Source: an uncultured Mollicutes bacterium
GTDB taxonomy: Bacteria > Bacillota_I > Bacilli_A > RFN20 > CAG-826
NCBI GenBank assembly: GCA_900540365.1
Contig: UQFN01000001.1
Coordinates: forward strand, 15,944-79,943
Direction of reading: 5' to 3'
DNA length: 64,000 nt
Part shown: positions 1 to 64,000 of the stretch, piece after piece
How the letters are laid out: each line of letters starts with the position of its first letter
Numbering within the stretch: the stretch's first letter is position 1
Translations under genes and position numbers: made by a program
Notes under the pieces: generated by a model
Seen by the model: only the letters and a program-made list of their open reading frames with translations
What the model was told of the DNA's origin: nothing
The model's database searches: none

Positions 1-288
1 AGTTGATCCGGTTGTAAATGATTTAGTAACTTTATCAATTAAATCATCATAACTTCCTTGATAAGTGTCATATAAATTAGCAATGTGAACTTCAACACCT
101 TCTTTCTCAAGTACTAATTTTTCAAATTTTCTGGCCATGCTATCAATACGGCTATAAATATCTTTTCCGAAGGTATGCCAGAAATAAATAGTATTATCTG
201 TATTGTTACTACCTCCACAAGAAGTGCTTGCCATTGATATTAATGCACAGCCAAGTACACCAAGTAACGTAAGTTTTTTATTTTTCAT
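1..288 (-). CDS. ABC transporter substrate-binding lipoprotein (N-terminal part; gene truncated at window edge)
   Basis: Minus-strand ATG at 286-288. The translation starts MKNKKLTLLGVLGCALISMASTSCGG..., a signal peptide with a lipobox-like STSC, and continues to the window edge. It sits directly downstream of another solute-binding gene in the same operon. Confidence 0.6.
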   Translation of the reverse strand, partial: MKNKKLTLLGVLGCALISMASTSCGGSNNTDNTIYFWHTFGKDIYSRIDSMARKFEKLVLEKEGVEVHIANLYDTYQGSYDDLIDKVTKSFTTGST

Positions 289-311
289 ATCAAAACCTCA
301 TTTAATAATCA

Positions 312-1760
312 TTAAATAATAGCAATTGATGCGTTTGTATAAGCTGTTTGGAAAATATTATCAATATCTTGTTGTGTTTTTTCTGGAGTTAATGCAACTG
401 TAACAATACCACCAACTTGTGTTCTACATTCATTTGATCCTTTAAATGCAGGTGATGTGTAATAATAATCAGACATTGTGCCAACAAAGTTAGCAATACG
501 AGCATTTAATAAATCTAGTGAAGCAGGTGTTTGTAATGTTTCGTCGTAAAGATCAGTATAAATTTCATCTTCATAAATCGATTGTCTAATTGGCATGTAG
601 TTTGCAGTTGTTGACCAGTCTAAACAATTTTCATAACTAATTGTATGTTTGTAGAATAACCAAGCAGCAAGTTGACGATTTGTATCCCATTTACCACTAC
701 TATCTTTATGTCTTAAAATAGAAACACTTGGACCTTGAAGGATAACTTTTGGATCACGACCTTCAGCATGAGGAATCTTAAAGACACCAACATCAGCACC
801 ATCACTATATTGATAACTACTTCCAGCAGTACTACCAACACTAAATAAAACTTTATTTTGTGTAAAGAATGCATTACTTCTATCACCAGAAGCACCAGCT
901 GATGTAATATATCTTAATTTTGAATAACCATTCCATTTATACATTAAATCTTTCATATTTTGGTTATTAAATAGTGCTTTACCTTGTCCATTTTCAATAG
1001 CGGTATAATCATATCCATATTGCTCTGCAAGAGTAATAAATAAGTTATCATCACTATCATAAGACATAATGTAATAATCGCCATCTTTTGTATTTAATAA
1101 ATTTGCACCATCAGGAGTTTTAATATAATCCATAATTGCAGGACATAATTTACCAAAAAATTCTTCCCAAGTTAAACTATTTAAATATGTTTCATTAATT
1201 GGGTTGCCATTATTAATTCCTTCAAGCGTAGTACCTAAAACTCTTGTTTTATTATAATAAACGACTTCAGTTGATTTTGAGAAAGGTAAAGAATAAGTTC
1301 CTTCGAGTGTATATTTTTGTCCTTCAGCCATAAATGTAGGAATTAAATCTTTTTTATCTTCAGCAGTTAAACCATAAGTTTCGTTGTTCATATATGGATC
1401 AAGATTAAAAGCATAACCATAGTTAATAAAATCAGCAACAGCATCTGGATAAACCATAACGATATCGCCATAATCACCAGTTGTAAAACCTGTAATTGTA
1501 TTATTAGCAATGTCTTGATAACTACCACTAACAATATCAAGGGTTACTGTAACATTTGGTTCAATTTTTTTGAAATCTTCAATCATACGATTAAGAGCAG
1601 CTTGATTTTGTTTTCCTGCCGTTGTCTTAAATAAGATTTCAGTTGGTGTAGTAATAATTCCTTTATCTGAAACAACTGGTTCATCTCCTCCCTTACATGA
1701 AACCATTAATAATGAAGCACATAAAGGTGCAAATAATAATAAACTTTTTTTAATATTCAT
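312..1760 (-). CDS. sugar ABC transporter substrate-binding lipoprotein (extracellular solute-binding family 1-like)
   Basis: 482-aa ORF with a lipoprotein signal (MNIKKSLLLFAPLCASLLMVSCKGG). It lies in an operon with two permeases and a MalK-like ATPase. TAA stop. Confidence 0.75.
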   Translation of the reverse strand: MNIKKSLLLFAPLCASLLMVSCKGGDEPVVSDKGIITTPTEILFKTTAGKQNQAALNRMIEDFKKIEPNVTVTLDIVSGSYQDIANNTITGFTTGDYGDIVMVYPDAVADFINYGYAFNLDPYMNNETYGLTAEDKKDLIPTFMAEGQKYTLEGTYSLPFSKSTEVVYYNKTRVLGTTLEGINNGNPINETYLNSLTWEEFFGKLCPAIMDYIKTPDGANLLNTKDGDYYIMSYDSDDNLFITLAEQYGYDYTAIENGQGKALFNNQNMKDLMYKWNGYSKLRYITSAGASGDRSNAFFTQNKVLFSVGSTAGSSYQYSDGADVGVFKIPHAEGRDPKVILQGPSVSILRHKDSSGKWDTNRQLAAWLFYKHTISYENCLDWSTTANYMPIRQSIYEDEIYTDLYDETLQTPASLDLLNARIANFVGTMSDYYYTSPAFKGSNECRTQVGGIVTVALTPEKTQQDIDNIFQTAYTNASIAII

Positions 1761-1781
1761 AAGTATCCTCCAAAAAGTAAA

Positions 1782-2764
1782 TTAACCTTTTATACCAGCA
1801 CGGCCAACGCCACGCATAATATATTTTCTAAAGAAAACGAACAATAAGAATAATGGAACAGTAACAACGACTGTTGCTGCCATTTGATATCCATATTGAG
1901 TAAGACCTAAATCAGGATCAGTAAATGTACTACCTCTTAAACCATTAGAAATTAATCTAAATTCATCTTTACTAGTAACTAAGTTAGGCCAGACATAAGA
2001 ATTCCATGTTCCCATAAATTTTAAAATAGTAATGGAGATTAAAGTTGGTGCTGCAAGAGGAACCATAACTCTTAATAAATAAGAGAAATCACTCTTCCAT
2101 CAACTTTAGCTGCTAAATAAAGTTCATTAGGAATTTGTTTGAAATTTTGTCTTAATAAATAAATGTAATAAACACTTACCCAGAAAGGTACAATCATTGC
2201 AAGATATGCGTCAGTTAAAGTTTGATCTGCTCCAATCCAGCCAAAACTTGCAACAGTGATGTAGTTAGAAATAACCATCATTTCACCAGGAATCATCATT
2301 GTCATAAGGAAAATAGCAAATAATTGTTCTCTTCCTTTAAAGTTAAGACGCGAAAATGCAAAGGCTGCAAATATTGTAGTAATTAACGTACCAAGAGTTG
2401 AGAAAATCGCAACAACAATTGTATTCCACATATAAGTTGAGAATTTAAATACTTGGAAAACATAAACATAGTTGCTCCACATAACAACACTTGGGAAGAA
2501 AGTTTGTTCAATTGCTTGAATCTCAGTATTTGTTTTTAAAGAAGTAATAATCATCCAATAAAATGGAAGAATCATAATTAATGCTAAGAATGTAATTAAG
2601 ATATAAGTAATAACTGTTGAGATACTGGTAGTAACTTTCTCTCTTTTTCTTAAAGATTCAACACTCTTATTTCCTTCTTTAATAACAAGAGTTATTTCTT
2701 GACCCTCTAAAGGTTCTTCTAAGAAGTTAACATAATTACGTTTTTGAATTGATGTTTGTTCCAT
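1782..2764 (-). pseudogene. MalG/UgpE-type ABC sugar permease, frameshifted
   Basis: Two ORF pieces (2764->2072 and 2066->1782). The first ends ...LAAKVDGRVISLIY*. A -1 frame gives ...DG KSDFSYLLRVMVPLAAPTLISITILKFMGTWNSYVWP, the classic EAA-loop continuation, so a single-nucleotide frameshift lies near 2075-2095. Confidence 0.75.
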
Positions 2765-2778
2765 AAATTATTAACCTC

Positions 2779-3873
2779 CTAATAATTCACTCTCTTCTTA
2801 CTTAACCAAAGTTGTAAGAAAGTGAAAACTAAAATAATTACAAATAATATAACTGCAGCTGCAGCAGCTCTACTTGTCGCACTGCTTAAGTTATCATAAA
2901 TGTAATAAACCATCGTATACATATCTTTTTCAGTTGAAGTTTTTCCTAATGTTCCTGGACCATTGAATAAACCAACGATAGCTGTATACTCTTTAAACGC
3001 CCCAATAAACGAAGTAACCATCAGATATAATATTTGTGGTGAAAGTGATGGAACAGTAATTTTTGTTAATACTTTCCATTGTGGAGCAGCATCAATTTTA
3101 GCTGCTTGATAATATTGCTTATCAATATTTTGAAGTCCACTTAACAAAATTAAAATCTTGAATGGTAAACTACCCCAAATAATATATAGACAAAGTGGAA
3201 TCATCGCAATTTCACGAGTTGCACCAATAACCCACTTCATGTCCGAATTAAATATATAGTTAATTAAACCATTTTGATCAAACAAAACACTAAATACCAT
3301 ACCAACAGCAATGGTATTAGTAACATAAGGTAAAAAGAATACCGTTTGATAAACTTTTTGTAACCATTTTATCTTGTTTAGTAAAACACTTATCATTAAA
3401 GCAATAAAAATTGAAACAGGAACTGTTACAAAAACAATAATAAAAGTATTTGGAATTGCATACTTAACAAACATTGTTTCTCTAACGCCAGGTTCAATTT
3501 CTTTTAAGCCTAAAACAAATAAGAAATTATCAAAGGTAAATCCAGTAGATCCACCATTGATATAGTTGTAATTTTCCATAAAGGCAATAGCAATTGTATT
3601 AATTAAAGGATAAATTAAGAAAACTGCCATTAAAATTAAGACTGGTGCAAGATATAACCAAGCTTTCCAGTTATTATTCTTTTCTTGGTCTAAAACTCCT
3701 CCAACCTTGTAGTTTTTGTTTACTTTTTTTCTTGAAACAATATTAACTACAACATTATTGTCGTTTAGACCTTCTTTCAAATCGCCATAAGAAGAATCAA
3801 AATAAACATCATTGCTATTTACTGATTCAACTACTGGCTCTTTTTTAATAGGTCTAAGTTTCATAAAATTCAC
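2779..3873 (-). CDS. MalF/UgpA-type ABC sugar permease with N-terminal extension
   Basis: 364-aa ORF with multiple TM segments and an EAA-like region (LSGLQNIDKQYYQAAKIDAA). It lies between the ATPase and the MalG-like permease. Confidence 0.75.
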   Translation of the reverse strand: MNFMKLRPIKKEPVVESVNSNDVYFDSSYGDLKEGLNDNNVVVNIVSRKKVNKNYKVGGVLDQEKNNNWKAWLYLAPVLILMAVFLIYPLINTIAIAFMENYNYINGGSTGFTFDNFLFVLGLKEIEPGVRETMFVKYAIPNTFIIVFVTVPVSIFIALMISVLLNKIKWLQKVYQTVFFLPYVTNTIAVGMVFSVLFDQNGLINYIFNSDMKWVIGATREIAMIPLCLYIIWGSLPFKILILLSGLQNIDKQYYQAAKIDAAPQWKVLTKITVPSLSPQILYLMVTSFIGAFKEYTAIVGLFNGPGTLGKTSTEKDMYTMVYYIYDNLSSATSRAAAAAVILFVIILVFTFLQLWLSKKRVNY

Positions 3874-3881
3874 CTTTTATT

Positions 3882-5786
3882 TTATTTTGCTCTAAGACGT
3901 TCTTGAGTTTCTGCATCAAAAACAAACATCTTATGAGATTTGACTCTTAATTTAATATTTCCCATTAAATTAGATTCTTCGTTAGAAATAATTACTCTAA
4001 ATGTTGGTTCTAAACATCCTTTATTTTTACCAATTAAAGAAATATCTCTTCCTAAAACTTGAATTTGTTCAATTTCACAAGTTAATCCTTCTTCACTATC
4101 TTTATTAGCTAATGCAAAACCTTCAGGTCTAATTCCGATAAATACTTTTTGATCTTCATAACCTTTATAATCTTTAGAATTAACAAGAGAATCTCCAATA
4201 TAAACTTTTCCATCTTTAATTTCACCATTGAAGACGTTAATTTGAGGTGTACCTAAGAATTGAGCAACGAACAAGTTAACTGGATCATTGTAAACATTTT
4301 GAGGTGAATCAATTTGTTGTTGAACACCGTTTTTCATAACAAGAATTTCATCACTAATTGACATAGCTTCTTCTTGGTCGTGAGTAACGAAAACTGTTGT
4401 GATTCCGGTTTCTTTTTGAATTCTTCTAATTTCTTCACGAGTTTGAAGTCTAAGCCTAGCATCTAAGTTACTTAAAGGTTCATCAAGAAGTAAGACTTTT
4501 GGTTTTTTAACTAAGGCTCTAGCGATAGCAACTCTTTGTTGTTGACCACCACTAAGTTGAGATGGCTTTCTTTGTAAGTAATCTTCAATTTGAACAAGTT
4601 TTGCAACTTCATAAACAATATCTCTTCTTTCGATAGCATTCAATTTACGATATGCAACTGCTCCAATAACTTTTTCATCTTTATCTTTTAAAGTGAAGTG
4701 TGAATTAATTAATTTATTAAATTCTTCAAGTTTTTCTTTAGTTAATTTTTTAACTTTGAAGAAAATACGTGTTTTTCCGTTATCATCGTAAACTTTGAAT
4801 TCTTTTACATTGTTTTTAAATTCTCCAAGGCACCCTTTAAATTGTTTTTCAACTGCTTTAACATGCACTGTAGAAATTTTTAATTCAGGAACTATATGAT
4901 AATTTTCTTCAAAAGCTTTTTGAGCTCCTTTAAGAGTAACTAAATCTGTGTCATTAAAATCAACTAAGACATAGTTATCATTACGATCAACATATTCTCT
5001 TATAGCTTTAAATTTAAGATGATTTGCTTTAAACAACGCTTTAATCGCTTGCAATTCACTATCGGTTTTATTTTCTTGCTTAAAGTTAATAGCAAAAAAT
5101 CCGCGGCAAATCTTATTTTCATCTTCAACATCAATGCCATATTTATAAACGCCATCAAATAAAGCTTCGCTTGATTGTTTTTTATTAATAGTTTTTGTTG
5201 CTGGATTAATAATTTTAGGGAAATTTAACTCGAAAATTTCCTCATTTTTTTCACTTGTATTTCTCAATACAATTGTTAAAGTTAATAATCCATCTACTAA
5301 AGTATTAGTCACACTACATTTTCTTTTATTTAAACCAATTTTTGAAATTAATGTTGCGATTGATCTTAAAATACCTTCTAATGAATCGTCCGAAGTCATT
5401 TGATAAGTATAAGTAATTTCAAAATCATAAAATGTTACAAGTGGAACTTCAATTTTTAAATTTGTTAATGGGAATTCAACATTCTTAAAAATTGTCATGT
5501 GAGGATAAAGAGCGTAGTTTTGGAAAACTAGACCAATTCCTCTTTTTTCTGGTGATAAATTAGTTACTTCTTCTTCACCGAACCAAACTTCTCCTGAAGT
5601 TGGAATTTGAAGACCAGAAATCATATAAAGTGTTGTTGATTTACCACATCCACTAGGTCCTAATAAACCAACAAGTTTTCCATCAGGTACTGTTAAATTC
5701 AATTCACTAACAGCAACAGTATCTTTAATGTGCTTTTTTGGATTTCCTGGGAAGATTTTTGTTAATCCTTTAAGTTTAATTTCCAT
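3882..5786 (-). CDS. MalK/UgpC/MsmX-type sugar ABC ATP-binding protein with ~270-aa internal insertion
   Basis: Walker A (GPSGCGKST), Q-loop region, then a long insert before the ABC signature (LSGGQQQRVAIARA), Walker B (LLLDEPLSNLD) and H-loop (VTHD). At 634 aa it is about 370 aa longer than typical MalK, as in Mollicutes sugar ABC ATPases. Confidence 0.85.
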   Translation of the reverse strand: MEIKLKGLTKIFPGNPKKHIKDTVAVSELNLTVPDGKLVGLLGPSGCGKSTTLYMISGLQIPTSGEVWFGEEEVTNLSPEKRGIGLVFQNYALYPHMTIFKNVEFPLTNLKIEVPLVTFYDFEITYTYQMTSDDSLEGILRSIATLISKIGLNKRKCSVTNTLVDGLLTLTIVLRNTSEKNEEIFELNFPKIINPATKTINKKQSSEALFDGVYKYGIDVEDENKICRGFFAINFKQENKTDSELQAIKALFKANHLKFKAIREYVDRNDNYVLVDFNDTDLVTLKGAQKAFEENYHIVPELKISTVHVKAVEKQFKGCLGEFKNNVKEFKVYDDNGKTRIFFKVKKLTKEKLEEFNKLINSHFTLKDKDEKVIGAVAYRKLNAIERRDIVYEVAKLVQIEDYLQRKPSQLSGGQQQRVAIARALVKKPKVLLLDEPLSNLDARLRLQTREEIRRIQKETGITTVFVTHDQEEAMSISDEILVMKNGVQQQIDSPQNVYNDPVNLFVAQFLGTPQINVFNGEIKDGKVYIGDSLVNSKDYKGYEDQKVFIGIRPEGFALANKDSEEGLTCEIEQIQVLGRDISLIGKNKGCLEPTFRVIISNEESNLMGNIKLRVKSHKMFVFDAETQERLRAK

Positions 5787-5789
5787 ATT

Positions 5790-7409
5790 TTATTCTCCTT
5801 TAGATGGAGATGAAATTATTAAGGTACCATCTTCCATCACATTTTTATTTATTTTTAATCTTTCGTTACGTTTTAAATCACGAAGATTTTTAAATTGTAT
5901 TGCAAAGTATCTAATAAAGTAGCCAACTAAAATAATTGAGGCAATTCCACCGACAACGATTATTATGTCTAGTGGATTATACACAGGTAAAGTATTTTTT
6001 AATAAACTTAATCTAAAGGCAATTGCTTCAAATGTTACTAATAAAGTACCTAATGTAATTAAACCCATTGTATTGGTTTTAAAATATTGTTTTGGTATCA
6101 TTCTCTTGAATTCATCGTCTTTATTTTTATTTTTTAAGTAGAAGAATACAAATACACTAATTGCTTCATATAATAAAACAAAACCTGCAGCGCTAAGTCC
6201 CATTGCTAAATTTAAATCTACCAAATAAGAACTTGTTACTTTAGGTTTTATTATTTCGCCATTAGTTGCAACTAAATCAAGCATTCCAACAGTTGCAGAT
6301 GAAAATCTTGCGCCATAACTACTTGATCTAACACTACCATTAGTTTTACTACTAAATATATCAGCATAAACGTAGAAGGATTTAATTTCAAAATTGCTTA
6401 TACGTTTTGCATCAACACCATTTAATAAAATTTCTAATACTCCGTTATTAGTGACATTGAAGTATGATTCAATTGAATTAAAAACAACTGGTTCTTCTTC
6501 GTTCTCATAATAAACATAATATTCAGTTAAACTGTTAAGATTAACTCTAGTTCTAATATAAGAAACTCCACTAGCTATATCATCTTCATTTTGATTGTAA
6601 ATTCTTCTAATGCTAGCACTTATATTAGAATAATAATCCTCAGTTAATTTATTAATGACATTGACGTTAATTGATACATAATCACTGAAAACAGAAGTCC
6701 CAACATATTCAAAATCTACAAAATCTTCTAAACTTCTAACTGTTGATGCCGCAGTAGGTGTAGCAATTGCATATAAAGGAATTAAATTTCCTTGTTCATC
6801 ACGAACTACACTATATTTACCATTTTCATCACGTTTTGAAGCAAAAATATTAATTACTTCAAAAGAATCTTTTAATATTTCTTCTCCAGGATTAAGTGCG
6901 ATGTCACAGTTTGTAGTAAAGCTTGTTTGACCGATTGATCCAAGACCATCATAAGCAGCATTTTTATTAATACGATTGATTGCTTGACAACGTTCTTCAG
7001 TTGTTCCTTCAATTGTTTTGACATTATAAATTAATGATGCTTTTCTTTCGTTTGGATCTGTCAAACTATCACCATATCCTATATAAAACGCAAGATTTGG
7101 TTCAGCTTGTCCTTCAGCGCTTAATGCAAATCTTAAATCAACGGATGCAGAAGTTTCAGTTGTTGTAATTGAAGTTATTGAAATTTCAACACGATCTTCC
7201 AATTCTCCTTTTTCAACATCTGACAAATCCTGAACATGAGCAAATTTTGCTTGTACCTGTGTTCCCTCATTATAAAAACCTATCTCATTAGAAGAGAAAT
7301 TGTGGTTAAATATCATACCCATTATGGCTAATAATGAAACAGTCGAGAACAAAAACATTCTTCTTATATTCATATATAAAATTATACATACTGAGTAAAT
7401 CGATTTCAA
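5790..7409 (-). CDS. hypothetical membrane-anchored protein (N-terminal TM, C-terminal polytopic region)
   Basis: 539-aa ORF co-directional with and immediately upstream of the ABC ATPase. No recognisable motif. The start is probably at an internal Met (MFLFSTVSLLAIMG). Confidence 0.5.
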   Translation of the reverse strand: MKSIYSVCIILYMNIRRMFLFSTVSLLAIMGMIFNHNFSSNEIGFYNEGTQVQAKFAHVQDLSDVEKGELEDRVEISITSITTTETSASVDLRFALSAEGQAEPNLAFYIGYGDSLTDPNERKASLIYNVKTIEGTTEERCQAINRINKNAAYDGLGSIGQTSFTTNCDIALNPGEEILKDSFEVINIFASKRDENGKYSVVRDEQGNLIPLYAIATPTAASTVRSLEDFVDFEYVGTSVFSDYVSINVNVINKLTEDYYSNISASIRRIYNQNEDDIASGVSYIRTRVNLNSLTEYYVYYENEEEPVVFNSIESYFNVTNNGVLEILLNGVDAKRISNFEIKSFYVYADIFSSKTNGSVRSSSYGARFSSATVGMLDLVATNGEIIKPKVTSSYLVDLNLAMGLSAAGFVLLYEAISVFVFFYLKNKNKDDEFKRMIPKQYFKTNTMGLITLGTLLVTFEAIAFRLSLLKNTLPVYNPLDIIIVVGGIASIILVGYFIRYFAIQFKNLRDLKRNERLKINKNVMEDGTLIISSPSKGE

Positions 7410-7452
7410 CGATTATTATATATGTATTTACTATGTAAATATAATATAATTC

Positions 7453-8478
7453 TTACTTCAATTTGAAGTTTTTAACGTCATATTTTGATTCTTTTACACT
7501 GAAAATTTCGTCTTTTGAATAATAAATTTTGCTACTTTCTACATCAACTTCTTCGATACCTAACATGTAATCATGGAATGTTTGTTTCTTCTTACTAAAG
7601 GCCATTAAAGAGAAAGAAACAAAAAGTGGAACACCAAAAGTAACTAAGCTAAGCAAAATTTCTAAGAAGAAAAAAATAACAAATCTTAAAGTAAATAATG
7701 GTACGCTTACTGATAAAACGTTTTTATTAACAAGCCCAATTTTGAACAAAAACCTTCCCAAAGTTGCTTTATTTCTTAAAAAACATAAAGGTATTATATA
7801 ATATATAACAACACATCCTAAAAATAAGCTTAAAGGGATTTCTAAAAATAGTAATAAGTCTGAAAAGTATTTTTCGATAGTATAAACATTTGGAACATAT
7901 GTAACAAAATACCCAAGTGCTTGTTCATCAAAATATTTTCCATAAGCATTTTCCACGTATAATTTAGAAGGGATTTTAGCATCAATATTTTTAACTATTT
8001 TCCCGCTTTCTTCATCAATGATAAAATATGGATTATTTTCATAAACTAAAGATGAATCTAATAAAAAGTTATTATATTGTTCGATTACTGCATTATAAGT
8101 TTCTTCACCACTTACTTCAAATAAATACTCATGAAAAGTATCAAGAGCTTGTTCTAGACGAAGTTCTTTTGCTCCATAAGAAAGATTTGATGAAATATTT
8201 AAATAAGTCATTAAATCTTGATAACGCCCAGCTTCATCATTATATAAATATAGTCCAGATTGTATTTTTTTATCATTTAATTCATCATTGTATGCTTTAA
8301 ATTTTGGAGTATTAACAACAATTTCACGGATACAAATAAAAATGCCTAAAGCAACAAGAGCAAAAATTAAAGCATCAAAAACAATACACGAAACTCTCTT
8401 CCAAAAAGTTGGACGATAATATGCAATTTCTTTCTTTTCCTTTTCTACTTCAACTTGAGTAACATTTTCAGAAGTCAT
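7453..8478 (-). CDS. hypothetical membrane protein
   Basis: 341-aa ORF with an N-terminal TM and several C-terminal TM helices. It overlaps the upstream ORF by 11 nt, so it is operonic. Confidence 0.5.
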   Translation of the reverse strand: MTSENVTQVEVEKEKKEIAYYRPTFWKRVSCIVFDALIFALVALGIFICIREIVVNTPKFKAYNDELNDKKIQSGLYLYNDEAGRYQDLMTYLNISSNLSYGAKELRLEQALDTFHEYLFEVSGEETYNAVIEQYNNFLLDSSLVYENNPYFIIDEESGKIVKNIDAKIPSKLYVENAYGKYFDEQALGYFVTYVPNVYTIEKYFSDLLLFLEIPLSLFLGCVVIYYIIPLCFLRNKATLGRFLFKIGLVNKNVLSVSVPLFTLRFVIFFFLEILLSLVTFGVPLFVSFSLMAFSKKKQTFHDYMLGIEEVDVESSKIYYSKDEIFSVKESKYDVKNFKLK

Positions 8479-9592
8479 AACCTTTTTCCTTGTAATAATT
8501 ATCTATTGTTTCTGTATCACAACAAAGTGAATTTGTAGCAAGTTCTTTTAAAGATTGACCATATTTTGAAAAACACATAATAAATAGTTCAATAATTGCA
8601 AATACTAAACTAACAAATGAAACAGGATAAAGTAAATTTAATAAAAACAAATCACTAAAACCAAATGAAATAATTGGAATTAGAAACAAAATTAATAATC
8701 CATTTAATGAATTAAATAAGCCTTCAACGACGACAAATCGTTTTTTTAAATAATTAAGTGAAGGATTATCAACATGTTCAACTTTTAAAATCATTTCAGA
8801 ACAAGTGCGCCCTTTTTTATTTAATAAAGGTACTAAAAAATATAAAATAGCTATTCCAATTCCAAAGCTTATATAGGCTCCAATTGTGGCTACATTTCGA
8901 TAATACGTATCAAATTCAGCTATTTTATTAGAAAGTTCGTTATAAGATAAAGTAATTTGTGAATTAGTTGGATATAAATCGTTTTTTATAATATCTTTCA
9001 TGACATTGCTATATAAGCTTAAAAAACAATTTTCTTTAAAAAGTTCAAGTTCAGTCAAACCATCACTACTTAATTCATCACCTTCAACAAAATAAGGAGA
9101 AAGTAAATCAATGTATTCTTTTTTAAAGGCATAAGTACCTATTGAAGTATAAGAATTTAAATCAAAATACTTTCCTCCAAAATTTTTATATAAATCGTTT
9201 ATATATGTTACATCTTCTCCTCTTAAATCAACAAAATAATGAAAAATAACTTCGTTTTGCAGGGTTTTATCATCAAAAACATAGAATTTTAAAAATTGTG
9301 TAGCAGTATAGTCGAGATTATTTTGAAATTCATATTTACTTTCTTTTTCATAAAAAAGTAACTTATTATCATAAAGGATTTCATTTCTACTTCTAGAATA
9401 TGTATCAGCTTGACTAACTGTATTTGTATAGTTTGCTGCAAGTTTAACTAATGGATTTACAACAATTTCAAAAAGAAAAACACAACTTATAAAAAGAATT
9501 AATAAATCACTAAAAAATACTAAGATTCGTCTTGAATTTTTTGTAGGATAAATATCAATAACTTTTTTTTGAACTTCTTCCATTTGTTCCAT
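8468..9592 (-). CDS. hypothetical membrane protein
   Basis: 374-aa ORF with hydrophobic N- and C-terminal segments. It is first in a co-directional run ending in the ABC importer. Confidence 0.5.
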   Translation of the reverse strand: MEQMEEVQKKVIDIYPTKNSRRILVFFSDLLILFISCVFLFEIVVNPLVKLAANYTNTVSQADTYSRSRNEILYDNKLLFYEKESKYEFQNNLDYTATQFLKFYVFDDKTLQNEVIFHYFVDLRGEDVTYINDLYKNFGGKYFDLNSYTSIGTYAFKKEYIDLLSPYFVEGDELSSDGLTELELFKENCFLSLYSNVMKDIIKNDLYPTNSQITLSYNELSNKIAEFDTYYRNVATIGAYISFGIGIAILYFLVPLLNKKGRTCSEMILKVEHVDNPSLNYLKKRFVVVEGLFNSLNGLLILFLIPIISFGFSDLFLLNLLYPVSFVSLVFAIIELFIMCFSKYGQSLKELATNSLCCDTETIDNYYKEKGYDF

Positions 9593-9625
9593 TTTTTAAT
9601 TATATAAAGAAATACATCAAATGTG

Positions 9626-10132
9626 CTATTTATTTTTGACTAAAAAATCAGCAATATCATTATCTAAATAGAGGTAATTTGATAATTTATTATCATTAAT
9701 AAAATATAAAGATGGTGTCCCATATATATAACATTCTTGAGTTGTTGTTGCTCCAATCATTTCTTTTACATATTTGTTAGCATCACTATAACCATAAATG
9801 CTCCCTTTAAAATATGTTAAATCGCTAGGGGAAAGATCAGTTGCTTGTTGCCATTCATATAAATATAATTTGTATTCAAGTCTATTAATTTTATAACTAT
9901 CTAAATAATCTAATAAAGCTCCTTTAATATCTATACAACTTCCACATGCTCTACGAAAAATATATACGCAATATTTGTCTTCTTCTTTATTAAACATTTC
10001 ATCTTGAATTTCCTTTATATAAAATTCTTGATAATCTTCGTATTTTCTATTTAAATGGTCAGTATAATCAGCGCTTGCACAAGCTGTAAGTAAAAAACCA
10101 CAAACAAACAATAATACTGCTAATTTCTTCAT
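9626..10132 (-). CDS. thioredoxin-fold lipoprotein (thiol-disulfide oxidoreductase-like)
   Basis: Signal peptide with lipobox (LLTAC). A CxxC motif lies in a thioredoxin-like context (YCVYIFRRACGSCIDIK) and there is a cis-Pro-like TPSLYF. The RBS AAGGAGG lies 7 nt upstream, directly after the P-type ATPase stop. Confidence 0.6.
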   Translation of the reverse strand: MKKLAVLLFVCGFLLTACASADYTDHLNRKYEDYQEFYIKEIQDEMFNKEEDKYCVYIFRRACGSCIDIKGALLDYLDSYKINRLEYKLYLYEWQQATDLSPSDLTYFKGSIYGYSDANKYVKEMIGATTTQECYIYGTPSLYFINDNKLSNYLYLDNDIADFLVKNK

Positions 10133-10166
10133 TTTTTACCTCCTTATATACAAGACGCTTGCAAAA

Positions 10167-12920
10167 TTATACTTTTTGCAATTTTTTTCTAATAAATTTA
10201 ACTAAAACAAATATTTCATGGAAAATTAATGGTACAACTGCGAGACCACAAGCAATTCCCCATTCAAATCCATCAAAATTATGTGTATTAAATACACTAT
10301 TAAAGAAAGGAACTTCTACAACTAAAAGTTGAAGAGCAATTCCAACAATAAAAGCAAGTAGCATCATCCAGTTTTTATTTTTAAAAACGAAAATAAATGA
10401 TCTATTAAAATTAGATACTCCTAACATATGGAAAAGTTGTGAAACAGCTAAAACAGTGAAAGCAACAGTTTGACAATGATGTAATAATGTATCACCATTT
10501 GGAAGACTTGTCATATGGACTAAGTTCTCATAAGTAAAAGCAATATTATTTAAATCAAAGATATGATATGCTGTTAATAAAAATCCTGCTATTGTAATTA
10601 AAGAAATAATTATTCCATATCCAAAAGTTAAGAAATACCCACCATGAGCAAAAATTGATTCATTAGGATCACGAGGTTTTTCTTTCATATTATGTGGATC
10701 TTTAGGATCCATACCAAGAGAAATTGCTGGTAAACTATCAGTAATTAAATTAACCCATAATAAATGAATAGCAATTAATGGGGCAGGTAAACCAATACAA
10801 ATCATAATAAACATTGAAAATACTTCGCCCATATTACAAGAAAGTAAGAAAAGAACAGTCTTTTTAATATTGGCATAAATTCCTCTACCCTCTTCAACTG
10901 CTTTCTCAATAGAAGCAAAATTATCATCAGTTAAAACCATATCAGCTGCACCTTTAGCAACATCAGTTCCAGTAATTCCCATTGCAATTCCAATATCAGC
11001 TGCTTTTAAACTTGGAGCATCATTAACTCCATCACCAGTCATCGCACAAATATTACCGTTTGCTTTAAAAGCTTTAACAATACTAACTTTATTTTCTGGC
11101 GAAACTCTAGCAAAAACACGAACTGTTTTACAAAGTTCTTGCAATTCATTTTCGGATAAATTATCAATATCTTTACCCATTACACATTGGGAAATATCAT
11201 CAGCAATGCCAAGTTCTTTAGCAATTGCAAAAGCTGTATCTTTATGATCACCAGTAATCATTACAGTAGTAATTCCAGCTTGTTTAAATTGTTCAACAGC
11301 ACCTTTTGCTTCTGGTCTAGCAGGGTCAATCATTGCAACTAACCCAACAAATACTAACTCTTCTTCTTTTAATTCATTAGTTTCTTTATAAGTTAATGCT
11401 AAAACACGTAAGGCTTTACTACTAAAATAACTATTTGCTTTATAAATTTCTTCAATATCTTTATCATTAATTAATCTAATTTCATCATTAACTTTAATAT
11501 ATTTTGTAAAAGATAAAACGGAATCTAGAGCGCCTTTAGTGAACTGAATTGTCTTATTATCTTTGTTTTTATGAAGTGTAGACATCATTTTTCTTACACT
11601 ATCAAATGGAAGTTCATTAATTCTAGGTAATGAATTTTCTAAATCCTTTTTATGCATTTCAAACTGATTAGCAAAAACAACTAATGCAATTTCAGTTGGA
11701 TCTCCATAAAGTCCTTCATCAACAGTAGCATTACTACATAAAGACATACCTTTTGCTAACAATTCAAGTTCATTATTATCTTTATTAAAAGTATTAGCAT
11801 CGAAATATTTACCTGGTAAATAAGCTTCCATTACTGTCATCTTGTTTTGAGTTAAAGTACCAGTTTTATCACTACAAACAACACTTACAGCACCTAAAGT
11901 TTCAACACTATGTAATTTTCTAACAATTGTATTAGCTTTAACCATACGTTGAACTCCGATTGCTAATACGATAGTAACAACAGCAGGTAATCCTTCTGGA
12001 ATAGCAGCTACAGCAAGAGCAATACTAGATAAAATTGATTCCATCCAACCATCAACTTCACCAATTTTTCCACCAACTGCAAGCCAAATTATGTCAGCAA
12101 CTAAAACTACAACAATAATAATAATTGTTAAAAATCCTAAGATTTTTGATAATTGAGCTAACTTTTTTTGCAAAGGAGTCTCAGTTTCTTCTTCTTCATC
12201 TAAGGCGGTAGCAATTTTACCGATTTCAGTATTCATACCAGTTGAAGTAACAATACCTTTACCTCTTCCATAAGTAACAGGAGTTGACATGTAAGCCATA
12301 TTTACTTTATCACCTAAAGCAACTGGCTCACTAAAGACAATATTTTTATCTTTTTCAATTGGTAATGATTCACCAGTTAAACTTGATTCGTTTGTTTTTA
12401 AATTGATTGTTTCTATTAATCTTAAATCAGCACCAATAGTGTCGCCTTCTTCTAAAATTACAAGATCTCCAGGAACTAAAAATTCACTTTTTATTTTTAT
12501 ACGCTTTCCATCACGAATTACAGTTGATTCTGGTGAAGACATCTTTTTTAATGCATCAAGAGAATTTTGTGCCTTTTTTTCTTGAATAGTTCCAATAACT
12601 GCATTAAGAATAATAACTACTAAAATTATAATTATGTCGGCCCAGTCAGCTTCTTTATCTTGAACTGTATTTACAATTGAAATTAATAAAGTTACTAAAA
12701 CTGCAGCAAAAAGAACATAAATCATTGGGTCCATCAATTGTTCTAAGAAAATACGAATAATACTTTTCTTCTTCTTTTCTTCTAATTTGTTTGGACCATA
12801 TTTTTCTAAACGTTTTTGTGCCTCTAAAGACGTTAAACCTTTTTCTTCATTGGTTTCTAGTTTTAAAATTGTCTCTTTTGCAGACAAAGTTTCAAAATTA
12901 TTGTTGTTTTCATTTGCCAT
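10167..12920 (-). CDS. P-type cation-transporting ATPase (type IIA Ca2+/Mn2+-ATPase-like)
   Basis: 917 aa. Phosphorylation motif CSDKTGTLTQN, nucleotide-binding TGD and hinge GDGVNDAPSLKAADIGIAMG, and 10 TM helices. The RBS AAAAAGGAG precedes the ATG at 12920. Confidence 0.9.
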   Translation of the reverse strand: MANENNNNFETLSAKETILKLETNEEKGLTSLEAQKRLEKYGPNKLEEKKKKSIIRIFLEQLMDPMIYVLFAAVLVTLLISIVNTVQDKEADWADIIIILVVIILNAVIGTIQEKKAQNSLDALKKMSSPESTVIRDGKRIKIKSEFLVPGDLVILEEGDTIGADLRLIETINLKTNESSLTGESLPIEKDKNIVFSEPVALGDKVNMAYMSTPVTYGRGKGIVTSTGMNTEIGKIATALDEEEETETPLQKKLAQLSKILGFLTIIIIVVVLVADIIWLAVGGKIGEVDGWMESILSSIALAVAAIPEGLPAVVTIVLAIGVQRMVKANTIVRKLHSVETLGAVSVVCSDKTGTLTQNKMTVMEAYLPGKYFDANTFNKDNNELELLAKGMSLCSNATVDEGLYGDPTEIALVVFANQFEMHKKDLENSLPRINELPFDSVRKMMSTLHKNKDNKTIQFTKGALDSVLSFTKYIKVNDEIRLINDKDIEEIYKANSYFSSKALRVLALTYKETNELKEEELVFVGLVAMIDPARPEAKGAVEQFKQAGITTVMITGDHKDTAFAIAKELGIADDISQCVMGKDIDNLSENELQELCKTVRVFARVSPENKVSIVKAFKANGNICAMTGDGVNDAPSLKAADIGIAMGITGTDVAKGAADMVLTDDNFASIEKAVEEGRGIYANIKKTVLFLLSCNMGEVFSMFIMICIGLPAPLIAIHLLWVNLITDSLPAISLGMDPKDPHNMKEKPRDPNESIFAHGGYFLTFGYGIIISLITIAGFLLTAYHIFDLNNIAFTYENLVHMTSLPNGDTLLHHCQTVAFTVLAVSQLFHMLGVSNFNRSFIFVFKNKNWMMLLAFIVGIALQLLVVEVPFFNSVFNTHNFDGFEWGIACGLAVVPLIFHEIFVLVKFIRKKLQKV

Positions 12921-12929
12921 AAATTTCTC

Positions 12930-13018
12930 CTTTTTATGGTCTTGCTAGAGAAAATTCCGCATAAAGCCTGGTTTTAACCGAGATGTAGACATTTATGCTA
13001 AGCTACTCCCCATATAAG
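12930..13018 (-). promoter_or_regulatory. yybP-ykoY (Mn2+) riboswitch in the 5' leader of the P-type ATPase gene
   Basis: Minus-strand RNA reads UAUGGGGAGUAGCUUAGCAUAAAUGUCUACAUCUCGGUUAAAACCAGGCUUUAUGCGGAAUUUUCUCUAGCAAGACCAUAAAAAGGAG. It has the conserved 5' GGGGAGUAG and 3' UAGCAAGACC blocks of yybP-ykoY. A closing helix UAUGG/CCAUA and an internal helix GCAUAAA/UUUAUGC are present. This is the only GC-rich patch in an AT-rich spacer, and it abuts the RBS. Confidence 0.75.
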
Positions 13019-13074
13019 TAAATATTTTATATAAAATATTTCTTAAATCAATATTAATTTAGGTAATATTGAAG

Positions 13075-13575
13075 ATGTATTTTATTTTTGATAATCTATT
13101 AGAAATGCATATTAGTAAAGCTCAATTTGTATATTTTATGACATGTAATTTTCCTGTCACGTTTTTTATATGCTTAACTTACTCATTATGGGCTTCTTTT
13201 GATATTGATTGGCTTAATTTTTTATATAATTTTTTAATAGGTTATACAATTAGTAATTTTGTTAGTGCATTTGTCCCACTAGTTAAAATTGGAAAATGGT
13301 TTACAAAAAAGTTTAATGTTCCAAATGAAACTTATAGCGGAAATATTAAATATCGTTTATTAGCAGTTTTTATTATAACAATGATTTTCTTTATTTTTGT
13401 AAACCCTGTATTAACTACTTTTAATTATTTTTATTATCAGAAAACTGATCCTCTAGGAGCTTTTCTAGATTGGTTAATTTCATTACCATTAGTATTAGTT
13501 GTTAGTTATTTAGTTAGCTTAGTTTCAGATTTTTTTGCTTATCGACTTGCTAAAAAAATTGATAAAAATTTTTAA
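13075..13575 (+). CDS. hypothetical polytopic membrane protein
   Basis: ORF with about 5 hydrophobic helices. The track start (13069) is a TTG, and an ATG at 13075 (MYFIFDN...) is more likely. This is the only plus-strand gene in the first 19 kb. Confidence 0.5.
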   Translation: MYFIFDNLLEMHISKAQFVYFMTCNFPVTFFICLTYSLWASFDIDWLNFLYNFLIGYTISNFVSAFVPLVKIGKWFTKKFNVPNETYSGNIKYRLLAVFIITMIFFIFVNPVLTTFNYFYYQKTDPLGAFLDWLISLPLVLVVSYLVSLVSDFFAYRLAKKIDKNF

Positions 13576-13608
13576 AAATGTCTTAGTTTTAAAGGGTTTT
13601 TATAAATT

Positions 13609-16600
13609 CTAAGGCTTTTTTAATTTAATTTTATTCTCATAAATTTCAAAAGTTTCATTATATTTACGCACAACAAAATTAATTAATTTTTCTAACTTAT
13701 TAGAAACATTATTATTTATAACTTTTAAATTAAATAAATTAGCTAACATTTTGATTACTTCATTTAATTCTAAATCGTTTTGATATTTTAAAATATCTTT
13801 TAAAGCGTTTCTAATTTCAACACTTGAAACAAAAGAAATATCTCTTTGATCGCTTGTACTACTACGATATATTTGATATAAATTTTCATCAAAATTTAAT
13901 GGATAATAAAATGAATCAAAACATTCATTTTTAATTTGATAATTATTTAAAACTGGCATTAAATGTTTTTCAAATATTCTTTCAAATCTTGTTCCAGTTC
14001 GAGAAATATCAAATAATTCTTTAAATCTAGCATATAAAACTTGTTTGGAAATTGGTGCTTCATAATCAATATATTCACTAAGAAGCATACTGAGTCTATT
14101 ATATGTTACATCCTCAATTACAGATTCATATTTATATTTGACATTTGGTACAAACTTCATATATTCAATTTTATTTTGATAAGGAGTAATAACTTCCTTT
14201 TCAAAATTTAAATTAACTGGATTAGTTTTATTTATCGATAAATCAAAAGGAGTTTTAATCGCTCTTAAGATATCAGCAATAACTTCATCCTTATTTTTAT
14301 AGTAATCTAAAGTATAAATACGTAAAATTTTCCAATTTAAACGATCTAAAATATGTGGTTGAACATAATTTCTATCACGACAAGTTAAAGTATTTAAATA
14401 ATTTTTACTATCAAGAATAATACCTAATAAATATTCATTATTAATTCCTTTTATGGCGATATTAATTTTAAATTTGCTATCACCAATATTTAAATCAAGG
14501 TCATAACCAAGTTTAATTAAATCGTTAGCAATGCTTTTTTCTACTCCTTCTTCATAGTTAACAGTTTCATCATATTCACTAATTAAATAATTACCACCAA
14601 GTTCAGCATATTTTAAGAAATCTTTTAAAACTTTAGCGCCATTATTTTTTACTTTATCAACATCGATATCGTTTCCTTTAATTGAGGAATAAATAATCAT
14701 TTCTTTTCTACTTCTAGTTATTGCAACATTAAGTCTTCTTTCTCCTTTTTCTAAAGATAGTGGACCAAAGAAATTATTTAAACGATTATATTTATTTTTG
14801 CTATAACCAATAGAAAATAAAATAACATCTCTTTCGTCTCCTTGAACATTTTCAAGATTTTTAACAAATATTTTGTCTTTATTTTCTTCGTTTTTCTTAT
14901 AAAAAGAAGGATACTGAGCAAATAAATCTTCAATTAAGTCTTCAATTAACTCTTGTTGTTTAATATTAAATGTAATTATACCTATGCTTAATTTAGATAA
15001 GTTTTCATCTGAAAATCTTCTTTTAACTTCTTTAACTATTTCAAAAGCTTCTACTCTATTTACACCATTATCATTAACCCCTAAAGGTAAATATTTAAAA
15101 AATATTTTATTCTCATTATTTGGGCTAGGGAAAGTTAATAAAGAATGATTATAAAAATAGTTATTAGAAAATTTAATTAAAGATTCACTTTCACTACGAT
15201 AATGCCACAATAAACGATTTCGTTTCATATTTAAGGTTAAAGCATCGTCTAGTAAACTTTCTAAATCTTCACATGTATCATCATTTAAAAATTCATCTTG
15301 ATAATTATCGACATTTGTTTTAAAGAAATTTGATGGAGGCATTTGTTCTGGATCACCTGCAATTATTAAACTATTTCCTCTACTAATTGCTCCAAGAGCT
15401 TCGCATGTTTTTATTTGACTAGCTTCATCAAAAATAACAATATCAAATTTCTTATTATCAATACTTAAATATTGAGCTGCACTAAGAGGTGACATAAAAA
15501 ATATCGGGGTAATATTTCTAATAATATCTTCATAATCTTTTAAAATATTACGAATAGAAGTATTTTTACCTCCATTTTTAATTAATTTTAAAAGTTTATA
15601 TACATTAGTTGATTTAGCATATTCAATACTATCTAAAGGGTAGTTTTTAGTAACTCTACTTGCAGTTTCTTTAATTAAAAGGGCATTATATTCATCTAGA
15701 TATTCGTTATATTTTTTAATTGCTTCATTAAATAAAAGTCCATTAAATTCAATAAAATAAGGATCATTAAAATAAGTAGATATAATTGTTTTATAATAAC
15801 TTAACAAATATCTTTGGTGAAGTGTAAATAAAGAAATATCTCCACGACGATAAAGGGTAATTAATGGTTCATAAAATTTATTTTCAATTAATTTATCTAA
15901 TAAAGAATTAATAAGATTTACATTATATATATCTTTAGAATTTTCTATTTGATTATTAAGTAAAGAAATATAATTTTCTAAATAAGTGTTACTTATATCA
16001 AATCTTAATAATTTTGAATTATACCCATATAAATAAGTTAACTTATTTTCAAGATTAATAATTTGATTATGATAATCATTTATTGAAGTTATTAATCCAG
16101 TGTAATCTTTTTGTTTTAATAAATTATAGAAATTTTTAAATTTATTAAAATGAATTAAATAATTATCATCCTTTATGAAAATTTTATTAAAAAGATTTAT
16201 AAAAAGATAAGAAGAATCTAAAGTATCTTTTAAACTGCTATAGTTATAATTAATATCTTCTTTTAAAACTGGAAATACTTTAATTAGATTGTTATTTATG
16301 CCATTCATCAAAGAAATTAAATTAACAGCTTCTTCAATTTTATTTAATAAATTTACATAATTTTTAAAACTAATTTTTAATTTTTTATTTGAGATTTGCA
16401 GGCTTTTTAATGTTTTTAACTGGTTTTTAAATATTTTATGACGTTTAAAATAACCGTTTGAATGATCTAATAACTCTTTTTTAAATAAGGTTACATCCTC
16501 TTTTAAAATATCAAGACGATAATACTTTAATATATCATTTAATAAAGAATTAAGTTTGATTCCTAAATTAATGACTTTATAGTTGTTGCTAATATTTTCA

Positions 16601-19383
16601 ATGAACTCAGTAGTATAAATATTATTAAAACTAACTTCGTGATCTTTAAAAGTATTTAAAATGTTAATTAAAGTTTCAATGTTATTTTTATTTAAAGTTA
16701 TATCATCGTTAATTAAATTAGATAACTCATAAATGCTATTTTTATATTCATTTATAATTAATTTTAATTCTTGAAGATTATCTTTTAATTCATTTAAATT
16801 AATTTCTTTTTTCTCTAACTTATAAGGATAAAAATATTCATCTTTATATTCTTTTCTTGCTGATTCAATTTCTTTTATTGTTTCGATAATTTCTTCAATA
16901 CTTTCTTTATTTTCTTTAGAAAGTTTTAAAGCATCTTCATATTCATCAGAATTTTTAAATTCAAATTCTTTTAAAGAGAAATATTTTGTTAAAGCATCAT
17001 GTAAGCTTATTCCATGAAGATTTGAATTTAACTTTTCAATTAACTTATTTAAATATTCCTTTTTGTTTAATAATTTTTCTTCAACATCTTTTAATTCTAT
17101 TGGACTTTGTAAACGTCCATAATTCAAAGCTTGCTCAATTTGTTCTAAAACATGTCTTTTTGTTGCTTTGTTGGAATGAATTTCTAAACAAAAATCACCA
17201 AGTTTAATATCATCAATACGTTTTTTAACTACCTCAAGAGCAGCCATTTTTTGTGCGACAAATAAGACGCTTTTATGATGATATAAAGCGTTAACAATCA
17301 TATTAACAATTGTCTGTGATTTTCCAGTTCCAGGAGGACCATCTAAAACAAAACTTACATTATTAATCGAATCTTTAATTGCTTTTATCTGACTACTATC
17401 AGCACCTAAAGGAATTGCTAAATCAGTTAATTTTGTATCATCTAATATTTCATCTTCTTCGTTTTGATAAGGCGTCTCTTTAACTAAGCGCTTAATAAAA
17501 TCGTTTTTAAGTAATTCATCTTTTCTTAAATTTAAATCATTCCATAGTATTTGGTTACTAAAAGTAAAATTAGAAATAAAAGCTTTTTTCTCATCAAGTA
17601 ATAAGGAACAACTTTTTGAAGTTCTACTTCTTATAAAATTAAAAATTGAATTGATGTTTGTTTCGGTAATAATTTTTTTATTTATATCATATATATCATC
17701 AAAGCTAATTCCACTATTTAATTTAATGAACTCAAATACAGTCGTATTAAGAAGTAAATTATCAATATCAACTTCTATTTCAAAAGCATCTAAAGATTTT
17801 CTTAACTTAGATTTTATAGGAATTAATAAAATTGGAGCATTAAAAGATTTAACACTATTTTTTAAAGTGAATGTTAATAAACCTAAAGCTAAATAAAGTG
17901 CATTACTTCCAGTTTCTTCCATAATGCTATTAGCTTTTCTAATTAATTTAATATATGTCTTATCATCAATCGAAATAGGATAAATATTTTTTTCTATTAG
18001 ATATAAATAATCATTTTTAACATTTTCAGTTATAAATTCATTTTTGCTTAGCTTTAAATTAAGAGGAAAAACTTTAATTACATTATTTTCACTAATTTTA
18101 CTAAAAAGATTTTGAATACTATCTATAACAACTTCGGCAATATTATTGCCATAACTAAAATTAATTAATTTATTTTTTAAGCTGAGATCTAAAAGCTTTT
18201 TTCTCCAATAGATGAATTTATTGTTGTCTTTTGCGGTCCTTTCATATATCAATCCATCACCATCGGTTTTCTTGTTAACAAATTCATGATTCAAATTATT
18301 TTTAAAATAAACATCAACTTTATTCTCATTTATTACTTCATAACTAGGTATAGGTTTAACAAAAGAATGATGTAAATTTGATATATTTAAAGCTGTAAAA
18401 TTTTTAACATAATTTTCTAAATGTTTTCTTGCACTTTCATTAGCTTCATTAAAACTAACATTCTTTCCAAGAGTAAACGATGTAGTTTCGACAAGTTCAA
18501 TTTTCATATTGCCTAATGTCGAATAATTATATATTTTTCCAACATCATTAATAACATTTTCAATAAAACGATCTTCACTTAAAAAAGCACCTGCAAAAGC
18601 GTGTCCTTCAATAATAACTAATATCGGTGAAATTCCTAAAACTTCTAATATTGAACAATATAAAATACTTAAATCTAGGCAAGTCCCTAACTTAGTACTT
18701 AAAACAGTATTTGGTAATCTTACTCTTTGAAATTTATTAAATGAACTTGGCGGATTTAAATAAGCAATGTTTTCTTTAACTAGCGCATTATAAACTGCGC
18801 ACATCTCTAAACGAACACTATCTATATCGTTAGCTTGATAGCCAATAAAATTTGGATTAGAACTTCTTAAAAGTTCTAATTCTTTTGTTGCTTTATATAT
18901 TAAATTAGTTATATTTGGATCGTTTGGTGTAACAAAACTAGCTAATAAACTTAAATTTGATGAAATACTATTTGATTCATTAAGGGGAAATAATGAATAA
19001 GGCAAATTAACTTCATTTAAAATATCATTTTCTAAATTTACTAATTTTACATTTAAAATTAACGGGATACATTCACTTAAAAAATATAAATCTTTAACAT
19101 TAAAATTAATTGAAATATTTTCACTAAATTTAACAATACTTTTCGGAGTAATTAAAGAAATATTAATGTCATTTATTTTAATTAATTCAGTATTTGTATC
19201 AAATATTAACTTTAAATCTTTAAAGTATAGATCAGATTTATTTTCAATAATAATTTCCTTAATAAAAGAGTATAAAGTTGTTTTCAAAGTGTTTGATTTT
19301 AATTTGATAAAAGCATCAGCTTGATAATTAAGATAATCGTACTCATTATTAAGATCAATATTTACTAAGATATTTTCATTCAT
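13609..19383 (-). CDS. giant DUF4011-like / Upf1-like (AAA_11/AAA_12) SF1 helicase fused to a DUF559 (Vsr-like) endonuclease domain and a C-terminal DUF3320-like region
   Basis: 1924-aa uninterrupted ORF. Helicase motifs present are motif I (DGPPGTGKSQT), motif II (IFDEASQ), GDPEQMPP, motif V (VQGDERDVILFS) and motif VI (VAITRSRKEM). Downstream is a DUF559-like block (KINIAIKGINNEYLLGIILDSKNY...RDR...WKILRIY). The N-terminal ~650 aa includes LYLALGLLTF, typical of DUF4011. Confidence 0.8.
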   Translation of the reverse strand: MNENILVNIDLNNEYDYLNYQADAFIKLKSNTLKTTLYSFIKEIIIENKSDLYFKDLKLIFDTNTELIKINDINISLITPKSIVKFSENISINFNVKDLYFLSECIPLILNVKLVNLENDILNEVNLPYSLFPLNESNSISSNLSLLASFVTPNDPNITNLIYKATKELELLRSSNPNFIGYQANDIDSVRLEMCAVYNALVKENIAYLNPPSSFNKFQRVRLPNTVLSTKLGTCLDLSILYCSILEVLGISPILVIIEGHAFAGAFLSEDRFIENVINDVGKIYNYSTLGNMKIELVETTSFTLGKNVSFNEANESARKHLENYVKNFTALNISNLHHSFVKPIPSYEVINENKVDVYFKNNLNHEFVNKKTDGDGLIYERTAKDNNKFIYWRKKLLDLSLKNKLINFSYGNNIAEVVIDSIQNLFSKISENNVIKVFPLNLKLSKNEFITENVKNDYLYLIEKNIYPISIDDKTYIKLIRKANSIMEETGSNALYLALGLLTFTLKNSVKSFNAPILLIPIKSKLRKSLDAFEIEVDIDNLLLNTTVFEFIKLNSGISFDDIYDINKKIITETNINSIFNFIRSRTSKSCSLLLDEKKAFISNFTFSNQILWNDLNLRKDELLKNDFIKRLVKETPYQNEEDEILDDTKLTDLAIPLGADSSQIKAIKDSINNVSFVLDGPPGTGKSQTIVNMIVNALYHHKSVLFVAQKMAALEVVKKRIDDIKLGDFCLEIHSNKATKRHVLEQIEQALNYGRLQSPIELKDVEEKLLNKKEYLNKLIEKLNSNLHGISLHDALTKYFSLKEFEFKNSDEYEDALKLSKENKESIEEIIETIKEIESARKEYKDEYFYPYKLEKKEINLNELKDNLQELKLIINEYKNSIYELSNLINDDITLNKNNIETLINILNTFKDHEVSFNNIYTTEFIENISNNYKVINLGIKLNSLLNDILKYYRLDILKEDVTLFKKELLDHSNGYFKRHKIFKNQLKTLKSLQISNKKLKISFKNYVNLLNKIEEAVNLISLMNGINNNLIKVFPVLKEDINYNYSSLKDTLDSSYLFINLFNKIFIKDDNYLIHFNKFKNFYNLLKQKDYTGLITSINDYHNQIINLENKLTYLYGYNSKLLRFDISNTYLENYISLLNNQIENSKDIYNVNLINSLLDKLIENKFYEPLITLYRRGDISLFTLHQRYLLSYYKTIISTYFNDPYFIEFNGLLFNEAIKKYNEYLDEYNALLIKETASRVTKNYPLDSIEYAKSTNVYKLLKLIKNGGKNTSIRNILKDYEDIIRNITPIFFMSPLSAAQYLSIDNKKFDIVIFDEASQIKTCEALGAISRGNSLIIAGDPEQMPPSNFFKTNVDNYQDEFLNDDTCEDLESLLDDALTLNMKRNRLLWHYRSESESLIKFSNNYFYNHSLLTFPSPNNENKIFFKYLPLGVNDNGVNRVEAFEIVKEVKRRFSDENLSKLSIGIITFNIKQQELIEDLIEDLFAQYPSFYKKNEENKDKIFVKNLENVQGDERDVILFSIGYSKNKYNRLNNFFGPLSLEKGERRLNVAITRSRKEMIIYSSIKGNDIDVDKVKNNGAKVLKDFLKYAELGGNYLISEYDETVNYEEGVEKSIANDLIKLGYDLDLNIGDSKFKINIAIKGINNEYLLGIILDSKNYLNTLTCRDRNYVQPHILDRLNWKILRIYTLDYYKNKDEVIADILRAIKTPFDLSINKTNPVNLNFEKEVITPYQNKIEYMKFVPNVKYKYESVIEDVTYNRLSMLLSEYIDYEAPISKQVLYARFKELFDISRTGTRFERIFEKHLMPVLNNYQIKNECFDSFYYPLNFDENLYQIYRSSTSDQRDISFVSSVEIRNALKDILKYQNDLELNEVIKMLANLFNLKVINNNVSNKLEKLINFVVRKYNETFEIYENKIKLKKP

Positions 19384-19609
19384 ATATTTATTATATTTGA
19401 TTTTACCTTTATATAAATAAAATATTTAATAAAAATTAAATATTTTTCTTATTAAATAATTTTTAAAATTTGTCACTTAAAAAATAAAATTTAAGCTTTT
19501 TCAAAAGAGGAAATTTAAAAAATATTACCTTTTTGCAAGGTTTTTTAGAATTTTAACGACTTTATTTATACATATTTATTTTAAAGTGTTTTTGTTTTAT
19601 ACTTTCTTT

Positions 19610-20230
19610 ATGAACAATAAAAACGAAAATAATACGAACTACAAATATAAACTAAATATTTTAATTTCACTCTGTTTAATTTTATTAATAATTATTTGTA
19701 TATTAATAGCATTCATTCTTTTTGATAAACGCTTAAATCAATCTAATGATGAAGTTAAAGATTTTATTGATAATATTAGCCTTGATGTAACATTAAATGA
19801 CACTAAAGAAATCGATGTCACTATAAAAGAAACAAGCTTAGATGTTGATGTCTTCATTTCAAGAGTTGATACAAGTAAACTTAAATATGATTTTAAAGAT
19901 AATTTAAATAATAGAAATTACTATTTATATTTTGATGATGAAACTTCTGCTTACGTAAGTAATATCTCTAATTTAGATTATTCTAATAATGAAGTTGTTA
20001 GTAATTACATAAATGACTTATTTGAAACTTATATCGAAAATTATTTATTTTATGAGTCGAAATTAAATAATTTAAATCTCAATAATTTAAATTATTCCTT
20101 AATTGAATCAAATAAACTATTAATAAAAGATAGTGATGAAAATTATTTATTAATTAACGATTATGGATTAATTATAGAAGAAAAGTTAAATAATAGTTCT
20201 CTTAATGGAAATTATAAATTTGCTAATTAG
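19610..20230 (+). CDS. hypothetical membrane-anchored protein
   Basis: ORF with a single N-terminal TM (ILISLCLILLIIICILIAFILF) and an Asn/Asp-rich ectodomain. The start is uncertain (19586 or 19610). It overlaps convergently with the ABC exporter stop. Confidence 0.45.
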   Translation: MNNKNENNTNYKYKLNILISLCLILLIIICILIAFILFDKRLNQSNDEVKDFIDNISLDVTLNDTKEIDVTIKETSLDVDVFISRVDTSKLKYDFKDNLNNRNYYLYFDDETSAYVSNISNLDYSNNEVVSNYINDLFETYIENYLFYESKLNNLNLNNLNYSLIESNKLLIKDSDENYLLINDYGLIIEEKLNNSSLNGNYKFAN

Positions 20231-21993
20231 TTATTGTTAAATTGTAATTCATATAATTTATAATATAAGCCTTTATGTCTTAATAGTTCTTGATGAGTTC
20301 CTTTTTCAACTATTTCGCCATTATTTAAAACAATAATCTGATCACTATGTTGAATAGTGGATAAACGATGGGCAACTATTAACATAGTACCTATATTTTT
20401 AATTTTTGCTAATGACTCTTGGATAAGTGTTTCTGTTTCTGTATCAATATTAGCTGTTGCTTCATCTAAAATTAAAATTTGAGGTTTAGCTAAAACAGTT
20501 CTAGCAAAAGAAAGTAATTGACGTTGCCCACTTGAGAAATTTTCTCCTCTTTCAATTACATATTCATCAAGTCCTTTATCAAGTTTATTTATAAAACTCG
20601 AAGCATTAACATAATCGCATACTTTAATAATTTCTTCATCGCTATATTTTTCGTCATCGTACAAAGTAATATTTGTACGAATGGTTCCACTAAATAAGAA
20701 AACATCTTGTAGCATTTGCCCGATTGCTTTTCTTAATGAAGTTACTTTAATCTTTTTAATATCAATGTCATCTATTAAAATTTGTCCTTTTTGAATTTCA
20801 TAATTACGTACAATTAAACTTAAAATTGTTGTTTTCCCTGCACCAGTTGCTCCTACAAAAGCACATGTTTCTTTAGGATTTATAACAAAACTTACATTTT
20901 TTAAAATCCAATCTTCATCTTTATATGCAAAATAAACATTCCTAAATTCTATTTTTCCTTTAAATTCGTTTATTTCAATTGCATCAATTGCATCTACTAC
21001 TTTTGGTTCAACATCTAATAAATTAAATAAGCGTTCACTTGCAGTTAATGCTTTTTGGATATTATTTAATTGATCAGCTAAATTTTGAACTGGATTAAAA
21101 AATCTTGAAAGAAGTAAATAAAAAGCAACAATTTCTCCACTATTTAATCCAAATTCAATTCCAAAATAGAAAGTTAAAGCAATTGCTACAAAATAAATAA
21201 AAGTTATTAAAGGACGATAAATTCCAAAAGCTAAAACAACTTTATAACGCGCTTTCCTTAAATCTTCGTTTTTCTTGCTAAATTCTTCAGACTTATTTAT
21301 TTCTTGATTAAAGATTTGAATAAGTTTCATTCCACTAATATTTTCGTTTAAATATGTATTTAAATCACTGATGTATCTTCTCTCTTTTCTAAAAATTTTA
21401 GAAATAACCCTGCTAAACACGAACGAAATTATAAAAACTAAAATTACAATACCAAGTAAAACAAAACTTAAACGATAAGAAATTGTAAACATAACTACAT
21501 ATACAACAACAATTGTTAATACATTTCTAATGACATTAACTAATACATTTGTAAATAAATCACTCATCGAAGTTGTATAACTACATACTCTAGTAACTAA
21601 ACTTCCAACCGGCATATCATTTAACTGATCCAAAGACATATTTTCAATGTGCTCAAAAACTTCCATTCTTAAGTTATAGATAATCTTTTGACCTGCTTTT
21701 TGTAAAATCATTGATTCAAAATATAAAAAGGCTTGATTTATTAAACTAAGTAAAAAATATCCTATAACCAAAACTAATATAAGAATTAAATCTAAATAAT
21801 CTGATTTTAAGTTTGTCGTGATTTTTGAAATTATTAAAGGTAAAACTACATCTATTCCAACATTAATTAATATTAAAAATAATGCAAATAAAAAACGAGG
21901 TAATTCAGGTTTAACATAATGAAAAGTTCTTTTAAATAATGTTGTTAAAGGTATTTTTTTATCACCCATTAATTTTTCTAGTTCTTTTTCCAT
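20227..21993 (-). CDS. ABC exporter, fused permease/ATPase subunit (heterodimeric multidrug-type, LmrD/YheH-like)
   Basis: 588 aa. Six N-terminal TM helices, Walker A (GATGAGKTT), signature (FSSGQRQLL), Walker B (ILILDEATANID) and H-loop (VAHRL). Confidence 0.85.
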   Translation of the reverse strand: MEKELEKLMGDKKIPLTTLFKRTFHYVKPELPRFLFALFLILINVGIDVVLPLIISKITTNLKSDYLDLILILVLVIGYFLLSLINQAFLYFESMILQKAGQKIIYNLRMEVFEHIENMSLDQLNDMPVGSLVTRVCSYTTSMSDLFTNVLVNVIRNVLTIVVVYVVMFTISYRLSFVLLGIVILVFIISFVFSRVISKIFRKERRYISDLNTYLNENISGMKLIQIFNQEINKSEEFSKKNEDLRKARYKVVLAFGIYRPLITFIYFVAIALTFYFGIEFGLNSGEIVAFYLLLSRFFNPVQNLADQLNNIQKALTASERLFNLLDVEPKVVDAIDAIEINEFKGKIEFRNVYFAYKDEDWILKNVSFVINPKETCAFVGATGAGKTTILSLIVRNYEIQKGQILIDDIDIKKIKVTSLRKAIGQMLQDVFLFSGTIRTNITLYDDEKYSDEEIIKVCDYVNASSFINKLDKGLDEYVIERGENFSSGQRQLLSFARTVLAKPQILILDEATANIDTETETLIQESLAKIKNIGTMLIVAHRLSTIQHSDQIIVLNNGEIVEKGTHQELLRHKGLYYKLYELQFNNN

Positions 21994-23786
21994 TATTTAC
22001 CTCCTTCAACTTCTCTTTCAAGTTCTTGAAGATAAACCATTTTTTGATAAACAGGACAAGTTTTTATTAACTCTTTATGTGAGTCATATCCAACTACCTT
22101 CCCTTCATCTAAAACTAAGATCTTATCTAAATTCATTACGGTAGAAATTCTACTCGCTACAACTAATGTAGTCATGTTTTTTCTATTTTCTTTAATATGC
22201 TTTAAAATTGTTTCTTCTGTTTTAACATCAACTGCACTAACACTATCATCCATAATCATGATTGGACTTTCTTTAATATAAGCTCTTGCAATCGAAATTC
22301 TTTGCTTTTGACCACCACTTAAAGTTACGCCTCTTTCTCCACTTACTGTATCGTATCCTTCTTTAAAATTAACAATATTGTCATTCACATCAGCAAAAAT
22401 AGCAGCATCTCTAATTTTTTCAAAAGAAGCATTTCTTCTACCAAAAGAAATATTGTTACTTACTTTGTCGCTAAATAAAAAATTATCTTGAGGAACATAA
22501 GCGATTTCATTTCTTAATGAAGTAATATCGCATCTCATTAAATCAACATCATCAATAAATATTTTATCGTTATCAATATTATATAAACGTAATAAAGAAT
22601 TAACTAAAGTTGTTTTGCCACTTCCAATTTTTCCAACTATACCAATTGTTTCCCCTGGATTAACAACAAAACTAATATTCTTTAACGAATTTTCTTGTCC
22701 ATTAGGGTAGGTAAATGAAAAATTTTTAAATTCAATTTTGCCTTTTATATTTTTAATAAAAATAGGATTATCAACATTTTTTATTTCTTCTTCTTGATCA
22801 AGGAAATTTGAAACTCTCTTTAAGGAGGTTTTAGCTCTACTTCTCATAGTAAAAATTTGACCTAAAGCCATCATTGGCCATATTAATAAATCAAAATATC
22901 CAATAAAAGTAACTAAATTACCTGCACTAAATAATATTTCCTTACCAAAAATTACTAACGGGATTCCTTTAATAGTTAAGTAAACAAAATAGCCACCAAA
23001 TCCTAAAATAATCGAAGTAATTAGAGCAATAATAATTGATATAAGAACATCAAAAATAACTGAAATTCTTACAAAATCAATATTTACATCTTTATTTTTT
23101 CTTGCGATTTTGCTAAAAGCAAATAATTGTGAATTTTCTTTAACAAAAGCCTTAATTACACGAATTCCTGTAAAGTTTTCTTGTGTAAAGTCATAAAGTC
23201 TGTCAGTCTCCTTTTGACGATATTCCCATTTCATCGACATAAATTTTTCAACAATAGCACCCCAAACAACAATTAATAAAATTGGAATTAAAGTAATTAG
23301 TGTTAAAACCCAATCCAAAATAAACATTTTAATTAGAACAAATAAAGATAAAAAAGATGCATCGACTAACATTATGGTTCCCCAACCAAAAAACTCTTCA
23401 ATAGTTTCAAGATCCGTTGTAAACCAAGAAATAATATTTCCAACTTTTGTTTCATGATAATATCTTTGAGATAATCTTTCAGATTTTAAAAACATTTCTT
23501 GTCTAAGACTAGCTTCAATTCCAGTTGAAGCATGAAAAATTGATAGTCTCCAAACAACTCTTCCAAAAAACATACCAAAAGATACTAAAATAACATAGAT
23601 AATAATTTGCCCAATTTCTTTTTCGTGTCCAGCAACACTACCATTATCAAAAAAATCTATTATTTGTCCTAAAAATTCAGGAACATATAATTGAAGATAA
23701 TCTACTACAATTAAAAAAATTATTCCTATTAAAAAGAAAGCCCAATATTTTAAGTAATATTTATTAATGTATTTTCCAAATAACAT
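21993..23786 (-). CDS. ABC exporter, fused permease/ATPase subunit (partner half-transporter, LmrC/YheI-like)
   Basis: 597 aa. TM domain, Walker A (GKIGSGKTT), signature (LSGGQKQRISIARA), Walker B (IMIMDDSVSAVD). Its stop overlaps the start of the downstream partner. Confidence 0.85.
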   Translation of the reverse strand: MLFGKYINKYYLKYWAFFLIGIIFLIVVDYLQLYVPEFLGQIIDFFDNGSVAGHEKEIGQIIIYVILVSFGMFFGRVVWRLSIFHASTGIEASLRQEMFLKSERLSQRYYHETKVGNIISWFTTDLETIEEFFGWGTIMLVDASFLSLFVLIKMFILDWVLTLITLIPILLIVVWGAIVEKFMSMKWEYRQKETDRLYDFTQENFTGIRVIKAFVKENSQLFAFSKIARKNKDVNIDFVRISVIFDVLISIIIALITSIILGFGGYFVYLTIKGIPLVIFGKEILFSAGNLVTFIGYFDLLIWPMMALGQIFTMRSRAKTSLKRVSNFLDQEEEIKNVDNPIFIKNIKGKIEFKNFSFTYPNGQENSLKNISFVVNPGETIGIVGKIGSGKTTLVNSLLRLYNIDNDKIFIDDVDLMRCDITSLRNEIAYVPQDNFLFSDKVSNNISFGRRNASFEKIRDAAIFADVNDNIVNFKEGYDTVSGERGVTLSGGQKQRISIARAYIKESPIMIMDDSVSAVDVKTEETILKHIKENRKNMTTLVVASRISTVMNLDKILVLDEGKVVGYDSHKELIKTCPVYQKMVYLQELEREVEGGK

Positions 23787-23798
23787 AAAACTAATTAA

Positions 23799-24365
23799 TT
23801 ATAATATTCCTTCCAATAATATTTTAATTGCTAAAACTAAAAAAACTAGTGCAGCAATTAATCCAGCCCGTTTTTGTATTTTGCCAGCAATTTGTTTACT
23901 AATTAAAATCGCTATAAAACTAAGTATAAATGTAGTTACTCCGATTATTACAAATGTAATTAAAGCATCTTGAATATTATACCCTAAAAATACAAAACCA
24001 ATACATAAAGCATCGATTGATGTAGCGACTCCTTGAATTAATATGTTTAAAAAAGTTATTTTTTTATCACAAATTTCTTCTTTAGATTTAAATTCTTTAA
24101 TCCAATCGATAAAAGCTTTGATACTTAAACCTAATAACAAAGAAAAAGCTATCCAAGGAATATAAGGTTCAACATAACTTTTAAAACTATACCCAACAAA
24201 ATAACCTATAACAGGCATTAAAAATTGAAATAATCCAAACATGAAAGAAATTAGGAGCATTTTCCTAATTTTCATATTTTTTTCTTCTAGCCCATTTACT
24301 ACATTTACAGTACAGGCATCAATTGACATACTTAAAGCGGTTAAAATAGCGTCAACAAAATTCAT
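23799..24365 (-). CDS. mntP: putative manganese efflux pump MntP family (UPF0059)
   Basis: 188 aa, 6 TM helices, with the two characteristic halves SMSIDACTV... and ATSIDALCIGFVF. Confidence 0.7.
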   Translation of the reverse strand: MNFVDAILTALSMSIDACTVNVVNGLEEKNMKIRKMLLISFMFGLFQFLMPVIGYFVGYSFKSYVEPYIPWIAFSLLLGLSIKAFIDWIKEFKSKEEICDKKITFLNILIQGVATSIDALCIGFVFLGYNIQDALITFVIIGVTTFILSFIAILISKQIAGKIQKRAGLIAALVFLVLAIKILLEGIL

Positions 24366-24529
24366 AAGTAAGATTTTATAGTTTTTATATTTAAAAATAA
24401 ATATAAAAATTATTTTGATTGCAAATTATTAAAAAAGTTATCGATTTGTTAAATTAGATTGTAATATAAGTTTAATTATTCTTAAAAAATAGTTGAGATT
24501 TAAAGGTTTTTTTATAAAAATTGTAAGTT

Positions 24530-25261
24530 TTATCTCTTAGAAAGTTCTTCTTGAACGAATTTAACATCAAGATGTTGAAAGGTTAATGTATCTACATTAT
24601 TTTTTACTTGATTAAAAACTTCTAAATCTTCTATTGTCCAAACATTTATAAAATGTTTTTTAAAATATCTTTTTACTGCTTTTTCTTCAAGCATTCTATA
24701 TTCCAAATCTAAAGAGTCAAATAAGAATCTAAAATGAAATACATAATGATGTGCTTTGCCAACTAAAAGCGAAGTAATAAATTTAGTTTTTCTAAAATAT
24801 ATTAATGCACGAGGATCAAATGAAATAATCATAAAATTTCTTGGATCATTTACATCTTCAAGTTCTAAAAGTAAAGCTTTGCTAACTGATTTATAATTTT
24901 TCCTAAAAACTTTTATTTCAATAACAATTGGAACTTGTTCATTAATAAGACTTAAAACTTCTTTTAATGTTGGTACTTCTCCTCCATCAAGTAATTTATA
25001 ATTACTTTTAATTTCATTTAAAGTTAAATCTTCGATAATTCCTTCTTTTTTTGTAGTTCTTAATAAAGATTCATCGTGACAAACAATTAATTGATTATCT
25101 TTAGTTAAATGAACATCTAATTCAATTGCTACGTTATGATCTAAGGCGTTTTTAAAAGCATTTAGACCGTTTTCAGTATATTCGTTGTTATGAAGCCCAC
25201 GATGAGCAATGCCTTTAAGAAAAAGCGGATTTATTTTTGAAATAAGTTTATTTTTATTCAT
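24530..25261 (-). CDS. glycerophosphodiester phosphodiesterase (GDPD family)
   Basis: GDPD catalytic signature IAHRGLHNNEYTENGLNAFKNALDHNVAIELDVHLTKDNQLIVCHDESL. 243 aa. Confidence 0.85.
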   Translation of the reverse strand: MNKNKLISKINPLFLKGIAHRGLHNNEYTENGLNAFKNALDHNVAIELDVHLTKDNQLIVCHDESLLRTTKKEGIIEDLTLNEIKSNYKLLDGGEVPTLKEVLSLINEQVPIVIEIKVFRKNYKSVSKALLLELEDVNDPRNFMIISFDPRALIYFRKTKFITSLLVGKAHHYVFHFRFLFDSLDLEYRMLEEKAVKRYFKKHFINVWTIEDLEVFNQVKNNVDTLTFQHLDVKFVQEELSKR

Positions 25262-25263
25262 AA

Positions 25264-26718
25264 TTATTCATCGACATCCATAGCTTCTAAGCCTTTTTTA
25301 ATTGTTGTTTTCTTTGTTTTTACATTTTTAACAAAGATAAAAATAATTCCTGCTCCAGCAGTTAAAGCTAAAGCATATAAAGGTAATAATTGAAAACTAA
25401 ATCCAGGATGTAAAAGTAATGATCCTAAAGCAATTGGCGTAATTGTTTGTGCTGCCATTGAGGAAGCATAATAAAACCCAGTAAATAGACCAACTTTTTT
25501 ACTTGAACAAAGTTCAACAACCATAGGATAACTATTAACATGAACAAAAGACATTCCGATTCCTTTAAAGAACCAAACAAAATATAAATAAATTGGGAAT
25601 GGATTTTCGCCTATATTAGATGGACTACTTCTAGAAATTGTAATTGAAAGAATTAACCAAACTAAATAACTTAAACCAGTTAATCCTAAACCAGCAAAAA
25701 TACTCCGTTTTCTACCAATCTTGCCAGCAACAATTCCTCCTATAGCAAATCCAATAACACTACCAACTCCACCAACAATTACATTAATCATATTTGAGTC
25801 ACTACCACATCCTAAATAATAAATGGTGTAGTTTGACATAAATGTACCAATTCCATTATCGGCCATAAACCATAAAAATTCGGCAGCTAAAATTAAAATT
25901 AACATCGTTTTATTAGCTTTCGACATTGGTTTTTTATCATCTTCTTCAACGCTATTTACAACTGCAGCGACTTTTTCACCACGAGCCATTTCATCTTTCA
26001 TTTCGGCTTCAATTTTATTTTCGTTAATTGTAAAAAACAACACTGCAGCACTAATAATCATTAAAACACTTGCAATTAAAAATGGTGCTTCAATTATCCA
26101 TATACTACTAGTTCCATCAGCCCAACTTCCATTAGTACCGCTTAAATATTTAGTTAAAACAAATACAATTCCAGTTAAAGTTGCACATGCTCCTCCTAGA
26201 TATCCCATAATATTAATAATTCCATTGGCTTTACTTCTTAAAGGTTTTGGAGTTATATCAGGCATTAAAGCAACAGCTGGATTTCTATACATCATTGCAA
26301 AGAAAACAACAACTGCCATCATAATAATCGTTCCAACTAAACTATGCATATGGAAGAAAACCGGAACAAAAGGAAAACATATCGCACAAAGTAAAGTTCC
26401 TATTAAAATATAAGGCATTCTTTTACCAAGTTTAGTATGCGTTTTATCACTAAGTCTTCCAAAAATAGGTAGCATTATAAGAGCTGCTAGATTATCAAGA
26501 GCCATCATTATACCAACTAAATATTGAACTTCTTCCTCACTTGAAGCATTTAAAGCTTCTTTAAATAACTCTGTTAAAAAAGTAGGACACCACGAATCGT
26601 ATACTTGCCATAATAATAAAATTCCAAAAAAAGCAAATCCAATTATGAATGTTCTTTTGTAATTTAATTTAAAGGTAGTATTTAATTCTTTTTCTTGATT
26701 TACACCAGTATTTTCCAT
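25264..26718 (-). CDS. MFS transporter
   Basis: 484 aa, about 12 TM helices with a central hydrophilic loop. It lies between the GDPD and HAD genes, so it is possibly a glycerophosphodiester or sugar-phosphate importer. Confidence 0.65.
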   Translation of the reverse strand: MENTGVNQEKELNTTFKLNYKRTFIIGFAFFGILLLWQVYDSWCPTFLTELFKEALNASSEEEVQYLVGIMMALDNLAALIMLPIFGRLSDKTHTKLGKRMPYILIGTLLCAICFPFVPVFFHMHSLVGTIIMMAVVVFFAMMYRNPAVALMPDITPKPLRSKANGIINIMGYLGGACATLTGIVFVLTKYLSGTNGSWADGTSSIWIIEAPFLIASVLMIISAAVLFFTINENKIEAEMKDEMARGEKVAAVVNSVEEDDKKPMSKANKTMLILILAAEFLWFMADNGIGTFMSNYTIYYLGCGSDSNMINVIVGGVGSVIGFAIGGIVAGKIGRKRSIFAGLGLTGLSYLVWLILSITISRSSPSNIGENPFPIYLYFVWFFKGIGMSFVHVNSYPMVVELCSSKKVGLFTGFYYASSMAAQTITPIALGSLLLHPGFSFQLLPLYALALTAGAGIIFIFVKNVKTKKTTIKKGLEAMDVDE

Positions 26719-26741
26719 AAAACTCCTTTATAATAAACGAT

Positions 26742-27377
26742 TTACTCGTTAAAAACCTTTGTTATTTCTTTTTCAAGTTCATTTAAAGAATTTATCGCAT
26801 GAACTTTATCATCTATTTTTCCAAATCCATAAGCAGCATGAATAAATTTAACGCCAGCTTTTGAAGATTCTTTATAATCTTTTAAAGTGTCACCAACATA
26901 AATTACTTCATCAATTTGATATTTATTTTTTAGATACAAAATGTTTTGATATTTTTCTAGTTTTAAATCACCATAACAAAGATGATCGACAAAATATTTA
27001 TTAAAATCATATGCTTTTAAGAAGTCTTCAATATACCCTTGATCGCTATTAGAAACAATAAATAAAGGATACTTTTTTGCTAACTTCTTTAATATCTCTT
27101 CTTCATTTAAATATAATTTACCTGGATTTTTTTCAAGATAAACAATTTCATCATTTAAACAAAGTTTAAAATATTCTTCACCCTTTTTATAATCAACATC
27201 ATTAAAAACAAGTTCGATTGTTTCTTTTGGTGTTAATCCCATAAAACTTTTCATCAACTCATAAGAAAAGAAATAAGGTAAATTATTATTTTTACATGTT
27301 TCGTTCCAACTTTTGGTTAAGCTATCTAATGCATCCCATAAAGTTCCGTCTAAATCAAAAAAAATTGCTTTTTTCAT
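26742..27377 (-). CDS. HAD-superfamily hydrolase/phosphatase
   Basis: Motif I FFDLDGTLWD at the N-terminus and motif IV-like YVGDTLKD. Confidence 0.8.
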   Translation of the reverse strand: MKKAIFFDLDGTLWDALDSLTKSWNETCKNNNLPYFFSYELMKSFMGLTPKETIELVFNDVDYKKGEEYFKLCLNDEIVYLEKNPGKLYLNEEEILKKLAKKYPLFIVSNSDQGYIEDFLKAYDFNKYFVDHLCYGDLKLEKYQNILYLKNKYQIDEVIYVGDTLKDYKESSKAGVKFIHAAYGFGKIDDKVHAINSLNELEKEITKVFNE

Positions 27378-27483
27378 TAAACTAATTCTAATTTAAACTT
27401 ACAATATTCTCAACTAATTATTATATAAAACGCTTTTAAAATCTTTATATTTTACTTAAAAAGCCTGCAGAACTAAGTTATTT

Positions 27484-28509
27484 TTATAAATTTAAGTAAT
27501 TTTTTTGAGAAATTTTAATTCCACTAGTTTGAAAACAATTTGGAGAATCCATTGTAAAAGGGAAATCTATCATCGATCCATTATTAATTAAAATAGGAAT
27601 TAAAGTAGTAATAATTTCAACTTGTTTTTCGTAATCATTTTTAACAGTCCCATACATTTCTTGATTTTGGATTGCTTCTAATCCAACACTTGTGGCGTCA
27701 ACCCCAATGATAGGAAAATAACTTTCATATAATGGTACATCTTTTTGATAAGTTGATAATTTTTTTAAATAATCGATAACACCTAAAGCCATATCATCAT
27801 TATTTGAAATTACTAAATCAATGTCATTTTGATATTCATCATATATTTTTGCTATATATTCTTCGGCTTGTACTCTATTCCAATCACAAAAGCTAGTATT
27901 TAAAATATTTACTTGATAACCATATTTCATTAAAGTATCAATTGCGTTTCTACTTCGATTTTCAGTATCTTGATGGCCTTGTTCACCTTTAATTAAAATA
28001 ATATCAAGTAAACCATTTTTATTTTTATCTAAATCTGAATTTATAAAATTTTCATTTGAAATAAAATATTCATTAATAATTTCAGCTTGAAGTTGACCAT
28101 CACTTTCAGGTTTTGCCCCAATATAGTAACAATTTTTACCACTTTTTAAATCGTTAGCAAGAGGTTGACGATTTAAAAAAATAAGAGGTTTATTTAAAGA
28201 TGTTGCTTTTTCTATAATTGTTTTAGCAGCTAAACGATCAACTAAATTAACTAATAATAACTTATTATCTTCACTATATAATTCATTTAAAATTTGATCA
28301 TTTTGATAACTTTGACTACCTTCAGCATAATAAGTAGAAACTTTATAATTATTTTCTAATGTGGAAACTAATAACTCACTATATCCTTTCATAAAAGTAT
28401 CGCTACTATTATAAATAAATAAGGAAATATGAAAATCAGTTTTACTACAACTAGTTAAACATAAAACACTTAACAATAATAAACTTATTTTAAACTTTAT
28501 CTTCATCAT
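27484..28509 (-). CDS. periplasmic-binding-protein (type I, sugar-binding) lipoprotein, sensor component of three-component system
   Basis: Lipoprotein signal (LSVLCLTSCSK). PBP-like alternating beta/alpha pattern. It overlaps the sensor kinase gene by 20 nt. Confidence 0.6.
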   Translation of the reverse strand: MMKIKFKISLLLLSVLCLTSCSKTDFHISLFIYNSSDTFMKGYSELLVSTLENNYKVSTYYAEGSQSYQNDQILNELYSEDNKLLLVNLVDRLAAKTIIEKATSLNKPLIFLNRQPLANDLKSGKNCYYIGAKPESDGQLQAEIINEYFISNENFINSDLDKNKNGLLDIILIKGEQGHQDTENRSRNAIDTLMKYGYQVNILNTSFCDWNRVQAEEYIAKIYDEYQNDIDLVISNNDDMALGVIDYLKKLSTYQKDVPLYESYFPIIGVDATSVGLEAIQNQEMYGTVKNDYEKQVEIITTLIPILINNGSMIDFPFTMDSPNCFQTSGIKISQKNYLNL

Positions 28510-30208
28510 TATTTAAAGCCTTCCTTTTTGGAATATATATAAATATTGTTGTTCCTTCATCTATTACGCTATTAATTTTAATATCTGCTTTTTCTCCATA
28601 GTAAATCTTAATTCTTTGGTAAACATTTTGAAGTCCAACACCTTTATGAATATTTTTATCATGAAAACTATCTTCAATCTCTTTTAATTTTTCTTCACTT
28701 ATACCAAATCCATTATCTTTAATAGATAAAATAATAAATTCTTCATCTTCTTTTCCATCGATTTCAATTTTTCCATCATTACTATATTCATCTAAACCGT
28801 GTTCAATAGCATTTTCTACAATTGGCTGAAGAATTAATTTAATTACATAATATTTATATAATGTTTCTTCAACATTAATTGAATATGAAAATTGATCTCC
28901 AAATCTAATTTTTTGAATTAATAAATAATTTTTAACATGTTCTATTTCATCTTTTAAAGGAATAATATTTTTACCTCTAGAAATAGAAATTCTAAAAAAT
29001 TTAGATAAAGCTACAATCATTTGTTCAGCTTTTTCATTTTCATTTTTTTCAATCATAAAAATTATTGAATCTAATGTATTGTATAAAAAATGTGGATTAA
29101 TTTGATTTTGTAAAGCTTTTAATTCACTTTTTCTTTGAGCATCTCTTTCATCAACTAATTTACTAGTTAAATCTCGAATTCTTACCATCATATCATTAAA
29201 AGTTGAATTTAGTTGCACTATTTCTTTACTTCCACTTAAATAAGTATTTTTTCTTGTTAAATAATCTAAGTCTTTAATTTTATCCATTTCAACTTGCAAC
29301 TGTGACAATGGATTTGTAACTTGTTTAACAATTAAAATTACAATTAAAATATAAATTACTGCAAGGGCTAGTGTAATTAAACTAACAATTAAAACGAATT
29401 TAATTAAGGCAGCTTGTAAACTTGAGTTATTAACAAATACTGAAACTTTCCAACCAGTGTTAGCTATTGTTGAGATATATAAATTAAAGGAAGTATTATC
29501 AAAATTAACTTCACTATTACCTAAAATTAATTGCTCAGTAACTTTTTTATCTAAATCACTATATGCTGGCATAGAAGAATAAACAATATTGTAGTTTCGA
29601 TCAAAAATAACAATATGACCATTTTTGCCTAAATCAGTTTGGGAAATTGTTCTTACAATTTCTGTAAAATCAAATTCAATAAGGGCAATTGCATGACTTG
29701 CTTCACGATTATAATTAACATATCTAGATAATGTAAAAGTATAGGTATTATTTGCAAAGCCAACGCCAGAAAATATATTTAACATTGGTTCGTTTAATGC
29801 CTCTTTAAAAGACTCATTTTCACTGATATTTTCCTTTAAATCATTTGATATAGAAGAATTTCCAACAATATAATCTCCATCTAAATCATATAAAGATATA
29901 TAGATGATTTCTCCTTTAATTTTTTTAATATCATCAAAATATTCTTCAATACTTTTTTTATTTGAATTTATATCTATGTTATCAATTTTAGTTTGTAAAG
30001 AATTTGATACTTCGATTGCACTATCAAAATAAGCTTCATAATTTGCAACAACTTGTTTTGAAGTAGTTATAATTTGTTCATTATAAATATTACTAATTGA
30101 AGTGGAATAAATGATTGAAGCACTTGTTAAAATAACAGCTAAAAAGATTGCAAAACCAAGGGTAGTATAAAAAGTTAAATTAAATCTAATTGAATGATTT
30201 TTTCTCAT
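28490..30208 (-). CDS. sensor histidine kinase, YesM/LytS type (His_kinase PF06580 + HATPase)
   Basis: Two TM helices flank an extracellular domain. There is a HAMP-like region and the H-box QINPHFLYNTLDSIIFM typical of the YesM/LytS family. C-terminal HATPase G-boxes (DNGFGI, GVGLQNV). Confidence 0.85.
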   Translation of the reverse strand: MRKNHSIRFNLTFYTTLGFAIFLAVILTSASIIYSTSISNIYNEQIITTSKQVVANYEAYFDSAIEVSNSLQTKIDNIDINSNKKSIEEYFDDIKKIKGEIIYISLYDLDGDYIVGNSSISNDLKENISENESFKEALNEPMLNIFSGVGFANNTYTFTLSRYVNYNREASHAIALIEFDFTEIVRTISQTDLGKNGHIVIFDRNYNIVYSSMPAYSDLDKKVTEQLILGNSEVNFDNTSFNLYISTIANTGWKVSVFVNNSSLQAALIKFVLIVSLITLALAVIYILIVILIVKQVTNPLSQLQVEMDKIKDLDYLTRKNTYLSGSKEIVQLNSTFNDMMVRIRDLTSKLVDERDAQRKSELKALQNQINPHFLYNTLDSIIFMIEKNENEKAEQMIVALSKFFRISISRGKNIIPLKDEIEHVKNYLLIQKIRFGDQFSYSINVEETLYKYYVIKLILQPIVENAIEHGLDEYSNDGKIEIDGKEDEEFIILSIKDNGFGISEEKLKEIEDSFHDKNIHKGVGLQNVYQRIKIYYGEKADIKINSVIDEGTTIFIYIPKRKALNNDEDKV

Positions 30209-31794
30209 TTTTTACGATATTCTAGCGGCGAAACTCCATTATTTTTCTTAAAACAATGTGAAAAATAATAAGGATCTTCATAACCTACAGCAATTGCAAT
30301 AGTTAATAATTTATTATTTGGATTAGCTAATAAAATCTTAGCTTGTTCCATCCTGACATCAGTTAAATATTTTGTAAATGATGTATTATTCTTTTTTAAA
30401 ATTGCGCTGATATAACTAACACTATATCCTAATTCATTTGCAACTTCTTCAAGTGAAAGATCTCTTTTTGAATAGTTTTTTTGAATATAATCTATTATTT
30501 GTTTATAAGAAGAATCTACCCCGCTTTGTCTAGCAGTCTTATTTATATAATCAATGTTATCTACTAAAGTATTAAAAAATTCAAATAATGATTCATTTGT
30601 TTTTAATGAATATATTTTGGAAATTATATCGCCATAATTCATAAATTCATCAAATAAACGTTGTAAAGATACGCAAGCTTTTAATAAACTATCAACCAAG
30701 TTATTTAAAATAAATAAATACGTGGCCTTAAAGTTATCAGTTGTAATTGTATTTAATAAGCGTTTAATTTTTTCTTTAGCACTTGTTAAATCTCCATAAA
30801 GAACTTCATAACTAATATTTTTGAATTCATTTTCATCTACTTTTGAACTAACAGTTTTAACTTTATTAATATCATCAAAGAAAATGACGATATTTGGACC
30901 AATTACTGTTCGATATTCTAAAGTTCTTGCGGCGTGACGATGAAGTTCTCGATAACTCTTTTTTTCTTCTTTTGCCTTCACTTCACTTAATCCAACTGAC
31001 ATTGATGTTTTTGAATATTTCTCGATTTTAGCAAGGATTCTCATAAAAATATCTTGAATTTCTTCTTTTTCAAAAACTTCATTTGAAAGTAAAAATAGAC
31101 AAAATTCATTAGCGTTATTAAACAAATAATATTTAATATTTGTGTTTTTAAATTCCTCTAAAATATATTTTTCTAAATAAAAATTAACTTGATCCATTTT
31201 TGCATATGAAATTTGATTAATCTCTTCATCAAAATCAATAACAGCTAAAATGGTATATTGATAATCTAAATTAACTCCGCCTTCAACTAATTTCTCTTTA
31301 AAATTATTTGGAATATCTTTTAAAGTAATTAATTTAGTTAAATCACTATTTTGCATTAATTTAAGAGCATTATCAGCAATCTTTTTTAAATTTTCTAAAT
31401 CATTATCAATTAATGTTTTATTATCTAATTCATTTTTAGCTTTTTGAAGAGTAATTCCTAATTCATCAAGAGTAATAGGTTTAGAAATATATCCAATAAC
31501 CCCTAAAGCTATTGCTTGTTTAGCATAATCAAAATTATCAAATCCACTAATAATAATACTTTGAAGTAAAGGTAATTCATGCTTCATAGTTTTTATTAAT
31601 TCAATACCATTAATATAAGGCATTTTAATATCAGTAATTAATAAATCAGGAGCAAGTAAAGTTCCACTAACTAAAGCATCATAGCCATTTTCGAATTGGC
31701 CTACTACTTCAAAATCTTCTTTAAATTTTTGAAGTTGTAAAAATAGCCTTTCACGGACAGAACTTTCATCATCAACAATTATGACTTTATACAT
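30205..31794 (-). CDS. two-component response regulator, CheY receiver + AraC-type HTH (YesN-like)
   Basis: Receiver motifs (VIIVDDE, ITDIKMP phospho-acceptor Asp). C-terminal AraC HTH (YFSHCFKKNNGVSPLEYRKK). It overlaps the kinase gene by 4 nt. Confidence 0.85.
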   Translation of the reverse strand: MYKVIIVDDESSVRERLFLQLQKFKEDFEVVGQFENGYDALVSGTLLAPDLLITDIKMPYINGIELIKTMKHELPLLQSIIISGFDNFDYAKQAIALGVIGYISKPITLDELGITLQKAKNELDNKTLIDNDLENLKKIADNALKLMQNSDLTKLITLKDIPNNFKEKLVEGGVNLDYQYTILAVIDFDEEINQISYAKMDQVNFYLEKYILEEFKNTNIKYYLFNNANEFCLFLLSNEVFEKEEIQDIFMRILAKIEKYSKTSMSVGLSEVKAKEEKKSYRELHRHAARTLEYRTVIGPNIVIFFDDINKVKTVSSKVDENEFKNISYEVLYGDLTSAKEKIKRLLNTITTDNFKATYLFILNNLVDSLLKACVSLQRLFDEFMNYGDIISKIYSLKTNESLFEFFNTLVDNIDYINKTARQSGVDSSYKQIIDYIQKNYSKRDLSLEEVANELGYSVSYISAILKKNNTSFTKYLTDVRMEQAKILLANPNNKLLTIAIAVGYEDPYYFSHCFKKNNGVSPLEYRKK

Positions 31795-31883
31795 ACAAAT
31801 ATTTTATCAAATTACTAATAATAAATTAAGAATAAGAAATGTTTAAAATATCCTTTCATGATAAAATATTAGAAGGAGAATTT

Positions 31884-32687
31884 ATGAATAAAATATTTTT
31901 AGATATTAATGAATTTAAAAACACTTATCCTTTAATGCAGGCTTTAAAAACATATAGCAGTATTAATGGTAGATCGCATTTTTTAATAAAAGCTGATGGA
32001 AATGAATATCAAATTTTAGATGATTTAAAATTTATCAAACGACGTATTAAATTTGATGAAGATGATCTTAATGAATGTAATTTTAATTTAAAAACTTATG
32101 AATCTTTTGATACTTTTAAAAGAAATAAATCAAATACTTATTTTCGTATCTTAGATGATAGTAAAAATAATAAGAAAACACTTTATTTATTTTATGATAA
32201 AGATATAACTTTTAATGAATTAAATGAAAAACTTCAATTAGTTATTAATTTTTATAAAGAATATATAAACGCTAAAGAAGAAATTAAAATTGGTATTATC
32301 AATAAGTTTGAAAATGATTTAAATTTATTAAAGGAACTTAAAGTTTTAGATAATTTTCATGAAATTATTGAATTAAATAAGTTATTAGATAATACATCAA
32401 ATATTGTTTTACTTGATGATGAAGTAACTTATTATACTTTTAATTTACTTTCAACTTATTCTAAATTTATGAAATTAGCTAAATCTATTAGTGGATATGC
32501 TTCATTTTTTAAACCTTTTTCATATCAAAAAATGGCTCCAAAAGAAGTTAATTTAAATTCATACTTTTCTTTTTCTTTATTTGAGATTACCTCTAAAGAT
32601 AAATTGATCAATATTTATGTTCAAGAAAATATATCTCCAACTGAATTAATTGATTTTTTAAGTATTATTGATACTTTTATTAATTAG
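31884..32687 (+). CDS. hypothetical protein
   Basis: ORF 31839-32687. An internal ATG at 31884 has a strong RBS (AGAAGGAG N5 ATG). No recognisable motif. It is convergent with a small membrane ORF. Confidence 0.45.
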   Translation: MNKIFLDINEFKNTYPLMQALKTYSSINGRSHFLIKADGNEYQILDDLKFIKRRIKFDEDDLNECNFNLKTYESFDTFKRNKSNTYFRILDDSKNNKKTLYLFYDKDITFNELNEKLQLVINFYKEYINAKEEIKIGIINKFENDLNLLKELKVLDNFHEIIELNKLLDNTSNIVLLDDEVTYYTFNLLSTYSKFMKLAKSISGYASFFKPFSYQKMAPKEVNLNSYFSFSLFEITSKDKLINIYVQENISPTELIDFLSIIDTFIN

Positions 32688-33003
32688 AAGTATTTAATTC
32701 ATCAAAATTAATAACTTTAAAATAAAATAATAAAAATATTAAAACTACTTGTAGGATTAAAATAATTATTTCAGAAATAATTAAACGATATTTATTTGCT
32801 TTATCTTCCATTCTTATTTCATTAAAAATTAAATACATAAAAATAATAATTGGAGTTCCCCAAACAATTGAACATAAAATTAAACTTATATCTTTAATTA
32901 AAGTTACTTCTCCACGTAATCCTTTTAAATATCTTAAAGCAAGTAAATAATTACTAACTAGCCCTACTACTAATAAAATAAAAAATATTTCAAAACCAAT
33001 CAT
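32680..33003 (-). CDS. small hypothetical membrane protein
   Basis: 107 aa with three hydrophobic helices. It overlaps the 3' end of the plus-strand ORF by 8 nt. Confidence 0.35.
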   Translation of the reverse strand: MIGFEIFFILLVVGLVSNYLLALRYLKGLRGEVTLIKDISLILCSIVWGTPIIIFMYLIFNEIRMEDKANKYRLIISEIIILILQVVLIFLLFYFKVINFDELNTSN

Positions 33004-33027
33004 AATTTATATATCTATATTTTAAAA

Positions 33028-33057
33028 TTAAAAGCACTTCTTTTGAAGTGCTTTTAA
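33028..33057 (-). terminator. rho-independent terminator after the mgl/rbs-like ABC operon
   Basis: Perfect 13-bp stem (TTAAAAGCACTTC / GAAGTGCTTTTAA) with a 4-nt loop. On the minus strand it is followed by a T-rich tract, 20 nt past the permease stop. Confidence 0.55.
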
Positions 33058-33078
33058 CTATTTTAGAAGTGTATCTAA

Positions 33079-34749
33079 TTACTTTTTCTTTAAATATTTT
33101 AAACAGTCTAAGGAAACTGCAGTAATAATAATGACACCTTTAATAATATATTGATAATATGGGTTAATTCCTAAGAAACTTAAAGCATATGTTAAGCCAG
33201 TAAAGATAATAGCACCAATGACTGCTCCTCTAATTTTACCAATACCACCAGTAAAAGAAATTCCTCCAACAACACAAGCAGCAATCGCATCAGTTTCATA
33301 ACCAGTACCAGTATCAAATTTAGCAGTTCCAACTCTAGCTGCTTCAAAGAATGATCCAAATCCATAAAGGATACCAGCTAAAATAAATACGCCCATAGTA
33401 ACCCAGAAAACACTAATTCCAGAAACACTAGCTGCTTCAGGGTTCCCACCAACAGCATACATATTTTTACCAAATTTAGTTCTATTCCAAATAAATGAAA
33501 CAATTACAATACCTATAATTGCATAAATTAATAGTAATGGGAAAATATTTCCAATTTTACCAGCAATAGCATTTTTTAAACTAATATCGATAACACCAGT
33601 ATTTTTTGAATCAGTAACAACAGCAAGTAAACCAAAGATTATTAATTGAGTACCCATTGTTGAAATAAATGGATGCATCTTAAATTTTGCTGAGAAAAAT
33701 CCAGCAATACTAGAAAAGAAAGTCGTACATATAATCGTTACGATTAAGGCTACAATAATTCTTAAAGCACTTGGCCATCCCGAGAAATCAAAATACTTAC
33801 CAAATAATGGCATAACGTTTTGTCCTGGATAAAGGAACATACAAGTAATAACTGTACCAAGTCCAACCATACGTCCAATAGAAAGGTCAGTACCAGCAAG
33901 AAGAATAAGTCCACCAACACCAAGAGCTAAGAAAATTCTAGGTGAAGCTTGGTTTGCAATTTCAAAAATATTTTTGAAATTAAGTAAAGTTCCCTTGCCC
34001 ATTGGTCCAGAAATAATTCCACAGAATAAGAAAACTAAAATCATAACAATATAAAGACCATTTCTTAAAAAGAAATCTTTAATATTGAAACGATAAACAT
34101 ATTTTTCTAAGCTTGCTTCAGTTTTTTCAACCAAATTAAGAGTATCTCCGTTTAAATTAGTTAAATAATTAACTTTATCTAAATAAACATCGTGAACTTC
34201 TGTTTTGATATCACTAATTTCTTTTTGATAAGCAAGTTTAAGTTCATAAAGTTTTGATTGATGGCTTCTTCTTAAACCTTGAAGACGATAATTTTTCTCT
34301 TTTTGAGTTTCTCCATCAACAGTTAAAGCTGCGGCTTCATCATATTTAAGTTTAAAGTCATCTTTAGCAACTTGTACTTTTTCTAAATACACTTTTTTAG
34401 CCTCAGCTTTTCTTTTTTTAGCTTCACTTGAAAAAGATTTATAGTAAGGAACAAACTCATTTTTAATATAATTTTTAGCCTCACTTACAATTTCTTTATC
34501 TTTAGTTTTAGTTTCTTTTGCTGATTTATTTGCTTCAGCAATTAAAACTTTAAGTTCATCTACTTTTGCTTTTCTTTCCTCTTTAGAAAGAAGTTTATCC
34601 CCTCTAACAAGAGTTAATTCATCCTTATATAATTTGATTTTTGTTAAGCCATCAGCACGAAGTTCATCAAGTTTAGTTTGATAATCTTTAATCCCTTGCT
34701 TGATAGCTTTTAAATCGAAGGTGTCTAAGGAAGCAATATTATTTTCCAT
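33079..34749 (-). CDS. monosaccharide ABC transporter permease (MglC/RbsC family) with ~230-aa N-terminal coiled-coil extension
   Basis: The C-terminal 320 aa has about 9-10 TM helices typical of the RbsC/MglC/BMP permease family. The N-terminal extension is Lys/Glu-rich. Confidence 0.75.
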   Translation of the reverse strand: MENNIASLDTFDLKAIKQGIKDYQTKLDELRADGLTKIKLYKDELTLVRGDKLLSKEERKAKVDELKVLIAEANKSAKETKTKDKEIVSEAKNYIKNEFVPYYKSFSSEAKKRKAEAKKVYLEKVQVAKDDFKLKYDEAAALTVDGETQKEKNYRLQGLRRSHQSKLYELKLAYQKEISDIKTEVHDVYLDKVNYLTNLNGDTLNLVEKTEASLEKYVYRFNIKDFFLRNGLYIVMILVFLFCGIISGPMGKGTLLNFKNIFEIANQASPRIFLALGVGGLILLAGTDLSIGRMVGLGTVITCMFLYPGQNVMPLFGKYFDFSGWPSALRIIVALIVTIICTTFFSSIAGFFSAKFKMHPFISTMGTQLIIFGLLAVVTDSKNTGVIDISLKNAIAGKIGNIFPLLLIYAIIGIVIVSFIWNRTKFGKNMYAVGGNPEAASVSGISVFWVTMGVFILAGILYGFGSFFEAARVGTAKFDTGTGYETDAIAACVVGGISFTGGIGKIRGAVIGAIIFTGLTYALSFLGINPYYQYIIKGVIIITAVSLDCLKYLKKK

Positions 34750-34767
34750 TTCTTATTCTCCTTATAA

Positions 34768-36261
34768 TTATAAATACATAGCACTTAGTCTAAGTAATTC
34801 TTCTTGGTTAGTATCTTTTGTATTAACTACTCCAGAAAGTTTATAGTTAGACATAACGGCAATTCGATTAGTAATGCCTAAAATTTCAGGCATTTCGCTA
34901 GAAACAACAATAATTGTTTTTCCTTCTTTTGCCATTTTATTAATTAATTGATAAATTTCAAATTTAGCACCAACATCAATTCCTCTAGTTGGTTCATCAA
35001 GCAAAAAGACATCAGGATTTCTTTCAAGCCATTTACCAATAATTACTTTTTGTTGGTTTCCACCAGAAAGTGCAGTAATTAATTCATTGATATCACTACA
35101 TTTAGTATGCATAACATCAATTTCTTTTTTAGTAACATCAGCCATCTTTTTATTTGAAAGAGCTCCATATTTACGATAATTTTCAAGATTACAAATAGTT
35201 GTGTTATAAACTAAAGTTCCTTTAGCAAACATTCCATTCATCTTTCTTTCTTCTGTAACAAAAGCAAAGTGACTATTCATCGCATCTTTAGAATTTCTAA
35301 AATATACTCGACGACCATTATATTTAATATCACCATTACCAATGGTTCTAACTCCAAATAAAGTTTCTAATAATTCGCTTCTTCCAGCACCAACTAAGCC
35401 ATAAATACCAAAAACTTCTCCTTTTCTAACAGAAAATGAGATGTTATCAAGTACAGGAGCATATTTAGTAGTTAAATTATTAACTTCTAAAATAGTGTCT
35501 CCTGGCTCATTATCAACTGGAGGGAATCTTTGATCTAAAGATCTACCAACCATTGCAGCGATAATTTCATTCATATTTGTTTCTTTTACGTTTTTAGTCA
35601 TAATCATATGACCATCACGAAGAACGCTAACTTCATCACAAATTTCAAAAACTTCGTCCATTTTATGTGAAATATAAACAAACGAAACACCTTCTTCTCT
35701 TAAAGTAGAAACAATTTTAAATAGTTTTCTTACTTCTCTTTCCGTTAAAGAAGAAGTTGGTTCATCTAAGACGATAACTTTTGCATCATAAGAAACAGCC
35801 TTAGCAATTTCTACCATTTGTCTTTTAGAAACAGACATCGTTTTCATTGGAACTGTTAAATCAACATTAATATCTAATCTTTTAAATAAAGCTGTTGCTT
35901 TTTCTTTCATTAATTTCTCGTTAATAATTCCAAATTTGGTGTCATATCTTCCTAAAAATAAATTATCAATGACATTTCTTTCTAAGCATTGATTTAATTC
36001 TTGGTGAACCATTGCTACGCCATTTTCAAGAGCATCTTTTGGATTTTTGAATTCAACTTCATTTCCATCAAAAATTATTTTTCCATCATCTTTACTATAA
36101 ATTCCAAATAAAATTTTCATCATTGTTGATTTACCGGCACCATTTTCACCCATAAGGCCTAAAACTGTGCCTTTTTTGACACATAAATCAATATTTGTGA
36201 GAACTCTATTTCGCCCAAAAGCTTTTGAAATATTGTGTAACTCTAAAATATTTTCACTCAT
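34768..36261 (-). CDS. monosaccharide ABC transporter ATP-binding protein (MglA/RbsA type, tandem ABC domains)
   Basis: Two NBDs. The first has GENGAGKST, LSVSKRQMVEIAKA and VIVLDEPTSSL. The second has GLVGAGRSEL, LSGGNQQKVIIGKW and VFLLDEPTRGID. The likely start is the ATG at 36261 (MSENILEL), which has a GGAG upstream. Confidence 0.85.
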   Translation of the reverse strand: MSENILELHNISKAFGRNRVLTNIDLCVKKGTVLGLMGENGAGKSTMMKILFGIYSKDDGKIIFDGNEVEFKNPKDALENGVAMVHQELNQCLERNVIDNLFLGRYDTKFGIINEKLMKEKATALFKRLDINVDLTVPMKTMSVSKRQMVEIAKAVSYDAKVIVLDEPTSSLTEREVRKLFKIVSTLREEGVSFVYISHKMDEVFEICDEVSVLRDGHMIMTKNVKETNMNEIIAAMVGRSLDQRFPPVDNEPGDTILEVNNLTTKYAPVLDNISFSVRKGEVFGIYGLVGAGRSELLETLFGVRTIGNGDIKYNGRRVYFRNSKDAMNSHFAFVTEERKMNGMFAKGTLVYNTTICNLENYRKYGALSNKKMADVTKKEIDVMHTKCSDINELITALSGGNQQKVIIGKWLERNPDVFLLDEPTRGIDVGAKFEIYQLINKMAKEGKTIIVVSSEMPEILGITNRIAVMSNYKLSGVVNTKDTNQEELLRLSAMYL

Positions 36262-36333
36262 GATACACTCCATTAAAATAGAAAGTCACTACCAGCTTTC
36301 TGCTGGTAGTGAACTAAATTTTGACTTAAATAA

Positions 36334-37521
36334 TTAAGCAGCTTGATCAAGTAAATTTTGATATAAGGAACCACTACCGGTTTCTACCATGTTAATAACA
36401 TAGGCATCATAGTTACTTAAGTTAACAAATTTATCAGTAATTGAACCTTCAGCTGTTCCATCACCATAAATAAATGTAATGTCATAGTTATAGAATGGAG
36501 CATATCTTTGAACTGTAGGAACAAATGATTGATTTAAGAAGTTATCAGTACTTGAATAAACTGTCCATAAGATTTTCTTCTTAGCAGCGTTAGTTTGTTT
36601 AATACCACTATCTAATGTATCTTCGATTACATCATCAACATTATCAACAGTAACGATACCATTTTCAGTTAACATTGCTTTATCTTCAGCAGTGTAATTA
36701 ACTTTAGCTTGAGTAATTTGGTTACCATATTGATCTTTTTCTGTAAATCCTTTAGTAACAACATCTTCTCCTGTTAAGCCGTCAACGATATTTCTAACAA
36801 GTTGTAAGCAAGTTAAGACTTGTGAATGGTGATTTTGTGAAATAGTACCTTTCATTGAACCGCCTTGTTTAATAAGTTGTAAGGTTGAAGCATTAGCATC
36901 ATATCCAAATGTAGGAATAACTGCTCCACCATATTGTCCAATCATACCTTCAGCCATACCATCGTTATTTGAGACGACTAAGTCAATTTGAGTTGAATAT
37001 TGGTTAATCCAAGTAGCCATCATATCGGTTGCTTTTGATTGTGACCATGGATTACCTTGAGAGTCTCTCATTTCTTGGCAAGCTAATTCTTTAATTTTAT
37101 ATGTCTTACCATCATTAGCGGTGAGACTTCCTTCTTTACTAGCAGTTGTATCATCAGCAGTTTCGCCAGTTCCAAGAGCTTTTCTAATACCAATAGTACG
37201 AGCAGCTGAGTCATTGTGTGAATTTTGTCCAATAGCTAAAACGTATCCGATAGTTCCATCACCGTTTCTATCCATTTCAGCAGCATGAGCTTTAACATAA
37301 TCAACGATCATTTGACCTTGAGTAGCTCCTCCACCAACAGCATCGAATCCAGCATAATATGTATTAGCTGTATGATTCATAACATTTTTATCAACGACAT
37401 TATTAGTTGATGGTTGTCTGTTATAGAAAATGGTGGCTTTTTCATTAGTTGAAGCACCACATGAAGTTGCAGCTGTTCCAAGTAAAGCAAGTGCAACAAA
37501 TGGAATTAATTTCTTATTCAT
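36334..37521 (-). CDS. sugar ABC transporter substrate-binding lipoprotein (PBP type I, MglB/RbsB-like)
   Basis: Lipobox (LLGTAATSCG). 395 aa. It is first in the operon with the MglA/MglC-like genes. Confidence 0.7.
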   Translation of the reverse strand: MNKKLIPFVALALLGTAATSCGASTNEKATIFYNRQPSTNNVVDKNVMNHTANTYYAGFDAVGGGATQGQMIVDYVKAHAAEMDRNGDGTIGYVLAIGQNSHNDSAARTIGIRKALGTGETADDTTASKEGSLTANDGKTYKIKELACQEMRDSQGNPWSQSKATDMMATWINQYSTQIDLVVSNNDGMAEGMIGQYGGAVIPTFGYDANASTLQLIKQGGSMKGTISQNHHSQVLTCLQLVRNIVDGLTGEDVVTKGFTEKDQYGNQITQAKVNYTAEDKAMLTENGIVTVDNVDDVIEDTLDSGIKQTNAAKKKILWTVYSSTDNFLNQSFVPTVQRYAPFYNYDITFIYGDGTAEGSITDKFVNLSNYDAYVINMVETGSGSLYQNLLDQAA

Positions 37522-37745
37522 AAATATTATCTTTCCTCCTGAATTAAATTCCTAAGACACTCTAAATGAGTTATCTAACGATTTTATTCTACTTGAAAGC
37601 GCTTACATTTTTTAATGTGAAAATCTCTATTGTTAATGTTATTTTCTCTAATTTTTTGTATAAAAAAATAAAAATGTAAAAACAGTTAATATTTAAAAAC
37701 TATTAATATTCTATAAAAACCTTGCTAATCTAAGATATTTTTTAT

Positions 37746-38369
37746 TTAAACTAAAAATAAGTTATTTCTGAAACTATTTATATAAGATGAGGTAACAATT
37801 ATATAATCTGATAAATAATAGATTTTATAATATATTTTTTTGTCGTTAATAAGAACAAAATTAGAACTTAAATCAACTTCAAAAGAATTAAAAAGAATAT
37901 CTTTAGGTGTTCCTACACATTTAGTTACACTTTCTTTAACTGACCATATAGTTATTAAAGATTTATTCATATCTTCACTATTTTTGATATATTCTACTTC
38001 TTTTCTAGTAAATAATTTTTTTGCGATTCCAATATTTACTTTTTTAAAAACTTCAATATCAATTCCTACTTCAAATTTAGAAATAGCTAAACATACATAT
38101 CTTCCTTTATGAGATATATTAAATTTATAGGAACAATTTTCAATAAAAGGTTTATTGTTATTATCTCTCTTAACATCAAAAATACTTAATTTATATTGAT
38201 CTAAAACAATATATTCTAAAACTAATTTACCTAAACATAAAATTTTATCTTTTAAACACTTATATGAATCAACTAATGTTTTTCCTTTTAAAGAAAGTTG
38301 ATTATAAAAATAAACAAAAATATCTTCGTTCCTTAAAAAAGCCGTATCTAATATATATGTTTTAACCAT
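37746..38369 (-). CDS. 4'-phosphopantetheinyl transferase, Sfp/AcpS superfamily
   Basis: PPTase motifs: FNISHKGRYVCLAIS...VGIDIEV (Mg-binding) and WSVKESVTKCVG (W-x-K-E-S). The likely start is the ATG at 38369 (MVKTYIL), and the upstream ORF extension lacks coding character. Confidence 0.75.
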   Translation of the reverse strand: MVKTYILDTAFLRNEDIFVYFYNQLSLKGKTLVDSYKCLKDKILCLGKLVLEYIVLDQYKLSIFDVKRDNNNKPFIENCSYKFNISHKGRYVCLAISKFEVGIDIEVFKKVNIGIAKKLFTRKEVEYIKNSEDMNKSLITIWSVKESVTKCVGTPKDILFNSFEVDLSSNFVLINDKKIYYKIYYLSDYIIVTSSYINSFRNNLFLV

Positions 38370-38465
38370 TTTAACCCCTTTTTTATTTAATTTTATATAA
38401 AAAACGCTTTTATTTAAAGAAAATAATATTAAATCTATTGTCCATGGGACAAAGTGTGTCCTCAC

Positions 38466-38803
38466 AATTTATATTTATAAATCTTATATTATAGTTACAT
38501 TGTAACCTAGTGAAGACATTTTATTAAAATGGCTAGGGCACATCCAAAAAGATTTATTAATCATTTATTTGGATAAGTGCGCAATATTGCTCATGATGTA
38601 AATAACTATCAAAAACACTGCAAAACGTGGATCTGATAATTCATTTCCACCGAAATAATATTAGTTAGGAACACAAGGTTTTGTTATTGGTGTTTAAACA
38701 TCTTTAACACATTTTAAAACTTTAAATAAGACATTCTTAATTAAAGTAAAAAATGAAAACAACTCCTCCCTTGTTTCTAGTACTTATATCTATTTCGATA
38801 GTA
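38466..38803. other. ~340-nt non-coding spacer of atypically higher GC with palindromes
   Basis: No ORF longer than 20 codons in any frame. It contains a 15-nt perfect palindrome TTGTCCATGGGACAA and the overlapping GGACAAAGTGTGTCC. It lies between the PPTase and an XRE-type HTH gene, at the left edge of the defense island. Confidence 0.4.
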
Positions 38804-39148
38804 TTAGAATAAGTCTAATACAAGAGCTGTAGCGTTTTTATATAAAACATCATAGAGCAGTATTGTATAGAGAGATCTAGCAATGTATTTTTTTATTTTG
38901 TAGATATTTTTAATAAAAAGAAAACATCCATTAAGGATGTCAATAATAGAGACTTCAAATACCTTATCAAAAATGTTAATTACTTCAATATTTTTAGTAC
39001 CAACGTTTTCGATACGACGTAAATTTCTTACGCTATATCCAACTAAGTCGGCTAAGTATTCCTGTGTCCAGCGTTTACTTAACCTTAAATTTTTTAGTGA
39101 TTTACCAATAAAATTTGGATCAATTACCTCGATCATAGTTACCTCCAT
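38804..39148 (-). CDS. XRE-family helix-turn-helix transcriptional regulator
   Basis: N-terminal HTH (LKNLRLSKRWTQEYLADLVGYSVRNLRRIE). The C-terminal ~40 residues of the ORF are low-complexity, so the true stop may effectively be earlier. Confidence 0.6.
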   Translation of the reverse strand: MEVTMIEVIDPNFIGKSLKNLRLSKRWTQEYLADLVGYSVRNLRRIENVGTKNIEVINIFDKVFEVSIIDILNGCFLFIKNIYKIKKYIARSLYTILLYDVLYKNATALVLDLF

Positions 39149-39305
39149 ATAGTCAAGATAATTAATTAAAAGTCTCTAATCTATGAGCATTGTTATTTTA
39201 AAAAATATTTATTATAAATACAATAAAAACTTAACATTTTTATGAAAAAGTCTTTAAAACTCAGTTATTTTATTAAAAAAGCTGTTATTTCTAACAGCTT
39301 TTAAT

Positions 39306-40857
39306 TTAAAATACATCAACTACTGGTAAACTTTCTATTTCAAATGGGAGAGTTATATCTCCACCTAATTGAGTTATAGTATATGAACCAGCATAATAAC
39401 CATAAGCATAAAAATCGACCTTATTAAGTTTTCCATCTTTTAAAGTAACTTCAATAGGATCGGAAGCTATTGGAGTCGTATCAAATTGTGAAACGCCACA
39501 TCTTGAAATCATTCCTCCAAAATAATATGCAGGTTCTCCAGAAATTGTAAATTTATTTGAATCTTCAGTATCGACATCAAAGAATGCTGCTGATACATAA
39601 CTAAATAATGGCATAACATCTTGTAATGTAACTTCTTCTGTAGAATTAGTAAATTCAAGAGGTGTAGATAATCTAGCTAGGCGTTTACCTTCATAATCAT
39701 AAGCAACTTGGTACCATTTATTATCAATTTTAACTGCTCCAATGGAGTACCTAGAATCAACAGAATCATTATATAAAACGATATCTTCAGTTTTATAAAT
39801 GCTACCAGCAGCATATGACATAAATTGTTCTTCATATGTAGCGATAAAATTACTAGCATCGACTTCTTTTAAAGCAGTTTCTAACGTTTTCTTTTCTTCA
39901 CTCATTTCATATGGTTCAGGAATTGGATAATCTTCACATTCTTCTCCATAACTAACAACATCTAAAGAAGCGCCATAAACACAGTCTTGGAAATTATCGT
40001 TTGTCATAGTTGTTCTAAATGTTACATTTGTAATACGATAATCGTTAAATGTTAAGGTTAAACTTTCAAGTTCATCAAATTGCCACCAAGCAATTCTTTC
40101 AACAAAATCACATGCAAGTTGCATATTCTCTTTTGTTGTTAAATCAAAATTAACTTTGCCTTCGCTTTCAACTAAAGTAGCATCTTTAATTAAATTCATT
40201 GGATTAATAAAATCATTCCAATTTACAACAGTTCCATCATCATATTCAGCTTCAACTTTTACAACTTCATTTTGAAGTGTATATTGATAAAGATAGACTT
40301 TGCCATCTTCATGCCATAATGTACTTTCTCCACCATCAAAATCATCAAAATCACCTTTTGCTTCCCAATGATATGATCCTGAAGTAAAAAGTGACATCAT
40401 TGGTCCTTTTAATGTGGTACCAAGAACACCTTCTTCACTATAAAGTTCTTTATAAGCTTCACCTGAAAATTTAATATTTCCTAAAGAATTATTAACCTTA
40501 TCAGTTACAGTTAAAGCAGCAATATCAATTAAATATTCTGCTTTACAATCTTCATAAGTAACTTCAACTTTATAATCTTCTTGAACTGTTTCAAATTTAG
40601 TTCCAATTTCAACACTAAAATCTAAATCAGATAAATCTAATGTTACATTATCAGTTTCAACATCATTTGAATATGTTACATAATTAGCAACTAAACCTGT
40701 AACTTCAAAACTTTCTCCTAATTTGTAATTAGTTTTACGTTTGTTGTGTCAAGTGTTAATTCATGGGTAATTACTGGTGGGGTGTCGTTACAGCCAACCA
40801 AAGCACCTCCAAGAACTACTACTGATAAAACACTTAATAATAAATTGTTTCTTTTCA
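39306..40857 (-). pseudogene. large surface lipoprotein, N-terminal signal peptide separated from body by a frameshift
   Basis: The ATG at 40857 gives MKRNNLLLSVLSVVVLGGALVGCNDTPP... (lipobox LVGC) and stops after 46 codons. The -1 frame then runs continuously (KRKTNYKLGESFEVTGLVANYVTY...) into the 364-aa ORF 39306-40400. The frameshift is within about 40715-40760. Confidence 0.65.
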
Positions 40858-40920
40858 TAAAAAATCTCCTTTTAATATCATAAATTTATAAGGAGATTTT
40901 GACAATTAAAATCTTAATTA

Positions 40921-41184
40921 TTAATAGTTTTCATTTTCTTTATAAATAGAATTAACATTCTTATTATGTTCTTCTTTTGATATCTCATATCTTTTTTTCA
41001 AATTTAAAAATAATTGATGAATCTTATCAACATAATTATCATCATGAATATTTTGACTCATTCTATTTTTAATATAATTAATAGCATCATTTAAATGATA
41101 AACGTGATTAATTTTTATATCACTAATATCTTCATAAAGAATAATAATTACGGAATACATTTTTGGAGAATTTCTTTTAAACAT
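40921..41184 (-). CDS. hypothetical protein
   Basis: 87-aa ORF directly downstream of and co-oriented with the NERD gene. No motif recognised. Confidence 0.35.
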   Translation of the reverse strand: MFKRNSPKMYSVIIILYEDISDIKINHVYHLNDAINYIKNRMSQNIHDDNYVDKIHQLFLNLKKRYEISKEEHNKNVNSIYKENENY

Positions 41185-41230
41185 TTTTCTAAATGATTTA
41201 TATGGCCTTTATTTTGTAGCACTGGATTAA

Positions 41231-41587
41231 TTATTTCTTTAGTTTTATTAGTATCTTTATAATAACTTTGCCACATAATATCATTTTCGTTTCCATAAAT
41301 TTTCCATAATTTGATTTTGTTTCTATAACAAATACTCCTGCTTTTGTAATTAAAATATGATCAATTTCAGAAGAATAACCTTCTTCATCTTTAAAACATA
41401 AATTGTTAATTAAATAACCTTTATTATCCTTTACTAACTTCTCTAATTCATTAGCAACTAATTCTTCATCAGGTAAATATTTTATTCTTTGATGTTCTTC
41501 GCGTATTCTTTTTGTTTTAGAAATTAAAGCTAATAAAATTATTAAAATAATTATAATTACTGGTATTAAAATAAATAAATATTCCAT
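41231..41587 (-). CDS. NERD (nuclease-related domain) protein with N-terminal TM anchor
   Basis: N-terminal TM (LFILIPVIIIILIILLALI). NERD core: ELEKLVKDNKGYLINNLCF...SSEIDHILITKAGVFVIETKSNYGK. Confidence 0.65.
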   Translation of the reverse strand: MEYLFILIPVIIIILIILLALISKTKRIREEHQRIKYLPDEELVANELEKLVKDNKGYLINNLCFKDEEGYSSEIDHILITKAGVFVIETKSNYGKFMETKMILCGKVIIKILIKLKK

Positions 41588-41635
41588 TAAAATCCCTTAT
41601 TTTTAATAAAAAACCTTTAAAACTCAATTATTTTT

Positions 41636-43495
41636 TTAATTTTTGTTTAATTTTTCTTTTAAATAATTTCTTAATGATTCATCTTCACAATAAATGTAGC
41701 AGCCTTTAATGCCTCTAGTTAAAAGTACTTTGTAAGTTCTTCTAATTAGTTTATCAGCTTCTTCATTTGAAGTACTTTTTAATCTAATTCCACTTGTCTT
41801 ATCATCTTTTGATATTGCATTACGTTTTGTTTGTACATGACCATCTTTATAATAGAGATCTTTACCAATAAAAACTCCGACATAATCAAATTCCATTCCT
41901 TGGCATGTATGAATACAACCTATTTCTTCAAAAGAATTAGGATTTACTGCCCGATGGTCATCGTTAGCTAAATTCCATTTTGCTTTAAAACCATTTGGAA
42001 GAATAATGTCCCAGTCACCTTTGTTATTTTTAACATTCCAATCATAACAATAACCTGCAATCATTCTAGCTTTGTTATTTATTTTATTTAATTCTCTTAA
42101 TTCATCTCTCATTTTGATAGGATCATCAAAAACCTTAACTTTAAGATTATTAAATTCAAAATTTGTATTAGCTGTTTGCTTAATTTCTAATAAATTATTT
42201 AAAAAAGAAATATAACCATCACTTCCATCACATCTAAATTGAGAAGTTAATTCATAAGGTTTATGAATAATTGCATTTTCTTTTTTAGCATACATAATAA
42301 TTGAATTTACATCATATTTATCATTAATAGTAATTCTTTGGTCATCATCAACAAAAAATATTGAAACTTTACTTGCTTTAATAGCATCTCCAAGCATGTC
42401 GTTACCTAAATATCTATAAGGTTTCTTTTGCATACGATGAGCTTCATCAAAAATACCTACATCAAGTCCGTTATATATCGTATTAGGTAAACACCATGGA
42501 GATTGAATTGCTTTTTGAAGATTAACCATCTTTTTAGCATTGCCTTTTGCTAATAAATTAGCATAACACTTTCTTGGAGCCATATTTTTTGTTATATAAG
42601 AAGCATTTAGTTTTAAATCTATAATACATCTAGCTAATATATTAATTGCTAAAACTGATTTCCCAGTTCCTGGCCCTCCAGTAATTATAAGAACATGCTT
42701 CCTTGTGTCATTTTGAGATTCTTTGATTGCTTTCATGATTTTATCATAAGCAACTACTTGTTCATCAATCATATGAAATTCTTCATTTCCACAAAGCATT
42801 GAATCTAAAGCACCTTGAAGAGATTTAGTAGGTTTTAATCTTCCTTCTTCAATTTTATAAAGCAAAGAACTATCATTTGCTTTTAACTTTATATAATTTT
42901 TAATAAAGTTTCTTAATTTTAAAACATCACTTTGCAAAAATACTGGGGCTTCTTCTATCCATTCATGATATAAGTTATCTTCAATAACAGGACGATATTC
43001 TTCACTTAAATTGTGTAGATATGCACATGGTTTTAAAGTCTCATTATTAATAGAAACAGAGTCATTACAATAATCTAATATTAATTGTTTATAAGAATAA
43101 GCTTGATATGAAGGGTGAGCAACAGGTTCATGGCTTCTTAAATCAGACATTATTGAATGATCACAATTATCATCAACTTTATTAACTCTAGCCCATTGTT
43201 TTAATTCAATAATAACAACATGATCTTCATCATTGTTATTACCCACAGTCATAAAATCAACACGTTTAGAAGTTTGAGGAATATTATATTCAATAGCAAC
43301 TTGACATTCGTTATCAAAATAAAAATCATCTAAAACATCTTTCATAAAGTGTAAAGAATTATTCCATGAATTTATTTCACTAGCTGATCCTCCACTTAAG
43401 CCTTTCTCTCTAAGTGTTTTTAAAAGAATACTTTGCATCATATTGAAAGTAACATCAGTTCTAAAATCTTTTAATGACTTATTATAAATGATCAT
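41636..43495 (-). CDS. PD-(D/E)xK nuclease-like N-domain fused to DUF2075-type (Schlafen/SF1 helicase-like) P-loop ATPase
   Basis: N-terminal restriction-endonuclease-like motif (RVDFMTVG ... VVIIELKQW, i.e. D...E-x-K). Walker A (ITGGPGTGKSVLA), Walker B (IFDEAHRM). Helicase motif V-like (IHTCQGMEFDYVGVFIG) and motif VI-like (VLLTRGIKG). Confidence 0.7.
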   Translation of the reverse strand: MIIYNKSLKDFRTDVTFNMMQSILLKTLREKGLSGGSASEINSWNNSLHFMKDVLDDFYFDNECQVAIEYNIPQTSKRVDFMTVGNNNDEDHVVIIELKQWARVNKVDDNCDHSIMSDLRSHEPVAHPSYQAYSYKQLILDYCNDSVSINNETLKPCAYLHNLSEEYRPVIEDNLYHEWIEEAPVFLQSDVLKLRNFIKNYIKLKANDSSLLYKIEEGRLKPTKSLQGALDSMLCGNEEFHMIDEQVVAYDKIMKAIKESQNDTRKHVLIITGGPGTGKSVLAINILARCIIDLKLNASYITKNMAPRKCYANLLAKGNAKKMVNLQKAIQSPWCLPNTIYNGLDVGIFDEAHRMQKKPYRYLGNDMLGDAIKASKVSIFFVDDDQRITINDKYDVNSIIMYAKKENAIIHKPYELTSQFRCDGSDGYISFLNNLLEIKQTANTNFEFNNLKVKVFDDPIKMRDELRELNKINNKARMIAGYCYDWNVKNNKGDWDIILPNGFKAKWNLANDDHRAVNPNSFEEIGCIHTCQGMEFDYVGVFIGKDLYYKDGHVQTKRNAISKDDKTSGIRLKSTSNEEADKLIRRTYKVLLTRGIKGCYIYCEDESLRNYLKEKLNKN

Positions 43496-43836
43496 AATTT
43501 AGTATATTTATTTGCTTTTCCTTTACACTTTTCTATTGGATATTTTAATTCATTTTTATCTAATTTATTATTAATAATTTCATCTTCATCTAAATTAAGA
43601 ACATCTAACATATTTTGACAATAAATTAATACATCCGCTAACTCATCTTTAACTTCATTTACATCAAAATCATTTTCATTCCATTGAAAACATTCTAATA
43701 ATTCATTAGACTCAATACTTATTGTTTTTGCTAAATTTGCAGGAGTATGAAATTTGTCACAATCTCTGTCTTTGGAAAATTTTTTAATTCTATCTTTTGT
43801 ATCTTTGTTCATATGAAAATTGTAATCTTTTTGCAT
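43492..43836 (-). CDS. MazG-like nucleotide pyrophosphohydrolase (RS21-C6/DCTPP1-like all-alpha NTP-PPase)
   Basis: 114 aa. Matches the family along its length: KFHTPANLAKTISIESNELLECFQW...VKDELADVLIYCQNMLDVLNLDEDEIINNKLDKNELKYP. Its stop overlaps the DUF2075 gene start by 4 nt. Confidence 0.8.
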   Translation of the reverse strand: MQKDYNFHMNKDTKDRIKKFSKDRDCDKFHTPANLAKTISIESNELLECFQWNENDFDVNEVKDELADVLIYCQNMLDVLNLDEDEIINNKLDKNELKYPIEKCKGKANKYTKL

Positions 43837-43966
43837 AAAAAAATCATTATTGTAATTTTTACATAAAACTTTGTTTTGAGGTTAATTCAAACAAAATATA
43901 TGAAAAAGTAAATATAATATTTCATAAAATATGTGGTATCATATTATTCGTGAGTAGATATAAGAT

Positions 43967-45421
43967 ATGAAAGTCGATTATTCAAAATTGTGGAAGTTGT
44001 TAATAGATAGAAAAATGTCCAAAACAGAATTTAGAAAATTTGCAGTAATAAGTACTAGTACACTTGCAAAACTCGGTAAGGAAGAATTGGTAAGCCCAGA
44101 GGTACTGACTAAAATATGTAGGGCACTAAATTGTGATGTCAAAGATATTCTTACTTTTGTTAAAGATGAACAAGAAATTATCGATACCGCTAAAGACAAG
44201 AATAAATACAAGGTTATATCATTATTTTCTGGCGCTGGAGGAATGGATCTTGGTTTCGTAAATGCAGGTTTCCAAATAATTTGGGCAAACGATATTTTTA
44301 AAGAAGCTATCGAAACTTATAAAAAAAATATTGGAAATCACATTGTATTTGGGGATATAAGTATGATATCAAGTGATGATATACCTAACGATGTTGATGT
44401 TGTTATAGGCGGATTCCCTTGTCAAGGGTTTTCAATTGCAAATAAAAACCGAAGTATGAATGATAAAAGAAATTTTTTATACAAAGAAATGCTTAGAATT
44501 ATTAAAGATAAAAAGCCAAAAATGTTTGTCGCTGAAAATGTAAAAGGCTTGTTATCAATGGAAAAAGGCAAAGTTTTCGATATGATTAAAAAAGACTTTG
44601 AATCTCTGGGATATTATGTTGAAGCTAAAATATTAAATGCTGCCGAATATGGAGTTCCTCAGCAAAGAGAACGCTTAATTATTATAGGAAATAGAATTAA
44701 CAAGTCCGTTTCTTTTCCAATAAAAACACATTACTTAAATAATGATAATAGTAATAAAAATCTTAAACCAGCAGTTGCTACAGAGAAAGCAATTGGTTGG
44801 CTTGCAAATATAAAATGTCAAGAAAATCCAATTATTCTGAAAAATGGTAAAGTAGTTTATCAACATATTGCTCTTGAAAATGTTGCCGATAAATTTTGGG
44901 GAAGAAAATATCCAGTTGATCAAAGTGAACTGTGCGATTACTTAGTATTTTGGAAGAAAAAAGCTAAGATAAGCACTAAAGAAATAGATAGATTGCTCGG
45001 CTATAAATTTACAGCTGGTCATTGGTTTAGAAAAGACAATAATAGTGGTAGCATCCCGACACCAGATGATTGGTGGAAACTAAAAAAAATACTAAATTTT
45101 GATGATAAATTTGATAAGGAGGTTACAACCTTAATCGAAAAAAAAGTTTCATTTGAGCAATCGCTGAGAATTACAAATTGGGATCGACCAAGTGATACAA
45201 TCACAGCAACAAGTCCTGAGATCCATATTAATAAAAAGAGAAGATTAAGTGTCAGAGAATGTGCAATATTGCAATGTTTCCCTGAAGATTTTATATTTTA
45301 TGGTTCAACAATAGGTGTTATGTATAAACAAATTGGCAATGCAGTTCCTGTTAAACTAGCATATGAGATTGCGATGTGTGTAAAATCAGAATTAGAAAAA
45401 TCTACTTGTCTTTTAAACTAA
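43967..45421 (+). CDS. DNA (cytosine-5)-methyltransferase with N-terminal XRE-type HTH
   Basis: HTH at residues ~1-60. m5C-MTase motif I (LFSGAGGMDLGF), motif IV (GGFPCQGFSIANK), motif VI (ENVKGL) and motif VIII (QQRER). After a variable TRD come C-terminal motifs IX-X (RLSVRECAILQCFP..., GNAVP). Confidence 0.9.
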   Translation: MKVDYSKLWKLLIDRKMSKTEFRKFAVISTSTLAKLGKEELVSPEVLTKICRALNCDVKDILTFVKDEQEIIDTAKDKNKYKVISLFSGAGGMDLGFVNAGFQIIWANDIFKEAIETYKKNIGNHIVFGDISMISSDDIPNDVDVVIGGFPCQGFSIANKNRSMNDKRNFLYKEMLRIIKDKKPKMFVAENVKGLLSMEKGKVFDMIKKDFESLGYYVEAKILNAAEYGVPQQRERLIIIGNRINKSVSFPIKTHYLNNDNSNKNLKPAVATEKAIGWLANIKCQENPIILKNGKVVYQHIALENVADKFWGRKYPVDQSELCDYLVFWKKKAKISTKEIDRLLGYKFTAGHWFRKDNNSGSIPTPDDWWKLKKILNFDDKFDKEVTTLIEKKVSFEQSLRITNWDRPSDTITATSPEIHINKKRRLSVRECAILQCFPEDFIFYGSTIGVMYKQIGNAVPVKLAYEIAMCVKSELEKSTCLLN

Positions 45422-46445
45422 TACTTTTAACCCCATCCCATCTTTCATTATGTGAATCGTATCTCTCAATAAGGCTCAAATTAGAAATTCGATTTGTATG
45501 GCCTTTATTTACAGCTTCAAGATAATATTCTTTTTTTGAGGAAATTTTGTTGACTTTTCTTGAAACTGGAAACCATGATACACCACTTGTTTTGTATATT
45601 GGATGTACTTGTTTTGAATTAAAAGCACCTTTTTTAGATCTTCCGTTGATAAGCTGGAAGTCAGGAAATTTATTTATATAATTTTCGATCGAATCTAATA
45701 CCTTTTCGCTATCATCAGTAAGATAAATTGGTTTGAATCCTTGTTTAATATCAAAATAACTATAGGTCTTAAAATTTGAGATCAAATCATAATCAAATAG
45801 TGGACTTAAGATACCGTTTGGCAAACATTTTAAGTAAATAGTATTAAAAGAATCGCCTCTGTATAATTGAAATTTTTTACTATCATCTTTGTAGACAATA
45901 ACCAAAAAATATGTCAAAACAGGTAGTAATTGACCATTATTGAAACTAAACTCTTCAGGTAACAGTGTTTCCACTTTTATGCCAGAATTTTTAATATTTG
46001 GATCAGTATCTAAATTAATATTATGAAAAGATGACTGATTACTTTCAAACTGTAAATTATTAATGTCACCCTTGTTTCCTTTGTAATCCAATGTTTTTAC
46101 ATCAACATTAATAACAGCATCTTTAGTAATAAAAGCAATGTCAGAAGAAACTGGCGATGGATATACATTTAAAATAAAGTCGCTTAAATATCTATAGATA
46201 TAAAATCTTGTAAGTCTTTCGGCAGGTATTTTTATTTTGTTTTTTTCATCCCAAACTTTTGTTAGAAAATTGTAATTTTTTTGTATTTCCTTTTCGATCA
46301 GCTTTAAATCTTTTATAAAAGATGCTGATGTAAATAGCGAATAAAGAATGTCGAAATATTTCTTTTCAAGGTCTAATACTTTTTTCATTTTATCGACATT
46401 ATGTTTTTTTGGATCAATTTGATAAATTTTTTTCTGTGTACTCAT
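45402..46445 (-). CDS. putative Type II restriction endonuclease (cognate of the C5-MTase)
   Basis: 347-aa ORF convergent with the MTase and overlapping it by 20 nt. No family motif recognised. The assignment rests on the classic convergent R-M gene arrangement. Confidence 0.5.
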   Translation of the reverse strand: MSTQKKIYQIDPKKHNVDKMKKVLDLEKKYFDILYSLFTSASFIKDLKLIEKEIQKNYNFLTKVWDEKNKIKIPAERLTRFYIYRYLSDFILNVYPSPVSSDIAFITKDAVINVDVKTLDYKGNKGDINNLQFESNQSSFHNINLDTDPNIKNSGIKVETLLPEEFSFNNGQLLPVLTYFLVIVYKDDSKKFQLYRGDSFNTIYLKCLPNGILSPLFDYDLISNFKTYSYFDIKQGFKPIYLTDDSEKVLDSIENYINKFPDFQLINGRSKKGAFNSKQVHPIYKTSGVSWFPVSRKVNKISSKKEYYLEAVNKGHTNRISNLSLIERYDSHNERWDGVKSISLKDK

Positions 46446-46565
46446 TCTCTTATATTAATACTTTTGTAAAAAATAATAAACTTTGTAAAAAATTTTGATA
46501 ATTTTTATTGCACTTCACATTATTATTGACAGAAAATATCCTTCAAATTATATAAATTATAAAAA

Positions 46566-47210
46566 CTAAGCATTCCAGAACACTATACTTTTAATTTTTT
46601 TATAAATATCTTTATTATTATTTTTGTCCCATAAACCAAACATACTATTAAAACTTGTTAAAAGACATTTTTTGTTAAATAAAGGGTGATTAGAACATTT
46701 AGTAACAAACCTTTTAATCAATTTAAGATAGACATCTTTATCGTTAATAATTAAAGAATGGCATTTTAATCTCCATTTTTGATTTGCCTTCCAACCTGAA
46801 TATACATCATTCAGCTCTGGTACAATAAAATTTATTATTCCGCCAATTCCAACTATATCATATTTGTTTTTGTTTTTTGCTGGATACTCACATATTAAAA
46901 TATGTAAAAACAAATGTTCAAGATAGTCACAGTAAACAATATTTTCAGGTAATTGCCATTCATATGGATTTGCTAAAGCGTGTGTTTTGCTTCCTAACAT
47001 TATTGCATGATCTTCATATTTATGATGTGCTAGCAACCCATCACTAGTTCTTGAACATTTAGGATTACGATTACCATTTTTAAACATATATGCACTTCGT
47101 CCAATCCCGTACTTCTTTTGCAAATAGTTACAATATTCAAGATACGTATATCCTTTTACTTTGTTATATTCTCTCATGTTCATAATATCTTTTTCTTCGA
47201 ATAAACTCAT
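46566..47210 (-). CDS. hypothetical protein
   Basis: 214-aa ORF. Its first six codons (MSLFEE) and about 100 nt upstream duplicate the 3' end of the helicase pseudogene (see findings). Confidence 0.45.
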   Translation of the reverse strand: MSLFEEKDIMNMREYNKVKGYTYLEYCNYLQKKYGIGRSAYMFKNGNRNPKCSRTSDGLLAHHKYEDHAIMLGSKTHALANPYEWQLPENIVYCDYLEHLFLHILICEYPAKNKNKYDIVGIGGIINFIVPELNDVYSGWKANQKWRLKCHSLIINDKDVYLKLIKRFVTKCSNHPLFNKKCLLTSFNSMFGLWDKNNNKDIYKKIKSIVFWNA

Positions 47211-47575
47211 TTGATCAATTCTATTATCTTACTTCTATTTTTCCAATTATAAATTCATAACGTTTAGTCTAAAATTTATATTGTACTTAACGCAAATATC
47301 TCACATAAATCAAATGATGCTTTTATAACTAAGTTATATATCAGCATTAATTTAAAAATATCATAACTTATATTAAAAGCAAAATATAAGAATGTAAAAG
47401 TATTAGCATATCCGATTTCAGCATTGTCTCTTACATCTTTTATCACAAAAAAATAGTGAAATAGATAAGTTTTATCACATTTTATGAGCCAATCATTACA
47501 TTAAAAATATATTTTTAATTAAGCAAGTTCTATAAACTTTCATATATCTAATTAATATTTTATTCTTCAAATAAA

Positions 47576-50500
47576 CTCATTTGTTCGAATGCTTCATCTA
47601 AATTTTGTATTTTCCCGATTGTAAATTCAAATAAACCAATAATTGATTCATAATCTTTAACTGCACTATTAGGTATTCTAATTAATTTTATATTGTATTT
47701 AGCACAGATTTCTTCTTTTTTCTATCTCTAAGAGCAGTTTCTTTACTACCAACATGTTCACCACCATCAATTTCAAAAGCAACTATTGTTTTATATTGAC
47801 GATTAAATAAACCTCCACTAACTTGAACTATAACATCAAATTCTTTCATACCTATTTCTTTATGGTCAAAATAATTTACATTTTTAATAGCTTTTTCTAC
47901 AAGTACATTTCTTTCAATTCTAAATTTAGATCCTCGACGATTAAAATAAGGTTTAATAGTTTCAAAAAACTCCCTTTCGCTTTTTGAATCATTTGAAAAA
48001 TCATAATTAATAACTGCTTCACTTTGAGGAACACTAATTTCTCCGTTACCAAAAACATAATCTGAAAGAGCTTTAATATCATTAGTGTCGTTTTTACTTA
48101 AGGCATCAATTGCTTCTTTATCTCCAACAAAAATAAATTTATTTTTTGCTCTAGTAACTGCAACATTAATTAATTCATAATTATTTTTAATCCAACCCAT
48201 TGTTCTTTTTGCGGTTTTTAAAGATAAGGCTGAAGACATAATAATTACTGATTTTTCTTAACCTTGTAAGGTATGAACTGTACCAGCTTTAACATCTTCT
48301 ATTCCAAATTGTTCTAAATATTCATTAATTAAAGCTGCTTGGTTAACAAATGGAGTTATTATTCCAACATCCTTATAATTATTTTCTTTAATAATTTTTG
48401 CTATTTCATAAGCTTCTTCATTATAGGAATTCCTTAATTTAGCTTTAGATGTATTTTGAACATTTACATAAACTAAATCACCTAAATTTTCATTAAGTAA
48501 CTTAAGTTGTTTCTCATAAAATCTTTGATTAACAAAACTTGCAATTCTTTTACCGCATCGATAATGGTATCTTAATAAGATACATTTCGAATTATTATCT
48601 TTCTTTAACATTAAAGAAAGAATTGAATTTCTAACATAGTTATATTCTTTACTAATGTTATATTTATTCATTAAATCAAAATTAACATCATTTTCAATTA
48701 CGGTAACTGGTTGCAGTTGATTTGTATCTCCTACTAATAATAAATTTTCTCCTCTAACAATAGGAATTAATGAAGATGCAATATTGCATTGTCCTGCTTC
48801 ATCCATTATTACTAAATCAAAATGATTAGTTGCACTTCCTAACTTTTCTGAAGATAAATTAGTAGATAAAATAATAGGAAAAATAGACAAAAAACGTCTT
48901 AAATTCAAGTTATTTTTCAAAAATTTATTAAATTTAGAAACTGCAATATTCTCATCTTCAAGTGCAATAATTTCCCTTAATTCCTTAAAAGTTGGACCTA
49001 ATAATTTCTTATATCTTAAAATTGATGAGTAATATAAAAAATTGTGAAAATCTAAATCATCAAAGACTGATTTTGTACATTTAAATATATCTTTATCAGT
49101 AATATTTTTACTTGTGTTTAATTTATATTTATAAAGTTTAAGTTCAGATTCTAATTTCTCATTAATTTGATTAATTGATATAAAATCTTTTAATTTTCCA
49201 AGAGTATTGATACGCTCTTCTAAATCTAATTTATTTTCATATTCTATTAATAACTTTTTAAGTTCATTAAAGTTTGATAATGATTTATTTTTATTATCTT
49301 CAATTAGATTATCATATGTCTTTACATCTTGATTTTTTGATATATAAGTAAGTAATTCTTTTAACTTTTTAATCGTGTCAAGCATTTCAATATTATTTCC
49401 AATACGAATCATTGGAAAAATAATTTCTTGACTACTATTTTTAAATTTAAAAGACTCAATCATCTTTTTATAAATATCAATAACAGGATGATTGTTATTT
49501 GAACATACTAAAACTGTTTTATTATTTGCATAAGCAGATAATAAAACATTAAATATAGTTTCTGTTTTACCAGTTCCTGGTGGCCCTTTAACATAAGTAA
49601 TATGATTAACCATTGAGTTATAAACTACCCTAAGTTGATCAATATTTATTTTATTTTTATTAAATACAACAATATTTAAATCTTTATCTTTGTTATTTCT
49701 ACTTCTATTTCGACCAAAAAAAGCTTTCAAAGGTGTAGTTAATTTATTTTCTTCATCTAGTTTTTCAATAGATTCAATTGCATCACTTACACCATTTAAA
49801 CAATTTCGAAATAACAAAAATATTGATGGAGTCGTATCTATTCTTTCGTTATGATGAAAATTTTCTTTAATTAATTCTTTATATTCATTATATTTTTCAT
49901 CAAAGGTAGAACAAAAATCTTCAGAAGAAATTCCATCTAAATACATTCCTAAAGTAACTCTTTTTCTTTCAGAAATTAAAAAAGAATTATTAATAGAAGA
50001 TTTTTTGGCTACATGTAATGTTTTATCTAAAAAATTTAACTCTAATTCACGATATGCAATAACATATTGCTTTCCATCAATATCTATTGAAAGTTTATTT
50101 AAAGCAAGTGTAGCAAAGCGATTTTTTTGTTTAGCTTCTTCATAAGAAACTTTAAATACTTTATCTAATAAAATATTAAATTGATTATCATCTAATTGAT
50201 AATTAGAAGATTTAGAAAGTGTATAAAAATCAATATCATCAATTAAAGCTTTATCTTTAACGTAAGGGTCATTATCTAATCGATAACATTCTAATAAATA
50301 TTCTAAAATATTATTATCAAAATTAACTACATCAAAATAAGCATAAAACGCCTTATCATTTTTAATTTTAGTTTTAAGATTTATAGGAATTTCGTAGTAA
50401 CTATTTTCAATAATCCTAGCAGATTTAATTCCTGAAAATTTAATATAAGTGTCATTTCCTTTTTTTAAAAGATGGTCAGTTTTAAAAGGATTAAAAATAT

Positions 50501-50648
50501 CACAATAAATGATTTCTTTTTTAATATCTACTGCTTTTATTCCAATATAATAATTAGTAGACTCATTATTCCTGTTTAAATAAGAAACTGCGAGCCATTT
50601 ATTACTAATAATTGCTTGATATATTAAGTTCTTTATCGATAATTTCAT
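47576..50648 (-). pseudogene. Upf1-like (AAA_11/AAA_12) SF1 helicase with C-terminal DUF559 (Vsr-like) endonuclease domain, disrupted by in-frame TAA and a poly-A frameshift
   Basis: Helicase motif I (KGPPGTGKTET), motif II (VIMDEAGQ), and motif V (TVHTLQG) followed immediately by TAA at 48258-48260. The same frame resumes (EKSVIIMSS...VAVTRAKNKFIFVGD, motif VI). A DUF559-like domain follows (IVAFEIDGGEHV...RDRKK). It ends in the 47688 ORF, but a frame change in the A-run near 47712-47722 gives a native-looking tail (EEICAKYNIKLIRIP...EQMSLFEE*) ending at 47576. Confidence 0.7.
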
Positions 50649-50940
50649 GTTTAATTATATTTATTATAGTAATAATTACAAAAAAATCATAAATATAAAT
50701 CCTTTAATTTAAAATAAATTTAATTACTAATAATTCAGCATTGCATAATTCCTTTATTCCGTACACATTTTTAATTTTTTTATTTTTAACATCATTTTCT
50801 CTCTTACAATTAAAATATGTTTACAGTAACACCTTTACAGTTAGTTATCTTTTGGTAACTGTTGTTTTTTATTAATTCTATAATTTTCGCTAATGTTTCA
50901 ATATAAAATCCCAAGCTATATTAGCAATATATCATTATCA

Positions 50941-51010
50941 CTACTTTTTAATATTTAACGCAACTACACTCTCAATATGTGAAGTAATCCACGTGGACTA
51001 TAACCAAGCC
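50941..51010 (-). pseudogene. remnant of an rlmD 3' end (duplicate of the last ~20 codons of the rlmD gene at 60984)
   Basis: The minus-strand translation ...HVDYFTY / HIESVVALNIKK* parallels the rlmD C-terminus FVDMFPRTYHIESVVGLYLKK*. The 19-mer CAACTAC[A/G]CTCTCAATATG is shared by 50961-50979 and 61004-61022. Confidence 0.6.
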
Positions 51011-51030
51011 TAACCTAGAGGCTATCAAAT

Positions 51031-51990
51031 TTATTTCTTCATTTCCACTAAAGGAATGTTGTTTTCATTGCAATACTTGCGAATGGCTTCTTTATTTTCG
51101 ACTGAAGCGTCAACTCCTAAGATGATCTTTTTGATCTTTGGCGCAGGAGTTCTAGTGTTTGCGTCTCCTAAAATTCGCCACTCGTTTTGATACTCCCACT
51201 GCTTGTATTTAGTTATAAACAGTCTTAAATATTGAGAAGTGTCTGGCTTTATTTGATGGCTCGACATGCCGAATACCATTTGTCCTATGAAATTAGCCAC
51301 TATAGACATCACAATGTTCGTTTCTCTTTCGTCTTGATAAATTACAGGAAACAATATGTTTGGTGTCTTAAAATCGCTAAAATCATATTCGACGCAATAT
51401 CCACTATTCTTGCCAGCATAGTTCTCCCACATGTATTCATTATCAGCATCCTCACAAAGTGAACAAATACCCATTTTTTGTCTTGCTTCATAAGCTCCAA
51501 GAATTAATGTTTTTATTTGTTCATTCATTCCAGGTTCATCAAGCTTCTGAGGAATATTGACCAAGTAATTAACGATGGGAGCTGTGTTAGCACCAGGGAC
51601 TAGCTCATCTATTTCTGGTTGAATATCCAAAAGATGATTTGGTCTAACGGTTCCGTTTCTATTTAGAATCTGACTAATCAACAGCTGTATTTGCTCAAAG
51701 TTCTCTTTGCTTGTATAAGGCCTAATAAATTCCATTATTTGAAAAACACACTGTCTCTTTAGTCCATCTTTCTCTAAGTCATACAAGTTTTGCATATTGA
51801 GGGATGTCATACATTCAGTAGGATCATCCAACTTCTCAGCAACGCATAAGAAAAGATATTTGTTTTCAAACATGTCGAATGTGTGTTCATCAAACGGTCT
51901 ATATTTGAAAAGAGACGCAGGCCCTTTATAAGACGCATCTCTATTCATCAAAATATAGTTAATATAATAAAGCCTTTCGTTATGGTTCAT
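51031..51990 (-). CDS. DUF2971-family protein
   Basis: The N-terminal signature (SLFKYRPF...ENKYLFLCVAEKLDDPTECM) is consistent with DUF2971 (LYKYRSF...fNDPfE). 319 aa, immediately downstream of hsdR. Confidence 0.5.
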   Translation of the reverse strand: MNHNERLYYINYILMNRDASYKGPASLFKYRPFDEHTFDMFENKYLFLCVAEKLDDPTECMTSLNMQNLYDLEKDGLKRQCVFQIMEFIRPYTSKENFEQIQLLISQILNRNGTVRPNHLLDIQPEIDELVPGANTAPIVNYLVNIPQKLDEPGMNEQIKTLILGAYEARQKMGICSLCEDADNEYMWENYAGKNSGYCVEYDFSDFKTPNILFPVIYQDERETNIVMSIVANFIGQMVFGMSSHQIKPDTSQYLRLFITKYKQWEYQNEWRILGDANTRTPAPKIKKIILGVDASVENKEAIRKYCNENNIPLVEMKK

Positions 51991-52001
51991 AAATCATACT
52001 A

Positions 52002-55000
52002 TTAAGCTTTAATTTTCTTTTCTTTCCATATTTCTAACAAAACCCAGTGTAAGCAGTCGTTTCTAAAATCAAAATCAGCTATTTTTGTAACAAATGAGTA
52101 AACATTAGGGTTGTTAGTAAGAACCTTATAAACGTTGCATTTGTTATCCATACAATTCATGAAAATGATTTTTTCAAATTCATCAAAGGTTTGACAATAG
52201 GCAAGAACATTTATGCAGAAAGAATTATTCAATAAGAATTCCATAAATTCTTTAAAGATTGGTTCTGTCGGAGATAATCCAAGGTTTTCGTTGAATACCT
52301 TCACAGCCTCTTCTAAAGTACTTGTTTCAGGTTTTTTTGAAGTTGGTTTTCTATTTGCACCACTTGAACCAGTCATCTCTTTACCATCGCCATATTCCGG
52401 ATCGCTGATTGATTCATTCTTAGTAATGCAAATGTTAGTAAATTTTACCAACTCACTCAAATCCTTTATCGACAAAACATTTGTTCTTAACTTAATGCAA
52501 GCAAGAAGATAGGAATAGAACACGTCTTTATCCCTTAATCTCCTGTCATTAAGTATTGTTTTTTGTATACAAATATCATACATACGGACAAAGTTACGAA
52601 TTACCCATAGTTTGTCTTTTTTATACTTTTGCTGTTCTATCAAATCCTTAGAGAATGCTTTAGCATCGTTTTCAAATTTAATTCTAATTCTGGCTACAAT
52701 TTGTGTTAATGCCAAATAGGCAGAATCATCTTTTTTGTAAGAAGCAGATTGTAGATAAACTGCGCCTGCATGAATTTCTTCTTCTGTTGCGAGTCTTAAT
52801 GCATCAAGATTCTTTTCAAGCTTGTAGATATCGTCAAAATCATCTTTTCTGTAATATTTGGCGTCAACATAGAAAGTGTTAAATGCGTCCAGAATATCGT
52901 TGTATTCATTAACAAAATCTAAAACAAATGTTCGTTTTTCAGGATATTCAGGACACACCCTATTTAATCTCGATAATGTTTGGACAGCCTTGACTCCTTT
53001 GAGTGGAGTATCAACAAGCATCATAGATAAATATTGCTCATCAAAACCAGTAGTATACTTATCAGCAACTACTAAGAATTTATATTCTTTATTCTTGTGG
53101 AAAACTTCTTCAAGCGGATCGGTCAAATTGTTAAAGTCGTTTTCTTCATATTTAATGCCTTTAATCTCTAAAACATCTGAATAAGCAATTAAAGCTTTAT
53201 AAGAGAGACCATTGTCCGCGAAATACTTATTCAAAGCAATATAGTACTTCAATGCAGCTTCTCTTCTTCCGGTCACAATCATTGCTTTCAAATTACCATC
53301 CAAGTCATTTACGCGAGAATAGAAGAATCCCATGAAAATATTGACCTTTTTCTCAATGATTTTCTCATCCAACAAAGTTGCATCGGTAAGAGTTTTATTG
53401 GTTTTATCCAAATCAACTAATAGGTCTTGTTCTTTAATACATTGTGCTTTGCAATATAGAGAATAAGTGTTGTAATTCTTAAGAACATCTAGAATGAATC
53501 CTTCATCGATGGCTTGTTTCATTGTATATGAGAAGAAAGGCTTGTATTCTTTTCTTCCTTGTTCGTCCAAAACTGGTTGTCCATTTTCATCCACAACAAC
53601 ATCACCAAATATTTCTCTGGTTTCCTTTTTAGGCGTTGCTGTAAATGCTATGAAGGTGACGTTCTTCAATCTACCTTCAACTTTATCCATTCTGTCATTG
53701 ATAAGATCTGCGATTTGCTCTGAGGTAAATTCTTTATCTTTTAGATAATCGTTTAACGATTCCTTATCGTCTATCGAGAATGAAGTTTTAATATCATTCA
53801 TGTATTGACCGGATGTAGAGTCATGTCCTTCGTCAATTAAAACAGCAAACTTTTTATTTTTCGTTGAAGAAATACCATCAACGGCATCAGGGAATTTTTG
53901 CATGTTAGCAACAATTATGCGGTCTCCGGAGTTAATGGAACTCTTTAATTTTGCTGAACTAGTTGGTTTAACTACAAAGCCAGTTTGATGATCAATTTTA
54001 TTCATTGCTTGATCCAACTGTTTATTAATTACTAATCTGTTAGAAACAATAATCACGCTGTCAAAAATAGGTTTATTGTTACAGTTGTTTAAGTAAGCAA
54101 GTTTGTAAGCGGTCCACACAATCATGAATGTTTTGCCTGAACCAGCTGCAGCTGCTATTAAATAATTCTTTAAATCGTCTTTTGTAAATTTATCTAAAAC
54201 ATCTTCAATTATATTGTTTGTACATTTAAATTGATGATAACGAGGAAAGATCATTGAATCTTTTTCGCCAAAAATGAAGTTTTGAATAAGATTAGAAATA
54301 CCTTCCTTGGTCATTATTTCTTCCCAGAAGTATTCGACTGGATAATGTGGGTACTCAGTATCAGGATTTCCGGCACCACCATCATTGCCCTGGTTAAATG
54401 GCAAGAAATCAGCATCTTTTGACAGATTGGCGCACATCGATATATGAAGTCTGTCCATCGCAAATGAACATATGATGTGTCTGAAATAAGCAGATGTATG
54501 ATCTCTATCATTCTTTAATTGATATTCAGCATCTTGATACGTTTGAGTAGTTCCGTTTTTTATTTCCACTGCAAAAAGATGCAGACCATTAACGCCAATA
54601 GAAACATCAATGCGATCACTAGTACCTAAATAATTTAGTTCTTTCACGACAAAAAAGCGGTTCTTTTTGTAACGTTCATACTCTTCGGGATTAATTGTAT
54701 TGTTAGGCTTAGTGTAAAAAATGAAGAGCTGTTCTTTTGCACAACCGGCTGGTTGAATGTAAATACCTTTGACTAAAGCTTTAATTATTCCGTCTTTAGA
54801 CAATGCTTCGTATATTAAACTTAATAAATCGCTTTCTGAGCATTCTCTTAATAGCTTTTCTGTGACTTTTGGTTGAGTATCTTTGAGAAACTCAAAGAGT
54901 AAGTTTTTATCCAAGGCATAGGTTGATATGTAATTCGCGCCAACATTGCCGAGCGAATCTTTAAGCTTTTCATATACTATTCTTTTTTCAAATGACATTT

Positions 55001-55043
55001 CGTTAGGCATTGGTATCCATCCCCTTTCCGTGTATTCGTTCAT
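52002..55043 (-). CDS. hsdR: Type I restriction enzyme R subunit (HsdR)
   Basis: 1013 aa. Walker A (AAAGSGKTFM), DEAH-like motif II (VLIDEGHDS), helicase motifs in the C-terminal RecA domain, and an N-terminal HsdR_N nuclease region. Its start region overlaps hsdS. Confidence 0.85.
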   Translation of the reverse strand: MNEYTERGWIPMPNEMSFEKRIVYEKLKDSLGNVGANYISTYALDKNLLFEFLKDTQPKVTEKLLRECSESDLLSLIYEALSKDGIIKALVKGIYIQPAGCAKEQLFIFYTKPNNTINPEEYERYKKNRFFVVKELNYLGTSDRIDVSIGVNGLHLFAVEIKNGTTQTYQDAEYQLKNDRDHTSAYFRHIICSFAMDRLHISMCANLSKDADFLPFNQGNDGGAGNPDTEYPHYPVEYFWEEIMTKEGISNLIQNFIFGEKDSMIFPRYHQFKCTNNIIEDVLDKFTKDDLKNYLIAAAAGSGKTFMIVWTAYKLAYLNNCNNKPIFDSVIIVSNRLVINKQLDQAMNKIDHQTGFVVKPTSSAKLKSSINSGDRIIVANMQKFPDAVDGISSTKNKKFAVLIDEGHDSTSGQYMNDIKTSFSIDDKESLNDYLKDKEFTSEQIADLINDRMDKVEGRLKNVTFIAFTATPKKETREIFGDVVVDENGQPVLDEQGRKEYKPFFSYTMKQAIDEGFILDVLKNYNTYSLYCKAQCIKEQDLLVDLDKTNKTLTDATLLDEKIIEKKVNIFMGFFYSRVNDLDGNLKAMIVTGRREAALKYYIALNKYFADNGLSYKALIAYSDVLEIKGIKYEENDFNNLTDPLEEVFHKNKEYKFLVVADKYTTGFDEQYLSMMLVDTPLKGVKAVQTLSRLNRVCPEYPEKRTFVLDFVNEYNDILDAFNTFYVDAKYYRKDDFDDIYKLEKNLDALRLATEEEIHAGAVYLQSASYKKDDSAYLALTQIVARIRIKFENDAKAFSKDLIEQQKYKKDKLWVIRNFVRMYDICIQKTILNDRRLRDKDVFYSYLLACIKLRTNVLSIKDLSELVKFTNICITKNESISDPEYGDGKEMTGSSGANRKPTSKKPETSTLEEAVKVFNENLGLSPTEPIFKEFMEFLLNNSFCINVLAYCQTFDEFEKIIFMNCMDNKCNVYKVLTNNPNVYSFVTKIADFDFRNDCLHWVLLEIWKEKKIKA

Positions 55044-56247
55044 AAATAATAGATTTTTTAAATTGTTTTAATTTCTCTATTTTTTCAGTTTTAAGTTTAA
55101 TCAACGAATTAATTACCGCTACTTTTTTATCCAAATAATTAACGATTTCTTTTTGCTCAGCAATTGGAGGGAGAGGAAATTGAAAATTCCCGAATTGTTC
55201 TTGATAGAGGTGTATAATTGTACTTTGTCCCCTTTGATTATAATCAAACCACTCCCAAAAAATATTACTTGAAAGGCAATAAAACAAGTATTTATTAATG
55301 TATTTACCTGACTCGTTTCTAATCAACATAATTCCACTATTAAGAGATGTTTTATAAGGCAAACCTTGAACAATAGCAACTTTGCCAACAGTGCCGTCTT
55401 TTGTTATTAAGAGATCGTTTTCTTTAATCTGAATCTGATAAGCTTCTTTGTATCTTGCCTCAGTAATATGAGTGCATGTGTCCCAATTGATTGTTCCATC
55501 TAAAAAATCAGTCCCAGTTATTAAAAATGGCCCTTCATCCTTGTACTCTTCAGCCTTTAATCCTTGCCATCCAATTCTTCCTTTAAGATAGCAATGATGT
55601 TTTATTTTTGCTAGCTCCCAATCTATAGGTAATTCACCTATAAAATGGTTTTTCGTTTTTTTCTTTTTCGACTTTCTGAGTCCATTTTTGCAAAGCTCAG
55701 AAATGAGGCTGTATCTATAGGCTCTCAATTTTTCGATTTCTTGTTCTTCAAAAGAGAGGGAGTCATTAATTTTGCTAATTGAGTTATTCAGTTCGTTGAC
55801 AATCTTTATTTGTTCCTCGTTGGAACGTGTAGGTATGTAAAAATTCTTTATATCATTTGTCGAAATATTAGGCTGTGCGGATCCCATCGAAGTAAGCCTA
55901 ACAAAATCTAAAAACATATCATCTAATAGGCAATATTTCAAATACTCTGGTCTTACGCAGCGCGGCCTTATAATACCAACTCGCTGGTTAATACAAGCCG
56001 GTTTATCATCGTCAAAAAGTCCGCTTTTTCCAACGGTGGCGCCACTAAGAGCAACAAGAACATCATTTCTTTTAACGGTATATGGTGACAATCTAGGATC
56101 AAATTGAACACCATAGCATTTTTGAATATCTATTTTTTCATCGACGTCTGTAATTCTAATCACAGGAAAAGGATTCGAATAATCAAAACTGATTGGTTTA
56201 AAAGCAAAACCATTTATTAAATCTGCTATGTATTTAATTCTAATCAT
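55003..56247 (-). CDS. hsdS: Type I RM specificity subunit (HsdS), two target-recognition domains
   Basis: Two TRDs separated by a coiled-coil conserved region. Conserved blocks: ALSGATVGKSG, GSAQPNISTNDIKNF, LPPIAEQKEIV. It overlaps hsdM by 8 nt. Confidence 0.85.
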   Translation of the reverse strand: MIRIKYIADLINGFAFKPISFDYSNPFPVIRITDVDEKIDIQKCYGVQFDPRLSPYTVKRNDVLVALSGATVGKSGLFDDDKPACINQRVGIIRPRCVRPEYLKYCLLDDMFLDFVRLTSMGSAQPNISTNDIKNFYIPTRSNEEQIKIVNELNNSISKINDSLSFEEQEIEKLRAYRYSLISELCKNGLRKSKKKKTKNHFIGELPIDWELAKIKHHCYLKGRIGWQGLKAEEYKDEGPFLITGTDFLDGTINWDTCTHITEARYKEAYQIQIKENDLLITKDGTVGKVAIVQGLPYKTSLNSGIMLIRNESGKYINKYLFYCLSSNIFWEWFDYNQRGQSTIIHLYQEQFGNFQFPLPPIAEQKEIVNYLDKKVAVINSLIKLKTEKIEKLKQFKKSIIYERIHGKGMDTNA

Positions 56248-58243
56248 TGAATAATTCCTCGATCAGGCCCTTTTCTTTGCTGATTATATTTTTCAAATCC
56301 GCCAAAACCGCTGACGAAGATATTGGTTCTTTATACTTATAAAAAAACTTATTGAAATTTATCTCGCACCCAACCTTAGTAACATAGTCATCTGTAAACC
56401 AGGCATCAAGCAAATAAGGTTTAACATTTTCTTCAAAATAAGCATCAACAGATTTGCTATACTCAACAAATTCGCTATCGTTTAATTCAGAATCTGGTTT
56501 CAAACCTGTTTTGGTTTTTTTATCTGGATAAGTCTTTGAAGTGTTATCTTTTTCTGAAAAAGCCATCGCAATTGCTTTGATGTATTTGTCTTGCAGGGAA
56601 GGGAAAATGTTTTTAATAATTCTAACGAAAGCATTCATGTCATCATATACGATTTCATTAAAATTGTTATTCAAGGTGGTCAATATTTGGTCTTGTAATA
56701 CTTTCCCATCTTTTAATTTTCTAATTTTTTCCAGGTTTTCTAATGTAGCTTCTTTATTAAGTAAATCTTCAAGCTCTTCCTCATCAAAAAGCGAAGAAAA
56801 CGCATTCTGAGAATAAAGATTATCAATACGCTCTCTACACAATTTAAAATTCCTTCTAAATGGTTGTTGAATCGTTACTTCATAATAGTAGAACTCTTCT
56901 TTTTTTACATATTTGACTAATTCTGAAGGCTTATTAACATCAAATTTTGAATAAAGATTAACTATATTTTCAATGTCTTCAGAAGTCATTTCTTTTCTTT
57001 TATAACCAATTCCTTTTTTAAGATTGTGAAAAAAAGATGAAGCATCAATAATTTGTATCCACCCTTTTCTCTTTTGAGATTTGCCGTTTTTACTTATAAC
57101 CCAAGCATAAATTGATATACCAGTATCAATGAAGCCTTGATCAGGCAACTTTATAATAGCTTCAACATAGTCTCTGTCTAATAACCATTTTCTGATTTTG
57201 CTTTCTCCTGATAATGTTGCACCACTAAACAATGGTGATCCGTTTGAAAGTAATGCTGCTCTGCCTTTATCTTTCAATTTTCTTATTGCGGCCTTCCAAA
57301 ATAGCATTTGATTGTCCGTTGATGTAGGAAGATCGTCGCCAAGCAAATTTTTAATAGTATCTTCGTCTGCTTTTTTTCTACCGCAGCCATAAGGAGCGTT
57401 CTGAAGGACATAATCAAAATCGTCGTTTGGAAATGGATCTTCTTTCAATGTATCTGCAACAACGAAGTTCTCTGCCTTTTGACCAATCATAAGTTGTTCA
57501 GCCTTACAAATTGCAATACTTAAATCACTATTATCCTGGCCATACACAACAACATTGTTCATCGGGTTCATTGCCGTTACAGTTTTTTCAAAATGGCTTG
57601 TTAGCTGTCCAGAGCCAACACAATTATCTAGTAGCGTAACATAATTGAATCCATTTTTTAGATGTTCGCACCCTTCAGCAAGCAAAAGCTTGGTTAGTAA
57701 TTCGACAAAATCCGATGGAGTCCAGTTTTGACCATTTTCTACTGTGCCATAAACCATGCAAATCAATTGGCCGAATAGTTTTCCCATCTCTGTATTATCC
57801 ATAACGCCTAAATCAAGCGCATCAAACTTCTTAAGAACGCCATAAAGAGTTCCTTTGTCATCTAACGCCTTTGCTGTTTTAACGAGGTCCAACCCTTTTT
57901 CACCGAAAATAAAGGTAACGTTATCTGAAAAGCCTTCGATCATTTTCTTGGTGTTGGAATAGTATTTTTGTGGATCGGAGAGCAAATCATGGAATGTCAT
58001 TTTGCAGACGTTGTAATATCCATGCCCAGATTCAGAAAGAAGTTTTTGCTTATCAATTGTGCCTTCTTTTTTCATTTTTGCATATGCTTTATCAACCGCT
58101 TCTTGTGTATCTTTAAGAAGGCCCATCAATCTTTTTAAGATTGTAAAGCCTAAAATTGTGTCACGATAGTAATCTTGCATGCTATCTTTACGCAAAATAT
58201 CTTGAACACTCTTTATATCGTTAAAATAATTTCTTGTATCCAT
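56240..58243 (-). CDS. hsdM: Type I RM N6-adenine DNA methyltransferase (HsdM)
   Basis: 667 aa. N-terminal HsdM_N domain, motif I (LDNCVGSGQL), motif IV (NAPYG), then a C-terminal helical region. Confidence 0.85.
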   Translation of the reverse strand: MDTRNYFNDIKSVQDILRKDSMQDYYRDTILGFTILKRLMGLLKDTQEAVDKAYAKMKKEGTIDKQKLLSESGHGYYNVCKMTFHDLLSDPQKYYSNTKKMIEGFSDNVTFIFGEKGLDLVKTAKALDDKGTLYGVLKKFDALDLGVMDNTEMGKLFGQLICMVYGTVENGQNWTPSDFVELLTKLLLAEGCEHLKNGFNYVTLLDNCVGSGQLTSHFEKTVTAMNPMNNVVVYGQDNSDLSIAICKAEQLMIGQKAENFVVADTLKEDPFPNDDFDYVLQNAPYGCGRKKADEDTIKNLLGDDLPTSTDNQMLFWKAAIRKLKDKGRAALLSNGSPLFSGATLSGESKIRKWLLDRDYVEAIIKLPDQGFIDTGISIYAWVISKNGKSQKRKGWIQIIDASSFFHNLKKGIGYKRKEMTSEDIENIVNLYSKFDVNKPSELVKYVKKEEFYYYEVTIQQPFRRNFKLCRERIDNLYSQNAFSSLFDEEELEDLLNKEATLENLEKIRKLKDGKVLQDQILTTLNNNFNEIVYDDMNAFVRIIKNIFPSLQDKYIKAIAMAFSEKDNTSKTYPDKKTKTGLKPDSELNDSEFVEYSKSVDAYFEENVKPYLLDAWFTDDYVTKVGCEINFNKFFYKYKEPISSSAVLADLKNIISKEKGLIEELFND

Positions 58244-58329
58244 CTCTTTTGATTCTCCATTCCAATCCCGGGAATCTAAACTTACTTAATTATATCGAAA
58301 TTTAAATTAGTAATCTATCCAAACTATAG

Positions 58330-58881
58330 CTAATAAGTTAGGCATTCTTTAATAAAATTTGTATTTTCTAAACACCTTTCAAAAGCAGATTGCGATAAGG
58401 TTAACACTCCATTTGAATCAGTCATTCTGTGTACCTTAGGGTAATCAGCTGGATTATTTTCGACAGCTGCTAAGAAGCTCGAATTATCTCCAATGCCAAC
58501 ACCTTTATGGTGGACAGGACCAACTATAATGTCACTATAAGCACTGGTGCTGGCTAAGCGGCTGTAATCAAAGTTCGGCTTTACTGCCTGGAATTCGATT
58601 CTATCTGGAGGTATTCCGTATTTCTTTTTGGCTCTTAGTTTCCGATCATTAACATTTGGCAACTCGATAGCTAAGACAAGAATATTGGCCTTTCTAGCGT
58701 TATTTAGATAGAAGTCACAATATGGTTCTGATTCTTGTAACAAATCGATGATGCCATACTGCTCAGCAACTTTTTCTAATTCGCCTGCTGCATTTCCACG
58801 CATTATGGCTAATTGAATTTTGTTAAGGGCTGTATTTAGAAAGTCTTGTAATGATTCTGGTCCTAAAGTCACACTATTCAC
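58330..58881 (-). CDS. hypothetical protein overlapping the 3' end of the HsdM-HsdS fusion gene
   Basis: 183-aa ORF. Its start overlaps the upstream MTase stop by 8 nt, which suggests translational coupling. No motif recognised. Confidence 0.4.
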   Translation of the reverse strand: MNSVTLGPESLQDFLNTALNKIQLAIMRGNAAGELEKVAEQYGIIDLLQESEPYCDFYLNNARKANILVLAIELPNVNDRKLRAKKKYGIPPDRIEFQAVKPNFDYSRLASTSAYSDIIVGPVHHKGVGIGDNSSFLAAVENNPADYPKVHRMTDSNGVLTLSQSAFERCLENTNFIKECLTY

Positions 58882-60664
58882 CTTCTTCCTTATCCCAAAG
58901 GTTATCTAGCATTTTGTTCGCTTTAGACTCTAGGGATTTAAGCCTTTCTTTTTCTGATCTAATTAAATCTCTTAAATCCATATACTCTGAACCAATTCTA
59001 ACTTGGCGATCATAAAGTAAACCTGGAACCGGAATCTTTTTGACGTTATTGATTGATAAGTTAGGAATAATATTGCCGGTTTGATACATTTCCAATACTT
59101 GTCTGCCTAAATCTGACTCAAAATAAGCAACCAGGTAATATGGATCCAGTTTCTTTTTTTTTGGCCTAATGACCATGATGCTTCCGGCTGCAACAATTGG
59201 CTCATCAGTATTTAAATCAACCACCGCAGATTTAACTCTTAATGATTTAGTAGAGATAACAACATCACCTTTTTGAACTTTAAACTTATCAATTGTGTTT
59301 TCTGGGATGTCATATCTTTCTAATTTAGACACAATTGAACCATTTTCAACGTTACTCATTTGAAGCAAACGAGTACCCGTTCCATCTGTTTTATGAATAG
59401 ATTCTAATTTTGCAGAAGGCACTTGCCATCCGGTAAATATATCCGCTAATTCTATTAATTCAGTGGCATTTGGCATTGTTTTTTCAATCTTTTTAAAGTA
59501 AATAGCTGGTGATAATGAATAATCATGCTTGGCAATTTCTTCAGGTGTAAATAAGCATTCACCACTATCGAAAGACTTGCTAAATTCCATAAACAATTCG
59601 TGCGCATTTACACTATTGATTTTTCTATTTTCTTTTTTGAAATATGCTGAACCATCAAACAAGGCAACACGTTCATTCTTTGTGTCTGACAACACTACCA
59701 TTGCTGTACCAATGTTTGTTCTAGTAAAGATATTTGTTGGCAGGGTAATAACGGCTTTAACAAAACCGCAACGGAGCATGTGATCTCTAACTCTCTTGTC
59801 AGCTAAATTGGAAAGAATAGATAGAGGAACAACGGAAATTGCTACACCATCATCTCTATCTAAATAATTCATCATGGCTGATAAGAAGAAATAATCAGAT
59901 GTATCGCCCTGGTTAAGTAAGAATCTGTTAGCGTTGCAATTAAACATTATTTCTCTTTGTCTTGAGTCCTTAACAATGAGTTTTCATGGGAATTCAGAAA
60001 ATACGAGGTTTGAACCAACTCGTGCAGTTTGATGATGCCAGCTATCCTCAAAGCAATTGATATTTCTGACACGGCCTTCAATTTCGTTAGCGTGTAGACG
60101 CATGTTTGCAATAATCGAATTACTAATATTAATTTCAACACCTTCGATGTGTGGGTACTCTTTTGCGGCCTTTAATAAGAAGGAACCCTCTCCACAAGTC
60201 ATGTCAGTGACATTAATTTTTTGCTTTAAGAATTTATTAGCTAATAATAATACTAAATCACTAAGACTATCAGGTGTCGATTCGTCATGAATTGAGTTAC
60301 TAAATGAATAATTAAGCATAGCTAACAATTCGTCTTTAGTGAAATTTGATAATTCTAAACTGATTGCTAAAGGATCGAAACGATATCCCAAACCTTGATT
60401 AGCATAAACCTCTTGAGGTCCGACTTTTGCCGCTTCAACCAACTCTTTCACACTTTTATACGTGTAGCTAGTATCTTCTTCTGTTAAAGCTTTGACCAAT
60501 TTACAGGCTGCATCATCTACGTCGCCTGTTGGGTAATTGTTAAACTTTTCTAAATAAAGATAGTAGGTAAATGCCAACGCCTTTGCAGTATATTCCACCA
60601 AGGAAGCAGGCATGTACATCTTTAAGTTGTTAGTAAATTTCCAAATTTTGTTTTCTAATTCCAC
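58874..60664 (-). pseudogene. gamma-class N6-adenine MTase (HsdM-like N-domain + motif I) fused to a single HsdS-like TRD, interrupted by in-frame TGA
   Basis: The N-terminal ORF (60664-59984) has an HsdM_N-like region and motif I (DMTCGEGSFL), and ends ...VFSEFP-TGA (59984-59986). The same frame continues KLIVKDSRQREIMFNCNANRF... into ORF 59947-58874, whose C-terminal 200 aa is an HsdS-like TRD with a conserved tail (NLSINNVKKIPVPG, RQVRIGSEYMDL...). Confidence 0.65.
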
Positions 60665-60983
60665 GATTGAATCCTCCTTTAATCTTAGCCCAGATTACTT
60701 TTGACAATACCATGATATCCTGCCGATAATACCATGTCAATAAAAAATTAATCTTTGCTTAGATTAGTTTTAATGTTCTACTAGTAGAAAAGTTTTTAAA
60801 ACCTGAAGAATGATCTGCACCCCGTTATGTACATTTTATATCCGTGATTAACACCACTTACAACGTAGGACACAGGCTATCTTTTGTATAATTAATTAAT
60901 ACATTTTGCATTAAGTAAAAGTGGTATTCGTGAGATATAACTCTCTTCAAATTATGACCTTTTTTATTAAAAATGAATGGTTT

Positions 60984-62324
60984 TTACTTCTTGAGATACA
61001 ATCCAACTACGCTCTCAATATGATATGTCCTAGGAAACATATCAACAAAATTAATTGATTTAATATCATAATATTTCTTTAATATAAATAAGTCTCTAGC
61101 TAAAGTTGATACATCACAAGAAATATAAATAATCTTTTTAGGAGCAGATTTAATTAAAGCATTAATAAATTTTTCATCTAATCCTTTTCTAGGAGGATCA
61201 ACAAAAACTACATCAAATTTATTATTAAAAACAAAATCACTAGCATCTAAACAATAAAATTTAACATTATTAATATTATTTAATTTAGCATTTAATTTAG
61301 CATCATTTATTGCTTCTTTAACAATTTCAACTCCAACAACTTCTTTAACTTTATTAGCTAATGTTAATCCAATAGTACCTATTCCACAATAAGCATCTAA
61401 TATAACATCATTACTAGTTAAATTAGCTTCTTTTGAAGCTAATTTATATAAAACTTCACATTGATCATGATTTACTTGATAAAAAGATTTTGAAGATATT
61501 CTAAATTTAATTCCTAGTAAAACATCTTCAATATATCCTTTTCCGTATATAACTTCTTCTTTATCTCCTAAAATTACATTAGTTTTTCTTTCGTTTATAT
61601 TAAGTACAATTGTTGTTAACATTGGACAAGCTTTAACTAAAGCTTTTGATAAAATATTTTTAGATTTAAATCTTGAAGTAGTAACAACTAAAGTTAACAT
61701 TACTTCTTTAGTTACTTTTCCTACTCGAATTAAAGCATGTCTAACAATACCTTCTTCTTTATCTTCATCATAAGCTTTAATTTTTAATTCTTTTAATAAT
61801 CTAGCTAAATTTTTTAAGATGACTTCATGAACTTCATCTTCAATCATACATTTACTAATTGGAACAATATCATGGGATTTTATTTTATAAAATCCATATA
61901 CTAAACGATGTTGTTTATCATATCCAAAAGGAACTTGAATTTTATTACGATAAAAATAAGGCGTTTCCATTTTAAAAAGCGGAACATCTTTAATATTTAA
62001 TTTACCTATTGAATTTAAAATATTAATTGCTGTTTTCTTTTTATATTCAAGTTCTTTTTGATAATCTAAATTTTGGAAGGAGCATCCTCCACAACTAGTA
62101 GCACATTTACATAAAGGATTAATTCGATATGGAGAAAATTTAGTTATTTTTTTAATTTTTCCTACATCAAAATTTTTCTTACGATATAAGATTTCTACTT
62201 CAGCTTCTTCATCAATTAATAAAGATGGAACAAAAATAACACGATTATTTGCTTTACATAATCCTTGTCCATCAAAAGTAAAATCAACACATTTTACATT
62301 AATAACTTCATTATTTTTGTTCAT
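60984..62324 (-). CDS. rlmD: 23S rRNA (uracil-5-)-methyltransferase RlmD/RumA family (TRAM + Fe-S + SAM MTase)
   Basis: N-terminal TRAM domain and a Cys cluster (C...CxxC...C: CKCATSCGGCSFQN). C-terminal MTase motifs (VLDAYCGIGTIGL, FVDPPRKG) and catalytic region (YISCDVSTLARD). Confidence 0.8.
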   Translation of the reverse strand: MNKNNEVINVKCVDFTFDGQGLCKANNRVIFVPSLLIDEEAEVEILYRKKNFDVGKIKKITKFSPYRINPLCKCATSCGGCSFQNLDYQKELEYKKKTAINILNSIGKLNIKDVPLFKMETPYFYRNKIQVPFGYDKQHRLVYGFYKIKSHDIVPISKCMIEDEVHEVILKNLARLLKELKIKAYDEDKEEGIVRHALIRVGKVTKEVMLTLVVTTSRFKSKNILSKALVKACPMLTTIVLNINERKTNVILGDKEEVIYGKGYIEDVLLGIKFRISSKSFYQVNHDQCEVLYKLASKEANLTSNDVILDAYCGIGTIGLTLANKVKEVVGVEIVKEAINDAKLNAKLNNINNVKFYCLDASDFVFNNKFDVVFVDPPRKGLDEKFINALIKSAPKKIIYISCDVSTLARDLFILKKYYDIKSINFVDMFPRTYHIESVVGLYLKK

Positions 62325-62346
62325 ATAAATTTCAAAATCTAAAAAA

Positions 62347-63930
62347 TTATCTAGGTTTTACAAGGTTTTTAACATAATTAACGTCGTTTTCATCAAGACG
62401 AGGGAATAAAGCTTCGCCTTTATTAACCTTTTTATTATCTAATAAATGAGTATTTAACATATTATTATAATCTCTTAAAGAATCAGTAATTCCTAAAAAA
62501 TCAAATATACGATTTGCTTTATTAACTAAAATTGGTCTTAACATAATTGCAGCATTAAATATAACATAAGTTAAATGAGACATAACTGCTTTTAATTCTT
62601 CAAGTTTAGAATTATCTTTAGCTAAACTCCAAGGAGCAGTTTCTTCAATATATTTATTTGCTCTTCCAAGTAAATTCATTACATCAATATAAGCTTCAGT
62701 TATTTTTAAATCATCCATTTTTTCTTCAAAAGATTTTTTAGTAGAAATAACTAAATCTTCTAATTCCTTATCTAAAGGTGTAACACTAATAAATGAAGGA
62801 ATTATTCCATCAAAATATTTAATAATCATTGAAATAGATCTATTAACTAAATTACCTAAATTATTTGCTAAATCTAAATTTATTCTTTCAATAAATTGTT
62901 CTGGAGTAAATTGTCCATCTTGTCCAAAAACAATTTCACGAGCAAAGTAATATCTAACCGCATCCACTCCATATTTTTCAACAAGTGGATAAGGTGAAAT
63001 AACATTACCTTTAGATTTAGACATTTTTCCATCTTTAGTCATCAATAATCCATGAACAAATACTTTATCTGGAAGTCTTAAATGAAGTGCACTTAAAAAT
63101 TCAGGCCAATAAATTGTATGGAATCTAGTAATATCAGCTCCAATTACATGGATAATTTCACATTCCTCACTTTCCCAAAACTTTTTATATAAAGAATCAT
63201 CTTCACTTCTATAACCTAAAGCACTTAAATAATTAAATAATGCATCAAGCCAAACATAAGCAACATGTTTTTTATTTTCTAAAATTGGTATACCCCAATC
63301 AAAAGAAGTTCTACTTACACAAAGATCTTCAAGTCCAGGTTTAATAAAGTTATTTAACATCTCACTTTTTTTAGATGGAGGATAAATTGAATCTTCTTTA
63401 TTAAAAAAACTCATTAATGGCTCTAAATATTTATTTGTTTTAAAAAAGTAACAAGATTCAGTTTGTCTTTCTACAGGACGATTACAATCAGGACATAAGT
63501 GTTCTTCTCCTACTTGTGTATCAGTCCAAAATGATTCACAAGGTGTACAATACCATCCTTCATATTCACCTAAATAAACATCATCATTTTTAATAAAATC
63601 ACTAAAAACACTTTGAACTACTTTAATATGTCTTTCATCGGTAGTACGAATAAAATCGTCATTGGTAATTTCAAGTAATCTCCATAAATCTTTGAATTTA
63701 TCGACAATTTCATCAATATAAACTTTAGTGTCTTTATTTGCTAACTTCGCATTTTTTTGTATTTTTTGACCGTGTTCATCAGTACCTGTTAAAAAATAAC
63801 ATTCAAAATGTCTCTCTCTTTTATAACGAGCAAATATATCGCACATTGTAGTGCAATAAGCATGTCCTATATGGGCGTTTCCACTAGGATAATAAATAGG
63901 GGTTGTAATATAAAATCTTTTCTTTTCCAT
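62347..63930 (-). CDS. metG: methionyl-tRNA synthetase (short, Mollicutes/Firmicutes type)
   Basis: Class I HIGH motif (PSGNAHIGHAY), zinc knuckle (CPDCNRPV), KMSKS motif (KDGKMSKSKGN). 527 aa. Confidence 0.9.
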   Translation of the reverse strand: MEKKRFYITTPIYYPSGNAHIGHAYCTTMCDIFARYKRERHFECYFLTGTDEHGQKIQKNAKLANKDTKVYIDEIVDKFKDLWRLLEITNDDFIRTTDERHIKVVQSVFSDFIKNDDVYLGEYEGWYCTPCESFWTDTQVGEEHLCPDCNRPVERQTESCYFFKTNKYLEPLMSFFNKEDSIYPPSKKSEMLNNFIKPGLEDLCVSRTSFDWGIPILENKKHVAYVWLDALFNYLSALGYRSEDDSLYKKFWESEECEIIHVIGADITRFHTIYWPEFLSALHLRLPDKVFVHGLLMTKDGKMSKSKGNVISPYPLVEKYGVDAVRYYFAREIVFGQDGQFTPEQFIERINLDLANNLGNLVNRSISMIIKYFDGIIPSFISVTPLDKELEDLVISTKKSFEEKMDDLKITEAYIDVMNLLGRANKYIEETAPWSLAKDNSKLEELKAVMSHLTYVIFNAAIMLRPILVNKANRIFDFLGITDSLRDYNNMLNTHLLDNKKVNKGEALFPRLDENDVNYVKNLVKPR

Positions 63931-64000
63931 AACTTTAAAATTATAACATATTTAATAGATTTTAAATATTTCAGAATATTTAAGTGTTTTTTAAATTAAT

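Follow-up and report, generated by a model that had tools for sequence, protein, structure and literature searches.

We wondered whether a PII-type P-type ATPase gene in the window (the whole 64-kb stretch of DNA that was analyzed) carries a manganese riboswitch of the yybP-ykoY class in its 5' UTR, as the initial annotation had proposed, and, if so, what form the RNA takes, which metal it would sense and how it would act on the pump. The evidence presented below makes us fairly confident that minus-strand positions 12935-13014 encode an aptamer of the yybP-ykoY (Mn2+) class, ~80 nt long, which serves the pump as a translational ON switch. The aptamer is compact, without P2 and with a vestigial P4, and not the canonical four-way junction, a point that the initial annotation had missed. 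Its parts, in 5' to 3' order of the RNA, are:

13010 to 13014, minus strand: 5' strand of P1.1, UAUGG, half of the switch helix (pairs with 12935-12939)
13004 to 13009, minus strand: 5' strand of L1, GGAGUA, including A13007; invariant block that matches the RF00080 consensus
13001 to 13003, minus strand: 5' strand of P1.2, GCU (pairs with 12944-12946)
12999 to 13000, minus strand: 5' junction strand UA between P1.2 and P3.1, where P2 would sit
12987 to 12998, minus strand: 5' strand of P3.1, made up of outer GCAUAAA, bulged U12991 and inner GUCU (from pair counts)
12980 to 12986, minus strand: L3, ACAUCUC, a one-sided bulge of 7 nt flanked by P3.1 and P3.2 (C-A invariant in 39/39)
12970 to 12979, minus strand: P3.2 hairpin, GGU, loop UAAA, ACC (anchored pairs in the family)
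12959 to 12969, minus strand: 3' strand of P3.1, AGGC plus UUUAUGC (pairs with the P3.1 5' strand)
12947 to 12958, minus strand: 3' junction strand with the vestigial P4 (G12958-U12947, G12957-C12948, A12956-U12949) and a 6-nt loop
12944 to 12946, minus strand: 3' strand of P1.2, AGC (pairs with 13001-13003)
12940 to 12943, minus strand: 3' strand of L1, AAGA, which holds the class-invariant AGA (A-G-A-C invariant in 39/39)
12935 to 12939, minus strand: 3' strand of P1.1, CCAUA, common to aptamer and sequestor (pairs with 13010-13014)

The two hallmark sequence blocks that had first suggested the class are both present exactly where they were proposed, with GGGGAGTAG at 13011-13003 and TAGCAAGACC at 12947-12938 (minus strand). 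Each occurs once in the 64-kb window, and the two blocks with a gap of 30-60 nt were found together once, whereas none of 100 dinucleotide-preserving shuffles had them in this arrangement. The two helices named alongside them, a closing one of UAUGG (13014-13010) with CCAUA (12939-12935) and an inner one of GCAUAAA (12998-12992) with UUUAUGC (12965-12959), were recovered as well, and the element is indeed the only GC-rich patch of its leader, with 40% G+C in the aptamer versus 9% in the remaining leader (13015-13068) and a window mean of 27%. The proposed spacing to the ribosome binding site needed a small correction: the 3' strand of P1.1 ends at 12935, abutting an A-run, and GGAG begins 4 nt on, at 12930, and not 3 nt. 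The fold energy of the whole leader was not better than that of shuffles (z = -1.15), and thermodynamic stability by itself is therefore no evidence for the element. A blastn search of the leader against E. coli genomes gave no match, an uninformative result for so distant a comparison. Between the divergent ORF (start 13069, plus strand) and the aptamer, a promoter scan gave a single site:

13024 to 13051, minus strand: candidate sigma-70-type promoter, TTGATT-16 nt-TAAAAT (weak, tentative)

Transcription from this candidate might begin a few nucleotides upstream of the aptamer; promoter-like sites numbered 5 versus 5.5 expected from shuffles.

The conserved loops of the class can be recognized in this structure. 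An L1 loop with the conserved 5' GGGGAGUAG and an AGA-bearing 3' strand lies between P1.1 and P1.2; its 5' strand GGGAGUAG agrees with the RF00080 consensus uUGGGGAGUAGCc, and both strands also match the E. coli mntP sequence. The AGA of the 3' strand is invariant in the class (PMC6649816), and the equivalent of A13007 is the L1 adenosine that makes a cross-helix A-minor contact in solved structures (PMC6754395, PMC12153347). Invariance of A13007 and a near-invariant C-G at inner position 2 of P3.1 (37/39) would be compatible with such a contact. In the P3 arm, L3 carries, at the sequence level, the Mn2+-contacting adenosine as A12984, the equivalent of A41 in L. lactis and A48 in X. oryzae and mntP (PMC6649816, PMC6754395). 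Variants of L3 in the family are UCAACAC, ACAUCAC and ACAACUC, and the RF00080 consensus is CGUCAACAUACUUG.

With R1, a model built only from this ATPase-leader family, 37 of 51 species-representative loci were seen to carry the element immediately before the orthologous ATPase; scores were 24-53 bits except in L035 (16.7 bits, E = 0.05), whose element was confirmed by reading the sequence. The element was also present in 9 of 9 closer relatives (31-51 bits), and five loci (L010, L019, L023, L026 and L032) had no element upstream of the orthologue. The ATPases that carry it are 58-98% identical. R1 found no second copy, either before mntP or in the rest of the window, where the next-best matches scored 14.9 and 13.3 bits and lay inside or far from coding regions.

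Among 39 aligned sequences, A-G-A-C, the C-A of L3 and GGGAGUAG were all invariant (39/39). Position 2 of P1.1 was paired in 39/39 (GC 24, CG 8, AU 6, GU 1) and positions 3 and 4 in 33/39 and 31/39; the values for positions 2-4 were reached by 0 of 1000 shuffles, although the compared sequences are related and such shuffle counts are not probabilities. Pair 1 of P1.2 was GC in 39/39, and pair 2 was likewise always paired (CG 32, UA 6, UG 1). The inner pairs of P3.1 formed in 30-39 of the 39 sequences, and the innermost one covaried (GC 33, UA 5, AU 1; U-A in the window). Compensatory changes occurred at every pair of the outer P3.1 helix, for which the register was picked per sequence for maximal pairing, a choice that inflates the percentage paired but not the diversity of pair types; these outer-helix statistics leave out the badly parsed L017 and L024. 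For the AU-only hairpins of L016 and L017, a stacking search was used in place of the energy-model parse. Each of the three anchored pairs of P3.2 formed in 35-39 of the 39 sequences and occurred as 3-4 pair types. Over the whole structure, an anchor-registered, N-padded alignment (A3) had 94.1% of cells paired versus 70.5% in shuffles (0/500), and 25-39% in slid registers, with compensatory changes at 17 of 21 pairs, so that the helices of the initial annotation are supported by covariation. A3 replaced two MAFFT alignments (A1 and A2), in which several rows were one column off the structural register around the CCGG/CCAGG anchor; RNAalifold recovered P3.2 as the only helix from raw A1 because of these misplaced rows. 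A further alignment (A4), made by the model with non-seed sequences included and thus fitted to that model, had 91.5% paired versus 67.1% in shuffles, with compensatory changes at 18 of 21 pairs. From a comparative point of view, an invariant core together with compensatory changes across diverged ATPases indicates purifying selection on the fold.

A significant RF00080 match, which the initial annotation had led one to expect, was not obtained, either at gathering score in the window or at E ≤ 10 on 12850-13150. At gathering score, Rfam gave only tRNAs for the window and 20 orthologous loci, and 0 of the 20 reached the RF00080 cut-off. In our view this absence does not speak against the riboswitch: the aptamer of E. 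coli mntP, a genuine and founding member of the class that served as a positive control, also stayed below the gathering score (44.9 bits in E-value mode versus a cut-off of 45). Scores of 13 other compact elements of the class were 0-29 bits. As displayed, RF00080 comes without the P1 helix and without the 3' strand of L1, and it expects P2 and a long P4; we judged the miss to be a false negative of the Rfam 15 model. In the reverse direction, R1 matched the aptamer of E. coli mntP (L059, 1963-2075) over its full length at 19.1 bits (E = 0.003), the best match in 69 kb apart from the window's own element. ATPase homologues and TerC genes are regulon members of the yybP-ykoY class, and compact metagenome elements with the same blocks were located upstream of both (ATPase homologues, 30/87; TerC genes, 4/4 tested).

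The element lacks the four-way junction to which P2 and P4 hairpins belong. There is no room for a P2 hairpin, because only 4-5 nt separate GGAGUAG and P3.1 in most elements, and with 4 nt at this place a hidden P2 was ruled out for the window; an extended P1.2 across both junction strands was also ruled out, its pair 3 being paired in 13/39 only. The 5' junction segment, P1.2 nucleotides included, is C-U-U-A, with C-N-A-A as the consensus of the family. On the 3' side, the junction strand has about 12-13 nt with at most 3 weak pairs, and the 3-bp P4 remnant, predicted at 0.0 kcal/mol, has no stability alone. Relatives with a 13-nt 3' junction strand have the same P4 register as the window, with pair 2-11 being AU 5 / GC 3 and pair 3-10 being GC 5 / AU 3 in 8 distinct sequences. 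Other leaders of the family differ: L009 has an 8-bp P4 at the same position, the sister loci L018, L054 and L035 have a P2 hairpin, UUAAA instead of P4 and a terminator, and the leaders of L003, L016, L030, L041, L043, L004/L051 and L005 have neither a P2 nor a P4 hairpin. We found no published form without both P2 and P4 in the open-access literature. It is conceivable, though we rather doubt it, that the clade carries a junction-less Mn2+ aptamer in which the 3-bp "P4" is absent or irrelevant; the two legs would then be joined by a strand of 2-3 nt and a hinge strand of 10-13 nt. To our knowledge, a multi-helix junction is thought to organize docking in every class member studied. If the junction-less reading were true, such a junction would be dispensable, and ~80 nt would be near the minimal natural Mn2+ sensor. 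The four-way junction is not universal in the class: the natural members alx and mgtA do without P2 and P4, respectively, and are functional (PMC12153347, PMC6649816).

The predicted expression platform lies directly at the start of the gene and consists of:

12927 to 12930, minus strand: Shine-Dalgarno sequence GGAG, 6 nt upstream of the ATG
12917 to 12939, minus strand: start-codon sequestor hairpin, in which CCAUAAA (12939-12933) pairs with UUUAUGG (12923-12917)

P1.1 is thus a switch helix with an alternative platform partner, as is typical of the class. Its 3' strand can pair with the start codon, and the element would therefore be a translational ON switch. The sequestor, whose loop AAGGAGAAA carries the Shine-Dalgarno sequence, is present in the MFE structure, and the AUG is paired with a probability of 0.99 in the free ensemble, although the hairpin is weak (7 bp, AU-rich, -4.6 kcal/mol). 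According to this folding model, the sequestered part would be the start codon and not the ribosome binding site, which had escaped the initial annotation. No intrinsic terminator was found in the window leader. In 30 of 40 orthologous leaders, the P1.1 3' strand was predicted to pair in an equivalent way with the AUG or the Shine-Dalgarno sequence, three others have a terminator overlapping P1.1, and the alternative pairing co-evolves with P1.1.

Two genes in the window are relevant to the metal that is sensed:

10167 to 12920, minus strand: PII-type (Ca2+/Mn2+-type) P-type ATPase, 917 aa, ATG at 12920-12918
23799 to 24365, minus strand: MntP (Pfam PF02659, 117 bits)

Both had been described correctly before, the former as the 917-aa ORF downstream of the element and the latter as a separate gene without such a leader; the 164-nt leader of mntP is pure AT sequence and holds no element. 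With a PII-type ATPase gene downstream, the element precedes one of the kinds of Mn2+ homeostasis gene (for MntP, TerC/YkoY/Alx and PII-type ATPases) with which the class is associated.

Assignment to the yybP-ykoY class is supported by the core features, the covariation, the R1 match to E. coli mntP and the competition for the start codon, and it has to be weighed against the view that the leader holds nothing but a chance resemblance in AT-rich sequence, with no RNA function. Such a view could cite the missing RF00080 match and the unexceptional fold energy (z = -1.15), but not the joint pattern (0/100 shuffles), the recurrence of the element, with covariation, in 46 related loci at an unchanged position, or the reciprocal finding of E. 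coli mntP by R1; the comparative data of conservation and covariation already refute it, as we read them, and we give it practically no credence. Alternatively, the element might be a decaying relic that has lost P2 and most of P4, with neither docking nor regulation left and a constitutive pump. It does lack the junction helices that organize both legs in all crystallized four-way-junction members, and the five loci without an element indicate that loss occurs in the clade. Decay is, however, difficult to reconcile with a core that stayed invariant and with pairing kept through many compensatory changes across ATPases of 58-98% identity, or with an alternative AUG or Shine-Dalgarno pairing that co-evolves with P1.1, and members without P2 (alx) or P4 (mgtA) are functional (PMC12153347, PMC6649816). 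We consider this explanation very improbable.

A third possibility retains the same fold and switch logic with Ca2+, or Ca2+ together with Mn2+, as the physiological signal; the initial annotation had missed that not only Mn2+ but also Ca2+ could be the ligand. The closest solved relative of the pump is the Listeria Ca2+-ATPase LMCA1 (640 bits, full length), and the only NCBIfam equivalog above its cut-off is the PMCA-type calcium pump (TIGR01517, 507.3 bits versus 507.05). In addition, MntP is encoded separately in the genome, as an exporter whose gene has no riboswitch. Yet the best NCBIfam score was that of the PMR1 type (TIGR01522, 661 bits, under its cut-off), and SPCA1 is the second-closest solved relative, ahead of SERCA; PMR1 and SPCA1 are both Ca2+/Mn2+ pumps. 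An experimentally studied case of this riboswitch class before a PII-type Ca2+/Mn2+ ATPase gene is S. pneumoniae mgtA, whose aptamer bound Ca2+ ~50-fold tighter than Mn2+ in vitro, but expression in S. pneumoniae and B. subtilis reporters was activated by Mn2+ only and not by Ca2+ stress (PMC6649816). The L1 and L3 core nucleotides are moreover those of Mn2+-sensing members, and a Ca2+ signal appears unlikely to us. Following the precedent of S. pneumoniae MgtA, the transported ion would be Mn2+, possibly Ca2+.

For the Mn2+-responsive translational switch that we prefer, the sequence of events can be sketched by analogy with the members studied. In the free state, which has no tertiary stabilization, the sequestor hairpin is predicted to form over the start codon. 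When cytoplasmic Mn2+ rises, the ion would be bound between the L1 and L3 loops, where N7 of A12984 would be a ligand (PMC6754395, PMC12153347, PMC6649816), upon which the two helical legs would dock, L1 would become rigid and P1.1 would be stabilized. CCAUA would then be kept in the aptamer and the AUG freed, allowing the pump to be made and the excess metal to be exported.

The riboswitch is a real, unusually small member of the yybP-ykoY class, a well-known kind of regulator, and its response to metal we infer by analogy. The current Rfam model misses the element and every clade relative tested, and it under-scores compact Mn2+ riboswitches generally; annotations of AT-rich, uncultured gut Bacilli therefore probably miss part of the manganese regulation, a gap that the inclusion of such sequences in the RF00080 seed alignment would mend. 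The orthologous leaders of one clade, with an 8-bp P4, a 3-bp remnant, nothing, or a P2-containing but P4-less form, constitute a natural deletion series that offers a handle on the contribution of the junction to docking and Mn2+ selectivity. The pairing of the riboswitch with an LMCA1/MgtA-type pump is extended from streptococci to a distant gut lineage, in a form predicted to be translational and not transcriptional, and thereby supports the view that "calcium" pumps of the LMCA1/MgtA type serve as manganese safety valves.

Among known systems, S. pneumoniae mgtA (PMC6649816) resembles the window element in its class, its L1 and L3 core, its ON switching via P1.1 and its reduced, three-way junction, and it likewise regulates a PII-type, LMCA1/SPCA-like Ca2+/Mn2+ ATPase gene in a Bacillota host. 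The mgtA element, however, has kept P2 and has UNAAA for P4, whereas in the window P2 is absent and P4 is down to a vestige of 3 bp, and it uses an intrinsic terminator where the window leader has predicted start-codon sequestration and no terminator. The features of the mgtA-type subtype (P2, invariant UNAAA for P4, terminator) are found in L018, L054 and L035 and not in the window.

E. coli alx shares the absence of P2, with ~3 unpaired nt by P1.2 instead (PMC12153347, PMC12934788), described as a 3-nt capping loop in place of P2 (PMC12934788), and it shares translational control through the P1.1/L1 strands, which for the window is a prediction. In metagenomes, TerC (Alx family) genes are preceded by elements that have the same blocks and whose 5' junction strand is short. 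The P4 of alx is complete and contains a termination site, in contrast to the P4 of no more than 3 bp in the window; of the alx-like subtype (no P2, P4 kept) the window element thus has the missing P2, and for P4 a 3-bp candidate of zero stability with two positions that covary in register. In addition, pH sensing is linked to an L3 peculiar to alx, whose long expression platform precedes a TerC protein gene, whereas the window has a 7-nt L. lactis-like L3 and a single 7-bp hairpin before an ATPase gene. [quoted passage not shown]

The 148-nt intergenic leader on the minus strand is flanked by a divergent 168-aa ORF and by the 917-aa ORF at 10167-12920. The initial annotation had placed two hallmark blocks of the yybP-ykoY class in this leader, and both GGGGAGUAG and UAGCAAGACC were indeed found, with their joint occurrence 30-60 nt apart reached by 0 of 100 dinucleotide-preserving shuffles. 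The closing helix UAUGG/CCAUA and the inner helix GCAUAAA/UUUAUGC proposed with them were likewise present on the minus strand. The G+C content was 40% in the ~80-nt element and 9% in the remaining leader.

Features of the element (all on the minus strand)
13011-13003, minus: 5' L1-block, GGGGAGUAG, single occurrence in the 64-kb window
12947-12938, minus: 3' L1-block, UAGCAAGACC, single occurrence in the 64-kb window
13014-13010 with 12939-12935, minus: helix P1.1
13009-13004 (GGAGUA) and 12943-12940 (AAGA), minus: loop L1
13003-13001 with 12946-12944, minus: helix P1.2
13000-12999, minus: 5' junction strand, two unpaired nt
12998-12987 (bulged U12991) with 12969-12959, minus: helix P3.1
12986-12980 (ACAUCUC), minus: loop L3
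12979-12970, minus: helix P3.2
12958-12947, minus: 3' junction strand

The divergent ORF bordering the leader (13069-13575, plus strand, 168 aa) had no family match; locus L065, a 98%-identical relative, has a gene call of 166 aa in the corresponding position. A 1924-aa ORF (13609-19383, minus) lies upstream of the leader on the same strand as the element. GC skew was negative across the window (1-64000), except for +0.13 at 44-46 kb.

Orthologues of the ATPase were numerous in uncultured gut and rumen Bacilli, Candidatus Onthovivens being the nearest named one. Across 58 species-representative loci, most of the leaders for which sufficient upstream sequence was available had GGGAGUAG followed 53-66 nt on by G[CA]NAGAC, with an arm of the form N-C-A-N3-4-C ... 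C[CA]GG around a variable hairpin in between; no variation was seen in GGGAGUAG, in AGAC or in the internal-loop C-A across all 39 aligned elements. R1, a covariance model of this compact family, found the element in 37 of 51 loci, in each case directly upstream of the ATPase and in 15 cases in a non-seed sequence, and matched 9 of 9 separately fetched closer relatives. The element was undetected in the 350-nt leader of ten orthologues that are 48-67% identical (L010, L019, L023, L026, L032, L042 and L045-L048), and the riboswitch was lost, or never gained, in parts of the ATPase family.

Since the invariant blocks directly adjoin the helices, pairings could be read without an alignment. The second P1.1 position was paired in 39/39 elements (GC 24, CG 8, AU 6, GU 1) and positions 3 and 4 in 33/39 and 31/39; the second P1.2 pair was likewise always formed (39/39: CG 32, UA 6, UG 1), as were P3.2 pairs 1 and 2 (39/39), each of them showing 3-4 pair types. 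The innermost P3.1 pair alternated between G-C (33) and U-A (5), the window having U-A. At every varying position the observed pairing was reached by 0 of 1000 shuffles, a count that is not a probability because the sequences are related. As MAFFT rows were partly out of register, we built an anchor-registered alignment (A3, from which R1 was made), in which 94.1% of cells were paired compared with 70.5% in shuffles (0/500), with the register of outer P3.1 picked per sequence; slid registers gave 25-39%. A model-made alignment of 38 matches (A4), itself fitted to the model, gave 91.5% versus 67.1%. Compensatory changes on both sides, as expected if the helices of the initial annotation are real, were seen in 17 of 21 pairs in A3 and 18 of 21 in A4.

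The Rfam search that the initial annotation had suggested gave no such support. At gathering score no family was matched anywhere in the 64-kb window, including no tRNA and no rRNA; RF00080, the Rfam model of the class, was absent from 12850-13150 even at E<=10, and at gathering score it matched 0 of 20 orthologous loci. The positive control, the mntP leader of E. coli K-12 (L059 1968-2058), a founding member of the class, also fell short of the gathering score, reaching 44.9 bits in E-value mode for a cut-off of 45. As displayed in Rfam 15, RF00080 consists of a 5' single strand (uUGGGGAGUAGCc), a P2 hairpin, a P3 arm with CGUCAACAUACUUG and a long P4, without the P1 pairs and without the 3' GCAAGACC strand. 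Because it is built on P2 and a long P4, an RNA without these helices forfeits most of the attainable score; on 13 metagenome loci with short elements bearing both blocks, it gave four sub-threshold matches (19.8-29.0 bits) and nine none. Given that the mntP control fails too and that compact elements with the same blocks are missed or under-scored, the absent match is a limitation of the model and not counter-evidence to the element. A c-di-GMP-I riboswitch (79 bits), unrelated to the present finding, was matched at 181-264 of L097, a metagenome contig that also carries a compact Mn-type element.

Conversely, when R1 was run with filters off on the window plus the E. coli locus (69 kb), the best match outside the window's own element was the mntP aptamer, from P1.1 to P1.1 (L059 1963-2075, 19.1 bits, E=0.003), with the P1.1-L1-P1.2 shell aligned and the interior skipped. 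A weaker match within the window, at 55184-55264 (minus; 14.9 bits, E = 0.04), is probably due to chance; it has GGGAGUGG and a 3' block that is degenerate. The block sequences agree with the RF00080 consensus and with the mntP sequence, and L3 is of the same 7-nt type. Together with the R1 match these agreements establish homology with the class, and the identity given in the initial annotation is further borne out by the covariation. Judged by sequence, structure and conservation, the window's element is a genuine yybP-ykoY member, of compact form and overlooked by the present Rfam model.

In solved aptamers, the coaxial legs P1.1-L1-P1.2-P2 and P4-P3.1-L3-P3.2 are joined by a four-way junction (PMC12153347, PMC6754395). 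The window's element has no room for P2: in the family consensus GGAGUAG is followed by C-N-A-A and then at once by P3.1. Its P4 position reads GGAAUUUUCUCU, in which one G-U, one G-C and one A-U pair could close a 6-nt loop; alone, this 3-pair candidate has no predicted stability. In relatives with a 13-nt strand the P4 register is kept and two positions swap A-U and G-C. Other clade members have 3-5 bp hairpins at this position, a 2-bp CC/GG stem, or none. A divergent element (L009 1375-1483; R1 23.9 bits) is P2-less, with L1 altered to GGAGAGUAG and P4 present as a full 8-bp hairpin, CAUAUUAA/UUAAUAUG. In L003, L016, L030, L041, L043, L004/L051 and L005 the sister elements, in leaders ~85-150 nt ahead of the ATPase start, have neither hairpin; an AU-rich linker of 10 nt, GAGUUAAUUA (in the first five of these loci, among others) or GAGUAAAUUA, serves as their 3' junction strand. 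These leaders suggest that the junction helices might be dispensable altogether, a reading we consider rather doubtful. Three further leaders (L018 ~140-235, L054 ~95-190, L035 1255-1346) show an mgtA-type architecture, in which a P2 hairpin is present, UUAAA stands in for P4, and an intrinsic terminator overlaps the 3' strand of P1.1; transcriptional and translational versions thus both exist within one clade of orthologous genes.

No terminator-like site was found in 12850-13650. CCAUAAA (12939-12933), which includes the 3' strand of P1.1, is the complement of UUUAUGG (12923-12917), a stretch spanning the ATG (12920-12918); the resulting hairpin would have the Shine-Dalgarno GGAG (12930-12927) in its loop. 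The aptamer fold (-15.0 kcal/mol) and the P3 arm plus sequestor (-15.1) were isoenergetic. In the unconstrained minimum (-22.1) the sequestor was formed and UGGGGAG (13012-13006) of the L1 5' strand paired with UUCUCUA (12952-12946) of the 3' junction strand in a 7-bp helix with three G-U pairs; this predicted helix, possible only in the subgroup with a pyrimidine-rich junction strand, may be an anti-aptamer helix reinforcing the OFF state. Pairing probability of the AUG was 0.99 in the free ensemble and 0.46 with P1.1 and P1.2 enforced. With the 5' aptamer half removed, the P1.1 3' strand was predicted to pair in 30 of 40 related leaders (start codon 16, SD 13, both 1); three of the other ten have a terminator overlapping P1.1. 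In this class, metal binding stabilises the weak P1.1 against strand invasion (PMC6754395). Applied at translation initiation, the same logic would have metal stabilise P1.1 against the start-codon sequestor, and the element most likely acts as an ON switch, at the level of translation, for a predicted Mn2+/Ca2+ export pump.

The 917-aa protein belongs to the PII-type P-type ATPases. Among NCBIfam models it scored highest with that of PMR1-type Ca2+ pumps (661 bits, under that model's cut-off), and its score to the PMCA-type model was just above cut-off; the closest solved structure was the Listeria Ca2+-ATPase LMCA1 (640 bits, full length), with SPCA1, a Ca2+/Mn2+ pump, ranking second and SERCA third. 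The S. pneumoniae pump MgtA, described as an analogue of LMCA1 with similarity to SPCAs, is controlled by a yybP-ykoY riboswitch and relieves Mn2+ toxicity; the mgtA RNA binds Ca2+ more tightly in vitro, and expression is activated by Mn2+ only (PMC6649816). Given this precedent, it is reasonable to infer by analogy that the window's pump is a Mn2+-responsive exporter, as had been proposed. Two ORFs follow the ATPase, 9626-10132 (minus, 168 aa) and 8468-9592 (minus, 374 aa), at spacings of 34 and 33 nt; Pfam and NCBIfam gave no match for either, and both may share an operon with the ATPase and be controlled by its riboswitch. L061-L064 also have this pair behind the ATPase (165-171 aa plus 369-374 aa); L060 and L065 have the small ORF, and the second is truncated where the locus ends. 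Elsewhere, MntP is among the classic targets of the class. Ahead of the window's MntP-family exporter gene (23799-24365, minus; Pfam 117 bits), neither the R1 search nor the 164-nt leader itself (24366-24529, almost pure A+T) revealed a riboswitch, as the initial annotation had also noted.

A metagenome scan for both blocks 44-62 nt apart returned at least 120 loci with at least 87 distinct elements. Many of the matches listed parse as P2-less with short P4 hairpins; among the 87 distinct elements listed, 30 precede ATPase homologues (40-67% identical), and 4 of 4 other elements tested precede TerC-family genes. Compact P2-less aptamers are therefore a widespread sub-type and not peculiar to the window's genome. 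We found no description of a form without both P2 and P4 in the open-access literature. The riboswitch class is a known one and its mechanism holds no surprise; the value of the element lies in its use for annotation and in its being part of a natural series of junction reductions. E. coli alx is without P2 and has a 3-nt capping loop instead, and alx-like three-way junctions have been predicted in several families (PMC12153347, PMC12934788); S. pneumoniae mgtA is without P4 and has UNAAA instead (PMC6649816), which the recurrent GUUAA/GUAAA of the sister linkers recalls. The window's element shares the absence of P2 with alx and the kind of controlled gene with mgtA, but its P4 is almost absent and its translational platform is a single hairpin, which sets it apart from both.

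Follow-up and report, generated by a model that had tools for sequence, protein, structure and literature searches.

A divergent, chromosomally inherited ProA/PDC-S37 family protein of Candidatus Onthovivens with asparagine at the beta2 position of its nuclease-type domain

Results

A single 1924-aa ORF on the minus strand

We analysed a 64,000-nucleotide stretch of DNA (the window) from Candidatus Onthovivens, a small-genome gut bacterium. Positions 13609..19383 of the minus strand hold a single unbroken ORF of 1924 aa, with an ATG start and a TAG stop. Its GC content is 22%, the window ranging from 21 to 35%. The first-pass annotation had reported a very large intact ORF at this place, and the frame is indeed open from end to end. 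A P-type ATPase gene flanks it on one side and ABC exporter/MntP genes on the other. Genetic code table 11 suits the window, giving 46 long ORFs with the stops TAA (32), TAG (10) and TGA (4). An Rfam search of the window returned no RNA family, and a promoter/terminator scan found 60 sites where 67 were expected, which is no signal in this AT-rich DNA.

The features of the ORF are as follows.

13609..19383, minus strand: the whole ORF, a divergent ProA / PDC-S37 family protein (ORF listing, NCBIfam, PADLOC)
18979..19383, minus strand: residues 1-135, beta-sandwich (Ig-like) domain (AlphaFold model, Foldseek)
18349..18966, minus strand: residues 140-345, transglutaminase-like (papain-like) domain (Pfam below cut-off, Foldseek, conservation)
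18679-18681, 18601-18603 and 18487-18489, minus strand: Cys235, His261 and Glu299, the transglutaminase-like triad
17731..18198, minus strand: residues 396-551, DUF4011 (Pfam 78.2 bits, cut-off 22.2)
17149..17418, minus strand: residues 656-745, first part of helicase domain 1A with Walker A GPPGTGKS at 682-689 (Pfam AAA_11/AAA_19, motif)
15514..17148, minus strand: residues 746-1290, a 545-aa insertion in helicase domain 1A (composition, conservation)
14614..15513, minus strand: residues 1291-1590, remainder of domain 1A (motifs II, III) and domain 2A (motifs IV-VI) (Pfam AAA_12, PDB matches, motifs)
14257..14541, minus strand: residues 1615-1709, Vsr/DUF559-type REase fold, MTES_1575 (Pfam 61.9 bits, cut-off 38.2; model)
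14461-14463, minus strand: Asn1641 in place of the beta2 Asp (column counts)
13612..14166, minus strand: residues 1740-1924, two winged-helix domains, DUF3320 region (model, Foldseek)

Pfam, sequence matches in the PDB and Foldseek upheld the annotated domain string of DUF4011, Upf1-like SF1 helicase, Vsr/DUF559-type REase and DUF3320. The beta-sandwich and the transglutaminase-like module in residues 1-345 had been overlooked.

The N-terminus carries a beta-sandwich and a conserved transglutaminase-like module

In the AlphaFold model of the N-terminus, residues 5-131 are all-beta (pLDDT 89.6), and Foldseek matched this beta-sandwich to RhoGDI, HAP2 domain 3 and pilus chaperones. The domain that follows scored slightly under the Pfam cut-off for DUF553 (E 6e-4) and Transglut_core (E 5e-3), and its Foldseek matches were 3kd4 and the PNGases 2f4m/3esw/1x3w. 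Cys235 and His261 are each kept in 117/117 sequences; position 299 is Glu in 110 of them, Asn in 6 and Asp in 1. The modelled helix begins at residue 235, His261 opens the strand 261-267, and Glu299 stands one residue beyond the strand 295-298. A Cys at a helix N-terminus is followed by a His and an acidic residue on later strands, all conserved, as in papain-like domains. The corresponding domain of MTES_1575 is annotated 'Transglutaminase' (PMC3710099), and our literature search found no report of a test of the module's role.

The helicase core is complete and split by a large insertion

Pfam placed AAA_11 at residues 662-867 and AAA_12 at residues 1375-1566. The SF1 motifs I-VI can all be read from the sequence, as had been claimed: GPPGTGKS at 682, DEASQ at 1319, GDPEQMPP at 1343, HYRS at 1394, QGDERD at 1514 and RRLNVAITRS at 1549. 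Searching the PDB by sequence, we matched the core to IGHMBP2, Sen1 and Upf1; no other solved structure was detectable in this way. These Upf1-like SF1B helicases have the motor core in common with the window protein, but they are eukaryotic RNA/DNA helicases without the nuclease, the transglutaminase-like module, DUF4011 or the 545-aa insertion. That insertion is rich in L, N, K and I, is poorly conserved (33-47% identity in relatives) and gave no match in a Pfam search, whereas residues 656-745 are 78-92% identical in relatives that share 42-59% overall. In the same comparison, the beta-sandwich, insertion and tail evolve faster (30-51% identity) than the helicase core (66-92%).

The nuclease-type domain has lost the beta2 aspartate

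The first-pass annotation had looked for the REase fold at residues 1250-1450, which belong to the helicase; the domain lies at 1615-1709. The DUF559/REase-fold support on which that annotation made its reading depend was found there, both by the Pfam profile and by model-based searches. The predicted core runs alpha-beta-beta-beta-alpha-beta, and Foldseek matched it to 3hrl (TM(target) 0.73, rmsd 3.0) and to 3r3p / I-Bth0305I (0.73). In PD-(D/E)xK and Vsr-type enzymes, the acidic residue of beta2 is a metal ligand. The window protein has Asn1641 instead and thereby lacks this ligand. Of 118 relatives, 95 have Asp in this column, 22 have Asn and one has Ser; Asn or Ser is confined to the window protein's own clade, throughout which the Asp-to-Asn change is fixed, down to 41% identity. 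Going by this residue, the nuclease of the window protein is possibly weakened. Asp1658 and the invariant Asp1670-Arg1671 are kept, and the position of the canonical DUF559 Glu is hydrophobic across the whole family. The REase domain is 50-72% identical in relatives, against 42-59% for the whole protein.

The tail is modelled with pLDDT >90 throughout, and its Foldseek matches are tandem winged-helix proteins: UFL1/DDRGK1, the Rpc5 tWHD, the Roquin ROQ domain and cullin WH-B. DUF3320 scored 21.1 bits at residues 1762-1800, below its cut-off of 25, and 23.6 bits with the tail scanned alone. The 'DUF3320-like' label stands as a match below cut-off, and the two winged helices of the model are an addition to it.

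The protein belongs to the ProA / PDC-S37 family, with Hhe as sister family

The NCBIfam model ProA (NF058533, 'anti-phage protein ProA') scored 1296.4 bits, under its equivalog cut-off of 1500. The match is colinear in one stretch, residues 38-1886 against profile positions 9-1901 of 1903. In PADLOC, where six families matched at E <= 0.01, PDC-S37 (PDLC05009) aligned residues 388-1904 with profile positions 8-1533 of 1550 (E 3.5e-263, 874.9 bits). Two relatives scored 1413 (P0012, also below the ProA cut-off) and 1524 (P0033), while relatives of about 30% identity (a Klebsiella plasmid copy, P0101 and P0085) passed it with 2205-2279 bits and matched PDC-S37 as well. The window protein shares with this family a colinear full length of ~1920-1960 aa, a single-gene unit and the domain order: beta-sandwich, transglutaminase-like domain, DUF4011, split SF1B helicase with a large insertion, MTES_1575 REase and two winged helices. 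It differs from the members that pass the cut-off by its ~30% identity and by the change of the beta2 Asp to Asn.

The annotation had guessed at an Nhi/Hhe-like protein. Hhe is indeed the next-best family in NCBIfam and PADLOC, and ProA / PDC-S37 is its sister family. Membership in Hhe itself was rejected: the NF042953 score of 591 bits falls far short of the 2000 required, with its best stretch at residues 1160-1711, and the best PADLOC Hhe stretch was 1233-1710. As in the window protein, a single chain of ~1800-1900 aa combines DUF4011, a Upf1-like SF1 helicase and a Vsr-type endonuclease in Hhe (PDLC02194, NF042953), and the two are clearly homologous across helicase domain 2A and the REase (residues ~1160-1711; E 4.7e-177 and 3e-125). 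However, Hhe matches in two stretches, nothing like the end-to-end match of ProA. Hhe is said to be the single-gene system of Gao et al. 2020. It protects E. coli, and the nuclease-site mutation E1731A abolishes protection (bioRxiv 10.1101/2022.06.16.496414). Hhe thus needs a Glu, whereas the ProA family is hydrophobic at the canonical DUF559 Glu, E1731 itself not being placed by the alignment. Nhi was likewise rejected, its PADLOC models not being among the families matched at E <= 0.01. The Staphylococcus Nhi protein shares the concept of an SF1 helicase and a nuclease in one protein but is much shorter (470 positions in its PADLOC profile), and the Nhi-like match in the window is a different gene, 41636-43495.

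A computational study of 2013 had already described this architecture (Anantharaman et al. 2013, PMC3710099). MTES_1575-type proteins have a transglutaminase domain, an SF1 helicase, a novel Vsr REase and two wHTH domains in the same order as the window protein, whose order we had worked out from the models independently of that study; for MTES_1575 the last are given as '2 wHTH, overlaps DUF3320' (PMC3710099). MTES_1575 itself is longer, with its wHTH at residues ~2006-2161, and carries an extra HEPN RNase domain, for which Pfam gave no match in the 1924-aa protein.

The gene lies outside the defence island, is inherited vertically and is under purifying selection

A real defence island occupies 41.6-58 kb of the window, and the 1924-aa gene lies outside it. 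As had been noted, the island's smaller helicase-nuclease gene (47688-50648) is decayed and the large one intact: the former has one in-frame TAA within helicase motif V (TVHTLQG*EKS) and loses its frame past a canonical DUF559 motif, FEIDGGEH..RDRKKK. A genetic code of table 4 or 25 was rejected as the cause of this apparent decay, since the gene is interrupted by TAA and not by TGA, and table 11 yields the 46 long ORFs. The smaller gene had been called paralogous. It has only the helicase motifs in common with the 1924-aa protein (29-33% identity over ~280 residues), which makes it a member of the same superfamily but not a close paralogue.

The gene order at this locus, HAD-MFS-GDPD-MntP-ABC-ABC-gene-156-aa membrane protein, recurs around an orthologue of 53% identity, whose neighbours are 61-85% identical. 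The window gene is vertically inherited and under purifying selection: dN/dS against strain L089 is 0.084, equal to that of the neighbouring ATPase, and dS is similar to that of the flanking genes, which speaks for a functional gene in this species. Its 90% cluster has 128 members, compared with 88-229 for core neighbours. Full-length proteins (1922-1924 aa) make up 11 of the 15 cluster members listed; the rest of the list includes an allele cut to 900 aa by a frameshift and two fragments from short contigs. The 14-bp frameshift allele was seen in one conspecific strain, 97.8% identical.

In related small-genome Bacilli the gene occupies different sites: immediately downstream of rpsF-ssb-rpsR, or 8 nt downstream of ftsZ with ileS following, co-directional with those genes in both cases, and after a GGGtGRT gene. 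Homologues in uniformly housekeeping contexts had been named as evidence against an immunity role. Housekeeping or metabolic contexts are found in 7/7 close relatives and largely at 46 distant loci, where only a handful of the 148 immediate neighbours matched defence models, but they do not extend family-wide, given the plasmid copies between IS elements and the PDC-S nominations. Beyond the Onthovivens clade the family is patchy. It occurs on 513 plasmid records, 217 of them conjugative, and the Klebsiella plasmid copy is flanked by IS1, IS3 and Tn3. The phage collection yielded only one full-length relative, on an unannotated 11-kb 'Bacteriophage sp.' contig. The frameshifted strain, the plasmid copies and the differing insertion sites show the dispensability and mobility typical of defence genes.

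Clustering 995 neighbour ORFs from 81 loci all-against-all, we saw no neighbour family that exceeded 7 loci or kept a fixed position. A conserved partner gene is thus absent family-wide, as expected for the single-gene PDC-S37. The convergent 156-aa membrane protein was rejected as a partner, being conserved in Onthovivens-like relatives only. PDC-S systems have candidate status only and were nominated from their embedding in BREX, DISARM or type I R-M systems; here that adjacency is absent, the type I R-M system being 32 kb away. While the window gene is chromosomal and syntenic with housekeeping flanks, other ProA / PDC-S37 copies are plasmid-borne or inside R-M/BREX loci.

Discussion

The 1924-aa protein is probably a divergent, chromosomally fixed member of ProA / PDC-S37, a stand-alone helicase-nuclease in a single polypeptide, from the sister family of the validated Hhe. 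As the family is catalogued as single-gene anti-phage proteins, the window protein would be an ordinary member of it. Our literature search located no primary paper for ProA or PDC-S37, so a putative anti-phage role is drawn from the family name and the sister family. DNA may be held by the pair of C-terminal winged helices together with the Vsr-like domain, and the Upf1-like SF1B motor, driven by ATP, would translocate 5'->3' on one strand of DNA that is invading or has an abnormal structure. Canonical members of the family would cut this DNA with their Vsr-like domain. The N-terminal beta-sandwich with the Cys-His-Glu transglutaminase-like domain could act as a sensor or as a second effector on a protein partner. 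With Asn at beta2, DNA cleavage is probably weakened or lost in the Onthovivens clade, so that protection would rest mainly on the motor and the transglutaminase-like domain.

An unlikely alternative is a ProA-type protein recruited as a housekeeping helicase to genome maintenance (R-loops, protein roadblocks, replication-transcription conflicts, cf. Sen1/IGHMBP2) that no longer needs its nuclease. Conserved synteny, the co-directional sites beside rpsF-ssb-rpsR or between ftsZ and ileS, a dN/dS equal to the ATPase's, a cluster size akin to that of core neighbours and the clade-wide Asn all speak for it. A large DUF4011 gene is moreover a core gene in every P. aeruginosa isolate, a likeness drawn by DUF4011 alone (PMC10250203). 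On the other hand, a 97.8%-identical strain carries the frameshift, the family is patchy, plasmid-borne elsewhere and bears an anti-phage name, and the domains outside the helicase core evolve fast. Related lineages also carry the gene at different sites, a pattern that resembles separate insertions more than a core gene inherited from their ancestor.

Somewhat less likely still, the protein might be a fully active Hhe-type nuclease-helicase, Asn1641 being non-catalytic and invading DNA being cut as by canonical members. The retained Asp1658 and Asp1670-Arg1671 and the better-than-average conservation of the REase would fit, and the departure of the whole family from the DUF559 ExDG motif suggests a non-canonical active site. 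Yet the substituted residue is the metal ligand of PD-(D/E)xK and Vsr-type enzymes, and the 95 relatives with Asp set the exceptions apart as one clade. We consider a functionless, decaying relic like the smaller island gene very improbable: the low GC, the lost nuclease Asp and the frameshift in one strain would suit it, but the selection data (dN/dS 0.084) already contradict it, the 5.8-kb frame is still open in an AT-rich genome, most listed cluster members are full length, and no helicase motif or residue of the Cys-His-Glu triad has been lost.

Returning to the ProA / PDC-S37 member that we favour, a bolder proposal for its clade is rather doubtful: that in these small-genome gut Bacilli a ProA-type protein, fixed beside core operons with its nuclease ligand lost and under strong purifying selection, works without DNA cleavage, either as a domesticated genome-maintenance motor or as a transglutaminase-effector immunity protein.

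As a family member, the window protein adds little, given the architecture described in 2013, the PADLOC model and the NCBIfam 'anti-phage' name. What is unusual is its stable inheritance among housekeeping genes in a small-genome gut bacterium and the loss of a key nuclease residue. It offers a natural comparison of nuclease-Asp and nuclease-Asn clades within one defence family and draws attention to the invariant transglutaminase-like Cys-His-Glu module. It also shows that very small genomes can retain genes of this kind by vertical inheritance and selection, outside defence islands and so out of reach of island-based discovery.

Domain order and family of the helicase-nuclease

The gene at window 13609..19383 (-) is one open reading frame, 1924 codons long, that begins at an ATG and ends at a TAG, uninterrupted as the first-pass annotation had claimed. 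Its GC content is 22% in an AT-rich window (21-35%). The standard bacterial code fits the window, which is tiled by 46 long ORFs with TAA (32), TAG (10) and TGA (4) stops. Pfam searches gave the following domain order.

Residues 396-551, DUF4011
Residues 662-867, AAA_11
Residues 1375-1566, AAA_12
Residues 1615-1709, REase family MTES_1575 (61.9 bits versus a cut-off of 38.2)
Residues 1762-1800, DUF3320 (sub-threshold)

The full set of SF1 motifs is present, and the Upf1-like helicases IGHMBP2, Sen1 and Upf1 were the only solved structures found by sequence. Together with the Pfam matches, this shows that the domain string initially proposed is correct. However, the REase had been placed at residues 1250-1450, which are helicase. 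Residues 746-1290 form a poorly conserved L/N/K/I-rich insertion within helicase domain 1A.

PADLOC identified the protein as PDC-S37 (E 3.5e-263) over almost the entire profile. Hhe came second as a partial match, best over residues 1233-1710, and Nhi gave no match in the PADLOC search. The NCBIfam profile for anti-phage protein ProA matched end to end at 1296 bits, under its curated cut-off of 1500, while NCBIfam Hhe reached 591 bits versus a cut-off of 2000. Thus, of the earlier Nhi/Hhe-like label, a partial likeness to Hhe is retained, but the best family is ProA/PDC-S37. Relatives of about 30% identity, including a Klebsiella conjugative-plasmid copy, score 2205-2279 bits for ProA, above the cut-off. 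Since these relatives are PDC-S37 too, the profile matches indicate that ProA and PDC-S37 are the same family, with our protein as a divergent member. A word-indexed search found at least 970 family proteins, nearly all of about 1920-1960 aa, and at least 592 family loci were confirmed in GTDB species genomes of many phyla. The N-terminal module alone occurs in 3598 representative clusters.

The PDC-S candidates were nominated by 'guilt by embedding' and stated to be untested. Hhe is a validated single-gene system, in which protection requires a Glu of the nuclease domain (bioRxiv 10.1101/2022.06.16.496414). The literature search turned up no primary paper on ProA, and therefore the anti-phage label of the family rests here on the NCBIfam name.

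Terminal modules

An AlphaFold model of residues 1-390 (57 homologues, mean pLDDT 89.6) revealed a module unremarked in the first-pass annotation, made up of a beta-sandwich at residues 1-135 and, after it, an alpha/beta domain at 140-345. The latter matches Pfam DUF553 (E 6e-4) and Transglut_core (E 5e-3), both just under threshold, and, by Foldseek, the transglutaminase-like protease 3kd4 and PNGases. Across 117 sequences, Cys235 and His261 never vary; at position 299, 110 sequences have Glu, 6 have Asn and 1 has Asp. The model puts Cys235 at the N-terminus of a helix, His261 at the start of the next strand and Glu299 immediately beyond the strand after that, which is the layout expected of a transglutaminase-like fold.

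The model of residues 1591-1924 (pLDDT 87.3) shows a typical alpha-beta-beta-beta-alpha-beta nuclease core and a tail of two winged-helix domains. The core superposes both on 3hrl, a DUF559 protein, and on I-Bth0305I, a Vsr-like homing endonuclease (TM 0.73, target-length normalised). MTES_1575 has been described as a transglutaminase, SF1 helicase, novel Vsr REase and two wHTH domains overlapping DUF3320 (Anantharaman et al. 2013, PMC3710099). This is the order of our protein, except for an additional HEPN domain in MTES_1575. In the representative search, some relatives are longer (2040-2250 aa), with 130-330 additional residues before the beta-sandwich/transglutaminase module; these are probably HEPN-fused, MTES_1575-type versions.

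Selection and genomic context

Compared with the allele of a conspecific strain (L089, 97.8% identical), the gene shows a dN/dS of 0.084 and a dS of 0.080; the adjacent ATPase has a dN/dS of 0.091, and the flanking genes have dS values between 0.066 and 0.129. The low dN/dS, with dS within the flank range, indicates from sequence comparison that the gene is functional here and was inherited with its flanks. The L089 allele itself lacks 14 bp near codon 1020 (ENA ERZ16268171 scaffold_291, deletion at 9990-10010) and is thereby broken into two ORFs, of 1021 aa and 900 aa, so the gene is dispensable in at least one lineage. Identity among relatives is 66-92% in the helicase core, 50-72% in the REase, 42-65% in the transglutaminase-like domain and just 30-51% in the beta-sandwich, insertion and tail.

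The gene is flanked by a P-type ATPase and, at its other end, by two ABC exporters and MntP. One of the neighbouring proteins has identical entries under Candidatus Onthovivens sp., which are also labelled 'Mollicutes bacterium'. The locus of a 53%-identical orthologue (L082) keeps the gene order of the window (HAD, MFS, GDPD, MntP, ABC, ABC, the gene, a convergent 156-aa membrane protein), with neighbours 61-85% identical. Other relatives, of 41-59% identity, are found at different places: immediately behind rpsF-ssb-rpsR; between ftsZ, which ends 8 nt earlier, and ileS; behind iPGM/GGGtGRT, in two species; or amid genes of sugar metabolism.

The conserved 156-aa multi-pass membrane protein (13105-13575, +; a TTG start at 13069 is probably too early) converges on the gene and adjoins its homologues only in Onthovivens-like relatives (L081, L082 and L089). 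Within the 843-nt upstream spacer (19384-20230), the opposite strand has an Asn-rich ORF (19586-20230, +) whose product starts with a single transmembrane helix. In L089 this ORF has been called as a gene of 230 aa; at L082 it is absent and the gap measures 150 nt. At another relative's locus (L083), downstream of rpsF-ssb-rpsR, a DUF1848 gene (13787-14677) overlaps the ProA homologue at its stop codon, by 4 nt. A core DUF4011 gene of P. aeruginosa has been reported beside a radical-SAM gene (PMC10250203).

No recurring neighbour family was found among the loci of distant relatives. At 46 such loci, the 148 genes no more than two positions away are mostly housekeeping, with scattered defence matches (Wadjet, AriA, HEC-01A, Csn2 and a single reverse transcriptase). 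The first-pass annotation had considered that uniformly housekeeping contexts would speak against defence. Such contexts do hold for the close relatives and for most neighbours in the distant ones, but the family also occurs in 513 plasmid records, of which 217 are conjugative. In Klebsiella, IS1, IS3 and Tn3 flank the copy, which adjoins an AbiJ-like gene.

On balance, we consider it probable that the gene encodes a divergent ProA/PDC-S37 stand-alone defence-type helicase-nuclease, chromosomally fixed in the lineage and acting as an SF1B translocase. The main rival is domestication to a housekeeping genome-maintenance role, favoured by the genomic contexts, synteny and selection. We regard it as unlikely; the frameshift allele, insertion sites that vary between lineages, plasmid-borne relatives and the family's anti-phage label all stand against it.

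The defence island

The defence island at 41.6-58 kb is real, and the gene lies 22 kb away, outside it as first described. The island holds the following genes.

41636-43836 (-), Schlafen-group-3-type helicase, 619 aa (41636-43495; PADLOC matches PDC-S41, AbiO and Nhi), and a 114-aa MazG-like ORF
43967-45421 (+), HTH-fused C5 cytosine methyltransferase
45402-46445 (-), 347-aa ORF, convergent with the methyltransferase; no match in Pfam or PADLOC
47688-50648 (-), SF1 helicase with a canonical DUF559 endonuclease tail (FEIDGGEH..RDRKKK); best PADLOC matches Mokosh MkoC/MkoA
51031-58243 (-), DUF2971 protein (PADLOC PDC-S31) and, directly adjoining it, a complete type I R-M system, as follows
52002-55043 (-), type I R
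55003-56247 (-), type I S
56240-58243 (-), next gene of the type I R-M system

The Nhi-like match in the window thus belongs to the 619-aa helicase. Its gene and the 114-aa MazG-like ORF overlap by 4 nt, and so may form a two-gene unit. The 347-aa ORF may encode the restriction enzyme that pairs with the methyltransferase, and the DUF2971 gene is in an 'embedded candidate' situation. The gene at 47688-50648 is inactivated by an in-frame TAA within helicase motif V (stop 48258-48260) and has lost its frame at the C-terminus, which confirms the decay seen at first reading. As a supposed paralogue of the 1924-aa protein, it shares the helicase motifs and nothing else.

An altered nuclease site

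The acidic residue of strand beta2 binds metal in PD-(D/E)xK and Vsr-type enzymes. Of 118 relatives, 95 have Asp at this position (KIDIG), 22 have Asn and one has Ser, the Asn and Ser cases being exclusively our protein's closest relatives (homologues P0002-P0024 except P0012). Because the metal-binding Asp is replaced, we infer that DNA cleavage would be weakened or lost in this Asn1641 clade. The protein keeps Asp1658 (Asp in 110 of 118 relatives) as well as Asp1670-Arg1671, a pair that is invariant or nearly so. At the position of the canonical DUF559 Glu (ExDG), the whole family has a hydrophobic residue, unlike the decayed island gene with its FEIDGGEH. A nuclease fully active despite Asn1641 seems doubtful to us. 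That the gene is a dead relic is contradicted by the selection data and can practically be dismissed.

As a defence-type helicase-nuclease, the protein would be an SF1B translocase, powered by ATP, that works on DNA which is foreign or aberrant, with the Vsr-like domain and winged helices engaging this DNA and the transglutaminase-like module serving as a sensor or second effector. It is a newly added, divergent member of an already known family; only its location among housekeeping genes and the Asp-to-Asn change across its clade go beyond cataloguing.

What the first reader, a model, noticed from the sequence alone, without database searches (positions are those of the whole stretch)
40921..43836. 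Candidate undescribed defense module: MazG-like NTP pyrophosphohydrolase + PD-(D/E)xK/DUF2075 ATPase + membrane-anchored NERD protein
Four co-oriented genes appear to be translationally coupled. The mazG-like stop overlaps the start of the 619-aa DUF2075-type SF1-like ATPase by 4 nt. That ATPase carries an N-terminal restriction-endonuclease-fold motif. It is followed 45 nt later by a TM-anchored NERD nuclease-related protein and an 87-aa ORF. The module sits inside a dense defense island between a Type II RM and the island edge. A dNTP-hydrolysing MazG/DCTPP1-like enzyme coupled to a nuclease-ATPase suggests a nucleotide-depletion or sensor/effector antiviral mechanism. I cannot map this gene combination to any named system.
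Basis: partly seen in the sequence, partly recalled or inferred. Interest (0 to 1): 0.85.

Follow-up and report, generated by a model that had tools for sequence, protein, structure and literature searches.

The report
MazG-partnered nuclease-helicase defence gene pair
The conserved unit here is two overlapping genes, a small DCTPP1-like nucleotide pyrophosphatase and a nuclease-helicase built like the known anti-phage protein Nhi, found side by side in many bacteria and some archaea; the NERD gene and the 87-aa ORF are one broken gene that is not part of it.

Summary
The domain calls hold. They are MazG-like (PF12643), a 619-aa protein with an N-terminal PD-(D/E)xK nuclease fold plus a DUF2075/Schlafen-type SF1B helicase, and a TM-anchored NERD protein. 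The 4-nt ATGA overlap between MazG and the helicase gene is real.

The "four-gene cassette" is not. The 118-aa NERD ORF and the 87-aa ORF are one 223-aa NERD gene broken by two 1-nt deletions; conspecific strains carry it intact. NERD lies next to the pair in only 2 of 83 related loci.

What is conserved is the two-gene pair. A MazG-like gene sits directly beside the nuclease-helicase, on the same strand and in either order, in about 54 of 80 genome loci from many bacterial phyla, plus a haloarchaeal plasmid. In the reverse direction, 41 of the 80 closest MazG-like loci directly abut a DUF2075 gene.

The large protein has the architecture of the validated single-gene defences Nhi and Nhi-like, so it does map to a named kind. 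The MazG partner matches no PADLOC model, and I found no paper describing it.

Best reading: an Nhi-like defence with an accessory enzyme that cleans modified dCTP from the nucleotide pool. The defence role and this mechanism are inferred, not shown.

This strain's copy looks partly decayed: MazG carries W26C in the base-binding tryptophan sandwich.

The parts
43492..43836 (-). MazG-like (DCTPP1-like, all-alpha) NTP pyrophosphohydrolase gene. The ORF is 114 aa; the probable true start is M9 at 43812, giving 106 aa as in relatives. It carries a strain-specific W26C substitution.
   Evidence: PF12643, E=3.3e-13. PDB sequence hits: 4qgp 3.6e-18; mouse and human DCTPP1 1.6e-11. The metal ligands E42/E45/E48...E65/D68 are at least 90% conserved in 53 partner sequences and invariant in A5. 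Conspecific strains read RDWDKFH where the window reads RDCDKFH. No PADLOC model matches.
43492..43495 (-). ATGA overlap: the MazG stop codon TGA overlaps the helicase start codon ATG, which suggests translational coupling.
   Evidence: ORF coordinates and sequence. The same 4-nt overlap occurs in L001, L003, L084, L086 and many genome loci where the MazG ORF ends at 5004 and the partner starts at 5001.
41636..43495 (-). 619-aa nuclease-helicase with the Nhi-like architecture.
   Evidence: PF09848, E=7.6e-87. PADLOC: PDC-S41 4e-24, AbiO 1e-17, Nhi 3e-17, all partial. AF2 model pLDDT 91.7. Foldseek top hits are RecD2, RecD, SLFN11, Dda, Dna2 and Upf1. 3587 relatives among cluster representatives.
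42896..43495 (-). N-terminal PD-(D/E)xK nuclease domain (about residues 1-200). Motif residues are E69, D80 and E97-x-K99.
41681..42700 (-). DUF2075/Schlafen-group-3 SF1B helicase core (residues 266-605). Walker A is G276-T-G-K279; Walker B is D350-E351.
   Evidence: Pfam, invariant columns, fold search.
40921..41587 (-). TM-anchored NERD gene, disrupted here by two 1-nt deletions at about 41300-41303 and about 41190. A neighbour, not part of the conserved pair.
   Evidence: Three-frame reading. The repaired protein covers NERD profile positions 6-110 of 111 at 77.9 bits. Intact 223-aa orthologues are present in L084 and L086-L088. A DNA alignment shows both deletions. NERD is adjacent in only 2 of 83 related loci.

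Best explanation
The functional unit is a two-gene operon.

Gene 2 (619 aa) is a fused nuclease-helicase: a PD-(D/E)xK nuclease joined to a DUF2075 SF1B helicase. This is the same architecture as the validated single-protein anti-phage defences Nhi and Nhi-like. It most likely uses ATP to load on or translocate along foreign DNA and cuts it with its N-terminal nuclease.

Gene 1 (106-114 aa) is a DCTPP1-like all-alpha NTP pyrophosphatase. It keeps the Mg-binding Glu/Asp residues and, across the family, most of the cytosine pocket (Trp-Trp sandwich, Phe, one of the two His). I propose it hydrolyses non-canonical, C5-modified dCTP such as 5-methyl- or 5-hydroxymethyl-dCTP. That would either starve phages that build modified DNA, or stop modified nucleotides released from degraded phage DNA from entering host DNA and causing self-attack.

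Shown here: the domain identities, the conserved catalytic residues, the 4-nt overlap, and the strong cross-phylum synteny of the pair.

Inferred: the defence function, the enzyme's substrate, and the link to modified DNA.

The NERD gene is a separate neighbour and is a pseudogene in this strain.
For: Synteny:
- A MazG-like ORF lies on the same strand directly beside the nuclease-helicase in 55 of 83 loci. About 54 of these are among the 80 genome loci, which span Bacillota, Bacteroidota, Pseudomonadota, Verrucomicrobiota and a Parcubacteria-group (CPR) MAG; both gene orders occur.
- The pair is also on a Halalkalicoccus jeotgali plasmid, annotated 'nucleotide pyrophosphohydrolase' plus 'DUF2075'.
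- MazG is the only widely conserved neighbour family, in 47 loci; the next largest cluster has 9.
- Reciprocally, 41 of the 80 closest MazG-like metagenome loci directly abut a DUF2075 gene, and about 6 more have one within 1 kb.
- Pairwise identities of the two proteins correlate: Mantel r=0.32, with 0 of 2000 permutations as high.
- The pair moves as a unit into unrelated contexts.

Active sites:
- Nuclease and Walker A/B residues are invariant.
- The MazG metal ligands are conserved.
- Using the DCTPP1 alignment and the pocket described in PMC13291643, family residues F20, W26, F29, H30, W52 and D68 match DCTPP1 Phe41, Trp47, Phe50, His51, Trp73 and Asp98.
- DCTPP1 has high affinity for C5-modified dCTP (PMC7162842 abstract).

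Architecture: it matches Nhi and Nhi-like.

Link to modified DNA:
- Phages escape Nhi-like by losing their DNA methylase (10.1101/2022.08.27.505566).
- PLDc-helicase-DUF3427 genes (domains shared with the McaZI-group modification-dependent enzymes discussed in PMC6765204) recur beside the pair.
- Small NUDIX_4 proteins, and one fusion annotated SRA-NUDIX-NOV_C, also recur there.
- Where the MazG-like gene lacks a DUF2075 partner it can sit beside GmrSD or DUF3427 enzymes.

Context: defence-island or mobile-element neighbours in the window and in about 6 of 10 sampled loci.
Against: - No experiment exists for this family. The defence role rests on context and architecture only.
- Sequence similarity to S. 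epidermidis Nhi is confined to the helicase core: PADLOC Nhi 60 bits, profile positions 181-433 of 470.
- I could not obtain the Millman Nhi-like sequence, so family membership was not tested.
- About a third of nuclease-helicase loci have no MazG neighbour, so MazG is accessory, not obligatory.
- DCTPP1's second cytosine-selecting residue, His38, is not conserved; the window has I17 at that position.
- No modified-base reader domain was found in the 619-aa protein.
- The host encodes a C5 cytosine methylase immediately next door. This argues against indiscriminate attack on 5mC DNA.
- In this strain MazG carries W26C at the Trp47-equivalent and NERD is frameshifted, so the local copy may not be fully functional.
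Confidence: 0.55

Rival explanations
1. One reading: a four-gene sensor/effector cassette (MazG, nuclease-ATPase, membrane NERD, 87-aa protein) acting together, with MazG depleting canonical dNTPs to stop phage replication.
For: All ORFs are co-oriented and closely spaced. In this species the order MazG, DUF2075, NERD is constant while the upstream cargo varies. Nucleotide-depleting defences (dCTP deaminase, dGTPase) exist, as cited.
Against: The 87-aa ORF is the tail of a frameshifted NERD gene. NERD is adjacent in only 2 of 83 related loci and absent beside homologues at 81-84% identity. The MazG protein is about 106 aa with no regulatory domain, and it resembles a pool-sanitising enzyme rather than a bulk dNTPase. 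The large protein has its own invariant nuclease site.
Confidence: 0.08
2. MazG is the effector and the nuclease-helicase is mainly a sensor. On detecting phage DNA, the helicase activates or releases MazG, which hydrolyses dCTP or other dNTPs. This would be an abortive or replication-arrest mechanism.
For: Tight coupling and co-inheritance of the pair. DCTPP1 also acts on dCTP itself (PMC7162842 abstract). A neighbouring 724-aa protein with a cytidine/dCMP deaminase domain in L042 hints at cytosine-nucleotide targeting.
Against: About a third of the nuclease-helicases lack MazG, and the published Nhi and Nhi-like proteins defend as single genes. The nuclease catalytic residues are invariant, which is unexpected for a pure sensor. 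There is no evidence that the two proteins interact.
Confidence: 0.17
3. This is not immunity. The pair is a DNA-repair or replication-stress module: a Dna2/RecD-like nuclease-helicase that processes damaged forks, together with a housekeeping nucleotide-pool sanitiser.
For: The closest folds include Dna2, RecD2 and Pif1. Many homologues carry a C-terminal LexA/UmuD-type S24 peptidase domain, which suggests an SOS/RecA link. MazG/DCTPP1 enzymes are classical house-cleaning enzymes.
Against: The distribution is patchy and looks horizontally transferred across bacteria and archaea. Copies occur on plasmids. The pair lies in variable hotspots beside RM, Mokosh-like, GmrSD and DUF3427 genes. The validated defence proteins Nhi and Nhi-like share the architecture.
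Confidence: 0.12
4. The adjacency is incidental: two unrelated genes that happen to be neighbours in this genome.
For: None beyond the absence of experiments.
Against: Same-strand adjacency occurs in about 54 of 80 loci across phyla and in both search directions, often with a 4-nt overlap.
Confidence: 0.01

Closest known systems
Nhi (SERP2475, Staphylococcus epidermidis; Bari et al. 2022, preprint 10.1101/776245)
   Same: N-terminal PD-(D/E)xK nuclease plus an SF1B helicase that overlaps DUF2075. Found on plasmids and in defence neighbourhoods. PADLOC Nhi and AbiO models hit the helicase core.
   Different: Sequence similarity is limited to the helicase (60 bits, partial profile). There is no C-terminal glyoxalase/bleomycin-resistance domain. 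Nhi works as a single gene; here a MazG-like gene is overlapped or adjacent in about two thirds of relatives.
Nhi-like (Bacillus; Millman et al. 2022, preprint 10.1101/2022.05.11.491447)
   Same: The domain organisation is identical: a predicted N-terminal nuclease plus DUF2075. Phage methylase loss gives escape, which fits the modified-nucleotide theme seen around this pair.
   Different: It was described as one protein with no MazG partner. I could not obtain the reference sequence. Distant B. cereus-group plasmid homologues (24% identity) have a different all-alpha NTP-PPase (PRA-PH type) and an HNH gene upstream.
DCTPP1 / RS21-C6 (mammalian all-alpha dCTP pyrophosphatase)
   Same: Same fold family (E=1.6e-11). 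The metal ligands and most of the cytosine pocket are conserved in the partner family: Phe41, Trp47, Phe50, His51 and Trp73 equivalents.
   Different: The protein is shorter (106 aa against 170). The His38 equivalent is absent. It is encoded in an operon with a nuclease-helicase. The window's copy has Cys at the Trp47 position.
Schlafen group 3 proteins (SLFN11, SLFN5, SLFN13, SLFN14)
   Same: The C-terminal helicase domain belongs to the same Pfam family, PF09848. SLFN11 and SLFN14 are among the top structural matches.
   Different: The N-terminal nuclease has a different fold (PD-(D/E)xK, not the Schlafen core RNase). There is no known MazG partner in eukaryotes.
Modification-dependent (Type IV) restriction enzymes: GmrSD, DUF3427-containing enzymes such as the McaZI group, SRA/McrB-N fusions
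   Same: They recur as neighbours of the pair or of the MazG-like gene alone. An association of DUF3427 enzymes with DUF2075 NTPases was noted before (PMC6765204).
   Different: The 619-aa protein has no recognisable modified-base reader domain. The host's own C5 methylase gene lies next door.

Membership tests
Nhi / Nhi-like nuclease-helicase defence proteins | N-terminal PD-(D/E)xK nuclease domain with conserved catalytic residues | tested here: met
Nhi / Nhi-like nuclease-helicase defence proteins | SF1B helicase core overlapping DUF2075 (PF09848) with Walker A and B motifs | tested here: met
   PF09848, E=7.6e-87. GTGK279 and DE351 invariant. RecD2, Dda, Dna2 and Upf1 are the top folds.
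Nhi / Nhi-like nuclease-helicase defence proteins | Full-length sequence homology to the reference proteins (SERP2475; Millman Nhi-like) | tested here: inconclusive
   PADLOC Nhi model: E=2.9e-17, 60 bits, profile positions 181-433 of 470 only. B. cereus plasmid relatives are 24% identical over the full length.
Nhi / Nhi-like nuclease-helicase defence proteins | Protects against phage when expressed alone | not testable with these tools
   Needs cloning and phage challenge.
MazG-like / DCTPP1-type all-alpha NTP pyrophosphatase | Pfam PF12643 match above the gathering score, and homology to solved family members | tested here: met
   50.1 bits against a cutoff of 27. 4qgp 3.6e-18; DCTPP1 1.6e-11.
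MazG-like / DCTPP1-type all-alpha NTP pyrophosphatase | Metal-binding ExxE...ExxD residues | tested here: met
   E42, E45, E48, E65 and D68 are present in the window and at least 90% conserved or invariant in partners.
MazG-like / DCTPP1-type all-alpha NTP pyrophosphatase | Trp47/Trp73 base-stacking sandwich of the cytosine pocket | tested here: not met
   The family has W26 and W52. The window copy, and the identical L002, has C26. Conspecific strains keep W.
NERD (PF08378) protein | Full-length NERD domain in an intact ORF | tested here: not met
   The domain is complete only after repairing two frameshifts. It is intact in L084 and L086-L088.
   2 of 83 loci. Absent in L001 and L003.
Type IV modification-dependent restriction | Recognisable modified-base reader domain (SRA, EVE/PUA, McrB-N, GmrSD-N) in the effector | tested here: not met
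dNTP-depletion defence (dCTP deaminase / dGTPase type) | Infection-triggered destruction of a canonical dNTP pool | not testable with these tools
   Needs nucleotide measurements. The enzyme has a different fold from those systems.
Any PADLOC v2.0.0 system containing the MazG component | An HMM match for the MazG-like protein | tested here: not met
   0 PADLOC families at E<=1.

The most novel reading that the evidence does not exclude
A widespread, undescribed two-component immune module in bacteria and archaea couples nucleotide-pool policing to DNA attack. A DCTPP1-like enzyme destroys C5-modified dCTP (phage hm-dCTP or 5m-dCTP, or salvage products), while a partner Nhi-type nuclease-helicase degrades the invader. 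The recurring NUDIX_4 and MazG genes beside GmrSD and DUF3427-containing enzymes would then reflect a general rule: modification-dependent restriction needs a modified-nucleotide sanitiser. This would be a prokaryotic counterpart of the role DCTPP1 plays in protecting mammalian methylation patterns.
Probability: 0.3. Interest if true: 0.75.

Novelty: new variant of a known kind. Interest (0 to 1): 0.6.

Why it matters
Nhi-type nuclease-helicases are validated defences, but how they select targets is poorly understood. A small nucleotide pyrophosphatase travels with them across phyla, keeps most of the cytosine pocket of DCTPP1, and also turns up beside Type IV restriction enzymes.

This points to a simple, testable idea. 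The state of the modified-nucleotide pool may be part of how these systems discriminate self from phage, or how they avoid autoimmunity. It would also give a first biological role to the large bacterial PF12643 family.

The two genes total about 2.2 kb and are easy to clone from an intact strain. MazG has so far been listed only as a predicted, unvalidated defence domain (PMC13092281).

Tried and rejected
- Genetic code 4 (TGA=Trp) was considered because GC is about 25-30%. Rejected: ORFs are long under table 11, and MazG ends at the same C-terminal residues as its homologues.
- Sequence search of the 619-aa protein against PDB chains found nothing. A profile of the N-terminal domain also found nothing meaningful.
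- hhalign of the N-terminal profile against the window's HsdR N-terminus aligns the catalytic motifs, but E=0.088, so I use it only as an illustration.
I used the window fragment aligned with full-length database homologues instead.
- The promoter and terminator scan gave no more sites than shuffles and no terminator. It is uninformative in this AT-rich DNA.
It says little about phage carriage. One 'Microcystis phage' record does carry the pair.
- Literature searches returned no paper linking the two genes: DUF2075+MazG; Schlafen+prokaryotic+MazG; PF12643; MazG/Nhi/DCTPP1/'defense island'.
- I looked for an alternative conserved partner in MazG-less loci and found none.
- I could not retrieve the Millman Nhi-like reference sequence, so direct family membership stays open.
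Full report
**1. What is at the coordinates**

On the minus strand, table-11 ORFs lie at 43836-43492 (114 aa), 43495-41636 (619 aa), 41587-41231 (118 aa) and 41184-40921 (87 aa).

- The 114-aa ORF is MazG-like: PF12643, E=3.3e-13.
- The 619-aa ORF is DUF2075/Schlafen-group-3 helicase: PF09848, E=7.6e-87, residues 266-605.
- The 118-aa ORF matches only the first half of NERD, profile positions 6-61 of 111.
- The first two ORFs overlap by ATGA.
- The gap between the helicase gene and the NERD start is 48 nt.

**2. The NERD gene and the "87-aa ORF" are one broken gene**

- Reading the three frames shows the NERD domain continuing in a second frame and then in the frame of the 87-aa ORF.
- A joined 222-aa sequence covers NERD profile positions 6-110 of 111 at 77.9 bits.
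- Conspecific contigs whose helicase is 96-97% identical carry an intact 223-aa NERD gene 48 nt downstream.
- A DNA alignment shows two single-A deletions in the window, at about 41300-41303 and about 41190.
- The next gene, a lipoprotein, is also frameshifted.
- The Mokosh-like helicase upstream is split into 796 + 183 aa. The same split appears in an independent assembly.

**3. The large protein**

- Fifty-five full-length homologues at 26-48% identity share invariant E69, R78, D80, E97, K99 and W101. They also share Walker A (G276-T-G-K279), Walker B (D350-E351) and further helicase residues.
- The AF2 model is confident: pLDDT 91.7. Its nearest solved folds are SF1B helicases: RecD2, RecD, SLFN11, Dda, Dna2, nsp13 and Upf1.
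- PADLOC gives partial hits to PDC-S41, AbiO and Nhi.
- The published Nhi has an N-terminal PD-(D/E)xK domain and helicase motifs overlapping DUF2075. Millman et al. named a Bacillus protein "Nhi-like" for the same organisation.
- So the protein maps to a known kind of single-protein defence. Sequence-level membership is unresolved.

**4. The small protein**

- It matches the A. fulgidus pyrophosphatase 4qgp (3.6e-18) and mouse and human DCTPP1 (1.6e-11).
- In 53 partner sequences, F20, R24, F29, H30, E42, E45, E48, W52, E65 and D68 are at least 90% conserved. W26 is at least 90% conserved in the curated set.
- Using the ungapped part of the alignment and the pocket described in PMC13291643, these residues correspond to DCTPP1 Phe41, Trp47, Phe50, His51 and Trp73, the metal ligands, and Asp98. 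The His38 equivalent is not conserved.
- DCTPP1 has high affinity for dCTP and C5-modified dCTP (abstracts listed).
- The window's copy, and the identical L002 copy, reads C26 where conspecifics read W.
- No PADLOC model matches this protein.

**5. Synteny**

| Test | Result |
|---|---|
| Genome scan with the helicase alignment | 80 loci across many bacterial phyla and some archaea |
| MazG-like ORF on the same strand, directly adjacent | 55 of 83 loci held; about 40 upstream (often a 4-nt overlap), about 14 immediately downstream |
| Neighbour clustering | MazG is the only broadly conserved neighbour: 47 loci, next cluster 9 |
| NERD adjacent | 2 of 83 loci |
| Homologues at 84% and 81% identity | MazG present with the 4-nt overlap, no NERD, unrelated surroundings |
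| Haloarchaeal plasmid | Carries the pair under RefSeq names |
| Reverse scan with a MazG alignment in metagenomes | 41 of the 80 closest loci directly abut a DUF2075 gene, about 6 more within 1 kb; some partners have other N-termini |
| Co-variation of pairwise identities | Mantel r=0.32, 0 of 2000 permutations as high |

The pair is therefore a real, mobile two-gene unit. About a third of the nuclease-helicases lack MazG, so it is an accessory partner.

**6. Clues to function**

- Phages escape the Nhi-like system by losing their DNA methylase.
- PLDc-helicase-DUF3427 genes recur beside the pair. A link between DUF3427 modification-dependent enzymes and DUF2075 NTPases was noted before.
- Small NUDIX_4 proteins also recur beside the pair. 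In L001 there is a fusion whose precomputed annotation is SRA-NUDIX-NOV_C; my own Pfam scan recovered NUDIX and NOV_C.
- MazG-like genes without a DUF2075 partner sit beside GmrSD or DUF3427 enzymes in several loci.
- In conspecific strains the variable cargo next to the pair includes an MrcB_N-NOV_C protein, or an MTaX1 gene plus a C5 methylase.
- One locus has a 724-aa protein with a cytidine/dCMP deaminase domain immediately downstream.
- Together with the DCTPP1-like pocket, these point to C5-modified cytosine nucleotides. This is inference.
- Counter-evidence: the 619-aa protein has no reader domain, His38 is not conserved, and the host's own C5 methylase gene is adjacent.

**7. Context in the window**

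- The pair lies at the stable edge of a variable defence hotspot. Downstream come NERD, a lipoprotein, an HTH protein, a phosphopantetheinyl transferase and a sugar ABC transporter, all conserved in conspecifics. Upstream cargo differs between strains.
- In the window the upstream cargo is an HTH-fused C5 methylase with an MwoI_N-like REase, an unknown 214-aa protein, a split Mokosh-like helicase, DUF2971/PDC-S31, and a Type I RM block of higher GC.

**8. Novelty**

- No paper in the library holds both DUF2075 and MazG. Related searches found nothing that links the two genes.
- DefensePredictor lists a MazG NTP pyrophosphohydrolase among predicted, unvalidated defence domains.
- I rate this a new variant of a known kind: an Nhi-type nuclease-helicase with a conserved DCTPP1-like partner.

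**9. Verdict**

- Confidence that the two genes form one functional unit of defence type is moderate to good.
- Confidence in the modified-dCTP mechanism is about one in three.

Noticed in passing
window 40921-41587; 39306-40857; 47688-50648: Three genes in or near the island are disrupted. NERD has two 1-nt deletions in A-runs. The lipoprotein gene is frameshifted. The Mokosh-like SF1 helicase is split into 796 + 183 aa; an upstream helicase with the same AAA_11/AAA_12 domains in the conspecific L084 is 1029 aa. This is either strain-level decay or homopolymer sequencing errors.
   Followed up: partly
window 43759-43761 (codon 26 of the MazG-like ORF): W26C substitution (TGG to TGT) at the residue equivalent to DCTPP1 Trp47, which forms half of the base-stacking sandwich and lies near C5 of modified dCTP. 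Conspecific strains and at least 90% of the family have Trp.
   Followed up: partly
P0122, P0124, P0126, P0131, P0178, P0226, P0258; loci such as L029, L047, L052, L054, L055, L063: A large subset of homologues (about 785-826 aa) carries a C-terminal Peptidase_S24 (LexA/UmuD-type self-cleaving) domain. Many of them still pair with MazG. This suggests control by RecA or ssDNA. P0141 instead has a PIF1 helicase fusion.
   Followed up: partly
L005, L015, L019, L025, L028, L073; L001:6249-7628: There is a recurrent larger cluster. It combines a PLDc-ResIII-DUF3427 enzyme with a small NUDIX/NUDIX_4 protein of about 135 aa (or one fusion annotated SRA-NUDIX-NOV_C), next to the MazG/DUF2075 pair. A second kind of nucleotide pyrophosphatase is therefore tied to the same neighbourhood.
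   Followed up: partly
L093, L108 (GmrSD); L123-L125, L142 (DUF3427 enzyme): Close MazG-like relatives that lack a DUF2075 neighbour sit beside Type IV restriction enzymes.
   Followed up: partly
L091 (B. cereus plasmid pb1, NZ_CP095378.1 43569-53434): A distant full-length homologue (24% identity) on B. cereus and B. thuringiensis megaplasmids is preceded by a different all-alpha NTP pyrophosphatase (PRA-PH type) and an HNH endonuclease gene. This may be a parallel association of NTP-PPases with DUF2075 nuclease-helicases.
   Followed up: partly
L092 (Microcystis phage Mwe-JY31, PP438423.1): A 22-kb record deposited as a complete phage genome carries the MazG-like plus nuclease-helicase pair (40% identity), with all genes annotated as hypothetical.
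   Followed up: no
window 43967-46445: A C5 cytosine methylase with an N-terminal Cro/C1-type HTH (HTH_26) fused to it converges on a 347-aa REase with an MwoI_N domain. The two ORFs overlap by 20 nt at their 3' ends.
   Followed up: no
window 51000-60700: The Type I RM block (hsdR 1013 aa, hsdS 414 aa, hsdM 667 aa) plus a DUF2971/PDC-S31 gene has clearly higher GC (0.31-0.37) than the rest of the window (about 0.18-0.32), which suggests recent acquisition. Beside it lie a 226-aa methylase fragment, a 357-aa methylase-C/specificity fusion and an unknown 183-aa ORF.
   Followed up: no
window 46566-47210: A 214-aa ORF inside the island has no Pfam or PADLOC match. The same gene is present in L002.
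   Followed up: no
L042:6915-9089: In Chryseobacterium defluvii, a 724-aa protein with a cytidine/dCMP deaminase domain lies 55 nt downstream of the pair. This is another cytosine-nucleotide enzyme in this neighbourhood.
   Followed up: no

Follow-up and report, generated by a model that had tools for sequence, protein, structure and literature searches.

A decayed copy of a helicase-nuclease 3′ end lies between a helicase pseudogene and a SAV1803-domain gene

Between a helicase-nuclease pseudogene and a SAV1803-domain gene in the 64,000 nt stretch of DNA analysed here (the window) lies a second, degenerate copy of the helicase 3′ end (R2), separated by a 248 nt spacer from the native 3′ end of the helicase gene (R1). 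R2 is a non-coding relic, a pseudogene fragment, of a helicase-nuclease 3′ end. Very probably it is decaying neutrally and was left by a parent gene of the neighbouring helicase's own sub-lineage, the downstream gene being independent with its start at 47183, and the R1–spacer–R2 unit being subject to occasional deletion. The features are listed below, with the evidence for each in parentheses.

46566..47183, minus strand: gene for a 205-aa SAV1803-domain protein (NF053682) with predicted start MNMREY, intact in all strains (homolog starts, NCBIfam, dN/dS)
47184..47210, minus strand: nine-codon extension, MSLFEEKDI, that makes the 205-aa gene a 214-aa ORF (homolog starts, strain variation)
47184..47304, minus strand: R2, decayed non-coding relic of a helicase 3′ end (repeat search, frame check, alignment, strain variation)
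47246..47273, minus strand: best sigma-70-like site of the region, TTTAGA-16-TATAAT, 10/12, within R2 (scan for promoter-like sites)
47305..47552, minus strand: spacer, unique AT-rich non-coding DNA of 248 nt between R2 and R1 (similarity searches, Rfam, folding)
47553..47716, minus strand: R1, native helicase 3′ end, comprising the last ~52 codons, the stop at 47560–47562 and 7 nt beyond; the reference copy (repeat search, alignment)
47560..50648, minus strand: SF1 (AAA_11/AAA_12) helicase with a C-terminal DUF2726/REase-like nuclease domain, a pseudogene in the window strain (Pfam matches, intact homolog)
47569..47583, minus strand: Q-M-S-L-F codons, family-wide C-terminal motif of the helicase (homolog tails, consensus comparison)
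47716..47721, minus strand: A6 run, A7 in every other strain; the frameshift cuts off the last 52 helicase codons (strain comparison)
48258..48260, minus strand: nonsense codon, an in-frame TAA within the helicase QG-S-E motif, where intact relatives have TCA (Ser) (alignment to relatives)

Results

R1 and R2 are direct repeats with a sharp boundary

A repeat search returns five collinear blocks of direct repeat matching at 75–90%: 47183–47212 with 47553–47582 (90%), 47183–47242 with 47553–47612 (75%), 47233–47257 with 47605–47629 (84%), 47243–47266 with 47636–47659 (79%), and 47272–47301 with 47684–47713 (80%). The start-to-start spacing of the copies climbs from 370 through 372 and 393 to 412, indicating that R2 has about 42 nt deleted, and gapped global alignment (103 matches, 17 mismatches and 46 gap columns) places three deletions in R2 relative to R1, of 2, 21 and 19 nt. 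The local alignment score of 41.5 was equalled in none of 300 shuffles (mean 15.7, sd 2.6, z = 10). The duplicated MSLFEE junction that the preliminary description had proposed thus exists far beyond chance, and pairwise alignment of the two junctions finds flanking similarity well past the short core; the degenerate helicase tail that it placed upstream of the 214-aa ORF is likewise present, and is about 120 nt long. Two positions required correction: the helicase stop codon is at 47560–47562 rather than at 47576, and the second copy of the core, AAACTCATTTGTTC, is at 47573–47586 rather than at 47581–47594.

The homology stops at ATATTA, immediately 5′ of the ATG at 47183. Local DNA alignments compared with shuffles showed no significant similarity past ATATTA into the downstream gene (z = 0.3), and no significant continuation at the other end into the 248 nt spacer. 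The reading frame of R2 is destroyed by the 2-nt and 19-nt deletions, by TAATAG within the former frame and by three frame changes, and in the window haplotype the former helicase stop TAA is now AAA. DNA homology of 72–81% also links R1 to the tails of helicases from other genera; the best match of R2 is R1, with a score of 37.5, only modestly closer than the tails of other genera with 24.5 and 19.

The helicase is a pseudogene whose family ends in the MSLFEE peptide

The helicase gene stands alone in a defence island. The Pfam matches to its DUF2726/REase-like nuclease domain are sub-threshold, and its intact relative, P0271, is a protein of 1029 aa that is 99% identical. As had been claimed, the copy in the window is a pseudogene, carrying both the TAA nonsense codon and the A7-to-A6 frameshift. 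With the frameshift corrected, the tail reads FEFTIGKIQNLDEAFEQMSLFEE up to the stop.

All 120 listed helicase homologs are 1016–1053 aa in length, and 117 of them end in Q-[MLIV]-[SNT]-L-[FL] followed by acidic residues, with the motif 1–7 residues from the C-terminus; MSLFEE followed by the stop is therefore the native end of the helicase. Judged by these homologs, MSLFEE is the conserved C-terminal peptide of the helicase family, neither a recombination signal nor the start of the next protein, and it is for this reason that it is common to both sites. Across a set of 28 sequences of 60–66% identity, Q1023 and L1026 never change and F1027 is kept at 90% or more, whereas the 15 columns ahead of the motif vary.

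The downstream gene has its own start and its own relatives

The downstream protein matches NF053682 over residues 5–129 (3e-35; 120.9 bits against a cutoff of 40), and is predicted to adopt an all-alpha fold, with no significant match in the PDB. More than 900 of its homologs begin at position 10 of the 214-aa ORF, most of those listed being about 200 aa and covering the ORF from there onward, and in a representative library most full-length matches place ORF residue 10 at their own residue 1. Because the homologs begin there, MSLFEEKDI appears to be an extension into the relic introduced by ORF calling. It is present only where the relic stop is mutated from TAA to AAA, allowing an ORF finder to run nine codons back to the relic ATG and report 214 aa; in L061-type strains the TAA after MSLFEE is kept in R2 and the extension is interrupted. 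By these comparisons the downstream gene stands as a gene in its own right, 205 aa long and starting at the ATG at 47183, and dN/dS values of 0.06–0.18 across strains indicate that it is under purifying selection. For annotation, the 214-aa ORF should become a 205-aa SAV1803-domain gene, and the helicase a pseudogene whose 1029-aa family is otherwise intact.

We also compared the genomic contexts of the two families. In 41 genome loci with a SAV1803-family gene, none has this helicase or its tail within 7 kb, and the neighbours are heterogeneous, including nucleoside hydrolase, NYN, GmrSD, PilT-like and FMN reductase genes; helicase homologs in other genomes are followed by unrelated genes. 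A conserved helicase–SAV1803 operon was rejected on these grounds, with 0 of 41 loci having this helicase upstream. A chimeric query joining the helicase tail to the downstream protein recovered no protein spanning both halves, with a maximum coverage of 65%.

The junction is widespread among relatives and recombines

Related Candidatus Onthovivens-like contigs with the R1–spacer–R2 arrangement number about 27 (a pattern search recovers both cores in 21, and alignment adds L084–L089), and most have an intact 1029-aa helicase. The relatives are all metagenome contigs, and the polarity of events rests on parsimony within a recombining population. An assembly artefact was considered and rejected, as the repeat recurs across several projects, in more than 20 independent contigs, and the single-copy form in two samples. 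A metagenome scan with a degenerate junction pattern gave eight matches, all of them chance matches in unrelated or GC-richer contigs.

Two contigs from different samples, L045 and L080, carry single-copy junction alleles with slightly different junction sequences. In L080, R1 sequence on the left is joined through a 24-nt shared identical block to L061-type R2 sequence on the right, the exact product of an R1×R2 crossover, and the R1/R2 repeat is thus a substrate for deletion. L045 has R1 SNPs and the downstream restriction-modification (R-M) cassette in common with L061 and the window. The single-copy alleles fall within the group of R-M-carrying haplotypes, and L080 is an exact crossover product, so that these alleles are derived and not ancestral. 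Both keep the helicase stop codon, which lies 5–6 nt from the downstream start. The proposal of recombination at the junction with consequent gene fission therefore stands in its first part, L045 and L080 carrying the R1×R2 deletion product, but not in its second.

Other rearrangements have occurred nearby. L043, L044 and L079 are without window positions 47949–50805 and retain a 370-nt helicase tail, with the joint at an 11–12-nt microhomology; other indels of the same island have 10–12-nt direct repeats at their joints. Spacers in L043/L061-type strains are about 32 nt longer. In a comparison limited to 10 haplotypes, segregating sites amount to 14.9% in R2, 14.0% in R1, 9.3% in the spacer and, at the start of the downstream gene, 2.9% over 34 nt. 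Variants of R2 include retention of the TAA in L061-type strains, ACG in L084 where the relic ATG would be, and a change of MSLF to MNLF in L043. On the strength of these patterns, variation of R2 among strains looks neutral.

The spacer resembles neither flanking gene

The spacer has no counterpart in its surroundings. Its local DNA alignment to the downstream gene scores 15.0, against a shuffle mean of 17.7, and its alignments to the 3′ kb of the helicase and to the 6 kb downstream do not exceed shuffle level. When six-frame translations are searched with profile HMMs of the two families, only the real helicase tail is found, with the spacer at E > 0.07. Decayed gene sequence was rejected as the nature of the spacer on the basis of these profile and DNA comparisons. 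DNA comparison with the 3′ flanks of helicase homologs gives no match to the spacer, and no further copy occurs within the window or among the loci compared from outside the Candidatus Onthovivens-like lineage. There is no Rfam match at E ≤ 1, folding of the spacer RNA gives z-scores of −0.7 and −0.9 with no structure signal, and no terminator was found. With no other copies, no RNA family and no fold signal, a repeat, a mobile element and an RNA were rejected as well.

Discussion

How the relic arose

R2 is probably the remnant of an earlier helicase copy, or of an earlier helicase 3′ end, that was displaced. The R1–spacer–R2 arrangement predates the sampled strain diversity. Displacement could have come about in two ways: by a one-sided (homology-facilitated illegitimate) replacement that brought in R1 and the spacer, or by a deletion between short repeats that spared no more than the tail, as L043-type strains now do to the present helicase. 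R1 and R2 now constitute a direct repeat that occasionally recombines with loss of the spacer, as in L080 and L045. No strain in the presumed earlier state, with a helicase continuous with R2, was found in the sampled relatives.

An explanation compatible with a relic origin is that R2 and the spacer have been retained as a promoter or 5′ leader, such that the downstream gene is expressed independently of a helicase that is often inactivated. R2 contains the region's best promoter-like match, 36 nt ahead of the relic ATG, this site's −10 hexamer is made by a C-to-T change relative to R1, and the downstream gene is intact and constrained in strains where the helicase is dead or deleted; by inference only, this sigma-70-like site is a possible promoter belonging to the downstream gene. 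We nonetheless regard retention for this function as rather unlikely, since promoter-like sites are not enriched (12, against 13.1 in shuffles), R2 and the spacer are as variable as the neighbouring sequence, and single-copy alleles without R2 and spacer exist.

Two further explanations were weighed. The direct orientation of the copies, their distance of 370–412 nt and the ATATTA after each are what a local tandem duplication would leave, if a unit of about 410 nt, reaching from the helicase tail into the 5′ part of the next gene, had been duplicated and the spacer were the decayed 5′ part. Such a duplication predicts that the spacer should resemble the first ~240 nt of the gene much as R2 resembles R1, and with neither DNA nor profile similarity between them we judge it very improbable. 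Alternatively, the layout of repeat, unique DNA and repeat, together with the single-copy alleles L045 and L080, might suggest that a foreign or mobile fragment, the spacer, inserted at the boundary of the helicase and downstream genes with an unusually long target duplication of about 130–160 nt. The spacer lacks terminal inverted repeats, other copies, any ORF with homologs and any RNA family or structure signal, so that none of the hallmarks of a transposable element (inverted repeats, transposase, multiple copies) is seen; moreover, R1 and R2 differ by about 20% plus indels, whereas strains differ by dS of 0.05–0.17, and the single-copy alleles are derived. An insertion of this kind is accordingly very improbable.

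The least credible account, to which we give almost no weight, is that the helicase once ran in frame into the SAV1803 domain and was split by recombination at MSLFEE: the relic peptide is in frame with the downstream gene in the window haplotype, and some distantly related proteins with a SAV1803 domain occur as fusions with SNF2 or ResIII helicases and an Eco57I-type enzyme, but QMSLF(D/E)EE and a stop end 117 of 120 members of the helicase family, downstream-family members begin at ORF residue 10, L061-type strains still carry the relic stop codon, the recombinants L045 and L080 keep theirs, no fused protein came from the chimeric query, and the two families are not linked elsewhere. The suggestion that the 214-aa ORF was formerly the C-terminal extension of a helicase paralog thus fails on the native MSLFEE end and on homologs that start at residue 10, and the search for helicase homologs continuing into a SAV1803 domain, which was to have revealed it, found none among those listed, all being of the lengths given above. 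The only fused arrangements recovered are those in which distant SAV1803-domain homologs are joined to other (SF2) helicases, and these show a domain-level affinity, not the history of the window locus. The shared MSLFEE peptide is no evidence of a former helicase–SAV1803 fusion.

With R2 read as a neutrally decaying relic, the history of the junction is the ordinary wear of a defence island. The locus is a small but well-sampled case of the remodelling of such an island in a reduced-genome gut Firmicute, in which deletions occur at direct repeats of 10–24 nt, the helicase has been inactivated on several independent occasions, and a relic repeat still drives deletions.

A candidate clamp-binding motif at the helicase C-terminus

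The consensus for binding to the beta sliding clamp is QL[S/D]LF or QxxLF, as in the C-terminal QLSLF of PolC (PMC12309361). The helicase tail fits QxxLF in 117 of the 120 listed homologs, its Q, L and F being the conserved first, fourth and fifth positions, and it resembles clamp-binding motifs in that Q-[MLIV]-[SNT]-L-[FL] is at the extreme C-terminus and followed by a few acidic residues. In a structure model that is weak as a whole (mean pLDDT 65), the last block has a pLDDT of 48. The protein is a helicase-nuclease of defence-island type and not a replication or repair factor, and a literature search found no link between such helicase-nucleases and beta-clamp binding. It is conceivable, though we put this forward tentatively, that the Q-M-S-L-F-(D/E)-E-E tail may be a functional beta-clamp-binding motif. 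If so, a defence-island helicase-nuclease with a Mokosh/Hhe-like core would be recruited to DnaN-loaded, i.e. replicating or clamp-marked, DNA, a hint as to how this class finds its DNA targets and the one lead of wider interest from this locus. Equally tentatively, as the relic MSLFEE shares the reading frame of the downstream gene, an R1×R2 crossover in haplotypes lacking the relic stop would fuse the helicase in frame to the SAV1803 domain, and such a protein would mimic the fusions seen elsewhere with SF2 helicases.

Comparison with known systems

SAV1803 is a hypothetical protein that flanks the vSa-beta island of S. aureus, next to restriction-modification genes (PMC6805111). The downstream gene similarly adjoins restriction-modification genes, and its NF053682 domain, scoring above cutoff, makes it a member of the family.

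The helicase shares with Mokosh (MkoA/MkoC) and Hhe an SF1 Upf1-like AAA_11/AAA_12 core and a nuclease domain. Its best PADLOC matches are MkoC (1.8e-57) and MkoA (7.5e-45), both through the helicase core only, followed by Hhe (1.8e-12). It differs from Mokosh type II in that the MkoC match covers only profile positions 491–971 of 1136 and there is no PLD, the nuclease being DUF2726/MTES_1575-like (REase-like) rather than a PLD as in MkoC. Hhe proteins, of DUF4011, helicase and nuclease, are about 1800 aa and the window helicase is about half that size; the NCBIfam Hhe score is 62.8 bits against a cutoff of 2000, and the PADLOC Hhe match spans 161 profile positions. The NCBIfam ProA score is also far below cutoff. 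Membership of the helicase in MkoC or Hhe was rejected, profile coverage being partial and, for Hhe, the score below the cutoff.

R2 itself most resembles the gene remnants left by microhomology deletion or homology-facilitated illegitimate recombination, being a frame-broken 3′ fragment beside an intact neighbour and, like such remnants in variable or defence islands, recombining, here with R1, to give a deletion allele. It departs from the usual remnant in that the relic lies beside a full-length copy of the same type of gene, with 248 nt between them.

Organization of the helicase locus

The relevant features are all on the minus strand except for a C5 methyltransferase gene, and are listed here in gene order, together with the codons of a motif at the helicase 3' end. 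The G+C content of the window is 27%.

51031–51990, minus strand, DUF2971 gene, the most upstream
50648 down to 47560, minus strand, SF1 helicase
47569–47583, minus strand, Q-M-S-L-F codons of the helicase, a match to the beta-sliding-clamp-binding consensus
47210–46566, minus strand, 214-aa ORF downstream of the helicase
next, minus strand, MwoI_N-type restriction gene
next, plus strand, C5 methyltransferase
next, minus strand, MazG-like gene
last, minus strand, Schlafen-group-3-type helicase gene

Upstream of the helicase, the region 51031–58243 contains the DUF2971 gene, whose product matches PDC-S31, a PADLOC candidate system (2e-34), and a type I restriction-modification set of HsdR, HsdS and HsdM (Pfam, identical contig L001); everything between 41.6 and 58.2 kb resembles a defence island. 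The largest ORF of the window encodes 1924 aa (13609–19383, minus strand).

The helicase ends in a conserved motif

The SF1 helicase of the window is a pseudogene with two lesions, an in-frame TAA at 48258–48260, between ...TVHTLQG and EKSVII..., where five related contigs have TCA (Ser), and a frameshift in an A-run (47716–47721), which has six A (A6) where every other strain has seven (A7). Once corrected, the helicase is 1029 aa long and ends in ...KDYESIIGLFEFTIGKIQNLDEAFEQMSLFEE*, with its stop codon at 47560–47562 rather than at 47576 as first described. A protein search with the corrected sequence returned an intact 1029-aa relative (P0271, 99% identity) and more than 100 homologs at 60–66% identity, every one 1016–1053 aa in length. 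A protein in the same 90%-identity cluster as the helicase is annotated as coming from Candidatus Onthovivens merdipullorum, which makes that genus the probable source of the window. The homolog C-termini are strikingly uniform (...EAYTQMSLFDEE), and a Q-[MLIV]-[SNT]-L-[FL] motif lies 1–7 residues, mostly 3, from the C-terminus in 117 of 120 homologs (P0271–P0390), followed by about three acidic residues. When 28 sequences are aligned, Q1023 and L1026 never vary and F1027 is conserved at 90% or more, and no position is invariant in the 15 columns before the motif. MSLFEE is thus the natural end of the helicase, kept by selection. The full-length structural model is weak (mean pLDDT 65); it shows an alpha/beta nuclease-like domain with moderate confidence at residues 890–1010, and its confidence is low for the extreme tail.

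A decayed copy of the helicase 3' end

The helicase 3' end (R1, 47553–47716) and a second, decayed copy (R2, 47184–47304) are separated by a 248-nt spacer (47305–47552). The duplicated junction proposed in the preliminary description is confirmed: R1 and R2 align in five collinear gap-free blocks of 24–60 nt that are 75–90% identical, with a local alignment score of 41.5, where shuffles give 15.7 ± 2.6 (z = 10). Of the 14-nt core, the second copy lies at 47573–47586, not 47581–47594. Offsets between the blocks rise from 370 to 412 nt, and R2 has thus lost about 42 nt; deletions of 2 nt and 19 nt and a TAATAG disrupt what used to be its reading frame. Homology ends at ATATTA, directly before the ATG at 47183, beyond which the R1 and R2 sides match no better than chance (z = 0.3, local alignment). 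R2 is an ordinary gene relic, and it makes the neighbouring ORF 9 codons too long.

The downstream gene encodes an SAV1803-type protein

The family of the 214-aa ORF has more than 900 members, and the majority of the listed ones have 200 aa and begin to align at query residue 10 (MNMREYNKV... versus MNLxEYEKV...); in an all-against-all representative library, query residue 10 corresponds to residue 1 of most full-length matches. The real gene is therefore 46566–47183 (205 aa), with MSLFEEKDI extending the ORF into R2. The gene is intact in all strains, with dN/dS of 0.06–0.18 and dS of 0.05–0.17. Its protein has no match in Pfam or PADLOC but does match the 'SAV1803-related' domain NF053682 of NCBIfam (120.9 bits, cutoff 40), and its model (pLDDT 75) is all-alpha with no significant PDB neighbour. 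In S. aureus, SAV1803 is an uncharacterised gene that borders the vSa-beta island, close to the island's restriction-modification genes (PMC6805111).

In distant family members the domain is joined to an SNF2 or ResIII/Helicase_C helicase, on one end or the other. In these homologs (P0232, P0234, P0243, P0148, P0198, P0216 and P0264) the SAV1803-type domain forms the C-terminus of SNF2 helicases, the N-terminus of ResIII/Helicase_C proteins carrying NUMOD or Myb DNA-binding domains, or, in one case, the C-terminus of a 1563-aa ResIII and Eco57I-methylase protein. The domain thus has an affinity to helicase and restriction-modification contexts, not to this SF1 family. The fusions suggest that this uncharacterised domain has a nucleic-acid-related role, possibly in defence.

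The junction had also been read as gene fission by recombination, with the 214-aa ORF as the former C-terminal extension of a helicase paralog. Fission is not supported. This helicase, or even its tail, lies within 7 kb of an SAV1803-family gene at none of 41 genome loci, where the flanking genes are heterogeneous, and the genes downstream of helicase homologs in other genomes are unrelated. A chimeric query that fused the helicase's final 115 aa in frame with the 214-aa ORF matched no protein across both halves, the best coverage (65%) coming from the ORF's own cluster. The extension falls as well, MSLFEE being the native helicase end and the ORF homologs beginning at residue 10. Recombination stands, as a footprint and as an active substrate.

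Strain variation and recombination at the repeat

Exact-protein look-ups gave over 30 contigs covering this locus, drawn from several projects. About 27 have the R1–spacer–R2 arrangement, most of them with an intact 1029-aa helicase; both cores were found by pattern in 21 contigs, 367–402 nt apart, and in L084–L089, whose cores carry point changes, R1 and R2 were both found by alignment. The two helicase lesions of the window are strain-specific. The L055 helicase is split differently (764 + 226 aa), and L043, L044 and L079 lack 2.86 kb (window 47949–50805) covering the helicase promoter and first ~900 codons, with a joint at an 11–12-nt direct repeat microhomology (TATTTTAAT[T/C]GT) and a 370-nt helicase tail left behind. 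Inactivation in these three is independent of the window's nonsense codon and frameshift and of the L055 split.

R2 varies freely among haplotypes: it reads MNLFEE in L043, has ACG in place of the relic's ATG in L084, and in L061-type strains keeps a TAA after MSLFEE, so that the downstream gene is called at 205 aa there. In contrast, L084 R1 changes only to QISLFEE, with the motif kept. Segregating sites make up 14.9% of R2, 14.0% of R1, 9.3% of the spacer and 10.5% of adjacent helicase sequence.

Further downstream, the window and contigs L045, L061 and L080 carry a 3.6-kb block (window 42903–46489) that L043/L051-type strains lack, with a joint at a 10-nt repeat, TAAAAATTAT. It contains the MwoI_N-type REase, HTH-C5 methyltransferase and MazG-like genes and the first ~594 nt of a 619-aa Schlafen-group-3-type helicase ORF, which has a 425-aa version in block-less strains.

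Only one copy of the repeat is present in L045 and L080, which come from separate samples. The L080 junction, which runs from R1 on the left through CAAATGAGTTTATTTGAAGAATAA to GATATTATGAACATGAAAG, is the exact product expected from crossover within a 24-nt block common to R1 and L061-type R2; that of L045 differs slightly. L045 has R1 SNPs in common with L061 and the window, and both contigs have the downstream restriction-modification cassette in common with L061 and the window, and so the single-copy state is derived. The helicase stop is 5–6 nt from the downstream start in both, and because it is kept no fusion arises.

Origin of R2

R2 aligns best to R1 (score 37.5 versus 24.5 and 19 for helicase tails of other genera), and both contain a lineage-specific ...F-x-IGKI... 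where other genera have ...FVVKDL.... They diverge by about 15–25% plus three deletions, whereas dS between strains is at most 0.17, and the duplication is therefore older than the sampled diversity. The spacer matches nothing, be it the helicase, the downstream gene, the sequence 3' of helicase homologs or other loci, and has no Rfam match or significant RNA structure. It contains a 20-nt palindrome (47500–47519), and at ~47478–47495 L043, L061 and L084-type strains have ~32 nt extra, apparently an imperfect tandem repeat of the adjacent ...GCTCATAAAAT GTGA... segment.

The simplest account would be displacement of an earlier helicase copy, or of its 3' end, with R2 as the tail that was left; tails of this kind do arise in the island, as the L043-type deletion shows. 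Equally, a one-sided replacement anchored by homology, bringing in R1 together with foreign DNA from downstream, would leave this arrangement. Plain tandem duplication predicts a spacer resembling the 5' part of the gene, of which it would be a decayed copy, and is argued against by a spacer that matches nothing; insertion of a mobile element finds no support in it either.

A clamp-binding-like motif

Of the by-products, the most interesting is the motif at the C-terminus of the helicase family, which resembles a clamp-binding one. A literature search found no paper tying a QL[S/D]LF or QxxLF-type motif to an anti-phage helicase. At the motif level, the helicase tail fits the bacterial sliding-clamp-binding consensus QL[S/D]LF, more generally QxxLF, an example of which is QLSLF at the C-terminus of PolC (PMC12309361).
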